Source of the DNA: Antechinus flavipes
Taxonomy: Eukaryota
Length of the DNA stretch: 64,000 nt
Direction: 5' to 3'
Assembly (NCBI RefSeq): GCF_016432865.1
Contig: NC_067400.1
Location: 615,970,001-616,034,000 of the forward strand
Part shown: positions 1 through 64,000 of the stretch, one piece after another
Position numbering within the stretch: the stretch's first letter is position 1
Layout of the letters: each line of letters opens with the position of its first letter
Notes under the pieces: generated by a model
The model's database searches: none
What the model was told of the DNA's origin: nothing
Seen by the model: the letters and a program-made list of their open reading frames with translations, nothing else
Position numbers and translations under genes: made by a program

Positions 1-859
1 TTCCGAGGCTTCTCTGCAATAAGTGCGTTTGCGGCTTCCTCCTGTGACTCGCTACTCGTCGTTCCCTACGCGTTCCCTCGAGCCCGGGCGTTCTCCTCCG
101 CGTCAGGCCTGTGCGGGCTCAATACTATGCTACTTATCGATCTCTCTGGGATCAATCGATCGATAAATCGATCAGCGACTAGACATTACTAAGCGCCTGC
201 TTTGTGTGAGGTGCTAAGGGGGGGAGGGGGTACAAAACGAAGCGAAACAAAGCCTTAGGCCCGAATCTCCGGGCAGGGACCACTTGTCCCGCTTCTGCGC
301 ACGAAATCCCAGCTCGTTTGGACCCTTCGCAGCTCCTCCAACAACGTACCCTGCTTTTTACTGAAGATAGAACAAGTCAAGGAGTTAAAGCTAATTGGCG
401 GAGGCTGGGAGGGGGATGGGAGGGGTGGGGGAGGGGAGATACAGCCAGTCCAGTCGAGGTCCTAGGGCTGGAGATGCCCCCTCCCCCAGGGCTGGATGGC
501 CAGGCCGGGAAAGTCTAGCGTTTTATCCCAAGGGCAATAGGAGGGGACTGTGGAGCCGGGAAGGTCGCTGGGCATGGCCAGGGATCCACTGCAAGCGTGC
601 AAAGAGCTCCTAGGGATGCCCACTGTCAGACGCTGCTGGTCTGCACAGAATTGAAGCGGTCCCCACCACGAGGCACCAATGACCTCTCGGAAAAAGGTCA
701 CGGAAATAAACAGGTGATGAGCCACTCCTCCGGGAAGCCCTCCAGGACTTCTAGTCCTGGCTCCCGATCCTGTCCCGGCCTCGCTGGTGGGTTCTGAGCT
801 CAATCTCCCGTCCCGCCTCAGTTTTGCACGTCCGGATAATGGTCCCAGGAAAAGGGGGA

Positions 860-1400
860 TACACCGTCTTAGGATGTTCCAGCCGGCTCTAGACGTTCTA
901 GAAGCCTCAGGGTCTCTGCGGCTCGCGGGGACGGCCGGGGCCGGTCTAGCCAATCGGGTCCTCCTGACTCTCGATGGTTCGCAGCCGAGGCCCCGCCTCC
1001 TTCCCCCCGGGGAATGTGCGGCCTCCCGGGTCAGCTGTGCGCATGCGCACGGGAGGTCGGTGTGCGAGGCCGGCGCACTGAGCAAAGGGCAGGGAAGGAA
1101 GAGGGAGAAGAGGGGCGGGCGGGCGTTTTACGACAGTTGCCGGCGACCGTTGCCTGGGTTGTGGCGGTGGAGGGGTAGGCGCGCTTTGCGGCATGGCGAT
1201 GGCGGAGGGCGAGCGGCCTGGCTGTGCGCCTCCCCCCCGGGACGAGCCGCCGGCAGACGGCACCTTGAAGCGGGCTGAGGAGCTCAAGACGCAGGCTAAC
1301 GAGTACTTTAAAGGTGCCCCCCGGGGCTGGAGGGAGGGCGGCGGCGCCGGACGGGCGGGCGGTGCCATGGCAACGGGCGGGCGGGGGGAGGAGGGAGGCT
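860..1400 (+). promoter_or_regulatory. CpG-island promoter of PPP5C
   Basis: Dense CpG; NF-Y-type AGCCAATCGG 948-957; NRF1 palindrome TGCGCATGCGCA 1038-1049; GC box GGGGCGGG near 1112; RFX X-box-like GGTGCCATGGCAAC 1361-1374; no TATA. Confidence 0.85.
1193..1313 (+). CDS. PPP5C: PPP5C exon 1 (coding part)
   Basis: ATG 1193; [40 protein letters not shown]; phase-1 donor AAG|GTGCCC (weak). Confidence 0.96.
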
Positions 1401-4400
1401 GGAGGGCGCTGCCAGATAGGGAGCCATGGGGGAGACATGGGACACCGGCGCTATCAGATAGGGAACCGTGGGGAGATTACAGGGGAGGCGCTCCACAGAG
1501 GGTGCCCCGAGAATGCTGCCACCTGGGGAGACAGGTGGAGATCTTGTCCAGATAGGGAGTCATGGGGAAAGGGGGAGAAGGTTGTCACATACTGAGCCAT
1601 CTGAAGACATGAGGAGACTGCTGCCAGATAGTGAGCTATAGGGAAATGCGGAAGGGTGCCACATACTGAGCCATATGAAGATTGCTGCCAGATAGTGAGC
1701 CATGGGAAAATGTGGAGGTTGCCACATGGTGAGCCATATGAAGACTGCTGCTAGATAGTGAACCATGGGGAAATGTGGAGATTGCCAGATAGTGAGCCTT
1801 ATTGATTGCTGCCAGAAAGCGAGCCAAGGGAAAATGTTGTTACATGGTAAGCGGTAGGGAGACTGCTCTAGATAGTGAGCCATGGCGGGAGGAAGGGGGG
1901 AGTGTGAAGGTTGCCACATAGTGAGCCATGTGAAGACATGAGGAAACTGCTGCCAGATAGTGAGCTACCGGGAAATGTGGAGAGTTGCCAGATAATGAAC
2001 CATATCAAGATTGCTAATAGATAGAGAACCATAGGGAAATGTAGAGGTTGCCACATGGTGAGCCGGTCTGCTGCCGGATAGTGAGCTAAAAGGGGAAATG
2101 GGAAAATTGGCACAAAATGAGCCAAATTGACTGTTGCCATAAAGTGAGCCATAAGGAAACGTGAAGGTTGCCACATAGTGAACCATTAAAAGACACGAGG
2201 AGACTGCTGCCAGATAGTGAGCCACATAGCCATATTGACTGCTTCCAGAAATCGAGCCATAGGGAAATGTGCCACATGGTGAGCCAGTCTGCTGCCAGAT
2301 AGTGAGCTGGGGGGGGGGGGAATGGGAAGATTGCCACATAGTGTGCCCTATTGATGGCTGCCAGAAAGCGAGCCATAGGGAAATGTGAAGGTTGCCACAT
2401 ACTGAGCCATATGAAGACATGGGCTTGCCAGATAATGAGCCATGGGGAAAGGTGGGAGTGGTGGGAGCAATGTAGCAGGTTGCCACATAGTGAACCATGG
2501 GTGGATATGAGGAGCCAGCTAGGGAGCTGGGGGGGAGATGGCTTAATAGGGAGCCAGGGGAAGGTCAGAGGGGAAAGGCCTCAAGCTCGGGAGCTATGGG
2601 GAGGGAGGGGGCCGTAAGGAGATAGAGGGAGAGTGCTGGGGAACTGGGAGGATGGGGGTCTCGGGGAGCTCGTGTGCTGTTCCAGAGGGAGCCGGCAGGG
2701 AGTGAGGAGGGGCGCCCGATGGTGACGAGCCTGACCGGCCCCGAGCCCCGGACTAGGAGAAGGCACCTAGGAAAAAGTGGCCCCGCAAGGCCGAGGCGGG
2801 ACTTGAACTCGGGCCTTTCCCCCTTCACCTGGGCTGGGCTGCGGGCTGCGGCCTGTCCCGGGCTCTCCTTGCTGCCCTCCTGGGGCTTGGAGGGAGAGGG
2901 GGCTCCGACGCCCGGGTTTTCACATTTTCTGTTTCCGGAGAAAGCGGAGGGGACACCTGGAGCTTCGAAGTCAGACAGGTGGCGGCCGAAGGGCCTGCCA
3001 GAGAGGGAGCCACAAGGGGAGGGGGCGTGTCCGCAGTGACATCATCCTCCGGGCAGCAGGGAGGAGACCAGGGCCCCTTTTACAGGTGGGGAAACTGAGG
3101 CCGAGGGAGAGGGGCTTGCCCACACAAATCCGGGCTGAGCTGGGGCAAACCCCTGGGCCTGCTGCTTTTTTTCAGGACTTTCTGTAATATAACAATGCAA
3201 ATGGGGGAGGGAGGGGATGCCCTTCTTTTACCCTCAACCCCTGTCAAACCCCAACAGGAAATAGCTGAATCTGAAAAGGAGGGGGAGGCCACAGGAAATT
3301 GAGACAGGTGGGAAGGAGGCGCTGCCCTGTGCCTTTTGGGGGTGCCCTCTGTACCCCCGCCTTCTGAGCACATCCTTGTCAGGCAGCCCCCCGGTCCATC
3401 TCCCCTTCCTTCACAGCCTCCATGCAGCGGGACCAGGAAGTGACCTCTCCTCTTGACCTTCCCCTGCCGGTGACCCCCAGACTAGCCGCTCCCTTTCTGC
3501 CCCGTCCCTGGGGAAATCCTTCCTTCTTGGGTGTCACCTCCGGAAGCCCTGAGATAGCGCCCGGCCCACGCCCGGCCTCCGCCCCCTCAGATTGCCCGAG
3601 TGGTGCCCAGATTTCCTTCGGGCCTCTCTTCTCTGCTTAGTGGTCTTGGGCTGGAGAGAAGGTCCCTTGGGCCCCCTTTCTCCAGCCCCTGCCTGCTGCA
3701 GAGGCCCGGGCGGGGGAGGCCGGGGGCCCGGGCAGAGGCACAGGGAGGTTTAAGGCGGGCCAGAAGGCTGACAACGTTCTCAGTGGGCCCGGGAGGCCAC
3801 AGCTCTGTGGTGCTCCTGGGAGGAGGGCGAGGCTCCGAGGCCCGGTGCCCGGCCCGGATGGAGCCCCTGCGGGGGGTGGGCTCCCCTCCAGCCTGGCGGT
3901 GAGGAAGGGCCGGGCCCTGACCGGGGCTGCCCGCGCTGAGGCCTCTGGCCCCTGCTCCCCCCGGGAGGAGCCTTCTGTCCAGTTTCGGGGCCACTGAAAC
4001 CCCCGGCTCTTCTCTGGCTGTGCCTCCCCCAGCTCGCATTCTCTCACAGAGACTCACAGTCACACACGCCCTCTGCCCCCTGCTGCCCTGGAGGAGCTTG
4101 TGCCCTCTGCGGGAGAGGAGGGGGCGGGGCCCTTGGTGGCCAAAGGCGGCCGGGCCATGGGTGCCCCTCCCCCGCCCCCCCAGCTTGCCCGTAAGCCTGA
4201 AGCCCAGAGACGGGCCCTGGGTCCGGGGCCCTGGTGCCCCCGAGGTTTCTGGGTGACTTTGGCCATAAGGGTGAGCAGTGCTTCCACCTGCCGGTCCCCG
4301 GGCACAGAGCTCAGGCACTGCCAGAGTCCCCCAGAGGCCTGGCTGGGGACCCTCGGGCCCATCCCGGAGGCCTGGGGGGGAGGGGCTGGGGACCCTCGGG

Positions 4401-7400
4401 CCCGTCCCGGAGGCCTGGGGGGGAGGGGCTGGGGGGCCTCGGGCCCGACCTGGAGGCCTGGGAGGGGAGAGGCTGGGGGGCCTCGGGCCCGTCCCGGAGG
4501 CCTGGGGGGGAGGGCCTGGGGACCCTCGGGCCCGACCTGGAGGCCTGGGAGGGGAGAGGCTGGGGGGCCTCGGGCCCGTCCCGGAGGCCTGGGGGGGAGG
4601 GGCTGGGGACCCTCGCCCTGAGTCACCCATGGGAGCCCGGCCCTTCTAACCCGCCCGTCTCCCACCCATCCAGGCAAGGACTACGAGAACGCCATCAAGT
4701 TCTACAGCCAGGCCATCGAGCTGAACCCCAACAACGCCATCTACTATGGCAACCGCAGCCTGGCCTACCTCCGGACAGAGTGCTACGGCTACGCCCTGGC
4801 AGACGCCACCCGCGCCGTGGAGCTGGACAAGAAGTACATCAAGGGCTACTACCGCCGGGCCACCAGCAACATGGCCCTGGGCAAGTTCAAGGCCGCGCTG
4901 CGGGACTACGAGACGGTGAGCCGCCGCCCCTCCCCCCGGGGGTCCCCGGCAGGGGGCGTGCGCCAGGCAGGGGCCCCGCAGAAGGTCCCCCAAGGGACCC
5001 ATCTCTGACCCGCCGAGGACACAGCTCCAGGCGGGGGTTGTTGCTCTGCCACAGTCAGAACCAGGAGTCCAGAAACTCGGGGGAGACGGGCGGGCAGAGC
5101 GGGGCACGTGCTCCTGGGGACGCGGGTCTTGTTGCCGTCTTATTCCTGTATCACAGGCCTTTCTGGATGTGGTCCCACCTCATTGTGCCCCCCCAAAAAC
5201 CCCTAATAGAGTGGGGGTGGAGCAGGAGAGGGCGCCCTGTCCCGTCCCCCTGGGGACCCCGCCCCCTTCCACCCCGCAGGGAGCCCGAGGGGCTGTGTGC
5301 AGAGCTCCCCGGGGCCTTGCCTGCATCCTCACACTCGCTAAAGTTCTGGGGTCTTGGCGCCTCAGCGCGCGCTCCGAACATCGGGTGTGTGTGGGGGGAC
5401 CTTTTGTCACGGGGGGCTCTCAGACCCACGGATGTCCCCGTGCAAACCCCCCCCCCCCGATGTTCCAGGCCCTGGGGGGGCAGCTTCCCTGCGGGCTTCG
5501 GTGGGCTCTGGGGGGGGCGTGCCCCGTGCACACAGCCGGGAGCCGGCCGCTTGGGGCGTCTGTCCCCTTATAGGGCCCCCTCCCCCAGCAGCCTTGGGCC
5601 GGGTGTGCCGCGGGCCTCGGACAGTGTTTCTCTCCGTGCGGGCCTCCTGGCTTTTGTGAGCGGGTGTAGACGGGAGGTCACGGGTGTGGGGTCCTGGGCT
5701 GGAAGGCTGCGCCGTTTCCCCCCGGCCCCCTGGCCTTGCTGCGTGTGCTGGGTCCGTGGGGGGCAGGGGCGCCTGAGGGGGCAGATCCCAGAGGCAGCTG
5801 GGGCTCACTCGGGGCCCCCGTGCCCGTGGCGGCCAGACCTTGCTATGGGCGCGGTGAGAGGACGCTAGGCAGGAGTGGGGGCCGCGGCGTCTCCCAGACA
5901 AACCGCTGCTCTTCGGCCCCGGGAGGAGGCGTGTCGGCCTCTAAGGATTTGGACTTTTGGACCCTCGGGGTGGGAGCCTCTAGTTTATGAGCTGGGAGGA
6001 TTCGAACCTGGTGTGTGCTGGGAAAAAGCCAGGCCCAGGGAAGGAAATGGGGCATGTTGGGGAGCTGGGGGGAGGGGCTGGGGCCTGGGAAGTTGGGGGT
6101 CGAGGGGGGCTGGGTGGGGGACTCCCGCACCCACTGGCGAAGGCCCATTTCTCCTGGCTCCTCACACCCTTGTAGGCCCCCCACAAACGTCTGTGTCAGT
6201 GGGGAGCCTGGCCCTGCCCACCCCCAGCCTGGGTCTCCCAGAGGACTTAGGCCACCGCTCGCTGAGGCCCCTTCCTGCTCCAGGAGTCTCTTCTCCCCCT
6301 GCCGGCCCCGAGCCCGGGTGGAGCGGGAGAAACGGCGCTGCTGCGCGGCCCCGGGAGGCCCCGGGCTTTCTGGAGGGCGGGTGGGGAGCAAGGGGCTCTG
6401 GGGTGTCCTTCGGGGCCCTTCCTGCACTGCCCCCGGCGCGCACAGCCCCGTTTCTGAAACCTCCTGGGCAGGCGCGGGGCTTCGGGACCTTTCCCTGTGC
6501 TGTCAGCTCAGAGGTCCTGCCGGCTCTGGGCCCGAAGCAGGCAAATGACTGTTTCCAGCTCCCTGTACCCGGGACCTGAGGAGTTTATTTCCAGCCTCGG
6601 TTTCCCTTCGTCTCACTCCCGATGGGAGTGCGCCCCGGGGCCTCGGCCTTTCTCCAGACCCGGGTGGGAGCCCCAGCTCCCTCCTCGAACAGGTCCCGTC
6701 CCCTCTGGGCTGGCCGAAGGCCGCCGTGCCCGGCTCCCAGGCCCCGGAAACCTCCAGTGTTTGGCAGCAGAGGCGCCCCCTGGCCCGGCCTGGGCGGGAA
6801 CCACGGGGCATCTGCCACCCGAGGCCCAGAGCTGAGGCCTTTGTGGGGCTGGCCCCGAGCTGCCTTCCCGGGGGCTGCTTTAAGCACAGGAGCTAGGCCT
6901 TCCTGGCCACTCGGGCCCTCCCGGCTCCCGCCGGAACCAGGGACCCAGAACCGGACTGGGCCGACGTGCCCTTTGGCCTGTGGCAGCTCCCTGGGCTTTC
7001 TGGGCGCAGACGGCGCGCTGCCCCTGGTGGCCGTTGTGGGCCCTCCGGCCGTCCTCCCCAGGGACCTCCCTGCCTCCTCCTCCTGCAGGAGCGCCCGGAT
7101 TCCCCCGGCCGGGCGCCCTCTCCCTTTGTCCCTGCGCCGTCTCCTTCCTCATCTTCAGGGTCAGGCAGCCCGGCCCGCAAGGACCCATGGCCGCTGCAGT
7201 CAGCCGGGCCGGAGTGCGGGCGTGAGGAAGCTCCCGAGGGTCAGGCGGGTCAGTGGGCATGGTTAGGAGCCCAGGCCAGGGGGCAGGCGGGGCTGGCCCA
7301 GAGAGCGTCCGGCCCCTCCCTCCTGACCCGCCTTCCTCTCTGTAAGTGGCCTGGGAGATCCTCCCCGAGGCCGGGGCTCCCCAGGGGCCCAGCCCCTGCT

Positions 7401-10400
7401 TTCTGCTCCCTGACGCGCTCCCATCTCCTGTGCAGGTAGTGAAGGTGAAGCCCAATGACAAGGACGCCAAGATGAAGTACCAGGAGTGCAACAAGATCGT
7501 GAGGCAGAAGGCGTTTGAGCGCGCCATCGCCGGGGACGAGCACAAGCGCTCGGTCGTGGACTCCCTGGACATCGAGAGCATGAGTGAGTCGCGCGCTGCC
7601 CCCGGGGCGGGGGGCTCGGCTTGGCAGCTGGGAGCCTCCCCTCGGGTGCTCCGTCTGCTCCCAGGGGCTCCTCCCCTCCCCTCTCGCCTTCCCAGGGACA
7701 GCCAGGCCTGGGCCTGCCCATGTGGTGTCCCCGAGACAGGGCAGCCAGGGGAGCTCGGGTGGAGGGGCCGCCCGTCCTTCTCCCTGTGGGCCCCCACCCC
7801 GCTCCCTCGCCCTCTGCCCCCGCTCCTAGGTGGCCCGGGGTGCCACGGGCGAGAGCCCGGCTCTTGGGCCCCATCCCTGGCTCTGCACTGAACCCTTGCT
7901 GCGGCCTCAGGTGGCCCTCCCCGCTGGCGCTCCGGGGGGTCCCTGACAGAGCCCCCGGCCCACGAGGGGGATTTTTCTCCCGGGATCCCCGCGTTCCGCC
8001 TCTGTTCTCACTTTGTTGGTGTCTCCCTCCTGGTTCTGGGGGGAGAAGCAGGACCTCTTAGCATCTGGTTCTGTGTCGGGGCGTTGGCGATCCTGGGGCG
8101 GGCGGACCCTGTATCTTGGGATGGAGCGGCTGAGCCCGGGGGTGGCGGGGGGCAGGGCCCTCCTTCTGCAGCCGCCCCCCGGACCCTCTGCGGGGGGCCG
8201 CGCTCAGCCTCCTCTCGCAGCCCTGGTCCCCTCGCCCCCGGACTCCTCCATCTCCGGCCCTCTCTTCTCCTTCTTCCTTCCTTCCTGCCCTCACTTTCTC
8301 CATCCTTCCTCTGTCTCCAGGAGAAGGTCCCGGAGTCTCCTCTTGTTTGAACTTTGTTTCCTTTTACCTTGTGGTCGGGGTTGGGGCCTGACCGAGCCGG
8401 TCCGCTCCGCATTGTTAAGACATCCTCTGCTTTCTCACATCCGCTTCCCAGGGTCTAGCAGAACAACATCCTCTTCCCTGCCAAAAAAAGAACATCGGGC
8501 CGGCCCCGCTCCCTCCAGGTCTCTCGCCAGGGACCGCTGGGTAGCAGCACCCTGTGCGCTCTTCTTCCAGAACCGCTGGGTCTCAGAGATGGAGGGGTCC
8601 GGGCCCCCCAGGCATTCCCGAGCAGGCTCCTCCCCTCCTGCGGCAGGAAGCTCACCAAGAACCTGGGCTCCTTTTCTTCCCCTCCTGGCGCTGCTCCTAG
8701 TTCTGGCCTCTTGGGGCTGGTCCGTCCCCGGGCCGTCGTGCCCGGCCCGCTCCCTGCTGCCTGGGTACCCCCTGGGCCGGGGCCGGGCTCTGCGGTAGGC
8801 GGCCTTGTCCAAGACCGGCCCGCTCCGGCATGGAGCTGCGCGGGGCCCGGGATGATGCACTTGGAGAAGGAAGGGCCTCCACGCTCCCGAAGTGAGGAGG
8901 GAGGTGATCCGTATGGGGTGGGGGAGCGACGCCCCCAGACCCCAAATCCTTGTACAGGCAAAGGGACTGAATCCCAGGGATGGAAAGGACTGCGGGGCTG
9001 AGAGGCAGGACTCCGGCCTGGGCTAACCTGGCGCCCTGTAAACGCCGAGGAGACTTGGGGTGTCTGGGAGCTCCGCAGTGCTTCTGCTAAACTCCCTCCC
9101 AGGCTTCAGGAGGCACGTCTTAATTTCATGGTGCAGGGAGCCGGGGAAACACTAAAAACCCAAAGAGAGTCACGCGTCCGTGTTCTACTCTTAAGGAAGT
9201 TGAACCCAGCGGGCCAGTGAAAATGAACCTGATCTCAGAGACAAAGAAGCAGGCTGGGGGTGAGAGAGGCAGGGTGCAGCTCAAGCTCCTGCCTCGGGGG
9301 CACCAGTTAGTACCTCCTACATGCTGATGGGGATTCCGGGACTACAGCATTGAGCTCCCGCATCCTGCTGTTGGAAAAATGGAAACAGAGAAAAAGGTGT
9401 TGCCTAAGGTCAGGTCGGTGTTCGAGCCGGCGCTGAAATGCCCAGTCCGGGACCTGTTTTGCCACAGTCCCTCTGCCTTTATCCCACTTTTGACTTCTGT
9501 CCTTCCGGGCTGCAGAGCCTCAGGTATCTTAGCCTTTCCCTGAAAATCTCACAGGCAGGGACCAAGAAACCCAGGAGTTAAAATCAGCACTTGTTACTGG
9601 TGTACTTTGTGACCTTACGTTAGTTTCTTTCTCTCTCCGAACCTTACTTTCCCCACCTGCAGATTTAGGGGACTGGACCAGGTGATCCGTTAGCTCTTGC
9701 AGCTCCAGGAGTCCATGGGCCCATCATTCTAGCTTAAGAAAGACTGGTATTGCTTTTCCCACAGCTTTTTTAAAAAGGTGCTCTTTCCCCCCACTTCTGT
9801 GCCTTCCCAGGGGCTCTCCCAACCCTCCTGTCCCTCTAACCACAGGCTCTTCATTTAAGAACAGAGAGAAGATAGAATAAATCAACAAATTCTTTGCTCA
9901 TATATCTCAAAATCTGAGTTACTTAAAAGAGTTCAGTGGTTCTCTGTTCTCTAGATGATTTTTTAAAAATTTGTCAAATTTTTTTTTTTGTCATTTAAAA
10001 AAAAAAATTTATTTAATAATTACTTTATATCAACAGAATCCATGCCAGGGTAATTTTTTTACAACATTATCCCTTGCACTCACTTCTGTTCCGATTTTTC
10101 CCCTCCCTCCCTCCACCCCCTCCCCTAGATGGCAAGCAGTCCTTTACATGTTGGATATATTGCAGTATATCCTAGATACAATATATGTTTGCAGAACCGA
10201 ACAGTTTTCTTGTTGCACAGGGAGAATCGGATTCAGAAGGTAGAAATAACCCGGGAAGAAAAACAAAAATGCAGATAGTTCACATTCGTTTCCCAGTGTT
10301 CTTTCTTTGGGTGTAGCTGCTTTTGTCCATCATTTATCAATTGAAACTCAGTTAGGTCTCTTTGTCAAAGAAATCTACTTCCATCAGAATACATCCTCAA

Positions 10401-13400
10401 ACAGTATTGTTGTTGAGGGATATAATGATCTCCTGGTTCTGCTCATTTCACTTAGCATCAGTTCATGTAAGTCTCGCCAGTCCTCTCTGTATTCATCCTG
10501 CTGGACATTCCTTACAGAACAATAATATTCCATAACATTCATATACCACAATTTACCCAGCCATTCTCCAATTGGTGGGCATCCATTCAGTTTCCAGTTT
10601 CTAGCCAATACAAACAAGTCTACCACAAACATTCTGGCATATACAGGTCCCTTTCCCTTCTTTAGTATCACTTTGGGGTATAAGCCCAATAGAAACACTG
10701 CTGGATCAAAGGGTATGCACAGTTTTATAATTTTTTGGGCATAATTCCAGATTGCTCTCCAGAATGGTTGGATTCGTTCACAACTCCACCAACAATGCAT
10801 CAGTGTCCCAGTTTTCCCGCCTCCCCTCCAACATTCATCATTATTTTTTCCTGTCATCTTAGCCAATCTGACAGGTGTGTAGTGGTATCTCAGAGTTGTC
10901 TTAATTTGCATTTCTCTGATCAATAATGATTTGGAACACTCTTTCATGTGAGTGGTAATAGTTTCAATTTCATCATCTGAAAATTGTCTGTTCATATCCT
11001 TTGACCATTTATCAATTGGAGAATGGCTTGATTTCTTATAAATTTGAGTCAGTTCTCTATATATTTTGGAAATGAGGCCGTTATCAGAACCTTTAACTGT
11101 GAAGATGTTTTCCCAGTTTGTTGCTTCCCTTCTAATCTTGTTTGCATTAGTTCTGTTTGTACAAAGGCTTTTTAATTTGATATAATCAAAATTTCCTATT
11201 TTGTGATCAGTAATGGTCTCTAGTTCATCTTTGGTCACAAATTTCTTTCTCCTCCACAAGTCTGAGAGATAAACTATCCTATGTTCCTCTAATTTATTTA
11301 TAATCTCGTTCTTTATGCCTAGGTCATGGACCCATTTTGATCTTATCTTGGTATATGGTGTTACGTGGAATCCATGCCTAATTTCTGCCATACTAATTTC
11401 CAGTTATCCCAGCAGTTTTTATCAAATTTGTCAAATCTTGATGAAGTAAGGAGGCAAGGTCTAGTTGAGTCCTTCTTGGCAGCAGCCTCCCTCATGGCAG
11501 CTAGGATGTTGAGGAGCTCTTCTCTCTTCCCCTTGGCCAGGGTGTGAATTCCCACCCTTTTTTTTGGGGGGGTGAACTTAGGGACTCACTTATCCTTGGA
11601 GACTTTTACCAGTTCCACGGCCTACCTTTCATAAGGAGCAAAGCCACACACGTCCCGGATCTTATCTCTCACAGACTTGGTGTGTTTGGTCAACACCCAC
11701 AGCAATGGCAGCGTCATGGCTTCGGACCGTTCTTGGTGGTTCTTGGTGACTTTGTGGCCCTTGTTGAGGTCTGCCATGGTGCTATTGTAGCCCCAATAGC
11801 AGCCACAGCAGAAGGCGATGTATTTTTTTGTTCTTTTGCCTGTGACATAATCTTTTTCTTTTCTTTCTTTTTTTTTCACTCTATAAACAAGAAAGATTTG
11901 GTTTGCCTACATAGGTTTTTTTTTTTTTTTAATTATATAACTGTATTTACTTGTGTTCCTGTTGTTTGGGATGTTTGCAGATCAAGTAATCTTTCTTTTG
12001 TGCGTTTTTTGTTTTTGGAGGAATATCTCAAGTACCTCTCTTGTTGAAAGCTTATCTTGCATTGATCAATCAGTATATAGGATCTATTATTTTGGCTTAC
12101 AACTTGAGCGCCTTTTTCTTTTTGGAATATACTGTTTCCTTGTGTTCACTGATTTCCCATGAACATCAAATAATCTTTCCTTCATATTTAGAGAGCTCTC
12201 TTTTTGGCGGCTTGGCAGAATTTTTTGTTGTTTTTGTAACTTGAAATTCAGTCAACATATATATCCCTAGAATTTGAAGCATGTTTGTTTTCTCCTCTGA
12301 TGCCCATCTGTGGATTCTGTGTATTGTTGTCTGTACTCAGAATTTGGGACAGTTTTCTTTCTTTCTTTCTTTTTTAAATAACTTTTTATTGACAGAACCC
12401 ATGCCAGGATAATTTTTTACAGCATTATTCCTTGCATTCACTTCTGTTCCGATTTTTCCCTTCCCTCCCTCCACCCCCTCCCCCAGATGGCAAGCAGTCC
12501 TTTACATGTTAAATAGGTTGCAGTATATCCTAGATACAATATATGTGTGCAGAACCGAACAGTTCTCTTGTTGCACAGGGAGAATTGGATTCAGAAGGTA
12601 GAAATAACCCGGTTTACATTCATTTCCCAGTGTTCTTTCTTTGGGTGTAGCTGCTTCTGTCCATCCTTGATCAATTGAAACTGAATTAACTCTCTTTATC
12701 GAAGAGATCCATTTCCATCAGAATACATCCTCAAACAGTATCATTGTTGAGGGATATAATGATCTCCTGGTTCTGCTCATTTCACTCAGCTTCAGTTCGT
12801 ATAAGTCTCTCCAGTCCTCTCTGTATTCATCCTGCTGGTCATTCCTTACAGAACAATAATATTCCATAACATTCATATACGACAATTTACCCAGCCATTC
12901 TCCAATTGATGGGCATCCACTCAGTTTCCAGTTTCTAGCCACTACAAACAGGGCGGCCACAAACATTTTGGCACATGGGACAGTTTTCTTATGCCCTTGG
13001 CTGTTGTTTAGGCTTTTTGATTTGATGTTCTCTTTTGGAAGATCTGTGATCTGGAAGTTTTCTTTACATAGCCTCACTTCTATGGAATTCATGTGCTCTG
13101 TGAATGTAACCTCTCCTTTTTGCTTTTCTTCTGCCGAATTGTTTTCTATTTCAGTATTTTTGTGTTGAGGTTTTATTCTCTCAGAGCCTCTGTTGTGCTT
13201 TGGAGGAGTTTTTTGTCAGTTATTCATTTTTTCTTACTCAGCTATTTATGTTTTTAAATTCATTATGTTTGATTTCTGAGCTTCAAACTTTTATCTCTAT
13301 TTTGAATTATTCTGGAGTTGCTTCCTCCTGTTTTAGGATCTCGAGAGTACAGAGTTTTCCTTTTCTTTGGTTCATTTTCTTTAATGGTACAATATTTATT

Positions 13401-16400
13401 CATTATGCTTTAGATTTTCTTTAGGTTTTTAATACTTTTCCCTTTTTTTATAAAATAAATTTTAAAAAATTATTTTATTTTTAAAAAAAACCTAAGAAAA
13501 ATAGAAAACGATTACAAAACTAAATAAAACAAAATGAAAGAAGATTGTCTTGTGCTTGACAGAACATCAGGGAGGGTCCATATAACAGCAAATGACCAGC
13601 TTAAGAAAGTATTGAATTGTGTTCAGAAGTATCCATCTTTACTTCCTCATAGATTGTTCTTTGGTTCTTACTGTGCACCTTCTGCATTCTTTTTTGCCCT
13701 TCCACCCCTTACCACCCCCCAGCAGGCTAGAGTTAAGAATCCCTCTGTTTTTAGCATCTTCCCTGGCAGCTCAGTTGCTCCGGGGAGGGCACCTGTCCCC
13801 GAGCGGGCTTCTGGGCTCTGGGACTGGTTTCTCCTTCCTTCTTTGGCTTCCTCCCCTTCCATCGCTGGGCTGTGGGACGGAGTGCGTGGGGCCCGTGGGC
13901 TGCTGGCCCTTGTGAGCCCAAGCTTGGCTCCCTACGCCCCCGGTCTTCCTGTGGGGAGCCCCTGTCTCCCCGGGCTGGCTTCGGGCCTCCCTGCCTTTCG
14001 TGTGGCGGCCTGTTCGGCCCTTGGGGAGCCGCCCTTTGGGGCTGGGGCCGAGCTGGTTGTGGGGGTCCCCAGGCTCGCCAGGCACAGCTGTCACTGGCCA
14101 GAACGCGGGTCGTCAGCTCGGTGCAGGGACCCCGGGGCCCTCGAGCCTCCCCCGGCTTTCTGCCACGTTGCAGACCCTGCCTCGGGCGGCCTCTGGGAGA
14201 GCTCCGATGGTTGGGACGTCATTCGGCATTAACCTTCCTTAGCCGCTGTCCCTGCTGCTCCTCGTGCCCGCCCTGCCTGGCCTGGCACACGCTGCGGGCA
14301 TCCGCCAGCCCCTCCCACCCCCCCGGCCCCTTACGACAGCCGGGGTGTCGCGCTGTCTCCCACCCAGCAGCAGAGAGAAGGGCCCGGAGCCGGGAGGGAG
14401 GCCCCGCCGCGGGGGGGGGGGGGGGTCCGTGGAGGGCGCGCTGTCCCCCAGCGGGCTTCTGGGCTCTGGGGTCGCCCCTGCTTTCTTTGCAGTCCTGTGA
14501 ATTGGGTCTTTTGTCTTCTCGCCTGGTGCCGTGGGACGGGCCCTTGCATTGCCGGCCCAGGTCCTTCCGTTTCAGGAGGGGCTTTGGGAAAGCTCAATGG
14601 CGAGCGCTGAGTGGCCCCGGGCCCTCCCCCCGCAGCCTCCTTCAGACCCTTCGAGGGACCCCTGGCACCTGGTGCAGCCCAAGCCCTTTGCACGGCCTCG
14701 GGGGCCCAGCGCGCTCCTGGGCTCGGCCTCCGGGGCCTCCGGTCTGGCCTGGCCCTGCCCGGGCTGATGGCCGACGCCTGCCTTTGCCGGGGCTCTGGGG
14801 TCCGGACCCTCCTCCTCTGAGGGCCCCCCCCCTCTGGGCGCTGACCCCTCCCCCTCTGCCCCCAGCCATCGAGGACGAGTACAGCGGCCCCAAGCTAGAG
14901 AACGGCAAAGTGACCCTGCCCTTCATGCAGGAGCTCATGCAGTGGTACCGGGAGCAGAAGAAGCTGCACAGGAAGTGCGCCTACCAGGTGAGCCCGCCCG
15001 GCCCGGCCCTGCGAGGGGGGGGGTCACGGGGGGGAGAGGCGGGGCAGGAAGTGAGGCCTTGGGGCTCCCGTTCTGGGCCACAGCCAGGCGGGGGGTGCTC
15101 ATCGCTCCTTCCCCCCCCCCCCTCAGATTTTGGTGCAGGTGAAGGAGATCCTGTCCAAGCTGACCACGCTGGTGGAGACCACGCTCAAAGAGGTGCCTCT
15201 GTGTTTGGGGGCGGGAGCACCCGGGGGCGGGGCGGGGGAGGAGCCTTGGGGGCGGGGCTGCGCTGGGGCCGGCCGGCAGACACTTACCCGGCTTGGGTTT
15301 TGTCTCCCCTTTGCTGTCTGTCTCTTCAACCCCCTCCCCCCATTCTGACTGCCCCTCACCACATCTCTCTGTCCCCCTTTTGGGCCGTCTCGGCCTCTCG
15401 CCCGTCCCAACCCTGCGTCTCTCCTGCCTCTCCCCCCTGTCTCTCTCCTGTCTCCCCCTCTGGTCTCTGCCTCCGTCTGTCTCTGTGTCTCCCTCTTCCC
15501 TGACCTCTTTTCTTTCAGACAGAGAAGATTACAGTCTGTGGGGACACCCACGGCCAGTTCTATGACCTGCTTAACATATTTGAGCTCAACGGTCTGCCCT
15601 CAGAGACCAACCCCTATGTATCCTTTCTGGGCCCGAGCCGGGCTGCTCCGTCCCCGTGGGCACCGTCCCCCCCAGACCCTCCCCGCAGTCGGGCGATGGC
15701 CCCCGGCACGGCCTCCCCCCCCTCCCCCCCCCGGCCCCCGGCACAGCGCTCCCCCCGGCTCCCCCCCCCGGCCCCCTGCACGGCCCCCCCCCCCCCCCCC
15801 CCCCCTCCCCCCCCCGGCCCCCTGCACGGCCTCCCCCCCCTCCCCTGGCCCCCTGCACGGCGCTTCCCCCCCCCCCCCCCCCCCCCGCCCCCTGCACGGC
15901 GCTCCCCCCCCCCCCGGCCCCCTGGATGGGTCCCCTGCAACTTAGCGGTGTCCGGCCTGGTGCGTGGGGCCGCCGGCCCTGGGACCCCCATGGGAGCCTG
16001 ATGGGGACGGGGGGGCGGGGGGCGCCGGGCTCCCGCCCCTGCACGTTTTCCTGAGCCTCCCCGGCACAGATATTTAATGGAGACTTTGTGGACCGAGGCT
16101 CCTTCTCGGTAGAAGTGATCCTCACCCTCTTTGGCTTCAAGCTGCTGTACCCCGACCACTTTCACCTGCTGCGAGGTAAGCCGGAGCTGGGCGCGGGCAG
16201 AGAGGTGGGCGCCCGTGGAGGGCAGGGGCCAGAGCCGCCCGGCCCCTCCCCCAGCCCCGGCGGCGCCCAGAGCCCCGGGTTCCTCGAGAACGTCGCCGGG
16301 CCCTGCTCCCCCCGGGGAGGCGGGGCGCTCGTCCGAGCTCCCCGGGCGCGTCGGCTCCCTCCCCCGGCCCGGGCTCTGTACGGAGGGCCCGGGCGGCCCC

Positions 16401-17745
16401 CGCTCCGGCTCCGGCGTCGGCGCTCTCCAGGCCTTGGTAGTCAGATTCTCCGGTGACGCCCTAGTGGGGGTCCCGCCGAGGGCCGACGCCCCGACCCGTG
16501 CCCAGCCTTAACCTGCAGGCCTGTGAGCCAGGGTCTTCCCTCCATCCCTAAAATCCCCCAGGGAACCACGAGACAGACAACATGAACCAAATCTACGGCT
16601 TTGAGGGGGAGGTGAAGGCCAAATACACAGCCCAGATGTTTGAGCTTTTCAGCGAGGTATTTGAGTGGCTGCCCCTGGCCCAGTGTATCAACGGCAAGGT
16701 GCTGGTAAGCCTTTGTGGGGCAGGGGCAAGGGGCAGCCCTGGGGGAGCGGGGGAGGGAGGGGGGTGCCCTCACCACGCCTCCTGCCTCCCCAGATCATGC
16801 ACGGGGGGCTCTTCAGCGAGGACGGGGTCACCCTGGACGACATCCGGAAGATCGAGCGGAATCGGCAGCCCCCCGACTCCGGTGAGCTCCGCGGGCCCCG
16901 GGCACATCCCTGCCGTGGAGGGGGCTTGGGGCAGGGGGCGCCCGGGCCCGAGCCCACTAACTGCCCCTCTCTCTTCCCCGTCCACTCGCAGGCCCCATGT
17001 GCGATTTGCTCTGGTCCGATCCACAGCCCCAGGTCAGTGAGCGCTCGCCTCGCGCAGGGTCCCCGGGGGGCGGGGGGGGCCGGGGCCGGGGGCCGGATCT
17101 GAGGCTTCTCTCCTCCAGAACGGGCGCTCGGTCAGCAAGCGAGGCGTGAGCTGCCAGTTTGGACCGGACGTCACCAAGGCCTTCCTGGAGGAGAATCGGC
17201 TGGACTACATCATCCGCAGCCACGAGGTGAAGCCTGAGGGCTACGAGGTGGCCCACGACGGCAAATGCGTCACTGTGTTCTCCGCCCCCAACTACTGGTG
17301 AGGAAGCCGGGGCCCCCACCCCCACCCCGACCCCTCTGGGGCTGCCCCCGGGCCCTGCTGCCCCCACCCCCGCCGGGCCACCCCCTGGGCTCCCCTGGCC
17401 CTGCCCGCCTGACGGGCTGTTCCTTCCCGCAGCGACCAGATGGGCAATAAGGCCTCCTACATCCACCTCCGAGGCTCCGACCTGCGGCCCCAGTTCCACC
17501 AGTTCACAGCAGTGGTGAGTCCCGGGTGCCCTGAGCTCGTAGCTCTGGGTGAAGGCTGGGCAGGGGCCCGAGAGGGGTCAGGGGCCGGGGAGCAAAGGTC
17601 GGGGAGCACGGGCCGGGGGTCAGGTAAAGCGTGGGCAGGAGCCCGGAGGAGCCGGCCCGACAGGACTTCTGGTCTCCTGCAGCCTCATCCCAACGTCAAG
17701 CCCATGGCCTACGCCAACACATTGCTGCAGCTGGGGATGATGTGA
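1193..17745 (+). CDS. PPP5C: Serine/threonine protein phosphatase 5 (3 TPR + PPP catalytic domain), 13 coding exons, 499 aa, intact
   Basis: Exons join in frame: 1193-1313, 4674-4915, 7436-7583, 14866-14987, 15127-15192, 15519-15617, 16070-16175, 16562-16704, 16794-16881, 16992-17032, 17119-17297, 17433-17514, 17683-17745 (sum 1500 nt). All introns are GT-AG. The translation starts MAMAEGER, contains the GDTHG, GDFVDRG and RGNHE metallophosphatase motifs, and ends [20 protein letters not shown], as in mammalian PP5. Confidence 0.98.
1400..2560. repeat. Degenerate minisatellite in PPP5C intron 1 (alternating ~30-37 bp subunits)
   Basis: Recurring CTGCTGCCAGATAGTGAGCCAT(A/G)GGGAAATG and GTTGCCACATAGTGAGCCATATGAAGA. 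This explains the repetitive [15 protein letters not shown]-type ORFs. Confidence 0.85.
4343..4615. repeat. 43-44 bp G-rich minisatellite, about 6.3 copies, just upstream of exon 2
   Basis: Unit CTGGGGACCCTCGGGCCCGTCCCGGAGGCCTGGGGGGGAGGGG starts at 4343, 4386, 4429, 4473, 4516, 4560, 4603. Confidence 0.95.
4674..4915 (+). CDS. PPP5C: PPP5C exon 2 (TPR1-3)
   Basis: ccatccag|GC AAG GAC TAC; [18 protein letters not shown]...ALRDYET; donor ACG|GTGAGC; 242 nt. Confidence 0.97.
7436..7583 (+). CDS. PPP5C: PPP5C exon 3
   Basis: tgtgcag|[20 protein letters not shown]...LDIESM; donor GA|GTGAGT; 148 nt. Confidence 0.97.
9980..11427 (-). mobile_element. 5'-truncated young L1 (ORF2 C-terminus + 3'UTR), antisense in intron 3
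   Basis: ORF 10384-11391 is the L1 ORF2 end ([24 protein letters not shown]). The T-run tail is at 9980, and a 13-bp TSD AAATTTGTCAAAT lies at 9967-9979 and 11424-11436. Confidence 0.95.
11466..11816 (-). pseudogene. RPL36: Processed pseudogene of 60S ribosomal protein L36
   Basis: Intronless [10 protein letters not shown]...[23 protein letters not shown]...KVSKDK*...[20 protein letters not shown]. It has two in-frame stops, a frameshift at a C/A run and a lost stop codon (TCA). ATG at 11777. Confidence 0.93.
11890..13400 (-). mobile_element. Old decayed L1 (ORF1-region) fragment hosting the 12360-12975 insertion
   Basis: T-rich sequence resembling the antisense of marsupial L1 ORF1 (ttttggaatat..., gagcttcaaac...); boundaries approximate. 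Confidence 0.45.
12360..12975 (-). mobile_element. 5'-truncated young L1 3' end
   Basis: ORF2 tail 12718-13092 + 3'UTR; perfect 15-bp TSD TGGGACAGTTTTCTT at 12345-12359 and 12976-12990. Confidence 0.95.
14866..14987 (+). CDS. PPP5C: PPP5C exon 4
   Basis: [40 protein letters not shown]; cccag| and |GTGAGC; 122 nt. Confidence 0.97.
15127..15192 (+). CDS. PPP5C: PPP5C exon 5
   Basis: [22 protein letters not shown]; 66 nt; ctcag| and |GTGCCT. Confidence 0.96.
15519..15617 (+). CDS. PPP5C: PPP5C exon 6
   Basis: [33 protein letters not shown]; followed by the U12-type donor GTATCCTTT; 99 nt. Confidence 0.97.
15618..16069 (+). other. U12-type (minor spliceosome) GT-AG intron 6 of PPP5C
   Basis: The 5' splice site GTATCCTTT matches the U12 consensus. 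A branch-like TTTTCCTGAGC lies at 16046-16056, with its A (16054) 15 nt before the AG, and there is no long polypyrimidine tract. Confidence 0.9.
15660..15925. repeat. C-rich low-complexity tandem repeat within U12 intron 6
   Basis: About 7 units of CCCC(T/G)GCACGGC + long C runs. Confidence 0.85.
16070..16175 (+). CDS. PPP5C: PPP5C exon 7
   Basis: [35 protein letters not shown]; donor G|GTAAGC; 106 nt. Confidence 0.97.
16562..16704 (+). CDS. PPP5C: PPP5C exon 8
   Basis: [21 protein letters not shown]...CINGKVL; 143 nt. Confidence 0.97.
16794..16881 (+). CDS. PPP5C: PPP5C exon 9
   Basis: [29 protein letters not shown]; 88 nt. Confidence 0.97.
16992..17032 (+). CDS. PPP5C: PPP5C exon 10
   Basis: [13 protein letters not shown]; 41 nt. 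Confidence 0.96.
17119..17297 (+). CDS. PPP5C: PPP5C exon 11
   Basis: [38 protein letters not shown]...VFSAPNY; 179 nt. Confidence 0.97.
17433..17514 (+). CDS. PPP5C: PPP5C exon 12
   Basis: [27 protein letters not shown]; 82 nt. Confidence 0.97.
17683..17745 (+). CDS. PPP5C: PPP5C exon 13 (coding part, to TGA)
   Basis: [20 protein letters not shown]; 63 nt. Confidence 0.97.
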   Translation, partial: PHPNVKPMAYANTLLQLGMM

Positions 17746-18235
17746 GGGGGACGCAGGGGCCTGGGCGGAGGCTCCCCTGGAGCCGGGCGCCGGCCCAGCC
17801 CTCGCTCCCAGCAGGAGGCTGGCCTGGCCCAGAAGTTGGAGACCCGAGGAGTTCCACCTGCTTTTACTTTGTAAACTTTGTATTTATTCCCCCACTTTGG
17901 TTCAAGGGGTCTGCATCCCCAGGACGATGGGCATTTGTGGGCTGGGGCTTCTGGGGGCTTGCTGCCCCAGGGCATTCTGGGAGGAGGCGGCGAGAGCTGG
18001 GGGAGGGAGAAGGGCAGGGCCAGGGGAGCCGCTCCCACCCCCTTCGTTTGCATGGCTCTGCCCCCTTTCCACCCATCACTGAAGCAATAGGCCCCATGGA
18101 GGGGCTGGGGGTCAGGGGTCCTCTCTGCTCAATCCACCAAGGGCTCTTGGTCTACTGGAGCCCCCCAGGCAGGGGCCGAGAGCCAGGCCCGCCCAGAGCC
18201 CTCCCCGCCCCACCCAAGCTATTTTACTGTCTGTA

Positions 18236-18255
18236 ATTAAATATGTTAAAATAAA
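18236..18255 (+). terminator. PPP5C polyadenylation signals
   Basis: ATTAAA 18236-18241 and AATAAA 18250-18255 in an AT-rich patch about 500 nt after the stop. Confidence 0.85.
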
Positions 18256-18506
18256 GTCATTATTGTAAACCAGCCTGGCTGGGGAAGAATCAGACCTTCC
18301 TGTCCGCTTCTTTCCCGCGGGCCGCTGGGGGGCTGGGAGTGACCCCCGAGGTCGGGAGCCCCAGAGGGGGAGGGGCTGGAGAGCAGATCCCCGCCCTCAG
18401 GAGGAGCCCAGGCCCCTCCCACTGCGGCAGGGGTTATGAGGGGGCCCCAGGCCCGGGCCTGCTGCCCCTCCCCATCAATCCCTGGGGATCCGCCCTGTCT
18501 GGGCCC

Positions 18507-18520
18507 CCACAAGGGGGCGC
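18507..18520 (+). promoter_or_regulatory. CTCF-like motif 3' of PPP5C
   Basis: CCACAAGGGGGCGC vs consensus CCASYAGRKGGCRS (13/14). Confidence 0.55.
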
Positions 18521-18918
18521 TCCGGCCTCCTCCTGGGCCTTGATGGCTGCTGCCCCCACCCACTCTCCCCCAGCCAACAACAGGTCGGGGGACGGCCCCT
18601 GCCCTATGTGAGGGCCGCCGGCCCTCCCAGCCCAGGCTGGGTCAGAGCAGCCGTTGGGGCCAGAAGCTGAGAGGAGGAGTCTCACAGGGCTCCGAGGGGA
18701 TGGAGGAGACCCGGTCCCCTAGTCCAGGGGGTGATTTCTGGGTTCCATGGGACTGATCTAATCTCACAGATAGTGGTTCCCTAGTGACACCATTGGCTTA
18801 TGCTCCAGGCCGGGGCCTCCCTCAGGTTCGTGAGAGGCAGAGAAGGCAAAGGAAGGGGGCGGCTGGGAGCTCAGGCTCTGGGAGCCAAGGGGGGATTCAG
18901 GCCTCCTTCGGTCAGGTT

Positions 18919-20057
18919 CCCGGGGCCGGGGGGCTCCGAGTCAGAGCTAGGGACCACGGGCTCCGGGGGGCCAGGGGGTTCCGAGTCAGAGTTAGGGACC
19001 ACGGGCTCCCAGGGGGCTCCGAGTCAGAGCTAGGGACCACGGGCTCCCGGGGGGCTCTGAGTCAGAGCTAGGGACCACGGGCTCCCGGGGGCTCCGAGTC
19101 AGAGCTAGGGACCACGGGCTCCCGGGGGCTCCGAGTCAGAGTTAGGGACCACGGGCTCCCGGGGGCTCCGAGTCAGAGTTAGGGACCACGGGCTCCCGGG
19201 GGCTCCGAGTCAGAGTTAGGGACCACGGTCAGAGTTAGGGACCACGGGCTCCCGGGGGCTCCGAGTCAGAGCTAGGGACCACGGTCAGAGTTAGGGACCA
19301 CGGGCTCCCGGGGGCTCCGAGTCAGAGCTAGGGACCACGGTCAGAGTTAGGGACCACGGGCTCCCGGGGGCTCCGAGTCAGAGTTAGGGACCACGGTCAG
19401 AGTTAGGGACCACGGGCTCCCGGGGCCGGGGGGCTCCGACTCAGAGCTAGGGACCACGGGCTCCCGGGGGCTCCGAGTCAGAGTTAGGGACCACGGTCAG
19501 AGTTAGGGACCACGGGCTCCCGGGGGCTCCGAGTCAGAGCTAGGGACCACGGTCAGAGTTAGGGACCACGGGCTCCCGGGGGCTCCGAGTCAGAGCTAGG
19601 GACCACGGTCAGAGTTAGGGACCACGGGCTCCCGGGGGCTCCGAGTCAGAGTTAGGGACCACGGTCAGAGTTAGGGACCACGGGCTCCCGGGGCCGGGGG
19701 GCTCCGACTCAGAGCTAGGGACCACGGGCTCCCGGGGGCTCCGAGTCAGAGTTAGGGACCACGGGCTCCCGGGGGGCTCCGACTCAGAGCTAGGGACCAC
19801 GGGCTCCCGGGGGCTCCGAGTCAGAGTTAGGGACCACGGGCTCCCTGGGGCTCCGAGTCAGAGTTAGGGACCACGGTCAGAGTTAGGGACCACGGGCTCC
19901 CGGGGCCGGGGGGCTCCGACTCAGAGCTAGGGACCACGGGCTCCCGGGGGCTCCGAGTCAGAGTTAGGGACCACGGGCTCCCGGGGGGCTCCGACTCAGA
20001 GCTAGGGACCACGGGCTCCCGGGGGCTCCGAGTCAGAGCTAGGGACCACGGGCTCCC
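18919..20057. repeat. GC-rich minisatellite, 37-bp unit with 19-bp and longer variant units
   Basis: GAGTCAGAG(C/T)TAGGGACCACGGGCTCCCGGGGGCTCC interspersed with GGTCAGAGTTAGGGACCAC; about 34 core units by manual count. Confidence 0.97.
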
Positions 20058-22538
20058 TTCTCCCGCCCTGGGGTGGCGGGCCCGGCCTCCTGCACTTCTC
20101 CACAGAAGAAAGCTGCTGGGCCCCAGGCCAGGAGACAAGACTGGGAAGGAGACGGTGGAGGATTTGGGCTTCGGCCCCTGCCCCAGACCTCCAGAAAACG
20201 GCCGGGAGCACTACGGGGGCCCCCGGACGGCCCTTCTCGGCCCCTGCTTCTGCCGGAGGGGAGGCTCCCGCTGCGCCCGCTCTGCCGGGTCCCTCGGAGG
20301 GTGGGAACAGGTCCCGGCTGACGGGAGCCGGGCAGACTCTGGGCCCCGGGTCCATGGGGGGCCGGTCCCTGCTGCGCTCGGGGCTCCGGGCCTGGACTGG
20401 CAGCGGGCCTGTGGCCCAGAGGCCGGCTCCAGTCCCTGTTGTGCCGGGCTCCCGGACGGGGTGGGGGGGGGCACCTCGGGCATCCTGCCTCCCCTGCCCC
20501 CGGCACTGATGCGGACGGTTGCCTGGTCTGGGTGCAGCGATTGGCAGGAAGAGCTCTGGACCATCCGGACGCCTCCCCCCGAGGCCCGGGCTAAGGTCCC
20601 CTCACTGGCTCTGGGCTTAAAAAAGCCTGTGGCCTTTCTACAACCGGGCCGCGAGCCTGAGTTCTGGGAGATGCAGCCGGGAGGGTGGGCTGCAGGGCAG
20701 AGAAGGGGCCTCCTGCCCCTGCGAGAGAGCGGCGAGGGGGGCTGCGGGGCCCGGGGGGGGCACCGTGTGGGCCTTCTGAGCCGGCCCCTCCCAGCGGCGG
20801 CTTCGTCTGGCAGGGAGTGACAGGAGCCCGGACAGCTGGGCCTTCGGGAACAGTGGGGGCCAGGGCCCTCGGGGGCAGGGCTCAGGGCTGCAGCAGGGAA
20901 TGCCCCCCCCCCCCACACACACGGAGGAGCCTGGGGGCAGGGCCGTGCCCCGGGGGGCCAGAGGGTGCCAGGGGCCTTGGGGGCAGGGCTGGGGGCTCCA
21001 GCAGGGAACGCCCCCCCACACACACACGGAGGAGCCTGGGGGCGGGGCCGTGCCCTGGGGCAGTGGTGAGTGGCCGGGGGCAGGGAGGGAAGCTGGCACT
21101 CGGCCCTTTGATTCGCCTTCAGAGGGGGAACGTGGCAGACCCGGCTCCTCCACCCCACGAGGCTCCGGCCCCACGGCCTCCCTGGAGAGGTCGGCGTTTC
21201 TGGCACCGCTGGGGCAGTGCGGGGCCTGGAGGCCGGGACAGAGGCGCCCACCCTGGCAGCTCCCCCTCCGCCTGCAGGGGGGACGGTCCTGGAACAGCAG
21301 TGGAGAGACCCACGCAGGCGCGCTGGGGATTGTGGGGCTGGGCCCAGCGAGGCTGCTCCGGGGGTCCCGCAGTGTCACCGCTGGCTCTCGGGGCTGTGGG
21401 CGCGGAGCTTCCCAAAGGAGAGCCCTGGGAGGGAGGACCCTGAGGCAGGCAGAGGGGATGCGGCTTGCTGCCGGCCCAGCTCCGGGGGTCCGGCCTGAGC
21501 GGGGGCTTCCGGCCTCCAGGCCCACGGGTGCCCGACAGCAGAGCCTGAAGGATGCCGAGCACAGGGAGCACACGGGGGGCCTATGGGGTCCGTGTTTTAC
21601 AAGTAGCTGCCAGGGGGGAAAGGAGCGCCCAGCAAAACCTTACCAGTGACCTGCGTTTTCCCCGGGCTCGGGCTGGCTCCAGCTCCCCATGACCAGGAAA
21701 CATTGAGGGCTTCCCAGGGCCCGGCATGTGCCTCCCCAAGCTGCCTGCGTCGAGCCCAGGGCTCCGGAGGGACCCCCCGCTGCCCCTCCCCGTGCCCCGG
21801 CCCTGCCATCTCCCTCCTCCCCCATAGTCCTTCAGGCTGTGGCAGTCATGGAGACCCTGTTCCCTCCCCCTCCTGCCGAAGGGCATCCCACAAAGGAGCG
21901 TCTTCCACTCCTCCCTCCCCGAGGCCCAGCAGTGACCCTCGGCCCGCCCGCTTCTCCTCCCACCCACCAGGCCCCGCCGCCCCTTTCCGAGCCGGGAGCT
22001 CGGGGCCATTGTCTCCCAGAGCTGCTGCCCCGCGCCCCTCTGCCCCTACAAGCTGCCGGGCACGGGCGCTCGCTTCGGGGGACCCAGGTCCGTCCAGAGA
22101 AGGGGCAGTGGGGGGTCCCACGGCCCTCAGCCTCTGGCTGACCCATCACGGCGTATCCGTCCCAAGAGCCGCGAGAACGCGCCGGGCGGTGGCTGCAATT
22201 AACGGTCACTGCTCAATCTCAGAAGCCCCCCTTGTACAGAGGGGAACGGGTCCAGGGAAGGGCCTTCATCCTGCCCACTTCTTGTCTCCCGTTTCTTCAC
22301 CCGTGAAAGACAAAGAGGTTGGGGTAGATGGCCATGATCAGAAACCCCGGGGCTTCGGTGCCCAAGGACGGCCTTTGCCTCTTTGTAGCTCAGCGCCTGG
22401 CACACAGTAGGTGCTTCACAAGTGTTTGCTGGATTGGACTGTTGAACTGCCAGCTCTATAATCCTCAAAGCCCGTGAACCCTGTGGAGCAGATCCCCATT
22501 GTACAGGTGAGGAAACTGAGGTCAGAGAAGTTAAATGT

Positions 22539-22905
22539 CCCCCTGGGGGTTCCAAGGGGCGCTCAGCTGAGATATCCCCTCCCCCTCCCCCTGGGGGTCC
22601 CAAGGGGAGCTCAGCTGAGATATCCCCTCCCCCTCCCCCTGGGGGCCCAAGGGAGCTCAGCTGAGATATCCCCTCCCCCTCCCCCCTGGGGGCCCCAAGG
22701 GGAGCTCAGCTGAGATATCCCCCCCTCCCCCTGGGGGCCCTAAGGGAGCTCAGCTGAGATATCCCCTCCCCCTCCCCCTGGGGGTCCCAAGGGAGCTCAG
22801 CTGAGATATCCCCTCCCCCTGGGGGTCCCAAGGGAGCTCAGCTGAGATATCCCCTCCCCCTCCCCCTGGGGGTTCCACGAGGCGCTCAGCTGAGATATCC
22901 CACCC
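22539..22905. repeat. Minisatellite A, 8 units of 41-49 bp
   Basis: CCCCTGGGGGTCCCAAGGGAGCTCAGCTGAGATATCCCCTCCCCCT; core at 22562, 22610, 22656, 22705, 22749, 22796, 22837, 22885. Confidence 0.95.
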
Positions 22906-23848
22906 TGAAGTGCCCTGTGGGAGACAGGATCCACTTGCAGACTCGGGCTCCCTGCCCGGGCCGAGTCTCTTGGGCAGAAGTGGCCGACGGGAGCATCCGG
23001 GAGCATGGAATGGTCTAGCCTGGGCCCAGGGAGCAGCGGCTCGGGCAGCCTCTGAGAACAGCGGCCTCCCTGGCTGGCCTCCAGCGCTCGCCCTGACGTC
23101 GGGCCAGGAGCCGGGACTCCCACGCCTTCCGGACCTAAGAATAGCTGGTTTCCAGCTGAGGAAACGCAGATGGGAGTTTAATGTGGCCGCTCACGTGCGC
23201 TCCGGGGAGGGGACGGCCTTAGGGAGAGGGAAGGGCGCCCCTTGTAGCTTGGTGGTTCATTCTCCAGCATTCACTCAGCGTCTGCTGGGGGCCCTTGTCC
23301 TTCTGTTTCACTCGTATCTGACTCCCCAGGAGCCCTTTGAGGGGTTTGGGGGACGGACGTACTGGAGGCCTTTGGCTTCTCCTCCAGCTCATTTTACAGA
23401 TGAGGAAACTGAGGCAAATGGGGTTAAGTGGCCGCCGGGGTCACGCAGCTAGAAAGTACTTGGGGCTGGATTTGAGCTCAGGTTTCCCTGGCTCCAGGCT
23501 CGGTGCTCTATCCCCTGCACAGCCCAGCTCTGCCGTACCCCAGGCGGGGGGCCGGGAAGCCAGAGAAACCCCCAACCGCCCCTGCCCTCAGGGAGCTTGC
23601 CCGCTTTGGGCCGAGATCTTGGTCTCTGCTGCCGAAAATACTTTGTCAGGATTGGGTCTTGGGGAGTTAGCGCTCGGAGGAGCCCAAGGGATTCTGGGAC
23701 CACGTCTCCTCTCAATGGGGTCTTCTGGAAGGCAGGGAGGAGAAGCTCCTTCCTGAGGTCCGCAGGCAGGGGATGTGGGGGGTGGGGGCCGCTGCTGCTC
23801 TGCCGCCTCCGACTGCTCTGCCCTCTCCAGCACAGGGAGACATCCGCT

Positions 23849-24425
23849 CCCTCCCCCGGGGTCCACAAGGGGAGCACAACTGAGCTATCTCACTCCCCTC
23901 CCCCGGGGTCCACAAGGGGAGAACAACTGAGCTATCTCATCCCCCCTCCCCCGGGGTCCACAAGGGGAGAACAACTGAGCTATCTCACCCCCCTCCCCCG
24001 GGGTCCACAAGGGGAGCACAACTGAGCTATCTCACCCCCCTCCCCCGGGGTCCACAAGGGGAGCACAACTGAGCTATCTCACCCCCCTCCTCCAGAGGTC
24101 ACCAGGGGAGCACAACTGAGCTATCTCATCCCCCCTCCCCCAGGGTCCACAAGGGGAGCACAATTGAGATAACTCATCCCCCTCCCCCAGGGTCCACAAG
24201 GGGAGCACAACTGAGCTATCTCACCCCCCTCCTCCGGAGGTCACCAGGGGAGCACAACTGAGCTATCTCACCCCCCTCCCCCGGGGTCCACAAGGGGAGC
24301 ACAACTGAGCTATCTCACCCACATATCCCTGGGGGTCACCAGGGGAGCTCAGGTGAGGTATCTCACCCCTGTTCCCCAGGAGTCACAAGCTATCTCACCC
24401 CCCTTCCCCCGGGGGTCACCAGGAG
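23849..24425. repeat. Minisatellite B, 10 units of 47-48 bp plus degenerate end units
   Basis: CCCCGGGGTCCACAAGGGGAGCACAACTGAGCTATCTCACCCCCCT; core at 23878, 23925, 23973 ... 24303. Confidence 0.95.
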
Positions 24426-25986
24426 AACTTGGCTGGGAAGAAGGGACTGCAGACCTGGGAGCTGGCTGGGTTTTTCTGCCCTGGACCCTTTTGCTATGGG
24501 GAACTCCCGAGTCTCTAGGGGGCGCCGTGGTGCATCGAACCCTGGACGAACGGATCTCCCCTAGTTCAAATCTGGCCTTCAGCGCATTGGATCGTCCCCA
24601 TTCGTAGATGAGCTGCGTGACCCTGTTTGCCTCAAAAACAAAACTAGAAATCCCACTGTTTTCCCTTTAATTTCCCTCCCGTGATTGTACCTCATTTTCC
24701 CCGTCAGTTTACACCGTGGATACTAAGAAATGCTACAAATCGGGCTGGTTTCATTGCTGTTACTGCTTGGACTTGAGAAAGGGGCCGCTCTCTGGGCCTC
24801 CTTCCCTACTTTGCTCCCCTCTAAGCCCTGGATGACCGGCTGTCCCCGACGCCACCCCCAGGTTCAGTTCGCTTCCCTTGGCCCCAGGGAGCCCCCCTTC
24901 ATTCCCGCCCCTCAGGCTCCGCTCGGTGAAGCTCTGTCCGTGCCTCTCCCCCAGCAGGCTGCCTCCTTCCTCGGTTTCCTTAAACAGCCCTCGTCTGGGA
25001 TGTGTGATCTTTGCAGGGAAATCCCAGCAATGTCTCTCTTACCATGGCCTTTGTCCCCCAGCGCCCGGCGCACAAGTGCTTCGTGAATATTTGCTGACCC
25101 TTGGGGGGCTTAATATTTACCTGTTCAACTGATCTGAGTGAGAGAGGAACCACCGAGCACTAACCATTGTCCCACCTGGCTGTCCCACAGCACAGGAGCC
25201 GGCCACCTCGGTAATGAATGAAGCTCGTTGGAAATGTCCTTGGGTTCGAAGGCAAGCTCCCATTTGGAAGAGACCCCGGAAGCTGTCAGCTGCTCGGAGG
25301 GGGCTCTCCTTCCCACTGATGCTGCTTCCTTTCTGGGCCACTTCCCCAGACCCACACACATCAGTCAGCCAGCTCCCTCCATGGTGTCCTTGATAAGTGC
25401 TCCTCCCTTCTTGGAGGAGCCCCCCCCACTCCCCGGGCGCCCACTTTGGGATGGTCTACTCGGCACCAAATCCGTGCCGACATGGAGCCGAAATCTGCTG
25501 CTTCCCGTTGCTCCAGTCAGAACCAGACGAATCCCTCTTCCGCCAAACGGCTCTTTCTGTGAGCCCTCTCTTCTTCGCATTGAGCACCCGGCTCTCTGTC
25601 TCTGTCCTCACGTGAGTGAAGGCCTTCCTTTTAAAATCCTCTAGGAGCCTCTGAATTCCTCTCTCCCCAGTAACCCCAAGTCAGTGAGTCCCACGACTCC
25701 GGGACTGGCTCCTTCGGCCCAATTTATCGTTCTTGTTTGTGGGTGAGGTTTGTGACCATCTCTCTGACCCCAACCGGGGCTTTCTGGGCAAACATAATCG
25801 GACGGCTCGTTGTTTCCTTCTCCAGTTCGTTTTACGGCTGAGGAAACAGAGGCAGACAGAGTTAAGTGACAGGTCACACAGCTAGTAAGGGTCAAATCAC
25901 CAGACGTGAACTCACGGGGATGTCTTCTTAGCTCCCAAAAACAAACCATGTTCCTAGACCAGAAAAATTTATGTGAGTATGTATGT

Positions 25987-25988
<2 letters not shown>

Positions 25989-26030
<42 letters not shown>
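25989..26030. repeat. (AC)21 microsatellite
   Basis: Perfect dinucleotide run. Confidence 0.98.
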
Positions 26031-26032
<2 letters not shown>

Positions 26033-27539
26033 CTTGTACCTGTCTCTCAGATGAGAAAACCTGCCTCTTGTCCCTTCTATTGCCCGTTTAGGCAGAAATC
26101 ACAGGCTCTTTTAGAGGGAAGGGCTGAACAATATTTCAGAGAGATCTATCCACCTCCCAGGAAGCTGCATTTAGGCATCGATAACCTACCCAATGAACAC
26201 AAAACAAAATAAAACAGAATTAAAAGCCCTTGGACTTCAGCGGCGCTATTAATGAGGCATGAACACTCAACTCAGTTCACAAATTCATTTTCCCACAGTG
26301 AACAGAGCCTGCTCTCCAGAGTCCTCAGCAGGGAAGAGTTCCTGTTTGTTGTGCTCCGCCCCGTAGCCTTTCCATGTTATAGTCACAGGGAAAGGGACCA
26401 GATCTGTGATTTCTTTGGGACAGGGATCTTCTGTTTGAGAAAACTCCATCTACCAATATTGGGCAACAGCTCAATGACAAGTAGTATTGGAGAGCTGGTG
26501 AATGGTGAAAGGTTGGATAACTTGGCTGGGTCTACACTGCCCCTATCCATGATTCCATGGGTTTTTTCATAATAGTCACAGGGTGACTTCCTCAGTGACC
26601 GACCACTCATCCTCATGGAGGGGCAGCAGTCCCAGAATCCTTCAAGGATCTCTAATATTGCCCAGCGTTCTATTAGACCTGAGGTCCCATGGGCTATTTA
26701 GCCATTCTTTATCCCAGGCAAGGTTTCCAAGGCAATCTGGGGCAGCTCCTCCTTGGCTGGCCCCAGACTCCATCCAAGATGGGGGTTCGAAGGTTTGTCC
26801 GTCCCTGGCAAAGTGAATCCCACCCGAAATATCTGGAGAGTCGGCTCGCCGTCATCACGTCAGATGCTTTCTGAGCCAGCTGCCTGGCTTGGTTCCTGGC
26901 TATGCCCTCTGGCACGGTGCCATAAGGCCAGTTCCATTCCTTGGATTTGTAATGACTGTTCAATGCAATCATCCGGTTACTGTAACAATTACAGGTCTTT
27001 CCTCCCGTGCTTTGCATGTTTGGTCTGCAGAATGTTTTGTTATCAATATCCCTACTTTTCCATCCTGCCCCCAGTATTTATGGCAAGGCCGGGGAGCAGA
27101 AACAGAGAGGGTGCTGCCAGTAACTGGTAGGAAAGCCTACCTCCTCCTTGCAGGAGTGCTTGCATAAACCAGAAAGCTACCGCCCCTTCCTTAGCTTTCC
27201 TCCCCTTCCTCTCCCCTTCCTCACGAGAGATACCCAATTAAATTCCTCATCGCACTCCTCATACTTTTCTTCCCCACTCCAGCATGAGCCTCACGTGTCT
27301 CCCGGTCTCTCCTCCTTCCATGAGAGTTAGGGAGGTAAAGGCCAAAAAGCAAGCAGGTGGCTATTTTCTATTTTCAAAGTTTGCTGGGGGTGAAGGGTCA
27401 GCACCTACAGGTCCTGGAGATCCAGGGAGATTTCTCTCTACTTACCGTATGGACATCTTATGTTGTCTCCCCCATTAGAACGTAAGCCTCTTGAGGTCAG
27501 GGTAGGTTTTGTGCTCGGAATGTTATTGTTCCATCATCT

Positions 27540-27730
27540 TTCAGTTGTTTGACCCCATTTGGGGTTTTCTCGGCAAAAAACATTGGCCCTTTCCTTCTCC
27601 AGCTCATTTTACAGATGAGGAAACTGAGGCAGACAGGGTGAATGAAGCTAGTAAGTGATGAGACTCAGGAAAATAAGTCTTAACTCCCTGCTGGACAATC
27701 TACGCACCATGGCGCCACCTAGTGGCCCTT
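27540..27730 (-). mobile_element. MIR/MAR-type CORE-SINE carrying a perfect CTCF motif
   Basis: CORE sequence ctcattttacagatgaggaaactgaggc at ~27603; the SINE head reads CCACTAGGTGGCGC on the minus strand (27725-27712). Confidence 0.75.
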
Positions 27731-29787
27731 CCTGGCACGCAGTGAGTGTCTGGGCTAGTCGGCCGCAGGATAGCATTATGGTGGCCAGCACCTTGGAGAG
27801 CGGCAGCCGGAGACTAGGGAGGAAGCGGCTCAGTTGGGTAGGCAGTGTTCTCACCCGGGGAAACGCCTTCCCCTAATATCTGTGCCCTTTGCTGCCTCCA
27901 ACTTTTGTTGGATAGTGGATGCCAGGCCAAGAGAGACCCCAGGACGTGAAATGTTAGTGCTGTAGCGGAGTCAGAGTCGCCCCCTCCCCTCCACTTTACA
28001 GATGAAGAAACTGAGACCCACAGACTGGAGGCAACTTGTCCAAGAGCCATAGGAAGAGCGGGCTACGGCTTGGACAAGATGTCCTGGCTTTGCATCTTCC
28101 TATTATACCAAATAAACCAATATCCACAAAGTGCCCGGCACATAACAGCACTTCTCAGATCTTGTCTCCCCCCCCTCCTCCCACTCCCCATCAGCCCCAT
28201 ATTCTGGGCTCCACATCTGGGCCCTGGGAGGGGGGGTAATGTCTTCTTCTCTCAGAGGCTTCTCCTCATCTGCCGCGGGGCACCCTACAGCTTCTTGCCG
28301 CAGGTGAGAGCTGGCTGTCAGGTGGACGCCAGCCCTGAAACGGACTCCCCAGCTCCCGTATTAGGGGAACAAGTCCTCCTGGACACCCCACACACTCACT
28401 TACCAGCTGCGTGATCCTTAAGCCACTTACATTTGCCTGCATAAAACTAGAAGAAAATGGCAAACCACCTCAGTCACTTTGTCAAAAAAATCTCATGGAC
28501 AGTCAGTCCATGGAGTCACGAAGAGTTGGATGCAGGACTAAAGAACAACTATAATGATACTAAGTGACATTTAAATTAATTTTCAAGGTTCCAAGAGCTC
28601 TCTATATGTTGAGTCATTTGGTCTTCAGAGATGACCGTCCAGCTATTCTGTTTTTATTTCGTACACTTCTACTGCCTGTCACTGAGTCTCCCCCATGAGA
28701 ATGTCAACTTTGAATCAGGAAGAAGCTGAGTTGGGGGGCAGGGGAGAGACTCCTGCCTTCTCTGCCCACTGTGGGATACATTAGACAAAGCTCTGTCTGT
28801 GATGTCAGATGACTCAAGTTCCCTTCTAGTGCTACCCCTCACTATCCATGTGACTATGGGTAAGTGACTCTACTTACAGGCCTGTTCCCCCATCTGTCGT
28901 TTGGGAATGTTGGGCTCCCCATTGGCTTCTTCCAGCTCTAGAGCTACTTCTACTGCCAGGCTAGGAGCTCTCATGAACATAATTATCTCTGATCACAAAG
29001 ATCAAATAAAGGACCATAATTCCCTTTCCTAGAAGGCTTTTGAAGAAGGAAGAAATTATTCTCATTTTGCAAAGCAGGAAAGAGTCCCAGAGAGAGGAAA
29101 CTATTTACCCATCTTTACAAAACAACAGGCCCCCTGACTTCCTGTCCAGTCCTTGCCTTTCCCTCCCAAATGACCTTCGGCAGGTGCATGCCAATCCAAT
29201 ACGTGGGCTTTAGAAATATCCTCATTTTTGCCTTACAACAACCTGGGAACTAGATGCTACATCTATTCCCATTTTACAGGAGAGAAAACTGAGACAGGCA
29301 GAAATTTACAGGTTCACACAGCAAGGAAAGATTTAAACTGCAATCTTCCTGATTCCACACCCAGCACTCTATGCTGATTATTTTTTTTTTAAGATCACAT
29401 CATTCATTGTCAAGTGGTGATGGATGCTTTCTTTGGGGTCTTTCGTCTTAGACCTGTCCCTTAAAGAAGCTTCCAACCCTCTGCTCCTGGAGTGGGAAGT
29501 CATTCCAGAAATAGGTTTCAGGAATACTGCTTGGAAAACTTGAGCCAGAGCTGAAAGTCTTCACTTTGGAAGAGTTCCCTGAGGCATTTTCCCTGGACAG
29601 GAAGTCGGAAGCCCTGGGTTCATATTCTTGTAGGTCACTTTAATTCTCCGGGCCTCAGTTTCCTGATCTGCAAATTGGGCAAGGGCTGGTGGATCAGATC
29701 TCCGAAGCCCCTTCCAGTCCTGAGTGCAGCAAGCCAACACAGAGCTCTAACCTCGGGATTTCTTTTCCCTGTACTTGTCTCCTTTGC

Positions 29788-29801
29788 CCACAAGAGGGCG
29801 C
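29788..29801 (+). promoter_or_regulatory. CTCF-like motif
   Basis: CCACAAGAGGGCGC (13/14 to consensus). Confidence 0.5.
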
Positions 29802-32251
29802 TCCATCCTCACCATTAACGCCATCCCCTTAAAGCCAGCAAAGCCCGGGTTGCCTGACTCCTCGGGGAATAGCAGAGGAACAGACCCCAAGTGCTCCCAT
29901 CACTCTCCTGACTCCTCCCCTCCCTGTAGGGTTCATGAGGGGCCTGATGAAAACTGGGGAGATGGGAGGGGGAAGAAGCAGACTGAGTTCCTGCTGTGCT
30001 CCTGAGATCAGAGTGCTGGGAGCCAACGGAAGATTATACATTCTCTCTGTTGAGGAAACTGAGGCAGAAGGCTCTCTGCCTAACGGTTAAGTCATTTGCC
30101 TTAGGTCATCCAGGCTATGTTTAGAAAGCTGGGCTCAAACACAGCTTCTCCGATTGTGAATGAACTGAAGCATCTTATAGACCACCCATTTGGGGTTCTT
30201 CGTTTTGGAAGTGGGATGGCGTCATGAAACATGAGGAGGGAAGGGAAGGGACTTGCTCAAGATCACACACTGGATTAGCTCTAGAATCCAAATCTCCAGC
30301 TTGCCTATCTGACTCCCATATCTCTAAGCCCCTTTTGGTCCAGCTTCACGGGATTTGAGCTGGAAGTGTCCTAGGTAGCCCATATCCCAGACTCATCTAT
30401 ATTATTCCTGACAGGTTGTCATCTAGCTTCTGAATGAATGAATAAATGGGGCACTAATTCAATATTTTCTGCATGCTAACACCGTGTTACAAAAACAAGA
30501 CACTCCGGCCTCTCAGAGAACTCACATTCTACTGGGAGGGACCACATACATACAGAGTTTCAGCTACAAGTCAGAAGAAAAGTTCCCATGATCCTTAGCT
30601 AGGAGTGCTTCTTTAAAGGAACTCCCATAAGCAGATCCTTATCTGCTGCCCAATCATTTGCCAAAGGCCGAAGCAAGACCTTTCCTTTCTGAGTTTGAAA
30701 TAGCTGTGATGGAAGCCCCTCCAGGGGCAGTGTTTAGGCTGTATTTCCGCAGGAGTTACTTCACAGTAGGACGGTTAAAGGCCCCAGACTGGAAGCTTGG
30801 CCATTCTCAAGGCTCTCGGAGGCAGCATTCGGGCCTTGTCTCCATCAGGATCTGAAGATGACGGTGGTAAGAGAGTGGTGACTTACCTCACCTGCTACCT
30901 ATTGCCTCCTGTGTCTCCCCAGGGCGCCCTCTTGGCTCAACTAGGCTGGCTTGCCTTCTCTGTGAGTAGGAATAGGGACGGAGGCTGGAGGGCAGAGGTG
31001 GTCACAGCAGTGATGGTCACCGCCACAGCTTCTGTCCTTTGGTGCCTATTGGTGGCGGTGGTTCAGCAGTCATTGCTGCTGGGGGCCCTTTCTCCCCGGG
31101 GATTTCTTCCCTCAATGCTAACCATTGGGCCCTACAAGAAGGGAACCACTACTTCCAGGGCCGACTTTCGAGCAGCATTTGGACAGCTCCCAGAGTTGGG
31201 GCCTTAAACCAGCACATTCTCTGCCATTCCCACCCAGGGCTCTCAGTACTCCCTCTGGGGCCAAGGAGAGCTAGTCTGGCAACTACAGTGACAGGGATTG
31301 ACCTGTCTCTCACCCAGAACCCAGGCGGTTTTAATTCTAGAGCGACTTCTTCAGGCTCAGTAAAAATGCCTGGAGGGAGTGGGCAGGGAGGGGAGAAGGC
31401 CCAGGAAGGGAAAGCTGGCAGAATCCCAAAGCTAGAAGCCCAACCCTAGTTTACTTTCCCTGAGATGAGTAAAGTTGGGCCCCTTTAACTCATGGTTCCA
31501 AGATATACTCACACATTTGTAGTAAAAGCTCATAGTAAAATCTCATCAGCCTGTTCCAATTAGGCAACCAGTCAATAAAGATTTGTTTTGTACCATGTGT
31601 CAGACACCATGCTAAGTGCTGGGAAAACAACCCTGCCCTCGAGGAGTTTATCATCTGACGAGGGAGACAACAAGCAAATGAATATATATGGGACAGTGCA
31701 GGACAAATCAGAGATAATTATCAGAGGGGAGAAGCTAGAATTAAGAAGCTTCCTGTGGAAGATGGCATTTCCTTTGGGGCTTAAAGGAAGTCAGGGATGT
31801 CAGGGGTCAAAGTGGGAGAGGGAAAGCTAGGAAGCTGTTTCTAGGGAATCATGAGACGCTCCATTAATGATTCTCGGCTACTATCACTGGACCTAGAGGG
31901 TTGGACCTGGAGAAAGATCTGAGGTCAAATTCAGACACAGATACTTACTAGTTGTGTGATCTTAAACAAATCCCTTAACCTCTCTCTGCCTAGCTTTCCA
32001 CAATTATAGGATGGAGATAATATTAACATCTATACCCCAGGGTTGTTGTGAAGATCAAATGAGATAATATTTGTTAAAAGCACATAGTATAGTGACTGGC
32101 ACATAGAGGAACTGTATAAATGCTTATTCTCCTTTTTCCTTTATTTGGTCATTTCACTCCCCACAACTGGAGAGAGGTCATGCTATAAGGAGAGAAGTCT
32201 CTGATCCCATATGGACTCTAAAAAAATGGGACTCGAACTTTGGACATTTTT

Positions 32252-32528
32252 NNNNNNNNNNNNNNNNNNNNNNNNNNNNNNNNNNNNNNNNNNNNNNNNN
32301 NNNNNNNNNNNNNNNNNNNNNNNNNNNNNNNNNNNNNNNNNNNNNNNNNNNNNNNNNNNNNNNNNNNNNNNNNNNNNNNNNNNNNNNNNNNNNNNNNNNN
32401 NNNNNNNNNNNNNNNNNNNNNNNNNNNNNNNNNNNNNNNNNNNNNNNNNNNNNNNNNNNNNNNNNNNNNNNNNNNNNNNNNNNNNNNNNNNNNNNNNNNN
32501 NNNNNNNNNNNNNNNNNNNNNNNNNNNN
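32252..32528. other. Assembly gap (N run); others at 41559-41727, 46240-46507, 54945-55181
   Basis: Runs of n. Confidence 1.
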
Positions 32529-35067
32529 TGACCCTGCTGTTTCCCAGAGACCCAGACAATATAGGGGTGAGTGTGCCCCCTTGGAAGAAAGGGGAATGGA
32601 AATGTCTGTGCCCTGCTTCTTGTTGCAACTTCAAAGTAAATATAGCTCTATAAAAGCTGATCCATGTTAATTAGTTCAATGGAACTGGGACCTTGTCACT
32701 GGCAGCTAGGGGTAGGATAGGGAGAGAGCCACAACATAATGGAGGCTCAAGCCAATAGCATTAAAGAGGGATACCCCCAATTTTTTAGCAACAACCCAGG
32801 ACATCCTCAGAAGGGGATATGACTCCAGCCTCGTTCTGAGAGAACGATGCCAGAGTACTTTCTGCACACCGCAACTTGGCAGGTTTATACCAATTTATCC
32901 CGGATATCACCAGACCTCTGACTCATAAGATAAATTAGAGAAAGTTGCCAATTCAGTAAGAGTCTGTTACTTGCCCAGAGTCCCATAATCAGTAACAGGG
33001 AAAAGCAAGACTTATAGCAGCTCTGCCAGAATCCAAATGTAGTATTCCATCCAACACACACACACACACACGCACATCTGCCTGTGCACACCTATGTGTG
33101 TTTTGTTTCTTTTTTCTATCCATCCCTGTGATCTCTCCTTATCTCTGTCTCTCTCGCTTTCTCTCTGTCTCTGACTGCCTGTCTCAGTCTCTGTCTTTCT
33201 CCTTAAATTCCCTATGTCCCACTCTAAACTCTAAACGGTTTTATGAACTCCCGGAAAATGGAGTTCAGTGTCTCGAAGAGACAAGGATGTCTTTCCGGCA
33301 TGGAACAGCCTTTCTTCAGGGCAAGCAAAGGATCCTAAATTTAAGGCTAAGAAGAATTTCAGAGGCCGTTAAGCTCAACCTCCTTGAGCACACAATGAAG
33401 GTAAAAGAATTGGAAGGGAGAGGCATTAGAAGCTGAGGGGATGAGAAGGACCTCATATAAAAGAAGGGTTTTGAACTGAGTCTGAAAGAAAACAAAGCCG
33501 TTAAGAGGAAAAGTGTCCCAGGTATTTTCCATGATTACAAGGATAAGAAGGAAAAATGCTCAGGAGTCAGGAGATAGAGAATTCTAGGGAGGGGGGCAGT
33601 GTCATCCTCTGGGAATTTAGCTGGGATGAAGGTCTCAGAGCTTGAAACGAAAGCTTGGCTCCAAACTTGCTCCAACCTGCCAGAGGGTGTGCCCCCTTGC
33701 CCTGCGTCACTTCCTTTCCATAATGAAACATCAGAAGCTGGGAAGATCAGAAGTGTGATCACGTTGCTTCCTCCCGGCTTTCTTCAGGTCACAATTAAAA
33801 CCGCTCATTGGAGAGGAAGCCTTTTCCAATCCTCCTAATCCTAATACCTTTCCTCTGAGATTATTTCCCATTTATCCTGCATAGGGCTTGTTTGTACAGT
33901 TGGTTCGTCACTGGTGGAACCTGAGACAACTGATGACTTTGTGAAACTCCGCCTCATTTACATTCAGTTTACCCCTGAACCAAACCATCACCCTACGATG
34001 TCATCAGCCTCTTTGAAACGAGGGGTAAACAAAATGTTTGAGTTTCTGAGCATATCATTTTTATTAAATAATGCATTCCCATTGCAGGACAAATCTGGAC
34101 TAGCATCCTCAGCGTGGCGGTGCACCTCAAAATATAGAGGAAGACAGATTGTCATGCATGAGAAGAAAAGAATCAACAGGATATAAAACAGGATACAAGA
34201 TTAGGTCATCTGATTTCTAATTGGGAAAAAGACTTTCTGAGTTTTAAAGGGGTGAATAAATTTCAACAGTTGGGAGAGGGAGAGAATGAAGGGATACAAT
34301 TCACCAAGATCAGATAAAGAGGTGACCCACTCCCCACAAATGTCTATATTCAATCAATCAGACGAATCAGGAAACAGTAACTGATTGCCCAATACAAGAT
34401 CAATTTTCTGATAAGACATATGGATTTTTTGAGTTGTACTACTGTGAGAAAACTTACATTATTCTTTGGATCTGACTGGATTTCTCTGGTCAGAAATACT
34501 AAGTCCCTTAGTTAAGGGTCTTTAAGCAGCAGGTGAAAGAAATCCAGCTTCCCAGCCATTCAGGGCTGGGTTTAAACAATGCTATAAAGTTTTCTCACAA
34601 TTCACAAAATTGAATATAATTTTCTGACAAGACAGAAAATAGACTAGACCCATGATCAGATAGAGAGTGACTGGAGCCACAAGCATCCATGGGATTCACT
34701 CAATTCCCACAATTCCCATAGTTTACATATTGACTCTGATTAACACATAAAAGTCACATTAGATTGTAAGATCCCCAAGGACAGGAATTGTCTTTTGCCT
34801 TTCTCTGTAAACAAAGATCTTGGCACAGTGCCTTGCATTTGGTAGGCTAGACTGCCTGGCCTTTTTCATTGAAGAGATTTCCCAAGCGGCTGATAAGGGG
34901 TTCTTTCCCCTTCTTTCTTACAGATTTCCATCATCTCTTTTCTCAAGAGAAATACTGAGAAGCACACACTGTGCCTGACATTTATCTCTATATCTGGTTT
35001 TCTTGAATTAACCTAAATATTGAAATGTTACCTGTGGCTGGTTCAGAGCATGACCTTTTCTTGACGG

Positions 35068-35098
<31 letters not shown>

Positions 35099-35565
35099 GC
35101 TAAGGCAATTGGGATTAAGTGACTTGCCCAGGGTCACACAGACAGGAGTGTTAAAGGTCAGATTTGAATTCAGATCCTCCTGACTTCAGGTGCACCACTC
35201 AGCTGCTCCTTCTTGAGGTCTTTATTCCTCTTATGTTTCTCTAGTGAATGGGGAAAAAAATCATAAATACACCTGAATGTTTGGGGTTAATAATTTAGTC
35301 TATAGAGAAGGTTCCAATTCCATCTGACTTCCTTTCTCTACAAAGAAAATAAATTAAAAGCACAAATTGCAAATATGATTTCTAGGATACTTGAGTCCCC
35401 AGGCAATCTCTTTTTTAAAAAATTATTTATTTATTTAACATTTTCCCTCACTTATATATAAAACAATTTTTTAACACTTGTTTTTAAGACTTTTGCATTT
35501 TAGGTCTCTTCCTTATCCCCACCTATAATTAAGAAACCACATGTAAAATTATGCAAAACATTTCT

Positions 35566-36988
35566 TTTTTTTAAAAAATTTTATAATAACTTTTTATTGA
35601 CAGAACTCATGCCAGGGTAATTTTTTACAACATTATCCCTTGCACTCACTTCTGTTCTGACTTTTCCCCTCCCTCCCTCCACCCCCTCCCCCAGATGGCA
35701 AGCAGTCCTATACATGTTAAATAGGTTGCAGTATATCCTAGATAGAATATATGTTTGCAGAACCGAACAGTTCTCTTGTTGCACAGGGAGAATTGGATTC
35801 AGAAGGTAAAAATAACCCAGGAAGAAAAACAAAAATGCAAGCAGTTTATATTCATTTCCCAGTGTTCTTTCTTTGGGTGTAGCTGCTTCTGTCCATCTTT
35901 GATCAATTAAGGCTCTCTTTATCGAAGAGGTCCACTTCCATCAGAATACATCCTCATACAGTATCATTGTTGAAGTATATAACGATCTCCTGGTTCTGCT
36001 CATTTCACTCAGCATCAGTTCATGTAAGTCTGTCCAAGCCTCTTTGTATTCATCCTGCTGGTCATTTCTTACAGAACAATTATATTCCATAACATTCATA
36101 TACCACAATTTACCCAGCCATTCTCCAATTGATGGGCATCCATTCATTTTCCAGTTTCTAGCCACGACAAACAGGGCTGCCACAAACATTTTGGCACATA
36201 CAGGTCCCTTTCCTTTCTTTAGTATTTCTTTGGGATATAAGCCCATGCTGGATCAAAGGGTATGCACTGTTTGATAATTTTTGGGCATAATTCCAGATTG
36301 CTCTCCAGAATGGTTGGATTCGTTCACAACTCCACCAACAATGCATCAGTGTCCCAGTTTTCCCGCCTCCCCTCCAACATTCATCATTATTTTTTCCTGT
36401 CATCTTAGCCGATCTGACAGGTGTGTAGTGGTATCTCAGAATTGTCTTAATTTGCATTTCTCTGATCAATAATGATTTGGAACACTCTTTCATATGAGTG
36501 GTAATAGTTTCAATTTCATCATCTGAAAATTGTCTATTCATATCCTTTGACCATTGATCAATTGGAGAATGGTTTGATTTCTTATAAATTAGAATCAATT
36601 CTCTATATATTTTGGAAATGAGGCTTTATCAGAACCTTTAACTGTGAAGATGTTTTCCCAGTTTGTTGCTTCCCTTCTAATCTTGTTTGCATTAGTTTTG
36701 TTTGTACAAAGGCTTTTTAATTTGATATAATCAAAATTTCCTATTTTGTGATCAGTAATGGTCTCTAGTTCATCTTTGGTCACAAATTTCTTTCTCCTCC
36801 ACAAGTCTGAGAGATAAACTATCCTCTGTTCCTCTAATTTATTTATAATACTGTTCTTTATGCCTAAATCATGGACCCATTTTGATCTTATCTTGGTATA
36901 TGGTGTTAAGTGTGGGTCCATGTCTAATTTCTGCCATACTAATTTCCAGTTATCCCAGCAGTTTTTATCAAATAATGAATTCTTAGCC
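35566..36988 (-). mobile_element. 5'-truncated young L1 (frameshifted ORF2 end + 3'UTR)
   Basis: ORF2 pieces 35941-36921; perfect 16-bp TSD TATGCAAAACATTTCT at 35550-35565 and 36989-37004. Confidence 0.95.
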
Positions 36989-38275
36989 TATGCAAAACAT
37001 TTCTATAAAAGTCAAGTTGTGAAAGAAAACATAGATCTTCCACCCCAATGAAAATAAAAACAATCAAGAAAAATTAAGTTAAAAATAGATATAGACAGAA
37101 TAATAGAGGATGCTTCAATCTATATTCAGACTCAGTCAGTTCTTCTCTGCGTATGGATAGGATTTTTCATCATAAATCCCTCAATTAAGTGTGGATGATT
37201 GTACTACTGAGAATAAGAAAGTCATTTACAGCTCATCATCCCAGAACATTGCTGTTACTTTGTGCACAATATATTTCACTTTGTTCATGAAGGACTTTCA
37301 GGTTTGTCTTTTTCTTTCCAAGAGCATTCTATTCTCTATTCATTTCCCATAGAACAATAATATTCCATCAGAGAAACTTCAGGCAGTCTCTCAAATACCA
37401 AAACAAGATCTTGGTTTCCCAGCCAGGTTAATTTCAATCAATTAATAAGCATTTATTAACTACCCAGGAAGTGCTGGGGATACAAAAAGAGGCAAAGGAC
37501 CCTGTTCTCAAGGAGATTACAAGCTAATGGAAGAAAGCCTCAATCAAACATCCTTGGGTTTACCTTCTTTCTACCACACTTTCTATAGTAAGATACGAAA
37601 CTCTAGATGCTCCTAAAATGATTTTATCTGTGTTAAGCCATTGTTAGACAATGCAAACAGAAGACAAAAGATGAAAGCATCTTTAGTGATTAATCTTGTC
37701 ACTTATTTAAGGCAGCAACAGAGAGGGAGTGGATTCACCAAAGTTCCAACAGAAATTTAATCTATCTCTGTGTCTCTTAAATTGGGCTACAAGCCTAGAC
37801 AAGGCCTGGTTCAAATAAACTGTTAAGAGATTTCCAAGTCTCCTGGAAAGAATGCTATGGTTACATTCTCTCCTCCATTCTTCCTTTTCAGATCTTTTAA
37901 AAAAAAGTTGGTGCAGGAGAACAGCCTTCAAGTCCTGAGCCAAGAGTTCCCTCTGCTTGGCTTGGAAATACAGCTCCTCCTGTCCTCCATGACTTAAGCC
38001 TCCTAGGAGGTGGTACTTTCTGCAGATATATTTGAAAAAATGAGAAGATAGTATAAATACATCCATACATATATACACACTATGCATGTAAATGCACACA
38101 TTCTGTTTTAGCAAATCAACAGTTATGTTTCTGTCCCCATATGTGCAAGTTGTTTTTTAAAAAAATAGGTCCCCTACTATTACCACCACTACTGCCACCT
38201 ACACACACATGACTATAGAACTTTCTTGGGGAACCCCTTTATTTTAGGTAGTCCTTTCATAAATATAAGAATCTT

Positions 38276-38508
38276 CTAACTTGCTTATAGTATTACCCTT
38301 TATACCTAAGTCATGCACTCATTTGATGTTGGTCTACAACTAGTATATTTTTTTCTCCTCTCAACACCTCTCCTAATTGTTATTCTGCTTTTTGTGGGGG
38401 GATGGGGGTTTTCCTTTTAAACATTTAAATAAACTTTGTGTTTTCCAGACTAGCCTTAATCAGATTTCAAATGGCCTTACAGGAGAGCTATCTCCTGTAA
38501 GGGTGAGA

Positions 38509-38540
<32 letters not shown>

Positions 38541-39323
38541 TGTTAACTAGTCTTATTGTTAGAATGCCAGGGTGTGTGTCATGGGATCATCTTTGAAAAA
38601 ATCCAGGCTCACACCATTTCCAAATAAAGCAAAGGAATTGATTTTGGAATGATGCACCCCATAAGTTGTTCTCAAAGGGAAGAGCCCCAAGCTGGAGCAA
38701 AAGTGATTCCTTTAAAGGGCAAGTGTCTAGGATTGGCTAGAGAAAAGGTGCCCCAAAAAGTGTCAAACCATGACCATGTAGAGGCAGGTGGGATCTAGCA
38801 TGCATGTGATTCTCCAGGAGACAAAGTCTTTTCTGTAGTTTTATGACCAACATCTTGTTTGAGATGAATACCATTGTTCATATGTGGCTCATGAGAGAGA
38901 GTAAGTGTCAACATATTGGGGCTGGAGCAGCAGCTAAGAGTCCATCATCTCCCCTTAAAGAATTGGGATGCAAATTCACTTGGAGCTAGGTATGAAGAGC
39001 TCATCTTCCATAACTGCTTCAGGCTGATAAAGGGCATAGGAATGGGTCAGTCAAAAGAGGGTGCCCAGGGAGTGAGATTTCCCTTCCAGAGATTAAAGTG
39101 TGAATTGATAGCTCTCCTGTAAGGCCATCTGAAATCTGATTAAGGCTAGTCTGGAAGACACAAAGTTTATTTAAATGTTTAAAAGGAAAACCCCCATCCC
39201 CCCACAAAAAGCAGAATAACAATTAGGAGAGGTGTTGAGAGGAGAAAAAAATATACTAGTTGTAGACCAACATCAAATGAGTGCATGACTTAGGTATAAA
39301 GGGTAATACTATAAGCAAGTTAG
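38276..39323. repeat. Inverted duplication, 217-bp arms (38276-38492 / 39107-39323), ~99% identical
   Basis: Arms are reverse complements with 2 mismatches seen; spacer ~614 bp. Confidence 0.92.
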
Positions 39324-40520
39324 GAGAGCAAGGCATAGTTTACCTGTCAGATCTTTGGAGAAGGGAGAAATGTATGATCAAACAAGAAATAGAGAACATT
39401 ATCAAATGCCAAATGGATAATTTTGATTACATTGAATTAAAAAGCTTTTGCACAAACAAAACCAATGCAACCAAGAAGGGAAGCAGAAAACTGGGGAAAA
39501 AATTTCTAACTAGTGTTTCTGATAAAGGCCTCATTTCTAAAATATATAGAGAACTTTCTCAAATTTATAAGAATGCAAGTCATTCCCCAACTGATAAACA
39601 GTTAAAGGACATGAACAGACAATTTTCAAATAAAGAAATTGAAGCTTTCTCTAGTCATGTGAAAAAATACTCTATCAGTCTGATTCTTTTTGTACGGCAA
39701 AATAACGGTTTGGTCATGTATACTTATTGTGTATCTAATTTATACTTTAATATATTTAACATCTACTGGTCATCCTGCCATCTAGGGGAGGGGGTGGGGG
39801 GAAGGAGGGGAAAAATTGGAACAAAAGGTTTGGCAATTGTCAATGCTGTAAAATTACCCATGCATATAACTTGTAAATAAAAAGCTATTAAAAATATATA
39901 TTAAAAAAATACTCTGTCACTATTGATTAGAGAAATGCAAATTAAAACCATTCCAAGATATCACTTCATAACTATTCAGATTGCATGAGATGACAGGAAA
40001 AGATAATGATGAATGTTGGAGATGATATGGAAAAACTGGAACACTAATGTATTGGTGGAATTATGAACTTCTAGAGAGCAATTTGGAACTCTGTCCGAAG
40101 GGCTTATAAAATTGTGCATATCCATTGATCCAGCAGTGCCCTCACTGGGCCTGTATATTAAAGAAATCATAAAAGAGGAAAAAGGTTCCACATGTGCAAA
40201 AAAAGCAGCTCTTTTTATGGGGGTAAGGACCTGGAAAATCAGTGGATGCCCATCCACTTAGTTAGGGAATGGCTGAATAAGTTATGGTATGTAAAAGTAA
40301 TGGAATATCATTGTCCTAAAATAAATAATGAGTGGGATAATTTTAGAAAAGCCTGGAAAGGTTTACATTAATTGATAGTGAAGTAAGCAGAACCAAGAAA
40401 TATTGTACATAGCAATAGCAAGATTGTGTGATGATTAATTATGGTAGACCTGGGTCTTCTCAGCAATTCAGTGATCCAAGGCAATTCCAATAAACTTTGG
40501 ATAGAAATCCAAAGACATCC
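39270..40520 (+). mobile_element. Older L1 ORF2 3' fragment with a nested young L1 3' end (39678-39903)
   Basis: ORF 39281-39880 starts as ORF2 (YIELKSFCT). The nested piece is bounded by AAAAAATACTCT(A/G)TCA at 39662-39677 and 39904-39919. Confidence 0.85.
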
Positions 40521-41454
40521 AGAGAGAAAATTATGAAGCCTGAATATGGATCACCTTTTCACCTTTTTTTTTCTTGCAGCTTTCCCCTTTTATTCAAAAT
40601 TTTCTCTCCCAACATGACTCATGTGGAAATATGTAAAAAAAAGAATGTACATGTATAATCTGAAAAAACAAACAAACCAGGATCCCAGAAATTTGTCCCT
40701 GAAACCTTTCAAATCTGAATCTTGAGTCTCCAGTGATAAGGTAGTCACAAAGAGACCAGAGTGAGTAGCCACAATGAAGAGATTATGAAGAAAATGTTGG
40801 ATAGGGTAGATTGCGCAAGGGTTGGTGGGTGGGCATTAAAAAAGTACTATTGAGATCAGTACAAGAAATACATCTAGCATGGGTGAAATTTAAAAGGGAG
40901 ATGCTGGAATAATGGTAATATTACGTTCAGTGGTAAAATTGTTCCATTTATAATAAGAATAACATCAAAATTGTTGCCAGTAGTGAGGAAAGAGATATTG
41001 TTGATGAAGAGGCTGCTAGTCTCTGGAGTATGAGCAGTCACTTCTGGGAAATATCCTCTAAGAAAAAGGATTGCACTAAAATTCTCTTCTCCAAATCACA
41101 CTGAAGACCTTTCTGATTTGGTATCAATAATCAAGAGAATATCAGCTAGGTCCCACAAACAGTTGTATCAATATTCAATAATTCTTATGTCACTTCGAAA
41201 TATTTATAGACCTTAATTCACATATATGCAATACATATTCTTATATACACATATATATTTGTGTATATATATCTATATATAGCAGATGACTAAGTCAAAT
41301 ACTCATTTATGGGTTGTTTAGAATATGACTGAATATTTTCAGTCTTGCTGGAAACAGCAAGATCTTATTTGCAATTTTGCTTGTTTCTTCCACTGATTAT
41401 AGAAATTTGCTATAAGAGAAAAAAATCAGGGATATGATTATAATGGTCTTAAGT

Positions 41455-42717
41455 ACAGTTTTTTGTTTCCATTTTCAATACCATGTGGGGTCAAGCATTC
41501 AGAATCCAAACTTGAATTTAATTTTCCAACTAGAATTCAAGGCTCCGACATATGGGACNNNNNNNNNNNNNNNNNNNNNNNNNNNNNNNNNNNNNNNNNN
41601 NNNNNNNNNNNNNNNNNNNNNNNNNNNNNNNNNNNNNNNNNNNNNNNNNNNNNNNNNNNNNNNNNNNNNNNNNNNNNNNNNNNNNNNNNNNNNNNNNNNN
41701 NNNNNNNNNNNNNNNNNNNNNNNNNNNGCTCCGTTTGACTTTAGATAAAACTCATAGTTGACAAGCAATGTAATAATAATTCTACCTTATAGTATGACTC
41801 AGGTATAATCAGGCAGGAAAACTTTCTGATCAAAAGCATTGGAAAACTGAGCCAGAAATTGCCCAACGTAAGCTTAAACCGAAAGTTGTTCTACAGGTTT
41901 CAGCCCAGACACAAGAACTCTGCTTGAAACAGTTCAGGATCCCATTCCTCTGAGTCGCTTGTGGCATTTCTCTTCAGTGGTGGCTTACTGGTTTAATGAG
42001 TCATCGTTGTCAAATGAGAGTGAATTATATCTGCTGTTTCTTCTTTCTTAAAGACATATTTTGCTAATAGTGACTAACAATTAGTAAAGAGATTTCTTGT
42101 TAAGTATTGAACTCATGAACTCTTGGAGGTTATACTCCCTGTAGGTCTGGATGCTTTTTAATCTCTATAATTTGAGTTAGAAACTATTTGTATTAAGATA
42201 AGGAAAAGTAGGATGGAGGACTGGAGAGAGAGTTGGCCAAAAAAAAAAAAATAAATAAATAAATAAATAAAAATTAAAAAAAAAAAAAAAAAGAAAGAGT
42301 TTCTGCCTTTCTAATGGAAGAAGACATATAAAAGGAGGCTGAATGAATATGTTTGACCTAGACATTCTCCTTAAAACTGTATTTCTGGGAGGAAGTAGAT
42401 AATCAGAGGCAGACTTTTTCCAAGTTACGACCCCAAAGATATACTGGCCCTTCTGAAAATCTTCCCTGCCGTCTTGGACTAGTAGGTATGTAAGAATATA
42501 TTCTCAAAGACCTGGGGACGATTTCTATAAAAATAATTAGCAAATATAATCCGAGTTCCTCATTCTACCTCTCACACAAGTGTGGAGCATTGCTCTCCAT
42601 CAGGAAAGAGAAAGTCCCATATGTCGGAGCCTTGAATTCTAGTTAGAAAAATAAATTCAAGTTTGGATTCTGAACACTTGACCCCACATGGTATTGAAAA
42701 TGGAAACAAAAAACTGT
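41455..42717. repeat. Inverted duplication, 104-bp visible arms (41455-41558 / 42614-42717), ~96% identical
   Basis: Reverse-complement match with 4 differences; the left arm runs into the N-gap at 41559. Confidence 0.88.
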
Positions 42718-43291
42718 TAAGTAAAACAGAGTCCTTATGAAGAAGCAAGTCCTTATGAAGAAGCATCTGTATAAAGATGGGCCAGAAGCCTCTAACCTCA
42801 GGCTGCCTCTTTCCTCCTTTCACTAGTGTTTACTCTAATTTACTCTAGTTATGCTAGTTTATTACCAGTAGACTTGGAACCAGAAATGACAGATGTGAAA
42901 GAGTGTAATTACTCATACTCCCTGCAGCTGTTTCTGCCTCTTTGCCCCCACTATTTTAAGAGTCATTGAAAACTAATATGCATAGTTTTGGGGAGAGGCT
43001 GTCATTTCTTGCTATAGTTGCTGGTTTACAATATCGTATAATAAAATTTTATTACTCATCTACCGTGTGGCAGATGCTCCGATAAATGATGAGGATATAA
43101 ATAAGAAAATGAAAGACTTCTAGTTTCAAAGAAGTTATAGTCTAATGGGAGAAGACAACATGAAAAAAGAAGGTGGAAAGGAGTAAATGGACACAGGGAA
43201 GAGCATGTTCTGTGGGGCTGGTTAAAATGTTAAGTCCAAATCCTGCCCTCCATAACAGAAGGCAATTGGGGGATTTTGCACTCTACCCTCC

Positions 43292-43482
43292 CAGGGGTCC
43301 TCAAACTTTTTAAACAGGGGGCCAGTTCACTGTCCCTCAGACTGTTGGAGGGCTAGACTCTAGTAAAAACAAAAACTTTGTTTTGTGGGCCTTTAAATAA
43401 AGAAACTTCATAGCCCTAGGTGAGGGGGATAAACGTCCTCAGCTGCTGCATCTGGCCTGCGGCCGTAGTTTGAGGACCCCTG
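43292..43482. mobile_element. Non-autonomous hAT-Charlie MITE (OposCharlie1/OC1-like), 191 bp
   Basis: Perfect 16-bp terminal inverted repeats CAGGGGTCCTCAAACT / AGTTTGAGGACCCCTG; no 8-bp TSD discernible. Confidence 0.85.
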
Positions 43483-45053
43483 CAATCAGACAGAAGACCG
43501 GGCTGAGGAAGATAGAAAAATGCTGAGTATCAAAAGCCAATTTATTAACTTGATGAGATCTACTCCAAAAGCAGTCATTTAGAAAGCATCTAGGATTTGA
43601 TTACTTGTCTTATCTCCAATAAGCTCCCCAGGTTTCCCCCAAGTAGTGGCTCTTTTGAGAAATGTGAAACTTACTGGAAAAAGAAGAAAAATTGTACTGA
43701 TTATTTATGGGCTATTGTTTTCCTTTATGTTATTTCAGCATCTTGGGGGAGGGCAATAAAAGCATCCTATACCTAATATACGTTTTTACCTTGAGAGGTT
43801 TTTTTACGGACGTTTTACCCATACCTATTGAGACCTAGATATGAGGTATATTTGAGTTACATTCTGAGATTTCCTAGGGGCAATTCTAAGTGGGCATAAA
43901 AAGGAACTAAAAGAATAATGATTTTTGGAGCAACTCCTCCGAGACTGAATCGGATCCAGGTAATTTAATGATCTAGAGAATCCTCTATGAATCTATGAGT
44001 TATATTAATATTAATATTTGTAATTTTCAGATGAGTTTGAATTGGTATAATAATTTCTGATAATTTTCTTTTTTTCACCTAAGAGTATTTTATTTTTTTC
44101 CAATTACATGTAAAGATAGTTTTCAACATTAATCTTTGTATGATTTTGAATTCCAAAGTTTCTTTCTACCTCCTTTCCATTCCCCTCCTCAAGAGGGGGA
44201 ATGTATACATTGTACACATACAATCATGTTAAACATATTTCCATATCAGTCATTTTGTGAAAGAAAAATCAGAAGAAAAGGAAAAAACCGCTAGAAAGAA
44301 GAAAGGTGAAAATAGCGTACTTCAATCTTCATTCAATCTCCATAGTTCTTTCTCTGGATGTGGATGACATTTTCTATGTCAAGTCTATTGGACTTGTTTT
44401 GTTTCACTGTATTTCTGAGAAGAGCCAAGTCTATAACAGTTGATCATCATACAACATTGCTATTACTGTGTAAAATGTTTTCCTGGTTCTGCTCCCTTCA
44501 CTCAGCATCAGTTCATGTTAGTCTTTCCAGGCTTTTCTGAAATCTACCCACTCATCATTTCTGATCATTTGTTTTAAAATTATGAACTTGACAAATATGA
44601 CTTTTTCCATATACAAAGAATAACAGAAAAAAAATTGTTTATAAAAATGTGAAACTATTATAGATAATACATTTTAAACAAGTTTTTACTCTAATGATTT
44701 ATCAGCTTATTCTCAAGGTTTGAGTTTTCTTTCTAAAATCTTTAGTAATTTCAGTCTGTTTTGCCTTTATTTTCTGCTATAACTCACTTCCTGGCTCCTT
44801 TTCCTCTGAATGTGGTTTCCTTAAAGAATGGATCTCAAAGCATCTCAGTTTCCTCCCATGATGTTCAATTCATGTTTCACCAGCCTAGACCTCTGCCCCA
44901 GTTGAATTCTGGGTTAGAATTGACTTCAGTTGAATATTGTGCTCTTTCCTTCAGAGTTAATGGAATGCTGTACAGACCCCGTTTTTCCATATATCACCCC
45001 CAAAACACAGTGTCCTATCCTGTTCCCTCAGTTCCTTAATTCTTTGGTAATCA

Positions 45054-47526
45054 CTAGCATTTCAGAGCTTTGTAACACTGGTGCCACAGAGTTGTGACCC
45101 CAACAGGGTTTTGCTCCTGAGGGGCTCTGGCTATTTGCCTCCACCATGGCAAATTTCCAAAGTCTAGATTCAGGCCCTCCATACAACTGGAAAGACGGAA
45201 GGTGGACCACAGTATAAGGGTGGGTTTTGTTGTAAGTCTGTAACTTGTCCTTGTGTGAGAGGTGGAAGAAGGATGCTGAGTCAGCAAGGGTTAGTATCAG
45301 TTCATAAACTTTTGGATTTTGTTTTTACCTTCTTTTAGATTCCAACTAAGGCTGCTTTACCTTTGGTACTTAATTTCTGTTTTGGAGAAGTTTGAGAAGT
45401 TGCGAGGATCAGAGAAAAAGTCGAGTCCTCCATCTTATTGATGTGATCCAGCAGAAATACATTTTTAAAAAAATATATTTTTAATATATCACCATAGTTT
45501 TTCCCCATATTCTTCCCTTCCCCCTCCCAGAGAACTGTCCAACATAACAAATAGCATCTTTAATATAATAAGTAATATTTTAATATAACAAATAGTAGTT
45601 TCAATTTAATAGCATTTTAATGATATCTTATTTTCTCCAACTACACATAAAAATACTTTTAATATTTGTTTTTATTTTGAATTCCTAATTCTCTCTTTCC
45701 CTCTTCTCCTCCTCTCCAAGGCAGTAAGTGATCTGATATAGGTTAAATATATACAGCCATGTAAAACACATTTCTGTAATAGTCATTTTGTGAAAAAAGA
45801 AAGAGTGAAAAATAGTATACTTCAGGATGCATTCAGACTCCATTGGTTCTTTCTCTTGAGGAGGATACCATTTTTCATCATAAGGTCTTTGGCATTGTTT
45901 TGAATGCTTGTATTGCTGGGAATAGCTAAGTCATTCACAGTTGATCATTGTATAGTATTTACTGTTATGTACAATGTTCTTCTGGTTCTGCCCTAATATA
46001 GTGCTAATTATATTACTTCATGTAATGCTAATACAAAATAGTATTTTTAATACTATTAATAAAAATATTATTAATACAAACACGTATTTTTGATATAAAA
46101 AAAGAAAAGGAAAAATCTGCACTAGCAATCATCACATTGGAAAAGTTCAAAACCTCCATGAAAGGATGTTAGGAGATTCCTCTAATATCTCTTCTTTCTA
46201 ATCATACTTAATCTATACTTTTATAGCATTCACTTTTGANNNNNNNNNNNNNNNNNNNNNNNNNNNNNNNNNNNNNNNNNNNNNNNNNNNNNNNNNNNNN
46301 NNNNNNNNNNNNNNNNNNNNNNNNNNNNNNNNNNNNNNNNNNNNNNNNNNNNNNNNNNNNNNNNNNNNNNNNNNNNNNNNNNNNNNNNNNNNNNNNNNNN
46401 NNNNNNNNNNNNNNNNNNNNNNNNNNNNNNNNNNNNNNNNNNNNNNNNNNNNNNNNNNNNNNNNNNNNNNNNNNNNNNNNNNNNNNNNNNNNNNNNNNNN
46501 NNNNNNNTCTCCTCTTTCTCCTTCTCTTCTTCCTTCTCCTCCTTTTCCTCTCCTCCTTCTTCTTCTTTTCTTCTTCTTCCTCCTCCTCTTCTCCTCTTCT
46601 TGGCATTACTATCACTCTCTCCCATAAGTCTTCTCCTTCCACCAATAAAAACACTATTTCATCACAAATAAGTTTAGTCAAATACAATAAATCCATATGT
46701 TGATTTGTCTGAACATGCATGTTTCATTCTTTATCCTTAGTCAAACGCACCAGTCGGCCAAGAGGTTGGAAATATGATTTATCTAATAATCTTCTCATTT
46801 TCTCTCCATTCCATATTCTCATATTTTGTTTTGGCAATTTGGTTTTCCTCTCTCTTTTGTCATTTTTAATTAGTCAACAGTTTCTCTATTTTATTGGTCC
46901 TTTCTTTTCAAAGATTTTATTTATCAAATCAATAAATCTATTTTCAGCTTTGTTTTATTTTTTATTTTCAAAATTTCTATTTTGTGCTTGTTTGAGAATT
47001 ATTAACTGATTTAATTGTATATGGTTTAGTTATTTCATCAATTAACATATTTTTTTCCCTTTTGTTGGGAGATATTTCCCCTAAGCATACTGCTTTAACT
47101 TCATCTTACATCTTTTTGTATACTACTTCATCATTATAATTTTCTTTAATATAGTTATTTGTTGTTTCCATGACATGTTCTTTGAATCATTCATTCTCTT
47201 TTTGAGCTTTTACATAGAAATATTTTTTAAAAGGGACAATTACAAATATGCAAACTTAATCCACTAACATGTGGCAGACATGGTCCTATCTCTCCCCTGC
47301 ACCACTTCAGTCTCTGGGAAATGGAAGGGGATTAAATTCATAGTTTAGCTCCTTTCCCATAGAACACAATTGCAGCTTCAAGTCCAACCCAATGTACCAC
47401 TAATCTGCAATTCTGGCTCCAAGATTGTCATAGAGAGAACTCCTGAGTCCCAAGGGATTACCTCTGGAACCTGAAACTGAGTAGGACAAGCAATCATAAA
47501 ACTAGAACAAACATCTCCAAGCCCAT
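45054..47526 (-). pseudogene. Putative decayed IGFL-like paralog (signal exon 47526-47462; main exon from 45249)
   Basis: MGLEMFVLVL*LLVLLSFRFQ ends at the phase-2 donor GAG|GTAATC. The acceptor ttccacctctcacacaag| then reads in the matching phase into PTLILW-x7-C, and a frameshift leads to TLEICHGG...QLCG. Confidence 0.3.
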
Positions 47527-47902
47527 TTCTCAGAACCAGGGGTAAAACCAGAAGATAAAGGGAAAACCAGAAGGAAAAGGGAACCCTCTTTACTGGTTCA
47601 GTTCGTGGTGTCTTCACTGTAAGTGAATGGGATCATCAGCCTCTGGACAAGTGTAAAAGAATTGCCAAAAAGAGAACAGCAGAAAAAGTGCAATTATTTA
47701 CTTTTTTGGATAATATTATCAATCTATCTTTAAGTATGTGTCTTTTGTTTATATTTCTCTTAGTCAATGAAGAAGGTATGTAGCATTTCTGTTCTTTCTA
47801 CATTTATTTTTTAGTTGTTTATGTCCATCATACAATCAATTTTTGTGAAGATGCTACGCAATACTGGAAAATAGGTATATTCTTTAAGATTTCCATTCAA
47901 AA

Positions 47903-48870
47903 GAAATTGAAACTATTTCTATTCATATGAAAATTCACTATTCAAATCACTATTGCTCAAAGAACTGCCAATTAGACAACTCTAAGATACCACTACACAC
48001 CTCTCAGATTGGCTAGGATGACAGGAAAAAATAATGACGAATGTTGAGGGGGATGTGGGAAGGCTGGGACACTGATATATTGTTGGTGGAACTGTGAACG
48101 GATATGGCCATTTGGGAGAACAGTTTGGAACTGTGCTCAGGGGGTTGTCAAACTGCATACCCTTTAACCCAGCAGTGTTTCTACTGGTCTTATGTCCAAA
48201 GAGATCTTAAAGGAGGGAAAGGGACCTATATGTGCAAAAATGTTTGTGGAAGCCCTTTCGTAGTGGCCAGAAACTGGAAACTAAGTGGGTGCCCATCAGT
48301 TGGAGAATGGCTAAATAAGTTGTTCTGTAAGAAACAACCAACAAGATGATTTCAGAGAGGCCTGGAGAGACTTACATGAAGTGATGCTGAGTGAAATGAG
48401 CAGAACTAGGAGATCATTTTACATGGCAACAAGAACACTATACAATGGTCAATTCTAATGGACGTAGCTCTCTTCCACAATGAGTTGATTCAAACCAGTT
48501 CCAATTATTCAGTCATGAAGAGAGTCATCTACACCCAGAGAGAGGACTGTGGGGACTGAGTGTGGATCACAACATAGCATTTCCACTCTTTCTGTTATTT
48601 TTTGCTTGCATTTTTGTTTTCCTTCTCAGATTTTTTTCTTTCTTTCTAGATCCGATCTTTCTTGTGCAGCAAGATAACTATATAATTATGTATACATATA
48701 ATGGATTTAACACATACTTTAACATATTTAACATGTATTGGACTATCTGCCATCTGGGGGAGGGGGAAGGGGGAAGGAGGGGAAAAGTTGGAATAGAGGT
48801 TTTGCAAGGGCAATGTTGAAAAAATGCATACATTTTGTAAATAAAAATATAATAATAAAAAAATTTAAAA
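47903..48870 (+). mobile_element. 5'-truncated L1 (ORF2 end + 3'UTR + A tail)
   Basis: L1 ORF2 3' sequence; TSD-like AAGA(A)TTTCCATTCAAAA at ~47886-47902 and ~48870-48887. Confidence 0.9.
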
Positions 48871-49690
48871 AGAATTTCCATTCAAAAATCCTAAAATCTG
48901 GTTGATTGGTTGGTTTTAATTATCTGTTTCTTAAGATTTCTTTTTCTTGGAGGCAGTTGGGATTAAGTGTCTTGCCCCATGGTACCACAGCTACTTAAGT
49001 GTCTGAGATTAGATTTGAACTCAGGTCCTCCTGACTGCAGGGTGGGTACTCTATCTACTGTATCATATAAGTGTACCTAAAATTTCTTAAAATGAAGGCA
49101 ACATGTGGCATATAGAGCACAGGACTTGGAATCTGAGGTCAAATTTTCAAATTTATTTACTAGCTATGTGATCTTGAGGAAGTCTCTAAAACTCTCTGTA
49201 CCTCAGTTTCCTCATCTGAAAAATATGAATAATATTAGCATCTATTTCCCAGGGTTGTTGTGAGGATCAAATGAGGTAATATTTGTAAAATGCTTCACAA
49301 ATTTTCAAGTGCTTAATGAATTCTAGATATTAACATTAAGCAGTTATCCAATCTACGAGTGAAGTCTTTCGGTGAGGTCTCACTACATACAACCATTTTA
49401 CGTTTGGCTAATTTTCCTTGTTAAATGCTTCTTTCCATCTTTCCTTCCCCCAGCCCCCAACATTGCTAATACTTAAACAAAGTTAATCACGCCTCCATGG
49501 GACAGATCTTCAAATATTTGACAGCAGCTATCATGTGCTCCCTGAGTCTTCCCTCCTCCAGGACAAACTTCCTCTGCTTTTTCCTCTAGTCCTCGCAGAG
49601 CATCTTTCAGTTCTGGGCATTTTCTTTTTCTGTCCTTCATTCCTGGAACTATCTCCTTCCTCTACTTTGACTATGGACCTCCTTGGCATC

Positions 49691-51217
49691 TGTAATGGGC
49701 TGAGGCTTGAGTTGATGCACTGAGGTCCCAAGCACATGAGGCTAAATAGTAATTGGACCATACTCTATTAATAGATAAGCTTGGAGAGAGAATGGCCCCC
49801 ACCCACTCTTTGTGCAAGTCCTGATGTGTTGTATAGGAAATGACGATTTTGGTGGGTGGAGGCAGGGGAGTGGAGAAGGAAAGGGAGGAGAGACTTTTTG
49901 GGACGGCCATTGCCACGGTTGGCTCAGCTCACTTTTTCTGTTTTGTTAAGTGTCTGAGGCTGGATTTGAACTCAGGTCCTCTTGACTTCAAGGCTAGTGC
50001 TCTATCCACTGAGCCATCTCCTCCCCTTCCAGATAGGCTAACTGCTTGGGGGAGAGGGTTTGCTTGTATCTCTACAGGTGGAGAAGGAATCAGATGGGTG
50101 CCAACGAGCCGTATTCGCCTTGTCCACCGCAGAGAGATGGAGCAGACCCTTGAAACGAAGGAGAAGACCCAAGAAACATCGGGTGGTTCTGTTGCTGATT
50201 GTGCTCACCATTGAAAGAGTGTGGCAGTTATGACGTTTGACTCATGGACATAGAAAATCATTGGACTTCAAAACCCTCAGAAATCATTGGATTCTCTGAG
50301 ACATAAGATTGTTGTAGGACTTTAAAGCCCTCAGGAATCATTGGATTTTCTGAGAAATGATAAGACTGTTACAGGACTTCAAAATCTGCTGGAATCATTG
50401 GCTTCCCTAAGACATAAAAAGACTTTTGCTGGACTTCAAAAACTTGGGGGGATCATTGGATTCCCTGATATGTGAAGCAATGGACAATAGACTGGTTTTG
50501 GACTATCTCTTGGCTGCTGAAGAGGTGTATGTGTGACTGCTGTTTACATACTCTCCTTCTAGGACTTCTGGCAATCTTTTACATCATACTGTTGATTTAT
50601 GTTGTTTGTTATACCGTTACTTGGGTGCATAATTCATGTTTGTTACACCACATCAAGCCTGCACTGACTGTGGGGAGAGTCATCACTAATAGTCTCTGCG
50701 TTGTTGCTATGTGCTATGTGTTCCCATGCTGATGGTTTGTGCATAATAAGACCCTTGAGCCCAGAAACCTGCTAGCAACCCCCACTTCCCTTTGGTGCTT
50801 TTCATCTCCCTTCCTGAGATGTCAGGGAGGGCGTGATTATCTCCTTTTTAGTGCTTTCACCTCCCTTCCTGAGAAGTCAGGGAGGTCGTGATCACTTCCT
50901 TTTCGGTGCTTTCACCTCCTTTCCTGAGAAATCAGGGAGGGTGTGATCACCTCCCCTTGGGGGCTCTGACCTCCCTGAAGAGTCAGGGATGGCATGATCA
51001 CCTGTGTTCTAAAACAAAAGAAAGCGGGAGATGTAATGGGCTGAGGCTTGAGTTGATGCACTGAGGTCCCAAGCACATGAGGCTAAATAGTAATTGGACC
51101 ATACTCTATTAATAGATAAGCTTGGAGAGAGAATGGCCCCCACCCACTCTTTGTGCAAGTCCTGATGTGTTGTATAGGAAATGACGATTTTGGTGGGTGG
51201 AGGCAGGGGAGTGGAGA
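49691..51217 (+). mobile_element. Non-coding LTR retroelement (ERV derivative) with identical 186-bp LTR segments
   Basis: TGTAATGGGCTGAGG... at 49691-49876 and 51032-51217 is identical. A polypurine tract AAAACAAAAGAAAGCGGGAGA precedes the 3' copy. Internal ~52-bp (50255-50470) and ~55-bp (50793-51000) tandem repeats; GCATC on both flanks (49686-49690, 51218-51222). Confidence 0.88.
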
Positions 51218-51309
51218 GCATCCGACTAAAATCCCACCTTCTACAGGAAGCTTTCCCCAATCCCTCTTAATTCCAGTGCCTTTCCTTCTTTCCTCTTACT
51301 TATGCTGAA

Positions 51310-51800
51310 TTTAAAGGGATATTGTAGGTATTTAGAGAGTGTGAGCACTTGCCAAGCCTTTTTTCAGGACTGCTGGTCTACCTTTGGTGTCCACCTGGCC
51401 TTCGACTCTCACCTATGGCTCCAAGAAATTGTAGCATGTACAGCAAACCACACCCCAGTAAACTGTCTTGGCAGATGGGCTAAGCTAGGTTGAGGGTAAC
51501 CAGCAATTTAGGGAGATGTCAGCCCCGAGTATGTGAGGACTCCCTCTGGTGCAATGGATGATGAGAACAATTTGAAGGGGCTATGAAATGCTTAGCGCTT
51601 GGTCACTGATGATACCAAGGTCATCCACTGCATCCTGAATCATCACCAGCCAGTCTAAGTTTGTCCTGCCACTGGACTTTGATGGAAGAGAGAGTGAGAC
51701 TGATGACTTTGTGCAGTTGTGTCTCATTTAAATCCAATTCGTACACAGGTTAAGACATCGCTTATGATGACACCGGTCCTCTCCAGAAATGAAGGATGAC
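51310..51800. mobile_element. RTE-derived marsupial SINE/LINE fragment
   Basis: Recognised by resemblance (gtcatccactgcatcc..., gatgactttgtgcag...); approximate ends. Confidence 0.5.
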
Positions 51801-52234
51801 CACTACAGCATTTTATATTTAGCTTGTTTTGTATTTATTTGTTTGCATGTTGTGTCCCTCATTGGATTGTAAACTTCTTAAGGGCAGGAATTGTCTTTTC
51901 CCCTTTTTTGTATCCTTGAGCCTTGGTACGTGGCACATAGTAGGCACTTAATTAATGTTTATTGATTTACTATTGATTGTATGGGAGCAAAATCCAAATC
52001 ACAAATGGGCAATGGAAAGCTCCAGGCTTCTCACACTTTGTATCTCCCATATCCATCCCACTCCCACAACACCATGTAGTCTTCATTTCAGGTGGCACTG
52101 GTCTCTTGCTGTTCATCACACAAGGCACTCCATCTTCCTCCTCCCCATATTCTCATTACTGGAAACAGTCTGATTACTATATTCATCTAGAGTTTGCCTT
52201 CTCTCCATTTCCCCTTCCTTTTTTTCAAGACACA

Positions 52235-52686
52235 GGAGACAATAATTAGGTATCTAAAAGCTTTATTAATATTCAAGCCAAAGTAGAGAAACCAATCACC
52301 AAAGAGTTCCTTCTAAATGTTTCAGTCACAGAGCACTGGAATAATTTCCAGGATATCCCACAAGTCACTTTATAGGAAGAAGATAATATTTCTGGCTAGG
52401 GGTAACTCCAAGATCCAGCGGGGAGGGGCCCAGGTAGTCAAGGATAGTATCACTTCTGAGAAGGCAAATGAACCTGGTCATGGAGGAGTTTCCCAGAAGG
52501 AGTAGGGACCCAACCCGGGCATCCAAAGGATAGAAAGGGAAGAAGGAATCCTGAGACATGTGTGGTGTTGTACAGTTATAAGTTGGGTAGAGCTCCCATC
52601 CAAAAGAAAGGCAAGGAGACTTCTTAACACCATCTGAAAGCTAAAGATGCCTGAGGAAACTTTCCCTTTATGCCCAAAGTCTGTCA
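52235..52686 (-). mobile_element. Possible old solo LTR
   Basis: Minus strand begins TGACAG..., has AATAAA at 52267-52262 near its end; no coding; family not identified. Confidence 0.3.
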
Positions 52687-53402
52687 CCTTGTCTTATTCA
52701 TCTGGAGAAAGAAAAACCCTCAAGGTTACTCTCATTTGAAAGGATTCTGGGAATAGGACTCCCCCCTGCACCTGCTGTCATGACCATCACCATTTTATCA
52801 CCCTGGGGAAGGGAGCAGAAAGCAGAGAAGTTCAAAATCATCATTACTTGAAGGAGATTTTAAATCACAGAGTATCAGGGCTGGGAGGAACCTTAAAATA
52901 AGGAATATCAGAACTGGGAGAGGCCTGAGAACAGAAGATATGCAAACGGGGACATCTTCTAAGATCTACCCCGTCCAATCTCTTCATTTCATGGATGTTG
53001 CTGCCCAAGGTGTGGAAGAAACTTGCTCAAAGTCTTAACTCCCAGTCCAGGTCTCTCCAAGGTCCTTATCTCTTAAGAGGGATGTGAAACAGCAGCCAGA
53101 CCTCCCCCTCCTGGTTTCCTCAGCTCTCTCGAGAGGGTCACAGATCACAGATCTTCAGCTGGAAGGGTCCTCAGGGGCCGCTCAGTCCAGGTGAGGAGAC
53201 CAGACTCTGAGAAGGGTCTTGCCCAACGTCATACATTTAAGAATGGCAGAGCCAAGTTTTAGCCTAAGACCAAATCCAATATTGACTCCACTGTATCTAT
53301 TGGACTTCCATGCTCTTGGGGGAAGGGGCTTCAGGGCCCCACCAACAAGGAACTCTAAAAAGAAATGCCACACCCAAGGGATAGCTATAATCCGCCAGAG
53401 CC

Positions 53403-53408
53403 TTTATT
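53403..53408 (-). terminator. AATAAA overlapping the stop codon of the IGFL-like gene
   Basis: AGA AAA TAA AGG reads AATAAA across the TAA. Confidence 0.45.
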
Positions 53409-54666
53409 TTCTTATATACATGTCGCAGTCCTCCCTCTCTGTCTTCTTCTTATTCTTCAGGATGACAAAGAACTTCTCATGGTCAAAGCAGCAACGCTGA
53501 GTATCTCTGTTGAAGATGAAGTAGCCGCTCCAGGACCTCTCAGGACTGGGATCCCAGCCACAGCACTGATGGGTTTGGGGGTTGTAAGTCATACTTCCAC
53601 AAACTCTCCACTTTTGGATGACCCACATAAACTTAAGGTCTGTGAGAGATAAAGGAGAGTCTTGTCAGCTCTCAGCTGGATCCAGAACTTCTAGTCTCCT
53701 CCTTCCCCTTTAGATTTTTCTAACTCTTCTCTCCCTTAAATCACCATGGAATAGAGAATGACAGAGCTGGGAAGGCCTTTAGAAACCATCTAGTTTGGTC
53801 CAGTCATTACACAAGTGGAGAAACTGAGGCACAAAGTCACTATGGATCCTGGTCCCTGGCCATCACTTCCCGCCATGACCCCAAACTCCTTACCACTAAT
53901 ATCACAGACCTTTGTCCTTGGAACTTCCCATAAGAGTCTCATTCTGAGGATCAGTCAGCTGTCCCTCTAAGAAAGATGAGAACAAGAGGCATCCAGCTAG
54001 AAGGGAAAGAGAGAGGAGTAAGTGCCAGGGAACGAGAGAGATCAGGGTTGGTTGTATCTCCGTTTTGTTGGAAGGAGCTCCTAGTAATTAAAAAGCAATT
54101 GTCTTACAATGCATACTAAGGAAAATGGACTGGATGAGGAGGTAATAAGACAGTCACTGAGATAATGTGGCTCTAGCAATTTTGCTGCTCTATTAACTAG
54201 GAGTCTTGCCTCTTTCTGTTCACCCTTAGGTGGCGTTACTTCTGCCCATAATGTTTGGGATCAACTTTCTACTAACTTGATTATAAAGTACTCTTCTTGG
54301 AACTAGTAATTCTTGATCTTTCCAAATGTCAGGATGGAGATGGGGCGGGGAGAGATGAAGAAGAGGGAGAGAAGTTAGATGGGGAGCGAGGAGGGAGACA
54401 AAAAAAGAGAGAGATCGACAGAGACAGAGACACACACACAGAGATACACAGAAAAATAGACAGGCAGAAAGAGAGAGAGAAAGATACAGAGAGAAAGAGA
54501 GAGACAGAGACAGACAGACAGACAGACAGACAGAAAAAGAGACAAACAGACAGGAACAGGGAAACAAACACACAGAGAAAGAGAGAGACAGAGACAGAGA
54601 GATATACACAGAGAGATATACAGAAAATAGGCAGAAATAGAGAGAGAAAGACACAGAGTGAGAGAT

Positions 54667-54703
<37 letters not shown>

Positions 54704-56059
54704 CAGAGAGATATACAGAAAATAGACAGGCAGAAAGAGAGAGAAAGACACAGAGAAAAAGAGAGAGACAGAGACAGAGAGGTACACACAGAGAGATATA
54801 CAGAAAATAGACAGGCAGAAAGAGAGAGAGACAGACAGAGAGAGAGAGACAGACAAACAGAAATAGGGAGACACACACACATAGAAAGAGAGACAGAGAC
54901 AGAGACACGCACAGAGAGATATACAGAAAATAGACAGGCAGAAANNNNNNNNNNNNNNNNNNNNNNNNNNNNNNNNNNNNNNNNNNNNNNNNNNNNNNNN
55001 NNNNNNNNNNNNNNNNNNNNNNNNNNNNNNNNNNNNNNNNNNNNNNNNNNNNNNNNNNNNNNNNNNNNNNNNNNNNNNNNNNNNNNNNNNNNNNNNNNNN
55101 NNNNNNNNNNNNNNNNNNNNNNNNNNNNNNNNNNNNNNNNNNNNNNNNNNNNNNNNNNNNNNNNNNNNNNNNNNNNNNNNNAGGTGTGTGGTGCCATACA
55201 CCTTCCTCTTTTCTACAAGAAGATAAGAAGAAGGATGCTCTCAGGGAGGTTAGCAGTGGCAGTGAACATAGAAAGTTCAGAGGTGCAGTGAGGTCCTTCC
55301 TCCTCCTTCTCCTCCTGCCCCCAGCCTGTCCCAATAACTTTCTTCACTGAATTGTATCAGTAATACGAGGCTCAGCTTCTCCAAAGATCATAAAGGATCT
55401 CAAGGACCACATAGTTCAATCCTCTCCTTTTATAGATGAGGCAGCTGAAACTCAAAGAGGCTTGGCCAAGGCCGTATTGGTCGTGTGCAGCAGATCTGAG
55501 ATTCATAAGTTCATAGAATCACAGCCTTCAAGCCAGAAGAGAACTCAGGGGTCAGCTCAGCAACTTCTCACTTTTACCAATATGGAAGCTGATGCCTTTA
55601 GAAGCTAAGGATGTGTCCCAGCTCAAGGAGAACCTTTGGCTCTCAACCCAGCATTCTTTCCAGCACCAGCTTCCTCCTGCCTAGCCCCCCACAGCCCTGC
55701 CTCTTGAGCCCCAAGCCCCAGAACCACCCAGAGACTTGCCTTCTGCTTTTCTCTTCCAAATGCTGCCCCACCCTGCCCCTGTGGAAAGTACCACAAGCAA
55801 ACACCAGAAAGTCATTTTCTCCTGCACATCCCCTTCATCCAGATCCCCAAGACCCCAAGTAAGACATTCTGGATGCCCCAGTGAACTGCAAAATGGATCA
55901 TGTTTCCCACTACCTAACACCTCCCCAAGCCATCTGGAAGTAGCTAAAGAACCATGCTGCCCCCGTATCCCAGACTCCCTTAATTTGCCAAGACCGAGGA
56001 AGCCCAGGTGTAGGGCCCCACCGGCCAGGTTTACCCAGGAAGATGAATTGAAGAGCCAT
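53404..56059 (-). CDS. IGF-like family (IGFL)-type secreted Cys-rich protein, 115 aa; coding exons 56059-56035, 53996-53910, 53639-53404
   Basis: 25+87+236 = 348 nt, phases 1/1. Translation: MALQFIFLAGCLLFSSFLEGQLTDPQNETLMGSSKDKDLKFMWVIQKWRVCGSMTYNPQTHQCCGWDPSPERSWSGYFIFNRDTQRCCFDHEKFFVILKNKKKTEREDCDMYIRK. It has a signal peptide, CGxxxYNPxxxxCC, a second CC, FFVILK and a terminal C. Strong acceptors: ctctctttcccttctag and ctcctttatctctcacag. The exon-2 donor AAG|GTCTGT is weak. Confidence 0.7.
54385..54944. repeat. (GA)n/(GACA)n complex repeat with ~60-bp higher-order units, in intron 1 of the IGFL-like gene
   Basis: Recurring GAGACAGAGAGATATACAGAAAATAGACAGGCAGAAAGAGAGAG; runs into an N-gap. 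Confidence 0.92.
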
Positions 56060-56149
56060 GGAACTGGAAAGAAACTCCACTTCAGACTGTAGACACCTTG
56101 GGTTTGGGACCAGGTCTCAGCATTCTGCCCTCATCACCTTGAGCAATAC

Positions 56150-56157
56150 TTTTTATA
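56150..56157 (-). promoter_or_regulatory. TATA box of the IGFL-like gene
   Basis: CTATAAAAAG on the minus strand, ~98 nt upstream of the ATG (ttccATGG). Confidence 0.65.
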
Positions 56158-58167
56158 GCTTTCACTTTCCTCTGGGAAATGATGTAATTCTATCTACAAC
56201 CTGATGTAATTTTTAATCCCAAATATGGGTCAATGAAAGCTACTTACACAGTTAGAATATTTTTAGAAGGAGGAGTAGGGAAGGTTATCAATGATCTACT
56301 AACTGGCCTATCTCATGGCTTTTCCTTAAGTCTTTTCCTTCCTGATCACTAGAATATCCAACACTATTGACCATTCCCTCCTCAAAGACCCCCTCCTCCC
56401 TTTCTCTCTTGGTTTTGCTTGACCCTTTCCCCTGGTTTTCCTCCCACCCAATCTGGCCACACCTGCTCATTCCTTTGGAATGTCTATTGGAACACCATTT
56501 CTGATCCCCTAATTATAGGTGGACCTCAGAGTCCTGTTACTTTCTCAGTGATTTTATCACTTCTGTTCAGAAGACTCCTAGACATTTATACCCAGCCACA
56601 ATCTCTATTCTCTTTTGGAAATGTCCAAGGAATGTCTTGTAGGCATCTCACACTCAACATGTCTAGAAAAATAATTTAATATCTTTTCCCAAAAAACCCT
56701 CTACCCTCCCCCTAATTTCTCCATTTCTGTTGAGAGTATCATGATTTTTTCAGTCACTTCTGTTCATAAACTCAGAATAATCCTTGACTCCTTCTGCTCT
56801 CAACATCTAATCAGTTGGCAAACTTGACAATTCCTCCTCCACTATATATCTTGCAACTATCCCCTTGATTTCATTCACTCCACAACAAGCCAAGTTCAGG
56901 CCTTAATTATAGCCTAGGCTATTTCAATAGTTTTCTCATTCCGATCCATCTGTCTTACAGCTTCTGCCTTGATATTTCTAAAGATCAGATCTATGTCACT
57001 CTCTAGTTCAAGAACCTTTCTTTAATAGCCCCCATCTTGCCTCAAGAATGAAATAAAAATTCTTTTTCTTTTAATCCCTTTCTCATTCTAGCTCCAGTTA
57101 TCCTTCCACGGACCTCATGTTCCAACCAAACTGACTTACTTACTGCTCTCCATACATATTTCATTTCCTACCTCCATGCCTTTAATGATATGTGAGTAAA
57201 CTTGGAATAAGGAATATTGCCAAGAAAATGAATAATCAGAAAATGAAGTAGATGCGTCATATGTCGAGTGAAAAATGTCAAGTGGAAAGACAAAGTGCTT
57301 TGTAAATACCAATAGAATTTAGAGGAAAGTCATTATGTTGGGTGGATGTTCTTCGGAGGATCTTTGGAAGACCGTGGACAAGAGCCTTACAGCATTAGAA
57401 AGCATGGCTAGATTAAGAACCACACTACAATGATGACATTTTTAATACCTTACTATATTCAAGTACACTCAGGACAGGACCACGCTACTCTCTCTGGCTA
57501 GGGCTTGACACACAATTGTGTGGGAGATGTATGAATGTATTTAGGATGTGCAAAACTTGGGAATGTTCCTGAATAGATGGTGGTTTAGAAACTCACTTCC
57601 ATTCATTCAGTCCCACTGACATTTAGACTTCTACTCCTTGAGGGTGAACTGATTCATTTGCTTGTTTACCAAGCTAAAACAGGCAGATAAGTCATTGCCT
57701 TTTCTGAATGGCTCCAAAGTCTGAAATAGATACTGTTCAAAGACTAATCATTACTTTTGGGAGCCAAGAACTAGAAGTAACATGTAGGAATGGATGTCAC
57801 CAAGAAAATCCTTATGTTTGGTCTTCCAGTAAAAGAATTAGATGTTATGATCTCATCACCATGGATACTTGCCCAACACAATGGTGCAAGCCATTTATGA
57901 CTTCCCAAACAAGGCGATACCCATCCATGGCCTCTCGTGGGCATTTTTCTAGATATTTATGTTTTACATGGATGCCCTATTTTTATTGTTTCTCTTCATA
58001 TATGAGCCCCACCACCTCCAAAAGCAACAATAACTAGCCATGTGGATATATTTAGTAGTGCTTTTTAAATAGTTTTGTCCCTCCCATTAGAATGTAAAAT
58101 TTTTTGTTCCAGCCACTCTGGAAAGTGATTTGAGACTATGGCCAAGAAATCATTCAACTTAACATAA

Positions 58168-58525
58168 GTTTTTTATTATAGCTTTTTATTTACCAAATAT
58201 ATGCATGGATAATTTTTCAGCATTGACAATTGCAAAATCTTTTGTTCCGATTTCCCCCCTCCTTCCCCTCATTCCCTCCCCCAGATGGCAGGTTGACCAA
58301 TACATGTTAACTATACATAGCGTATAAGTTAAATACAATATATGTATACATGTCCATACAGTTATTTTGCTGTACAAAAAGAATCGGACTTTGAAATAGT
58401 ATACTATTAGCCTGTGAAGGAAATCAAAAATGCACGTGGACAAAAATAGAGGGATTGGGAATTCTATGTAGTGGTTCATAGTCATTTTCCAGAGTTCCTT
58501 CACTGCGTGTAGCTGGTTCAATTCA
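58168..58525 (-). mobile_element. L1 3'UTR fragment nested in an older L1
   Basis: Antisense L1 3'UTR (ccctccccagatggcaggttgacc...), flanked by older sense L1 sequence. Confidence 0.7.
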
Positions 58526-59449
58526 TTACTCTAAGCATAACTTTTGACCCAATGATACTGTTCCTAAATCTATACCCCAAAAAGATCAAAAGAAGACGAA
58601 AAGGACCCATATATATAAAACATTTACAGCATCTCTTTTGGTGAGAGCACAGAATTAGAAACTGAGAGAATACCCATCAATTGGAGACTGACTGAACAAG
58701 TTGTAGTGTGATAGTGATGGAATACTACTGGGCTATAAGAAATGAGGAAGGGGTTGCTCTCAGAGGAACCTTGAAAAGCTTGTTTGAAGTGATGCAAAGT
58801 GAAGTGAGCAGAACAAGCAGAATAATGTAGAGAATCACAACAATATTGTAAAGATATTCATCCTTGAAAGACTGATTTTACACAGTAATGATTAATTACA
58901 CAGGGCTCAAGATGAAACATGTTACCCACTTCTAACTAGAGAGCAGATAAAATTTATAGTGCAGATTAGAACAGATTTTTTCTTTTTTCTTTTTTTTTTC
59001 TTCTCGATATGATTAATGCAAGAGTTTCTTTTACAGGACTATACATGTTTGTTATGAGTTTTGTATTATTGTAATCTTCTCAATGGATGGGGTAGTAGGA
59101 AAAAAGTGAAGGGAGAAGGAGAGGGAAAAGACAAAAGGAAATTAAAAGATTTACAGACAGAGACACACAGAGATTTAGGACCTGAAAATAAAATAAAATT
59201 TAATTTAAAATGAATATAAGCTATTTAGAAGTGGGGATCATTTTGTTTTTTCAATTTGTATCCCCAGAGATTAGTACAATGACTGGTGCATAATAGGGAT
59301 CCTGTCAATGCTTTTTAATCAATTGCCTGATTTATCCAACAAAGTCCTATTTCAGGGCATCTTCTTCATGTAGATGTGACTAAACTTATAAAGAAGCGTT
59401 GCCTAGACCTTGATAAGGAATGAGAGAGAACCAAGACTTATTTCTAGAC

Positions 59450-62260
59450 TAAATAAAAGCTTTTCCTGGAGGAGCAGAGTCAAGAGGGTAGATTAGAAGA
59501 AGTCACTCAGCCAAACTCTCCCAACATTACCCACCAAAATACTTTAAATATTCCACAAGTCAAATTTTGGAGTAGCAGAGTCAACAAAAGGCCAGAGTGA
59601 GACATTTTTTCCCCAGCCTAAGACAAGTCAGGAGATCTTCAGAAGACCCTGGGATAGGGTCTGTTCCAGAGCACTCATGGTGGCAACACCAGCAGTGGGC
59701 CTTGGAAATGTCTACAACAGAGGCGGTAGCAACTTTAGGAGCCCAGAGATAAAGGAGTCAAAAACTGGTCAGAGAGAGATTCATGGGCACCCTTCCAGAA
59801 ACTGGTAAAAGTGATCAAACAACAACAACAAACTTGATCATAAAAATATACGATCATATTATCATAAAAAATGATAAAAGAGGTACAAAAATTTGCCGAG
59901 GAAAAAACTTAAAAAGCAGAATAGGCCAAATGGAAAAGGAAGTACAGAAGCTCACTGAAGAAAATAATTCCTTAAAAATTAGATTTGAGCAATTGGAACC
60001 TAATGATTCCATGAGACATGAAGGAGCAATAAAACAAAACCAAAAGAATTAAAAAATATAGAAATATGAAATGTTCCATCTGAAAAACAACTGACTTAGA
60101 AAATAGATTAAGGAGAGATAATTTAAGGATTATTGAATTACCTGGAATCCATGAACAGTAATAAAAGACATTAGACATCATTTTTCAAGAAATTAAAAGG
60201 AAAAATATTACTTTATTTGAGATATAGAGAGTAAAATAGAAATTGAAAAAAAATGATAATCAAATTTCAAAGTTCTCAGGCCAAAGGGAAAATATGTCAA
60301 GAATCCAGAAACAAATAAAATATTTCAGTGCAATATTTTTTGGTTTCCATGTTTCGAAGAGCTTGAAATACAATATTCTGGAACACAAAGAAGTTAAGAT
60401 TACAACCAAGAATAATCTACTTAGCAAAACTAATTATAATCCTTCAGGGGAAAGTGAACATTTAATGAGATAGAGGATTTTCAAGCATTATTGATGAAAA
60501 GGCCAGAGGTAAAAATTTGACACTCACTCTGATGCTCTGACGCTCAGAGAAACATAAACAGGTAAACATGAAAGAGTAATTATAAAGGTCTAAATAAAGT
60601 TAAATGATTTACATTTCTGCATGTGAAGATTATGCATGTAACTCCTTAGAACTATTAAGCAATTAATGGGAGTTTACATAGAGAACATAGATATTGAATT
60701 GATTAAATTGTGCTGACTTCCAAAATAAATAACTAAAAGGGTGAGAAAGATTGATGCATGGGAGAAGGAGAAAGGGAGAGGTAAAATGGAGCAATTTTTT
60801 TTTTAACAGAAATGTGGTGCCCATGGAAAAATTTTTACAGTGGAGAAGAAAATTTGTAGTGGAGAATGATAGACTATGCTTGAACTTCCCTCTTATACTG
60901 GTTCAAAAAGGAAAGAATTTACCTAAAAACTCAGTTGTATATAGAAATGTAACTTATCTAATAGAGAACTAGGATAGAAAAAGGATAGGAGAATGGGGGT
61001 GAAGAGTAATAAAAGAAAGGATTGATTAAAAGAGACAATATTCTGAGTCAAAATAGATTTTCAAGGAAGAACAGGATAAAAAAAGTGAGAGAAGATGAAA
61101 TGGGATGGAGGGAAATACACAATAATTATAACAATGAATGTGAATGAAATGAGCTTACCCATAAACTAGAAGCAGATAGGAAGATGGATTAGGAACCAGA
61201 ATGCAGCAATATGTTCTTTAGAAGAGACATATTTGAAACAGGAAGACACATATAATAATCTTCACCCCAAATAAAAAAAATCAGGCAGGGGAAGCAATGA
61301 TGATCTCAGACAAAGCCAAAGCAAAAGTCGACTTTATTAAAAGGATAATCAGGAAAAGTGCATTTTACTAAAAGATAACACAAAGAAATAATATAAAAAA
61401 TTTTATAGCAAGTTTTTTAAACTATTTTTTAAATGTTTATTATTTATTAAATATATACTGAGGAATTTAATTGACAAATGAGTCAAATGTATAAAAGTTA
61501 GAGCCATTCCTCAATTGATAAATGATAAATGATAAATAAACAGGCAGTTTTCAGGAGATGAAATCAAAATTATCTGTAGTGATATAAAAAATGCCTAAAA
61601 TCATTATTGATTTATTATTGTTATACTATTAGTCATTTCAGTCAATTCTGACTCTTTGTGACCCCATTTGGGGTTTGCTTGACAGGGATACTAATATGGT
61701 TAACTATTTCCTTCTTCAGCTCATTTTACAGATTAGGAATTGAGGCAAACAAGATTAAGTGACTTGTCCATGGTCACTTAGCTAGAAAGTATGTGAGGCC
61801 AGATATGACCTCCAGGGCTGGTATTCTAAGCATTACACCATCTACCTACTCTACATTATCTACTAGTGAAAGGCAAAATAAATAAATTCTGAAGTACCAG
61901 CTCACATCTCTCAGAAATGACAAATGCTAGAGGGAATATGTATAATAATGAACAATTGGTGAAGTACTAAACTGGTCCAACCATTTTGGAAAACATTTGG
62001 AACTCAACCCAAAGTTTATAAAACTGAACATTCCCTTTGACCCAGCAAAATTACTACAAAATCTGTGCCCCAAAAAGATCAAAGGAAAAAGAGGAAAAAA
62101 ACCCATATGTACATAGTAGCTCTTTTTGTGGCAGGAAAGAATTAGAAACTGAGGTGCTGCTTAGCAAAGGGGAATGACTGAACAAGATGTAGCATATAAT
62201 TGTGATGGAGTATTATTGTGCTACAAGAAATGATCAAGGTGTTGGTTTCAGATGCAAAGG
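59450..62260 (+). mobile_element. Old, heavily deleted L1 (5'UTR, ORF1 remnants, ORF2 start and end)
   Basis: ORF1-like GQMEKEVQKLTEENNSLKIRFEQLE (59920-60050); ORF2 start-like aatgtgaatg...cccataaa at ~61135; ORF2 3' remnants to ~62250. Confidence 0.75.
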
Positions 62261-63007
62261 GAGATGGGAAAAACCAGGAGATCTTGTTGAAAGTAACAGC
62301 AGTGTTGTAATGATGTTGTAACTGTAACTGTAAGGTAACTGTAAGGGTAAACGTTGATTGAGTAAATCATCAAATTACCCAATACCATCTAAAGCTACAA
62401 TGTGTTACATCCAGATACTTTAACCAGGTGAATTTGTATCTCTGAAGATAAACTTGATAGACTTATTCAGATCATTGTAATTTAATGAGTTATCAGTGAT
62501 TATAAATGGAATAGAGTTAAAATTGGCCTAGTTAATATTTTAGGTTATTCAGGCTACAATTAGTTATTCCATTATGTATTGATGATTGTATTAATTGTAT
62601 TAGATTTATCAGATAGATTCATGCTGTTAGACCTCTTGTAAGAGCATGTATTAACATGGGTTAAGAACTTATTTATTGACAATACCCCAATTCCCCCAAC
62701 TCCTAATAAGGTTTATTAGCTTCAGTAATACTCCCTCATCTTTATGAAACACTTCCATCTACTCTCTAGTGACTTTTGCTTTAAAACTTCAATATCCTGG
62801 GATTCTTGGTCAAAACCTGTGGAAGGTCCTGAGATGTTGGTGACAGGCTCTTGTGAACTTTGAAAAGCCCGGCTGAGATGGACTGCACTTGAAGATCTGT
62901 ATCAATGACAAGATGCTGTGATGACGATGGACATTTCCCTTTAGACAACCATAAGATTTCCTTGCTTCTGGAATTGACCAATCATGGAATCATTTCACTA
63001 AATTCTA

Positions 63008-63325
63008 TTTTTGATCCAGCAGTGTTTCTACTGGGATCATATCCCAAAGAGATCTTAAAGGTAGGAAAGGGACCACATGTGCAAAAATGTTTGGGGTGGC
63101 CCTTTTCATAGTGGCTAAAAAAACAGGAAACGGTATGGATGCCCATCAGTTGGAGAATGGCTGAATAAATTATGGGATATGAATGTTATGGAATATTATT
63201 GTTCTGTAAGAACATCAGAGGTGCACACAATTTTATAACTCTTGGGGCATAATTCCAGATTGCTCTCTGAAATGGTTGGATCCGTTCACAATTCTACCAG
63301 CAATGTATTGGTGTCCTAATTTTTC
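63008..63325. mobile_element. L1 ORF2 fragment with internal inversion
   Basis: Sense segment 63008-63212 is joined to the antisense of the immediately upstream L1 segment (63213-63325). Confidence 0.75.
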
Positions 63326-64000
63326 AAAAAAATTACTTTTTTAAAAATAAAGAATAAGTACATATAAAGCCAAGGGAATTTGGGAGGGAAGATTCTAGGG
63401 GTCAATCAGTCCAAACAGGCCCCTAACCTGTGGATGGCCAGAGTCAAACCGAGCAAGTTAGTGACAAGAAAGTCAGTAATCAAACAGAAGTTCAATTTCA
63501 AAGTGAGGGAAATGGCTTATAAGCAAGGAGGCAGATTATTCACATGTCCCAGAGCTCTATCCCTGGCAAAGCAGTGTGGGAAGATCTTGATACATATACC
63601 AATGGCTACCCAGTGGTCTATAGCCCTGACAATGAGGGATAACAGCAACAATGAGACAAGTTCAAATCATGGCAGGCCTGTGACTGGAACTTGGGTACTT
63701 ATCTGAGATTGTCCAGAGCTTGTCTGAGCTCAGGGAACATCTGATGCTGGTCAAAGCAGTATAATAATTATGTGATTTTTGTCAGAGAAGGAGATCAGAA
63801 GGTGAGCGCAAAGAATTGTTGTTATGTCCAAGCTCAGGCACAACTTGCTTGTTGGGTCTTAACTCTGGAAAATGGAGTATCTCCTTATATCTTGACATTG
63901 GCTAGGGAAAATTATCAGAAAGGACTCAAAGAAATAGAGACCATCAATCTCTACTTTTGTAGAGTAATACAAACTTTTGTCAACCTGTGTTTCCAGATCC

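Follow-up and report, generated by a model that had tools for sequence, protein, structure and literature searches.

IGFL ligands are poorly understood cytokines of the skin which are induced by inflammation and signal via a TNFR-like receptor. Their hallmark is a set of eleven regularly spaced cysteines which includes two CC pairs (PMC3099712). The receptor IGFLR1 is bound at high affinity by IGFL1, IGFL3 and mouse IGFL and weakly by human IGFL2, but not by IGFL4 (PMC3099712). Furthermore, an opossum Igflr1 transcript has been reported (PMC4051688). The limits of the family are set by the eleven-cysteine pattern and by one Pfam model.

Here we analyse a stretch of 64,000 nucleotides from the marsupial Antechinus flavipes (hereafter the window). 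With a probability of roughly 85%, its minus strand carries a real transcribed three-exon protein-coding gene for a predicted-secreted precursor of 115 aa with a six-cysteine, cut-down IGFL core. This reading draws on the exons themselves, on their splicing and expression in a close relative, and on homology, a common exon plan and a core under purifying selection. As far as sequence comparison reaches, the nearest relatives of the protein are an unnamed placental six-cysteine family and the nine-cysteine marsupial IGFL2/3.

Read directly from the window, three minus-strand exons join via GT-AG introns into a 348-nt open reading frame encoding the 115 aa (Table 1). All the coordinates put forward in the first-pass annotation check out on reading the sequence, and its remark that the ORF track shows just a 74-aa piece is correct (53404-53628). 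Exon 2 encodes the remainder of a hydrophobic N-terminal peptide, then a variable linker that carries the sequon N27-E28-T29, while exon 3 encodes the entire cysteine core (C51, C63-C64, C87-C88, C109) and, after it, the variable basic tail. The transcript contig of a relative has a 5′ UTR of 47 nt with its upstream end at ~56106, consistent with a transcription start ~30 nt below the TATA-like box. Intron 1 contains a CT-rich low-complexity tract (about 54400-54944) and, wholly within its limits, an assembly gap of Ns (54945-55181); both flanks of this gap are noncoding, so no reading frame spans it. A read depth of ~2000 at 53758-53781 in every run indicates repeat sequence inside intron 2. 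At the 3′ end, the candidate poly(A) hexamer is the sole one within 400 nt downstream, and the relative's contig extends ~140 nt 3′ of the stop codon and past it.

Table 1. Layout of the three-exon gene, in positions of the window.
Feature	Position	Strand	Details
TATA-like box TATAAAAA	56150-56157	-	91 nt 5′ of ATG; candidate promoter, read directly
Exon 1, coding part	56035-56059	-	ATG at 56059; 25 coding nt (MALQFIFL + 1 nt), phase 1
Exon 1 donor	GT at 56034-56033	-	...CTGG/gtaaac
Intron 1	53997-56034	-	2038 nt as assembled
Exon 2	53910-53996	-	87 nt, phase 1 at both ends; acceptor ...ttctag/, donor /gtctgt
Intron 2	53640-53909	-	270 nt, GT..AG
Dispersed-repeat fragment in intron 2	about 53743-53800		from read depth
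Exon 3, coding part	53404-53639	-	236 nt including stop; acceptor ...ctcacag/; TAA at 53406-53404
AATAAA, candidate poly(A) hexamer	53403-53408	-	overlaps the stop codon
3′ UTR, minimum extent	53264-53403	-	inferred from the relative's contig (X1 record 1: 94 nt beyond 53358)

Transcription and splicing were followed in run X1, an RNA run of 47 million letters from a ~93% identical relative and not from Antechinus itself. Reads were placed on 53350-54050, a stretch that avoids both the N gap and the CT-rich tract; the sequence of exon 1 came from the loose end of a contig. This single 536-nt contig (word depth 8.2) aligned to 53358-53639 and 53910-53997 and skips exactly the 270 nt of intron 2, whose ends read CT..AC on the plus strand; the unique sequence of intron 2 has zero coverage in X1. 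Beyond the exon 2 acceptor, its loose end of 72 nt consists of exon 1 and 5′ UTR and reads AGTTCTATGGCTCTTCAATTCATCTTCCTG on the minus strand, with a single mismatch in the 5′ UTR. The contig therefore bears both of the junctions that had been predicted, 56035>53996 and 53910>53639. The direct joining of exon 1 to exon 2 also means that the mRNA of this relative contains no gap sequence, and a depth of 8.2 in so small a run rules out genomic DNA as the source of the contig. The splicing evidence in total comprises this one assembled contig, obtained from a single run of the relative.

The joined translation has cysteines at positions 11, 51, 63, 64, 87, 88 and 109. Six of these follow the hydrophobic N-terminus in the order C, CC, CC, C, as the first-pass annotation had counted. 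Residues 3-18 form an uncharged hydrophobic stretch, and no further one follows. The start, MALQFIFL, resembles the MALTFSIF of Dromiciops IGFL2, and the residues at -3 and -1 ahead of Q21 are L and G, an atypical cleavage site. Most likely, the N-terminal ~20 residues serve as a secretion signal. The precursor would thus be ordered as a predicted signal, a fast-evolving linker with one N-glycosylation sequon, a core of ~60 residues and the variable basic tail. Within the core the cysteines are spaced C-x11-CC-x22-CC-x20-C; in a secreted protein they would form three disulfides, and the product would act as an extracellular ligand. The TNFR-like IGFLR1 is the obvious candidate receptor, possibly bound by this protein; binding is not assured, given the lack of binding by human IGFL4 and the weak binding by IGFL2 (PMC3099712).

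The core is a reduced form of the IGFL domain. Its first half-repeat, ‘CG..YNP....CC’, is intact and, as CG..YNPQ..QCC, almost identical to that of the marsupial IGFLs. In the second half-repeat, ‘SG’ stands in place of ‘CG’ and ‘TQ’ in place of ‘CS’, so that two cysteines are lost; the cysteine preceding the conserved Trp is likewise absent. Both CC pairs are thus retained in a protein with six cysteines, whereas IGFLs have 11 in placentals (PMC3099712) or nine in marsupials, and the eleven-cysteine pattern is not reached. Among canonical IGFLs, the sequence comparison covered two marsupial proteins, Dromiciops IGFL2 and Notamacropus eugenii (tammar) IGFL3. Against these two, the 115-aa protein is 32-37% identical, which lies within the 21-38% reported for mouse versus human IGFLs (PMC3099712).

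The description of the locus as a complete IGFL-type gene holds in part. The gene is spliced, its N-terminus is signal-like and its kinship with IGFL emerges from phmmer, hhalign and the exon plan. However, a match to the Pfam IGFL model (PF14653), which the first-pass annotation had proposed as its own test, was not obtained: the exon-3 peptide, which contains the whole mature core, scored 11.7 bits (E 0.28) against a gathering threshold of 25 bits and aligned over just residues 4-29 (profile positions 2-26), whereas Dromiciops IGFL2 reached 47.9 bits (1.4e-12). Among 1.8 billion proteins, phmmer retrieved Dromiciops gliroides IGFL2 (XP_043847004.1, ‘IGFL family member 2’) at E 2e-4, and hhalign against the marsupial IGFL2/3 pair gave 97.7% (E 1.4e-12). 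Furthermore, the Antechinus gene, a bat gene (locus L003) and the Dromiciops gene (locus L004) share a coding exon 1 of 25 nt, two phase-1 introns and a last exon that begins 10-11 residues ahead of the conserved Trp. Like IGFLs, the product is small, begins with a signal-like leader and contains two CC motifs, and its gene follows the same three-exon plan. Sequence comparison makes its homology to IGFL solid, as that of a distant cousin.

A gene which falls under the Pfam threshold and has lost three to five of the family's cysteines could also be a transcribed relic, i.e. a decaying IGFL copy without protein function whose reading frame is intact by chance. The contig of one relative (organism B), unspliced across intron 2 and across the exon 2 acceptor, fits such decay, whereas splicing in another (organism A) is clean. 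The linker and the tail are dense in replacement changes, with a cluster in exon 2 (L22P, P25T, T29I, L30V), and exonic differences from the closest relatives D and E (10/323 nt) are denser than those in intron 2 (2/270 nt). The tail, whose basic KNKKK had been pointed out in the first-pass annotation, is the least conserved part among close relatives. Nevertheless, exons 2-3 carry neither an indel nor a stop in the relatives A, B, D and E, and all four retain the frame and the six cysteines. Purifying selection acts on the core: among the differences listed, all 6 changes in codons 41-101 are synonymous and 0 are replacements (binomial 2e-5), and the contrast of core and flanks in replacement and synonymous changes is significant (Fisher 0.0012), a test which covers the listed differences, with 10 more lying outside them and the relatives' proteins, above all that of X1, partly covered. 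The six-cysteine pattern is also invariant in 15/15 placental sequences that are 47-82% alike. We therefore regard decay as quite improbable and retain the protein-coding gene.

The top Pfam match of the exon-3 peptide is not IGFL but Galaxin_repeat (PF24748), with one stretch at E 0.0077 and 16.6 bits. This raises the question of whether the protein is galaxin-like instead of a relative of IGFL. Galaxin-like clusters are also its top Atlas feature match (0.87, below the meaningful level) and the top structural matches of the bat homologue (TM 0.5), and the galaxin-like unit, C(G)-x-x-x-Y-N/D-P-x4-CC, weakly matches the Antechinus peptide and genuine IGFLs alike. However, all of these scores lie below threshold (28 bits in Pfam), and a bona fide marsupial IGFL yields an equally weak match (E 0.0026). 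An invertebrate repeat protein matches both models strongly (IGFL 3e-23, Galaxin 1.5e-20). These shared matches indicate that the two models overlap in the di-cysteine repeats they describe. Galaxins consist of long tandem arrays and are found mainly in invertebrates and fish. In contrast, the Antechinus protein is a single entity built on the exon plan of IGFL; it comprises one and a half units together with a strand-helix segment at the C-terminus and a final cysteine that stands alone. A galaxin identity is thus very improbable.

The gene had been put forward as possibly marsupial-specific. This is contradicted by unnamed proteins of camel, bat, fox and seal which carry the same six-cysteine pattern. 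For the last exon, matches to other proteins range from E 1e-7 to 8e-17, with 17 phmmer matches at ≤1e-3 among 1.8 billion representatives; the six-cysteine matches include P0002 (48% identity, 1.2e-7), P0012 and P0013 (Camelus ferus EPY84977.1, ‘hypothetical protein CB1_000420005’). Further members are Phyllostomus discolor HJG60_009034, Myotis myotis A0A7J7SBZ9, Cnephaeus nilssonii QTO34_010255, Vulpes lagopus VULLAG_LOCUS9674 and Halichoerus grypus LOC144380324. This family is one of laurasiatherian placentals, in which its members are annotated as hypothetical proteins only. We found no database protein more than 48% identical to the 115-aa protein, and when 5.8 billion proteins were searched by word index, the exon-3 peptide returned zero candidates; the gene and any close orthologs are absent from that collection. 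The placental proteins are 37-48% identical to the Antechinus protein and have in common with it the pattern C, CC, CC, C and the motifs W-x-x-CG, TQRCC, KFFVI and E-x-EDC-x-x-Y. The full-length bat models have a clear hydrophobic leader, and the bat gene the same short coding exon 1 and two phase-1 introns. In an alignment of 18 sequences the invariant positions are C13, G14, C25, C26, R48, C49, D70 and C71. On the other hand, the placental proteins are without 12 residues of the inter-CC loop and have two extra residues (a ‘KW’ insertion) before the first CC.

How the three groups are related can be read in two ways. We tentatively propose, at less than even odds, that the Antechinus gene would be orthologous to the six-cysteine genes of placentals. 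The two would then make up an old, so far unnamed family of IGFL-related ligands which predates the marsupial-placental split; it would have a three-disulfide fold of its own and might act through a receptor different from IGFLR1, or as an antagonist at IGFLR1. Alternatively, the gene could be the Antechinus ortholog of marsupial IGFL2/3 in which three cysteines disappeared within this lineage, so that the resemblance to the placental proteins would be convergent. The N-terminal half (W..CG..YNPQ..QCC) is indeed nearer to the Dromiciops and tammar IGFLs (11/17 residues) than to the placental proteins, the long inter-CC loop is kept and the ‘KW’ insertion absent, and the predicted signal peptide is similar to the one in Dromiciops IGFL2. 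The maximum likelihood tree, rooted on invertebrate IGFL/galaxin repeats, shows a trichotomy with a long branch for the Antechinus protein and is compatible with this descent, and no canonical IGFL was found elsewhere within the window. However, the Dromiciops and tammar IGFLs are 65-69% alike, far above their identity to the Antechinus protein. The very same three cysteines are missing in the Antechinus protein and the placental family, both have ‘TQRCC’ where canonical proteins have ‘CS(E/Q)RCC’, and they agree in a shortened spacer downstream of the second CC; their C-terminal halves are also much more alike. Descent from IGFL2/3 with convergent loss is thus rather unlikely.

Under either descent, the 115-aa protein links the canonical and the six-cysteine forms: hhalign gives 97.7% with the former and 98.9% (E 1.5e-17) with the latter, whereas marsupial IGFL2/3 and the placental family reach just 95% with each other. 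These bridging scores make it useful for a better family profile. The Antechinus gene and its placental look-alikes would represent a conserved, expressed six-cysteine branch which slips below the Pfam IGFL model, and was therefore missed by annotation here and labelled ‘hypothetical’ elsewhere. The gene may also reveal which cysteines are dispensable and offers a natural variant for receptor-binding tests.

Structure searches contributed less. Sequence searches of the PDB with the peptide and the family profile gave chance matches only (ceruloplasmin, E 0.7; designed propellers, E 0.3) and no IGFL structure. An AlphaFold2 model from the 18-row alignment was of moderate quality (pLDDT 69, pTM 0.53). 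With this model, Foldseek returned no significant match among Swiss-Prot models (human IGFL2 ranked 4, E 3.9, TM 0.28) and the ESM Atlas shape search unrelated bacterial domains only. The structural comparison with IGFL that had been proposed is, at this model quality, uninformative and not negative.

Lastly, we considered the genomic neighbourhood. Proximity to HIF3A and PPP5C had been invoked for the IGFL assignment, on the basis of the human IGFL-HIF3A-PPP5C neighbourhood. PPP5C is indeed in the window, with exons at 14.87-17.3 kb on the plus strand. However, the argument is weaker than was claimed: the Antechinus gene lies tail-to-tail with PPP5C on the minus strand, ~36 kb past its 3′ end, and not on the HIF3A side. 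Within the window, neither tblastn with the 115-aa protein, the marsupial IGFLs and the placental six-cysteine proteins nor a scan for the CG..YNP..CC motif detected a paralog; the best other match, at 43320-43463, was unconvincing (E 0.4) and contains a stop. Shared flanking genes were not detected either, as the 10-kb flanks of the camel, bat, fox and Dromiciops loci gave only transposon-like matches to the window. The loci of camel, fox and bat are mutually collinear and have nothing detectable in common with the window outside the last exon. The camel gene adjoins OPA3, an adjacency seen in camel alone, whereas the Antechinus gene lies beyond PPP5C.

The window carries a three-exon gene on the minus strand whose coding parts sum to 348 nt in frame and encode a product of 115 aa. 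Reading of the minus strand from 53300 to 56300, followed by a scripted joining of the exons, exactly reproduced the exon coordinates, splice sites and joined reading frame of the first-pass annotation. Of this gene, the mechanical ORF list contains just a 74-aa piece, in exon 3, which the annotation had remarked upon; the hidden gene itself is confirmed. Cysteines of the product occupy positions 11, 51, 63-64, 87-88 and 109. The AATAAA hexamer overlapping the stop codon is the only one within 400 nt downstream.

Features of the six-cysteine gene and catalytic motifs of PPP5C in the window
Feature	Position	Strand	Observation
TATA-like box TATAAAAA	56157-56150	-	read in sequence
Exon 1, coding part	56059-56035	-	25 coding nt from ATG at 56059, then gtaaac
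Intron 1	56034-53997	-	encloses whole N run 54945-55181
Exon 2	53996-53910	-	87 nt; pyrimidine tract and ag before, gtctgt after
Exon 3	53639-53404	-	ctcacag before; TAA at end
PPP5C motif GDTHG	15540	+	catalytic motif
PPP5C motif GDFVDRG	16079	+	catalytic motif
PPP5C motif GNHE	16561	+	catalytic motif
PPP5C motif SAPNY	17281	+	catalytic motif

Transcription was followed in the sequencing runs of five relatives, coded A to E. In the run index, RNA-type runs of organisms A and B hold 13-30% of the sampled exon 3 words and almost no intron, and large runs of C, D and E hold 48-100% of sampled words. Four runs were aligned to window positions 53350-54050. The run of organism A (X1, 47 million letters in total) yielded one 536-nt contig with a word depth of 8.2, which is placed on 53358-53639 and 53910-53997, skips exactly 270 nt with GT..AG ends on the minus strand, and leaves unique intron sequence with zero coverage. 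Its other 72 letters form a loose end at the exon 2 acceptor (minus strand ...AGTTCTATGGCTCTTCAATTCATCTTCCTG) that matches exon 1 except at one 5′ UTR position. Therefore, both predicted junctions, 56035>53996 and 53910>53639, are present in a single transcript, from one run of a relative about 93% identical rather than from the window's own species. At depth 8 in a 47-megabase run, this contig cannot be genomic contamination. It implies a 3′ UTR of at least 140 nt and a 5′ UTR of about 47 nt that ends about 45 nt below the TATA box. In organism B (run X4), the assembled contigs read through both intron 2 and the exon 2 acceptor without splicing. Within intron 2, a short dispersed-repeat fragment at 53743-53800 has many loose ends on both sides, and in each of the four runs word depth there reaches 1200-2000, against about 8-60 around it.

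No coding frame crosses the N gap. Since the relative's transcript splices exon 1 straight to exon 2, the gap letters lie outside that mRNA. Downstream of the gap on the minus strand, and directly abutting it, a low-complexity, CT-rich tract of about 550 nt (tctc and ctgtct units, 54400-54944) probably caused the assembly to break.

Over the whole stretch 53350-54050, identity to the window is 98% in organisms D and E and about 93% in B; indels are found in B alone, both in intron 2. When the listed differences are applied, the frame stays open and all six cysteines are retained in four of four relatives. Listed replacements are confined to the linker after the leader (L22P, P25T, T29I, L30V, L39I/F, K40E) and to the C-terminal tail (K102E/N, R106I/P, E107D, M111T), and the core, codons 41-101, has none, against six distinct synonymous changes. 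On these listed differences, with 10 further ones outside that list and the X1 protein notably incomplete, the binomial probability for the core is 2e-5, taking 83% of sites as replacement sites, and the Fisher value for core versus flanks is 0.0012. The basic tail stressed by the first-pass annotation is the least conserved part of the protein among relatives. Codons 106-107 (53431-53436) are a mutational hot spot: codon 106 reads I, I, I and P in the four relatives against R in the window, with two or three base changes each. A NET sequon in the linker is absent from organism B.

The protein falls below the Pfam IGFL threshold (11.7 bits, E 0.28; cut-off 25). Galaxin_repeat scores higher, at 16.6 bits (E 0.0077), and is also sub-threshold given its cut-off of 28. 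A word-indexed search of 5.8 billion proteins returned no match; exhaustive phmmer over 1.8 billion representatives returned 17 proteins at 1e-3 or better, in three groups. The first comprises invertebrate-type tandem repeat proteins strong on both the IGFL and Galaxin models, the second Dromiciops gliroides 'IGFL family member 2' (E 2e-4; Pfam IGFL 1.4e-12), and the third short proteins that share the C, CC, CC, C arrangement, Camelus ferus EPY84977.1 among them. A profile search retrieved 19 members of this third group, a total made up of unnamed assembly ORFs and of entries from grey seal, arctic fox, camel and four bat genera. The camel, bat, fox and seal proteins are all labelled 'hypothetical' or 'uncharacterized', and their shared pattern contradicts the proposed marsupial-specific status. 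Bat models cover the full length and begin with a hydrophobic leader. Profile comparison matched the window protein to the placental six-cysteine family at 98.9% (E 1.5e-17) and to marsupial IGFL2/3 (Dromiciops and tammar) at 97.7% (E 1.4e-12), and the latter two to each other at 95.1% (E 3e-8); the window protein thus links both families. The repeat proteins P0001 and P0005 (360 and 202 aa) carry tandem units CG..YNP....CC ... CG..YN.C...CC ... C, strong on both Pfam models (IGFL 3e-23, Galaxin_repeat 1.5e-20). This suggests that the IGFL domain consists of two units of a galaxin-type di-cysteine repeat, with overlap between both Pfam families.

The first half-repeat of marsupial IGFLs is nearly that of the window protein (W-R-V-CG-SMT-YNPQ-THQ-CC). 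In the second, the window protein keeps the canonical loop length, with SG replacing CG and TQ replacing CS; unlike in canonical IGFLs, the cysteine ahead of the tryptophan is also replaced. All three of these cysteines are missing from the placental proteins too, which have TQRCC and the C-terminal KFFVI...E-x-EDC-x-x-Y segment in common with the window protein but, unlike it, have 12 loop residues deleted. The window gene, the Phyllostomus discolor gene and Dromiciops IGFL2 have in common a 25-nt coding exon 1, two phase-1 introns and a last exon starting 10-11 residues ahead of the tryptophan. The Dromiciops leader (MALTFSIF...) resembles that of the window (MALQFIFL...). Identity to marsupial IGFLs, the nearest canonical relatives and the ground for calling the window's gene marsupial, is 32-37%, which is not unusual for the family since mouse and human IGFLs share 21-38% (PMC3099712). 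The first-pass interpretation is partly supported: the gene is a real IGFL relative, best filed as a six-cysteine branch of the superfamily, unannotated in this genome and unnamed elsewhere. This gene type, of predicted secreted products, is also kept in camel, fox and bats. In the fox copy the second CC has become CS, which may be decay, and the seal and Pipistrellus 'isoform X2' models have the first half of the domain spliced away.

The gene is expressed and spliced in a relative, its cysteine core is conserved, and homology ties it to the secreted IGFL ligands. The leader would direct secretion of the product, which may act as an extracellular ligand. Its six cysteines could pair into three disulfides around a pair of short β-hairpins and a helix at the C-terminus; AlphaFold2 places strands at 11-27 and 47-60 and a helix at 67-75 (pLDDT 69), and fold searches with this model were uninformative. 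IGFLR1 is the first candidate receptor because its affinity for IGFL1, IGFL3 and mouse IGFL is subnanomolar; IGFL2 is a weak binder and IGFL4 does not bind (PMC3099712). In opossum, an Igflr1 transcript has been reported (PMC4051688).

The expected neighbour PPP5C is in the window. Its 3′ half, with very short introns, spans 14868-17298 on the plus strand, with the TPR region at about 14.87-14.99 kb, and parts of it align to solved PP5 structures at E 1e-13 to 1e-19, over residues about 211-245 and 400-429. The six-cysteine gene lies tail-to-tail about 36 kb past the PPP5C 3′ end and the human IGFL cluster on the HIF3A side of PPP5C, which makes the synteny regional rather than exact. Within the window no further IGFL-like last exon was detectable; the sole other weak likeness, at 43320-43463 (plus strand; E 0.4, in-frame stop), is too weak to count as a relic. 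The camel gene (within KB016707.1:54312-76465) adjoins OPA3, and the camel, fox (Vulpes lagopus) and bat (P. discolor, Cnephaeus nilssonii) loci are conserved and mutually collinear, with no detectable collinearity to the window. In a rooted ML tree, the window protein, marsupial IGFLs and the placental group form a trichotomy. A transposon-type ORF occurs twice on the minus strand (10381-11391 and 35938-36870); the copy at 10384-11391 encodes 335 aa without a Pfam match. Both translations are 55-75% identical to positions 17757-18700 of the Dromiciops locus (L004), beside IGFL2, and the ORF looks like a dispersed marsupial repeat rather than a gene of the locus.

What the first reader, a model, noticed from the sequence alone, without database searches (positions are those of the whole stretch)
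53893..53996. Ancestral-type exon-2 donor appears destroyed (GT>AT), with an in-frame cryptic donor that adds a glycosylation sequon
As I recall, human IGFL exon 2 is 54 nt, phase 1-1. Exactly 54 nt into this exon (after 53943) the sequence reads CAG A|ATGAGA, a canonical GTGAGA donor with a +1 G>A change. A weak donor (AAG|GTCTGT, 53909) lies 33 nt further on. It keeps the frame and inserts about 11 residues, NETLMGSSKDK, including an N-E-T sequon. A stronger donor (GTG|GTAAGG, 16 nt further) would give a stop after about 39 aa. The gene is therefore either rescued by exon extension or in early pseudogenisation.
Basis: partly seen in the sequence, partly recalled or inferred. Interest (0 to 1): 0.7.

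Follow-up and report, generated by a model that had tools for sequence, protein, structure and literature searches.

The report
Lost splice donor in IGFL-like gene
A small secreted-protein gene of a marsupial has lost the usual splice signal after its signal-peptide exon while staying otherwise intact; sequence alone cannot tell whether a weak nearby signal rescues it or the gene is starting to die.

Summary
On the minus strand, a 54-nt phase 1-1 exon (53996-53943) is followed by ATGAGA, not GT. An in-frame AAG|GTCTGT lies 33 nt further, an in-frame TGA 6 nt after that, and GTG|GTAAGG lies 49 nt from the old site.

Relatives support the 'ancestral donor' reading. Exon 2 is exactly 54 nt with a GT donor in Dromiciops IGFL2, and in homologues of this 6-cysteine gene in camel, a vespertilionid bat and one unnamed laurasiatherian. 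The alignment puts their GTGAG on the window's ATGAG. Exon 1, the exon-2 acceptor, the branch point, the last exon with all six cysteines, and the poly(A) signal are intact.

The frame-saving donor scores weaker than the out-of-frame one on two rough measures. In-frame GTs before the first stop also occur in four of the five relatives' introns checked. A phyllostomid bat, however, carries a 72-nt exon 2, so this region tolerates extra length.

I lean to recent loss or reduction of function (0.45) over rescue (0.3). This is an ordinary kind of event.

The parts
56151..56157 (-). TATAAAA box about 95 nt upstream of the start codon
   Evidence: Read directly. Its function is inferred.
56082..56123 (-). 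13-codon upstream ORF (MLRPGPKPKVSTV, then stop) ahead of the main ATG
   Evidence: I first mistook this ATG for the start codon; its in-frame donor (CTG|GTCCCA) is very poor.
56035..56059 (-). Exon 1 coding part: ATG plus 25 nt (MALQFIFL plus 1 base), phase 1, donor TGG|GTAAAC (GT at 56034-56033)
   Evidence: It aligns without gaps to Dromiciops IGFL2 exon 1 (ATG and TGG|GTAA donor in register, 25 nt). Phyllostomus exon 1 also has 25 coding nt.
53997..56034 (-). Intron 1, holding a CT-rich simple repeat (about 54350-54944) and an N run (54945-55181) that was left untouched
53943..53996 (-). Exon 2 in its family-type extent: 54 nt, phase 1-1, signal-peptide core (A)GCLLFSSFLEGQLTDPQ
   Evidence: The acceptor and length align with camel, L002, Cnephaeus and Dromiciops IGFL2. 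The peptide resembles the phyllostomid bat signal peptide (tblastn E 0.018 in a small search).
53937..53942 (-). ATGAGA at the family donor position, where relatives have GTGAGC, GTGAGT or GTAAGG. The donor is lost, and position -1 (53943) is A instead of G.
   Evidence: U1 duplex -2.6 kcal/mol against -8.7 to -12.6 for relatives' exon-2 donors.
53910..53942 (-). 33-nt possible exon extension encoding NETLMGSSKDK. The Asn codon AAT contains the changed base.
53904..53912 (-). Weak in-frame donor AAG|GTCTGT (GT at 53909-53908)
   Evidence: U1 duplex -6.2 kcal/mol, rough PWM score 1.6
53902..53904 (-). In-frame TGA, reached if splicing occurs downstream of 53910
53888..53896 (-). Stronger donor GTG|GTAAGG (GT at 53893-53892), out of frame for the signal-peptide ORF; gives a 39-aa product
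   Evidence: U1 duplex -8.5 kcal/mol, rough PWM score 4.4
53664..53668 (-). Likely branch point CTGAC, 26 nt upstream of the last exon
   Evidence: Read; function inferred from the consensus
53404..53639 (-). Last exon: phase-1 acceptor cacag|AC, 77 codons carrying the C..CC..CC..C domain, stop TAA at 53406-53404 overlapping AATAAA (53408-53403)

Best explanation
The stretch belongs to a three-coding-exon gene for a small secreted, cysteine-rich protein. The protein is related to the IGFL family and to uncharacterised 6-cysteine proteins of laurasiatherian mammals.

In this marsupial genome the family's usual donor, 54 nt into the signal-peptide exon, has been lost by substitution: AG|GT has become GA|AT in register. 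Everything else needed for expression is still intact, so the loss is probably recent on an evolutionary scale.

Three outcomes are inferred from splice-site rules and are not shown:
- Most transcripts would use the stronger GTAAGG donor 49 nt downstream, which gives a 39-aa product after an in-frame TGA. That stop is too close to the last junction to trigger nonsense-mediated decay.
- Some transcripts would skip exon 2. This keeps the frame but removes the signal-peptide core.
- Only a minority would use the weak GTCTGT donor at +33, which would give a 115-aa secreted protein with 11 extra residues.

The copy is therefore most likely disabled or hypomorphic, at the start of pseudogenisation, and not cleanly rescued.
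For: Donor loss and position.

The 54-nt exon 2 with a GT donor is the usual family state:
- Dromiciops IGFL2, L003:11780-11833, G|GTAAGG
- camel, L001:9967-10020, AAG|GTGAGC
- L002:31-84, AAG|GTGAGT
- Cnephaeus, L005:2700-2753, AAG|GTGAGC

The rest of the gene is intact:
- Exon 1 is 25 nt in phase 1 and aligns with Dromiciops IGFL2 exon 1.
- The last-exon acceptor sits 13 codons before the first Cys, as in L002.
- The window keeps 21 of the 32 positions that are at least 85% conserved among 16 eutherian homologues, including all six Cys.

Donor strengths: site b scores -6.2 kcal/mol and PWM 1.6; site c scores -8.5 kcal/mol and PWM 4.4. Site c also lies nearer the acceptor. Both properties favour a donor when two compete closely (established knowledge from competing 5' splice-site studies, recalled).

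In-frame GTs before the first stop occur in four of the five relatives' introns checked, so their presence here is not a sign of selection.

No protein matching this gene is on record for any marsupial.
Against:
- The splice scores are crude. The PWM frequencies are recalled from memory, and U1 pairing ignores enhancers and silencers.
- Exon 1's own donor (-6.5 kcal/mol) is no stronger than site b, yet it is presumably used or was used.
- The gene shows no second lesion.
- A phyllostomid bat homologue has a 72-nt exon 2 with no GT at +54, so in-frame lengthening has been tolerated in this family.
Confidence: 0.45

Rival explanations
1. Rescue by exon extension. The weak donor AAG|GTCTGT at +33 is the working donor, possibly for a long time in this lineage. 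The gene then makes a 115-aa secreted protein with an 11-residue insert (NETLMGSSKDK, carrying an N-glycosylation sequon) between the signal peptide and the cysteine domain.
For: - The frame stays open and the junction codon works.
- Every other part of the gene is intact.
- Site b (-6.2 kcal/mol) is as good as the exon-1 donor (-6.5).
- The insert would lie in the N-terminal tail, outside the cysteine core.
- Phyllostomus and Glossophaga homologues carry 6 extra residues at the same place, from a 72-nt exon 2.
Against: - A stronger donor 16 nt downstream should compete.
- In-frame cryptic GTs of similar strength occur in the unselected introns of relatives.
- The sequon's Asn is a by-product of the same base change.
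- No transcript or protein record exists.
Confidence: 0.3
2. The A at 53942 is not fixed. It is either an assembly or base-call error, or one allele of a polymorphism, and the species normally has the GT donor.
For: Only one assembly was seen, and the rest of the gene is intact. This is what a very young or spurious change would look like.
Against: Position -1 (53943) also differs from the relatives, A against G, so at least two changes separate this site from the family consensus. Nothing points to poor local assembly; the nearest N run is 1 kb away.
Confidence: 0.1
3. Exon 2 is skipped as the main outcome. This gives an in-frame protein (exon 1 joined to the last exon) that lacks the signal-peptide core and stays inside the cell.
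For: Exon 2 is symmetric (phase 1-1), and the exon 1 to last exon junction codon is GAC, in frame. Exon skipping is a common result of +1 donor mutations (established knowledge).
Against: Two usable GT sites lie within 50 nt, which usually favours cryptic-site use over skipping. A cysteine-rich domain in the cytosol has no obvious role.
Confidence: 0.05

Closest known systems
IGFL family (Pfam PF14653), e.g. IGFL2 of Dromiciops gliroides (XP_043847004) and IGFL3 of Notamacropus eugenii
   Same: - Three coding exons with phases 1-1.
- Exon 1 has 25 coding nt.
- Exon 2 is a 54-nt signal-peptide exon.
- The last exon carries CG..YNPQ..CC and RCC motifs.
- Profile-profile probability is 97.9%, E 3e-13.
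   Different: - It has six rather than nine cysteines in the mature part.
- The Pfam IGFL score is 11.7 bits against a cut-off of 25.
- The exon-2 donor is AT here.
Uncharacterised 6-cysteine proteins of laurasiatherian mammals (Camelus ferus EPY84977, Myotis myotis A0A7J7SBZ9, Cnephaeus nilssonii QTO34_010255, Phyllostomus discolor HJG60_009034, and LOC-type models in grey seal and Pipistrellus)
   Same: - They share the C..CC..CC..C pattern and the motifs WR.CG, QRCC, FFVI and EDC.
- Identity is 37-48%, with a best whole-library E of 1e-7.
- They have the same 54-nt exon 2 and the same acceptor position for the cysteine exon.
   Different: - The window keeps a 10-12-residue segment (GWDPSPERSW) that the eutherian proteins lack and canonical IGFLs have.
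- The eutherian genes appear to continue into a further coding exon, whereas this one stops with TAA/AATAAA.
- The camel gene lies beside OPA3, while this one lies about 36 kb downstream of PPP5C.
Cryptic 5' splice-site activation or exon skipping after a +1 G>A donor change (textbook class of splicing mutation)
   Same: The GT is lost at the ancestral site, and GT sites within 50 nt could take over.
   Different: The outcome here is only predicted; no transcript was seen.

Membership tests
IGFL (Pfam PF14653) | Scores above the Pfam gathering threshold | tested here: not met
   11.7 bits, E 0.28, against a cut-off of 25. The eutherian 6-Cys homologues score nothing. Dromiciops IGFL2 and wallaby IGFL3 score 48 and 43 bits.
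IGFL (Pfam PF14653) | Demonstrable homology to annotated IGFL proteins | tested here: met
   Three tests agree: phmmer E 2e-4 to Dromiciops IGFL2 in a 1.8-billion-protein library; tblastn E 1e-9 on the L003 locus alone; hhalign 97.9%, E 3e-13.
IGFL (Pfam PF14653) | Cysteine pattern (nine in the marsupial members seen here; eleven in human members by recollection), including two CC pairs | tested here: not met
   both CC pairs are kept, but three single cysteines are absent, leaving six.
IGFL (Pfam PF14653) | Gene structure: short exon 1, 54-nt phase 1-1 signal-peptide exon, one large cysteine exon | tested here: met
   The structure is met apart from the lost exon-2 donor.
IGFL (Pfam PF14653) | Secreted ligand of IGFLR1 | not testable with these tools
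   Only a hydrophobic N-terminus (MALQFIFL-A-GCLLFSSFL) can be inferred.
Laurasiatherian uncharacterised 6-Cys IGFL-like proteins | Six cysteines as C..CC..CC..C with WR.CG, QRCC and EDC motifs | tested here: met
Laurasiatherian uncharacterised 6-Cys IGFL-like proteins | Orthology (shared position in the genome, tree placement) | tested here: inconclusive
   The camel gene lies next to OPA3, while the window gene lies downstream of PPP5C. No outgroup was available for a rooted tree.
Cryptic-donor rescue of a splice mutation | Transcripts spliced at the cryptic in-frame donor | not testable with these tools
Young unitary pseudogene | A disabling lesion | tested here: met
   The canonical donor is lost.
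Young unitary pseudogene | Further lesions or relaxed constraint | tested here: not met
   There is no stop or frameshift in any exon, and 21 of 32 conserved positions are kept.

The most novel reading that the evidence does not exclude
The donor loss was followed by stable use of the +33 donor in dasyurid marsupials. This would give a lineage-specific, N-glycosylated 11-residue tail on an ancient and still uncharacterised IGFL-like secreted protein. It would be a second, independent in-frame lengthening of the same exon, after the 72-nt exon 2 of phyllostomid bats.
Probability: 0.25. Interest if true: 0.5.

Novelty: new member of a known kind. Interest (0 to 1): 0.3.

Why it matters
In itself this is an ordinary event: a splice donor lost in a small, fast-evolving gene.

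It has some value as a marker. It dates either a very recent gene loss or a splice-site shift in a gene family whose biology is barely known, and it gives a simple prediction to test by counting three junctions. The wider context is more interesting than the donor itself. The gene belongs to a 6-cysteine IGFL-like group that is present in both marsupials and laurasiatherian mammals and is annotated only as 'hypothetical' or 'uncharacterized'. That group is the subject of a separate finding.

Tried and rejected
- **Marsupial orthologues.** The word search with the last exon found nothing. The whole-library HMMER search and the alignment search found only eutherian homologues plus Dromiciops IGFL2. 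The wallaby IGFL3 locus returned no DNA. An exact look-up of the 50-aa ORF over the extension found nothing. PPP5C is too far away (about 36 kb) for a 10-kb flank to reach.
- **Paralogues in the window.** tblastn and a CG..Y.P..CC / CC..CC motif scan found no second IGFL-like exon. The one weak hit, at 43320-43373, looks to me like part of an interspersed repeat rather than a paralogue; this was read by eye, not tested.
- **Exon 1.** I first considered ATG 56123 (donor CTG|GTCCCA) and ATG 54249 (donor GAA|GTAACG). Both were rejected as poor donors. My scan missed the real candidate because of its score threshold. ATG 56059 was then found by eye and confirmed.
- **U12-type or AT-AC splicing of the ATGAGA site.** Rejected. 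The motif is not ATATCC-like and the intron ends in AG.
- **The ATG made by the G>A change.** It opens an ORF that is in frame with the GTAAGG donor and the last exon. I rejected this as a likely product because it has no signal peptide, lies behind a 39-codon ORF, and has roughly a 15% chance of arising by coincidence.

Full report
**The observation**

Read on the minus strand, a polypyrimidine tract and AG precede an exon that starts at 53996.
- Exactly 54 nt later the sequence is CAGA|ATGAGA, with AT at 53942-53941.
- AAG|GTCTGT follows 33 nt further on (GT at 53909-53908).
- GTG|GTAAGG follows 49 nt from the old site (GT at 53893-53892).

Translation in phase 1 gives GCLLFSSFLEGQLTDPQ for the 54-nt exon and NETLMGSSKDK for the 33-nt stretch. 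If reading continues past 53910, it gives G, L and TGA (53904-53902).

**The gene**

The last exon starts at 53639 behind cacag, with a CTGAC branch point 26 nt upstream. It runs for 77 codons to a TAA that overlaps AATAAA.

Exon 1 took some finding. The ATG at 56123, near the TATA box, only opens a 13-codon upstream ORF, and its in-frame donor is very poor. The ATG at 56059 is followed by 25 coding nt (MALQFIFL plus one base) and TGG|GTAAAC. It aligns without gaps to exon 1 of Dromiciops IGFL2, with the ATG and donor in register and also 25 nt.

The model therefore has exon 1 in phase 1, exon 2 in phase 1-1, and a last exon whose acceptor is in phase 1. I never joined the exons into one sequence for any search. 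Each piece was searched by reference, so no search or fold of the joined protein was made.

**What family it is**

- Pfam gives only a sub-threshold IGFL hit: 11.7 bits, E 0.28.
- The word search was blank.
- The whole-library HMMER search found short proteins with the same six-cysteine pattern. One is from Camelus ferus (hypothetical protein EPY84977); the others are unnamed ORFs on two contigs from sequencing-run and ENA assemblies. It also found IGFL2 of the marsupial Dromiciops gliroides.
- An alignment search added homologues from five bat species, the arctic fox and the grey seal, all named 'hypothetical' or 'uncharacterized'.
- A profile of the 6-Cys group matches a profile of marsupial IGFL2/IGFL3 with 97.9% probability, E 3e-13.
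- The window's protein keeps 21 of the 32 positions that are at least 85% conserved among 16 eutherian homologues, including all six cysteines.

It is therefore IGFL-like, but it does not meet Pfam's membership score and it lacks three of the family's cysteines.

On context, PPP5C exons lie on the plus strand at 4.8-17.7 kb. The camel homologue lies next to OPA3. By my recollection, in human both of these genes and the IGFL cluster lie in 19q13.32; I did not check this.

**Is the AT an ex-donor?**

Exon 2 is exactly 54 nt, phase 1-1, with a GT donor in four relatives:

| Gene | Coordinates | Donor |
|---|---|---|
| Dromiciops IGFL2 | L003:11780-11833 | G\|GTAAGG |
| Camel homologue | L001:9967-10020 | AAG\|GTGAGC |
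| L002 contig | L002:31-84 | AAG\|GTGAGT |
| Cnephaeus nilssonii | L005:2700-2753 | AAG\|GTGAGC |

The Myotis and wallaby proteins also have 18 residues for this exon. In alignments A1 and A5 the acceptors line up, and the window's AGA|ATGAG lines up with AAG|GTGAG. The ancestral-type donor claim is therefore supported. One addition is that position -1 has also changed.

**What happens to splicing?**

This could not be observed. 

In silico results:

| Site | U1 pairing (kcal/mol) | Rough PWM score |
|---|---|---|
| Mutated site (ATGAGA) | -2.6 | not applicable (no GT) |
| In-frame GTCTGT | -6.2 | 1.6 |
| Out-of-frame GTAAGG | -8.5 | 4.4 |
| Relatives' exon-2 donors | -8.7 to -12.6 | 5.3 to 8.2 |

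The PWM frequencies are from memory. The stronger site is also the one nearer the acceptor. Together these predict that the non-productive site wins, or that the symmetric exon is skipped, which removes the signal-peptide core.

As a chance control, I read the introns of five relatives through in frame. Four of them contain in-frame GTs before the first stop, with pairing energies down to -5.9. The Dromiciops IGFL2 intron has none. An in-frame GT here is therefore not evidence of selection.

Two things point the other way. The exon-1 donor is no stronger than GTCTGT (-6.5). Phyllostomus discolor has a 72-nt exon 2 with no GT at +54 and a good donor 18 nt further on (L004:3377-3448), and Glossophaga shares the six extra residues. 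Extra length at this point has therefore been tolerated once.

**Verdict**

The donor loss is real and is the only lesion in an otherwise intact gene.
- I put 0.45 on a recently disabled or hypomorphic copy.
- I put 0.3 on a working +33 extension.
- I put 0.1 on an error or a segregating allele.
- The remainder goes to exon skipping or other outcomes.

This is a new example of a well-known kind of event.

**Housekeeping**

- No N run was filled or looked up. The flank was kept below the run at 54945.
- No contig that I took for human was fetched. I took L002 (from run SRR28250547) as non-human for three reasons: it carries an L1 3' end of what I recognise, from memory, as the laurasiatherian type; its protein is closest to camel and bat proteins; and it occurs on very few contigs.
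- Notes from other agents say the genome is a dasyurid. I only saw that its repeats match Dromiciops repeats at 70-90%.

Noticed in passing
window 53894-53942 (minus) plus the last exon: The ATG created by the G>A change opens an ORF (MRLLWEVPRTKVCDIS...) that ends in phase 1 at the strong GTAAGG donor and is in frame with the last exon. It has no signal peptide and lies behind a 39-codon ORF, so it is probably a coincidence.
   Followed up: partly
L004:3377-3500 (Phyllostomus discolor): Exon 2 is 72 nt here. The sequence just after its donor translates as EVLVVVWGRWR, which resembles the start of the cysteine exon of other species (EVLVVRKEKW). A second gene call (141 aa) covers 3001-3913. 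This may be a partial duplication or fusion.
   Followed up: no
L001, L005, and proteins P0030 and P0036: The eutherian 6-Cys genes seem to have a GT donor after the cysteine exon (e.g. ...TIG|GTACGT in L002) and a further coding exon (IHPNSKGPQEICNEG in Myotis and Cnephaeus). The marsupial copy ends with a stop and AATAAA. The whole group is annotated only as hypothetical or uncharacterized.
   Followed up: partly
window 4800-17750 (+): PPP5C exons: TPR motifs at 4847 and 7460; phosphatase motifs GDTHGQ at 15540, GDFVDRG at 16079 and SAPNY at 17281; C-terminal end near 17740.
   Followed up: partly
window 18750-24600: A GC-rich region downstream of PPP5C. Its ORF translations repeat short units (e.g. 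GSESELGTTGS..., AISPPSPGVHKGSTTELSHPP...), which suggests minisatellite arrays.
   Followed up: no
window 54350-55181: A CT-rich simple repeat of about 600 nt in intron 1, running into an N run (54945-55181).
   Followed up: no
window 41455-47526: Another note calls this stretch relics of IGFL-like paralogues. My tblastn and cysteine-motif scans found no IGFL-like exon there. The one weak hit, at 43320-43373, looked to me like part of an interspersed repeat (read by eye).
   Followed up: partly
window 56082-56123 (minus): A 13-codon upstream ORF lies between the TATA box and the main ATG of the IGFL-like gene.
   Followed up: no
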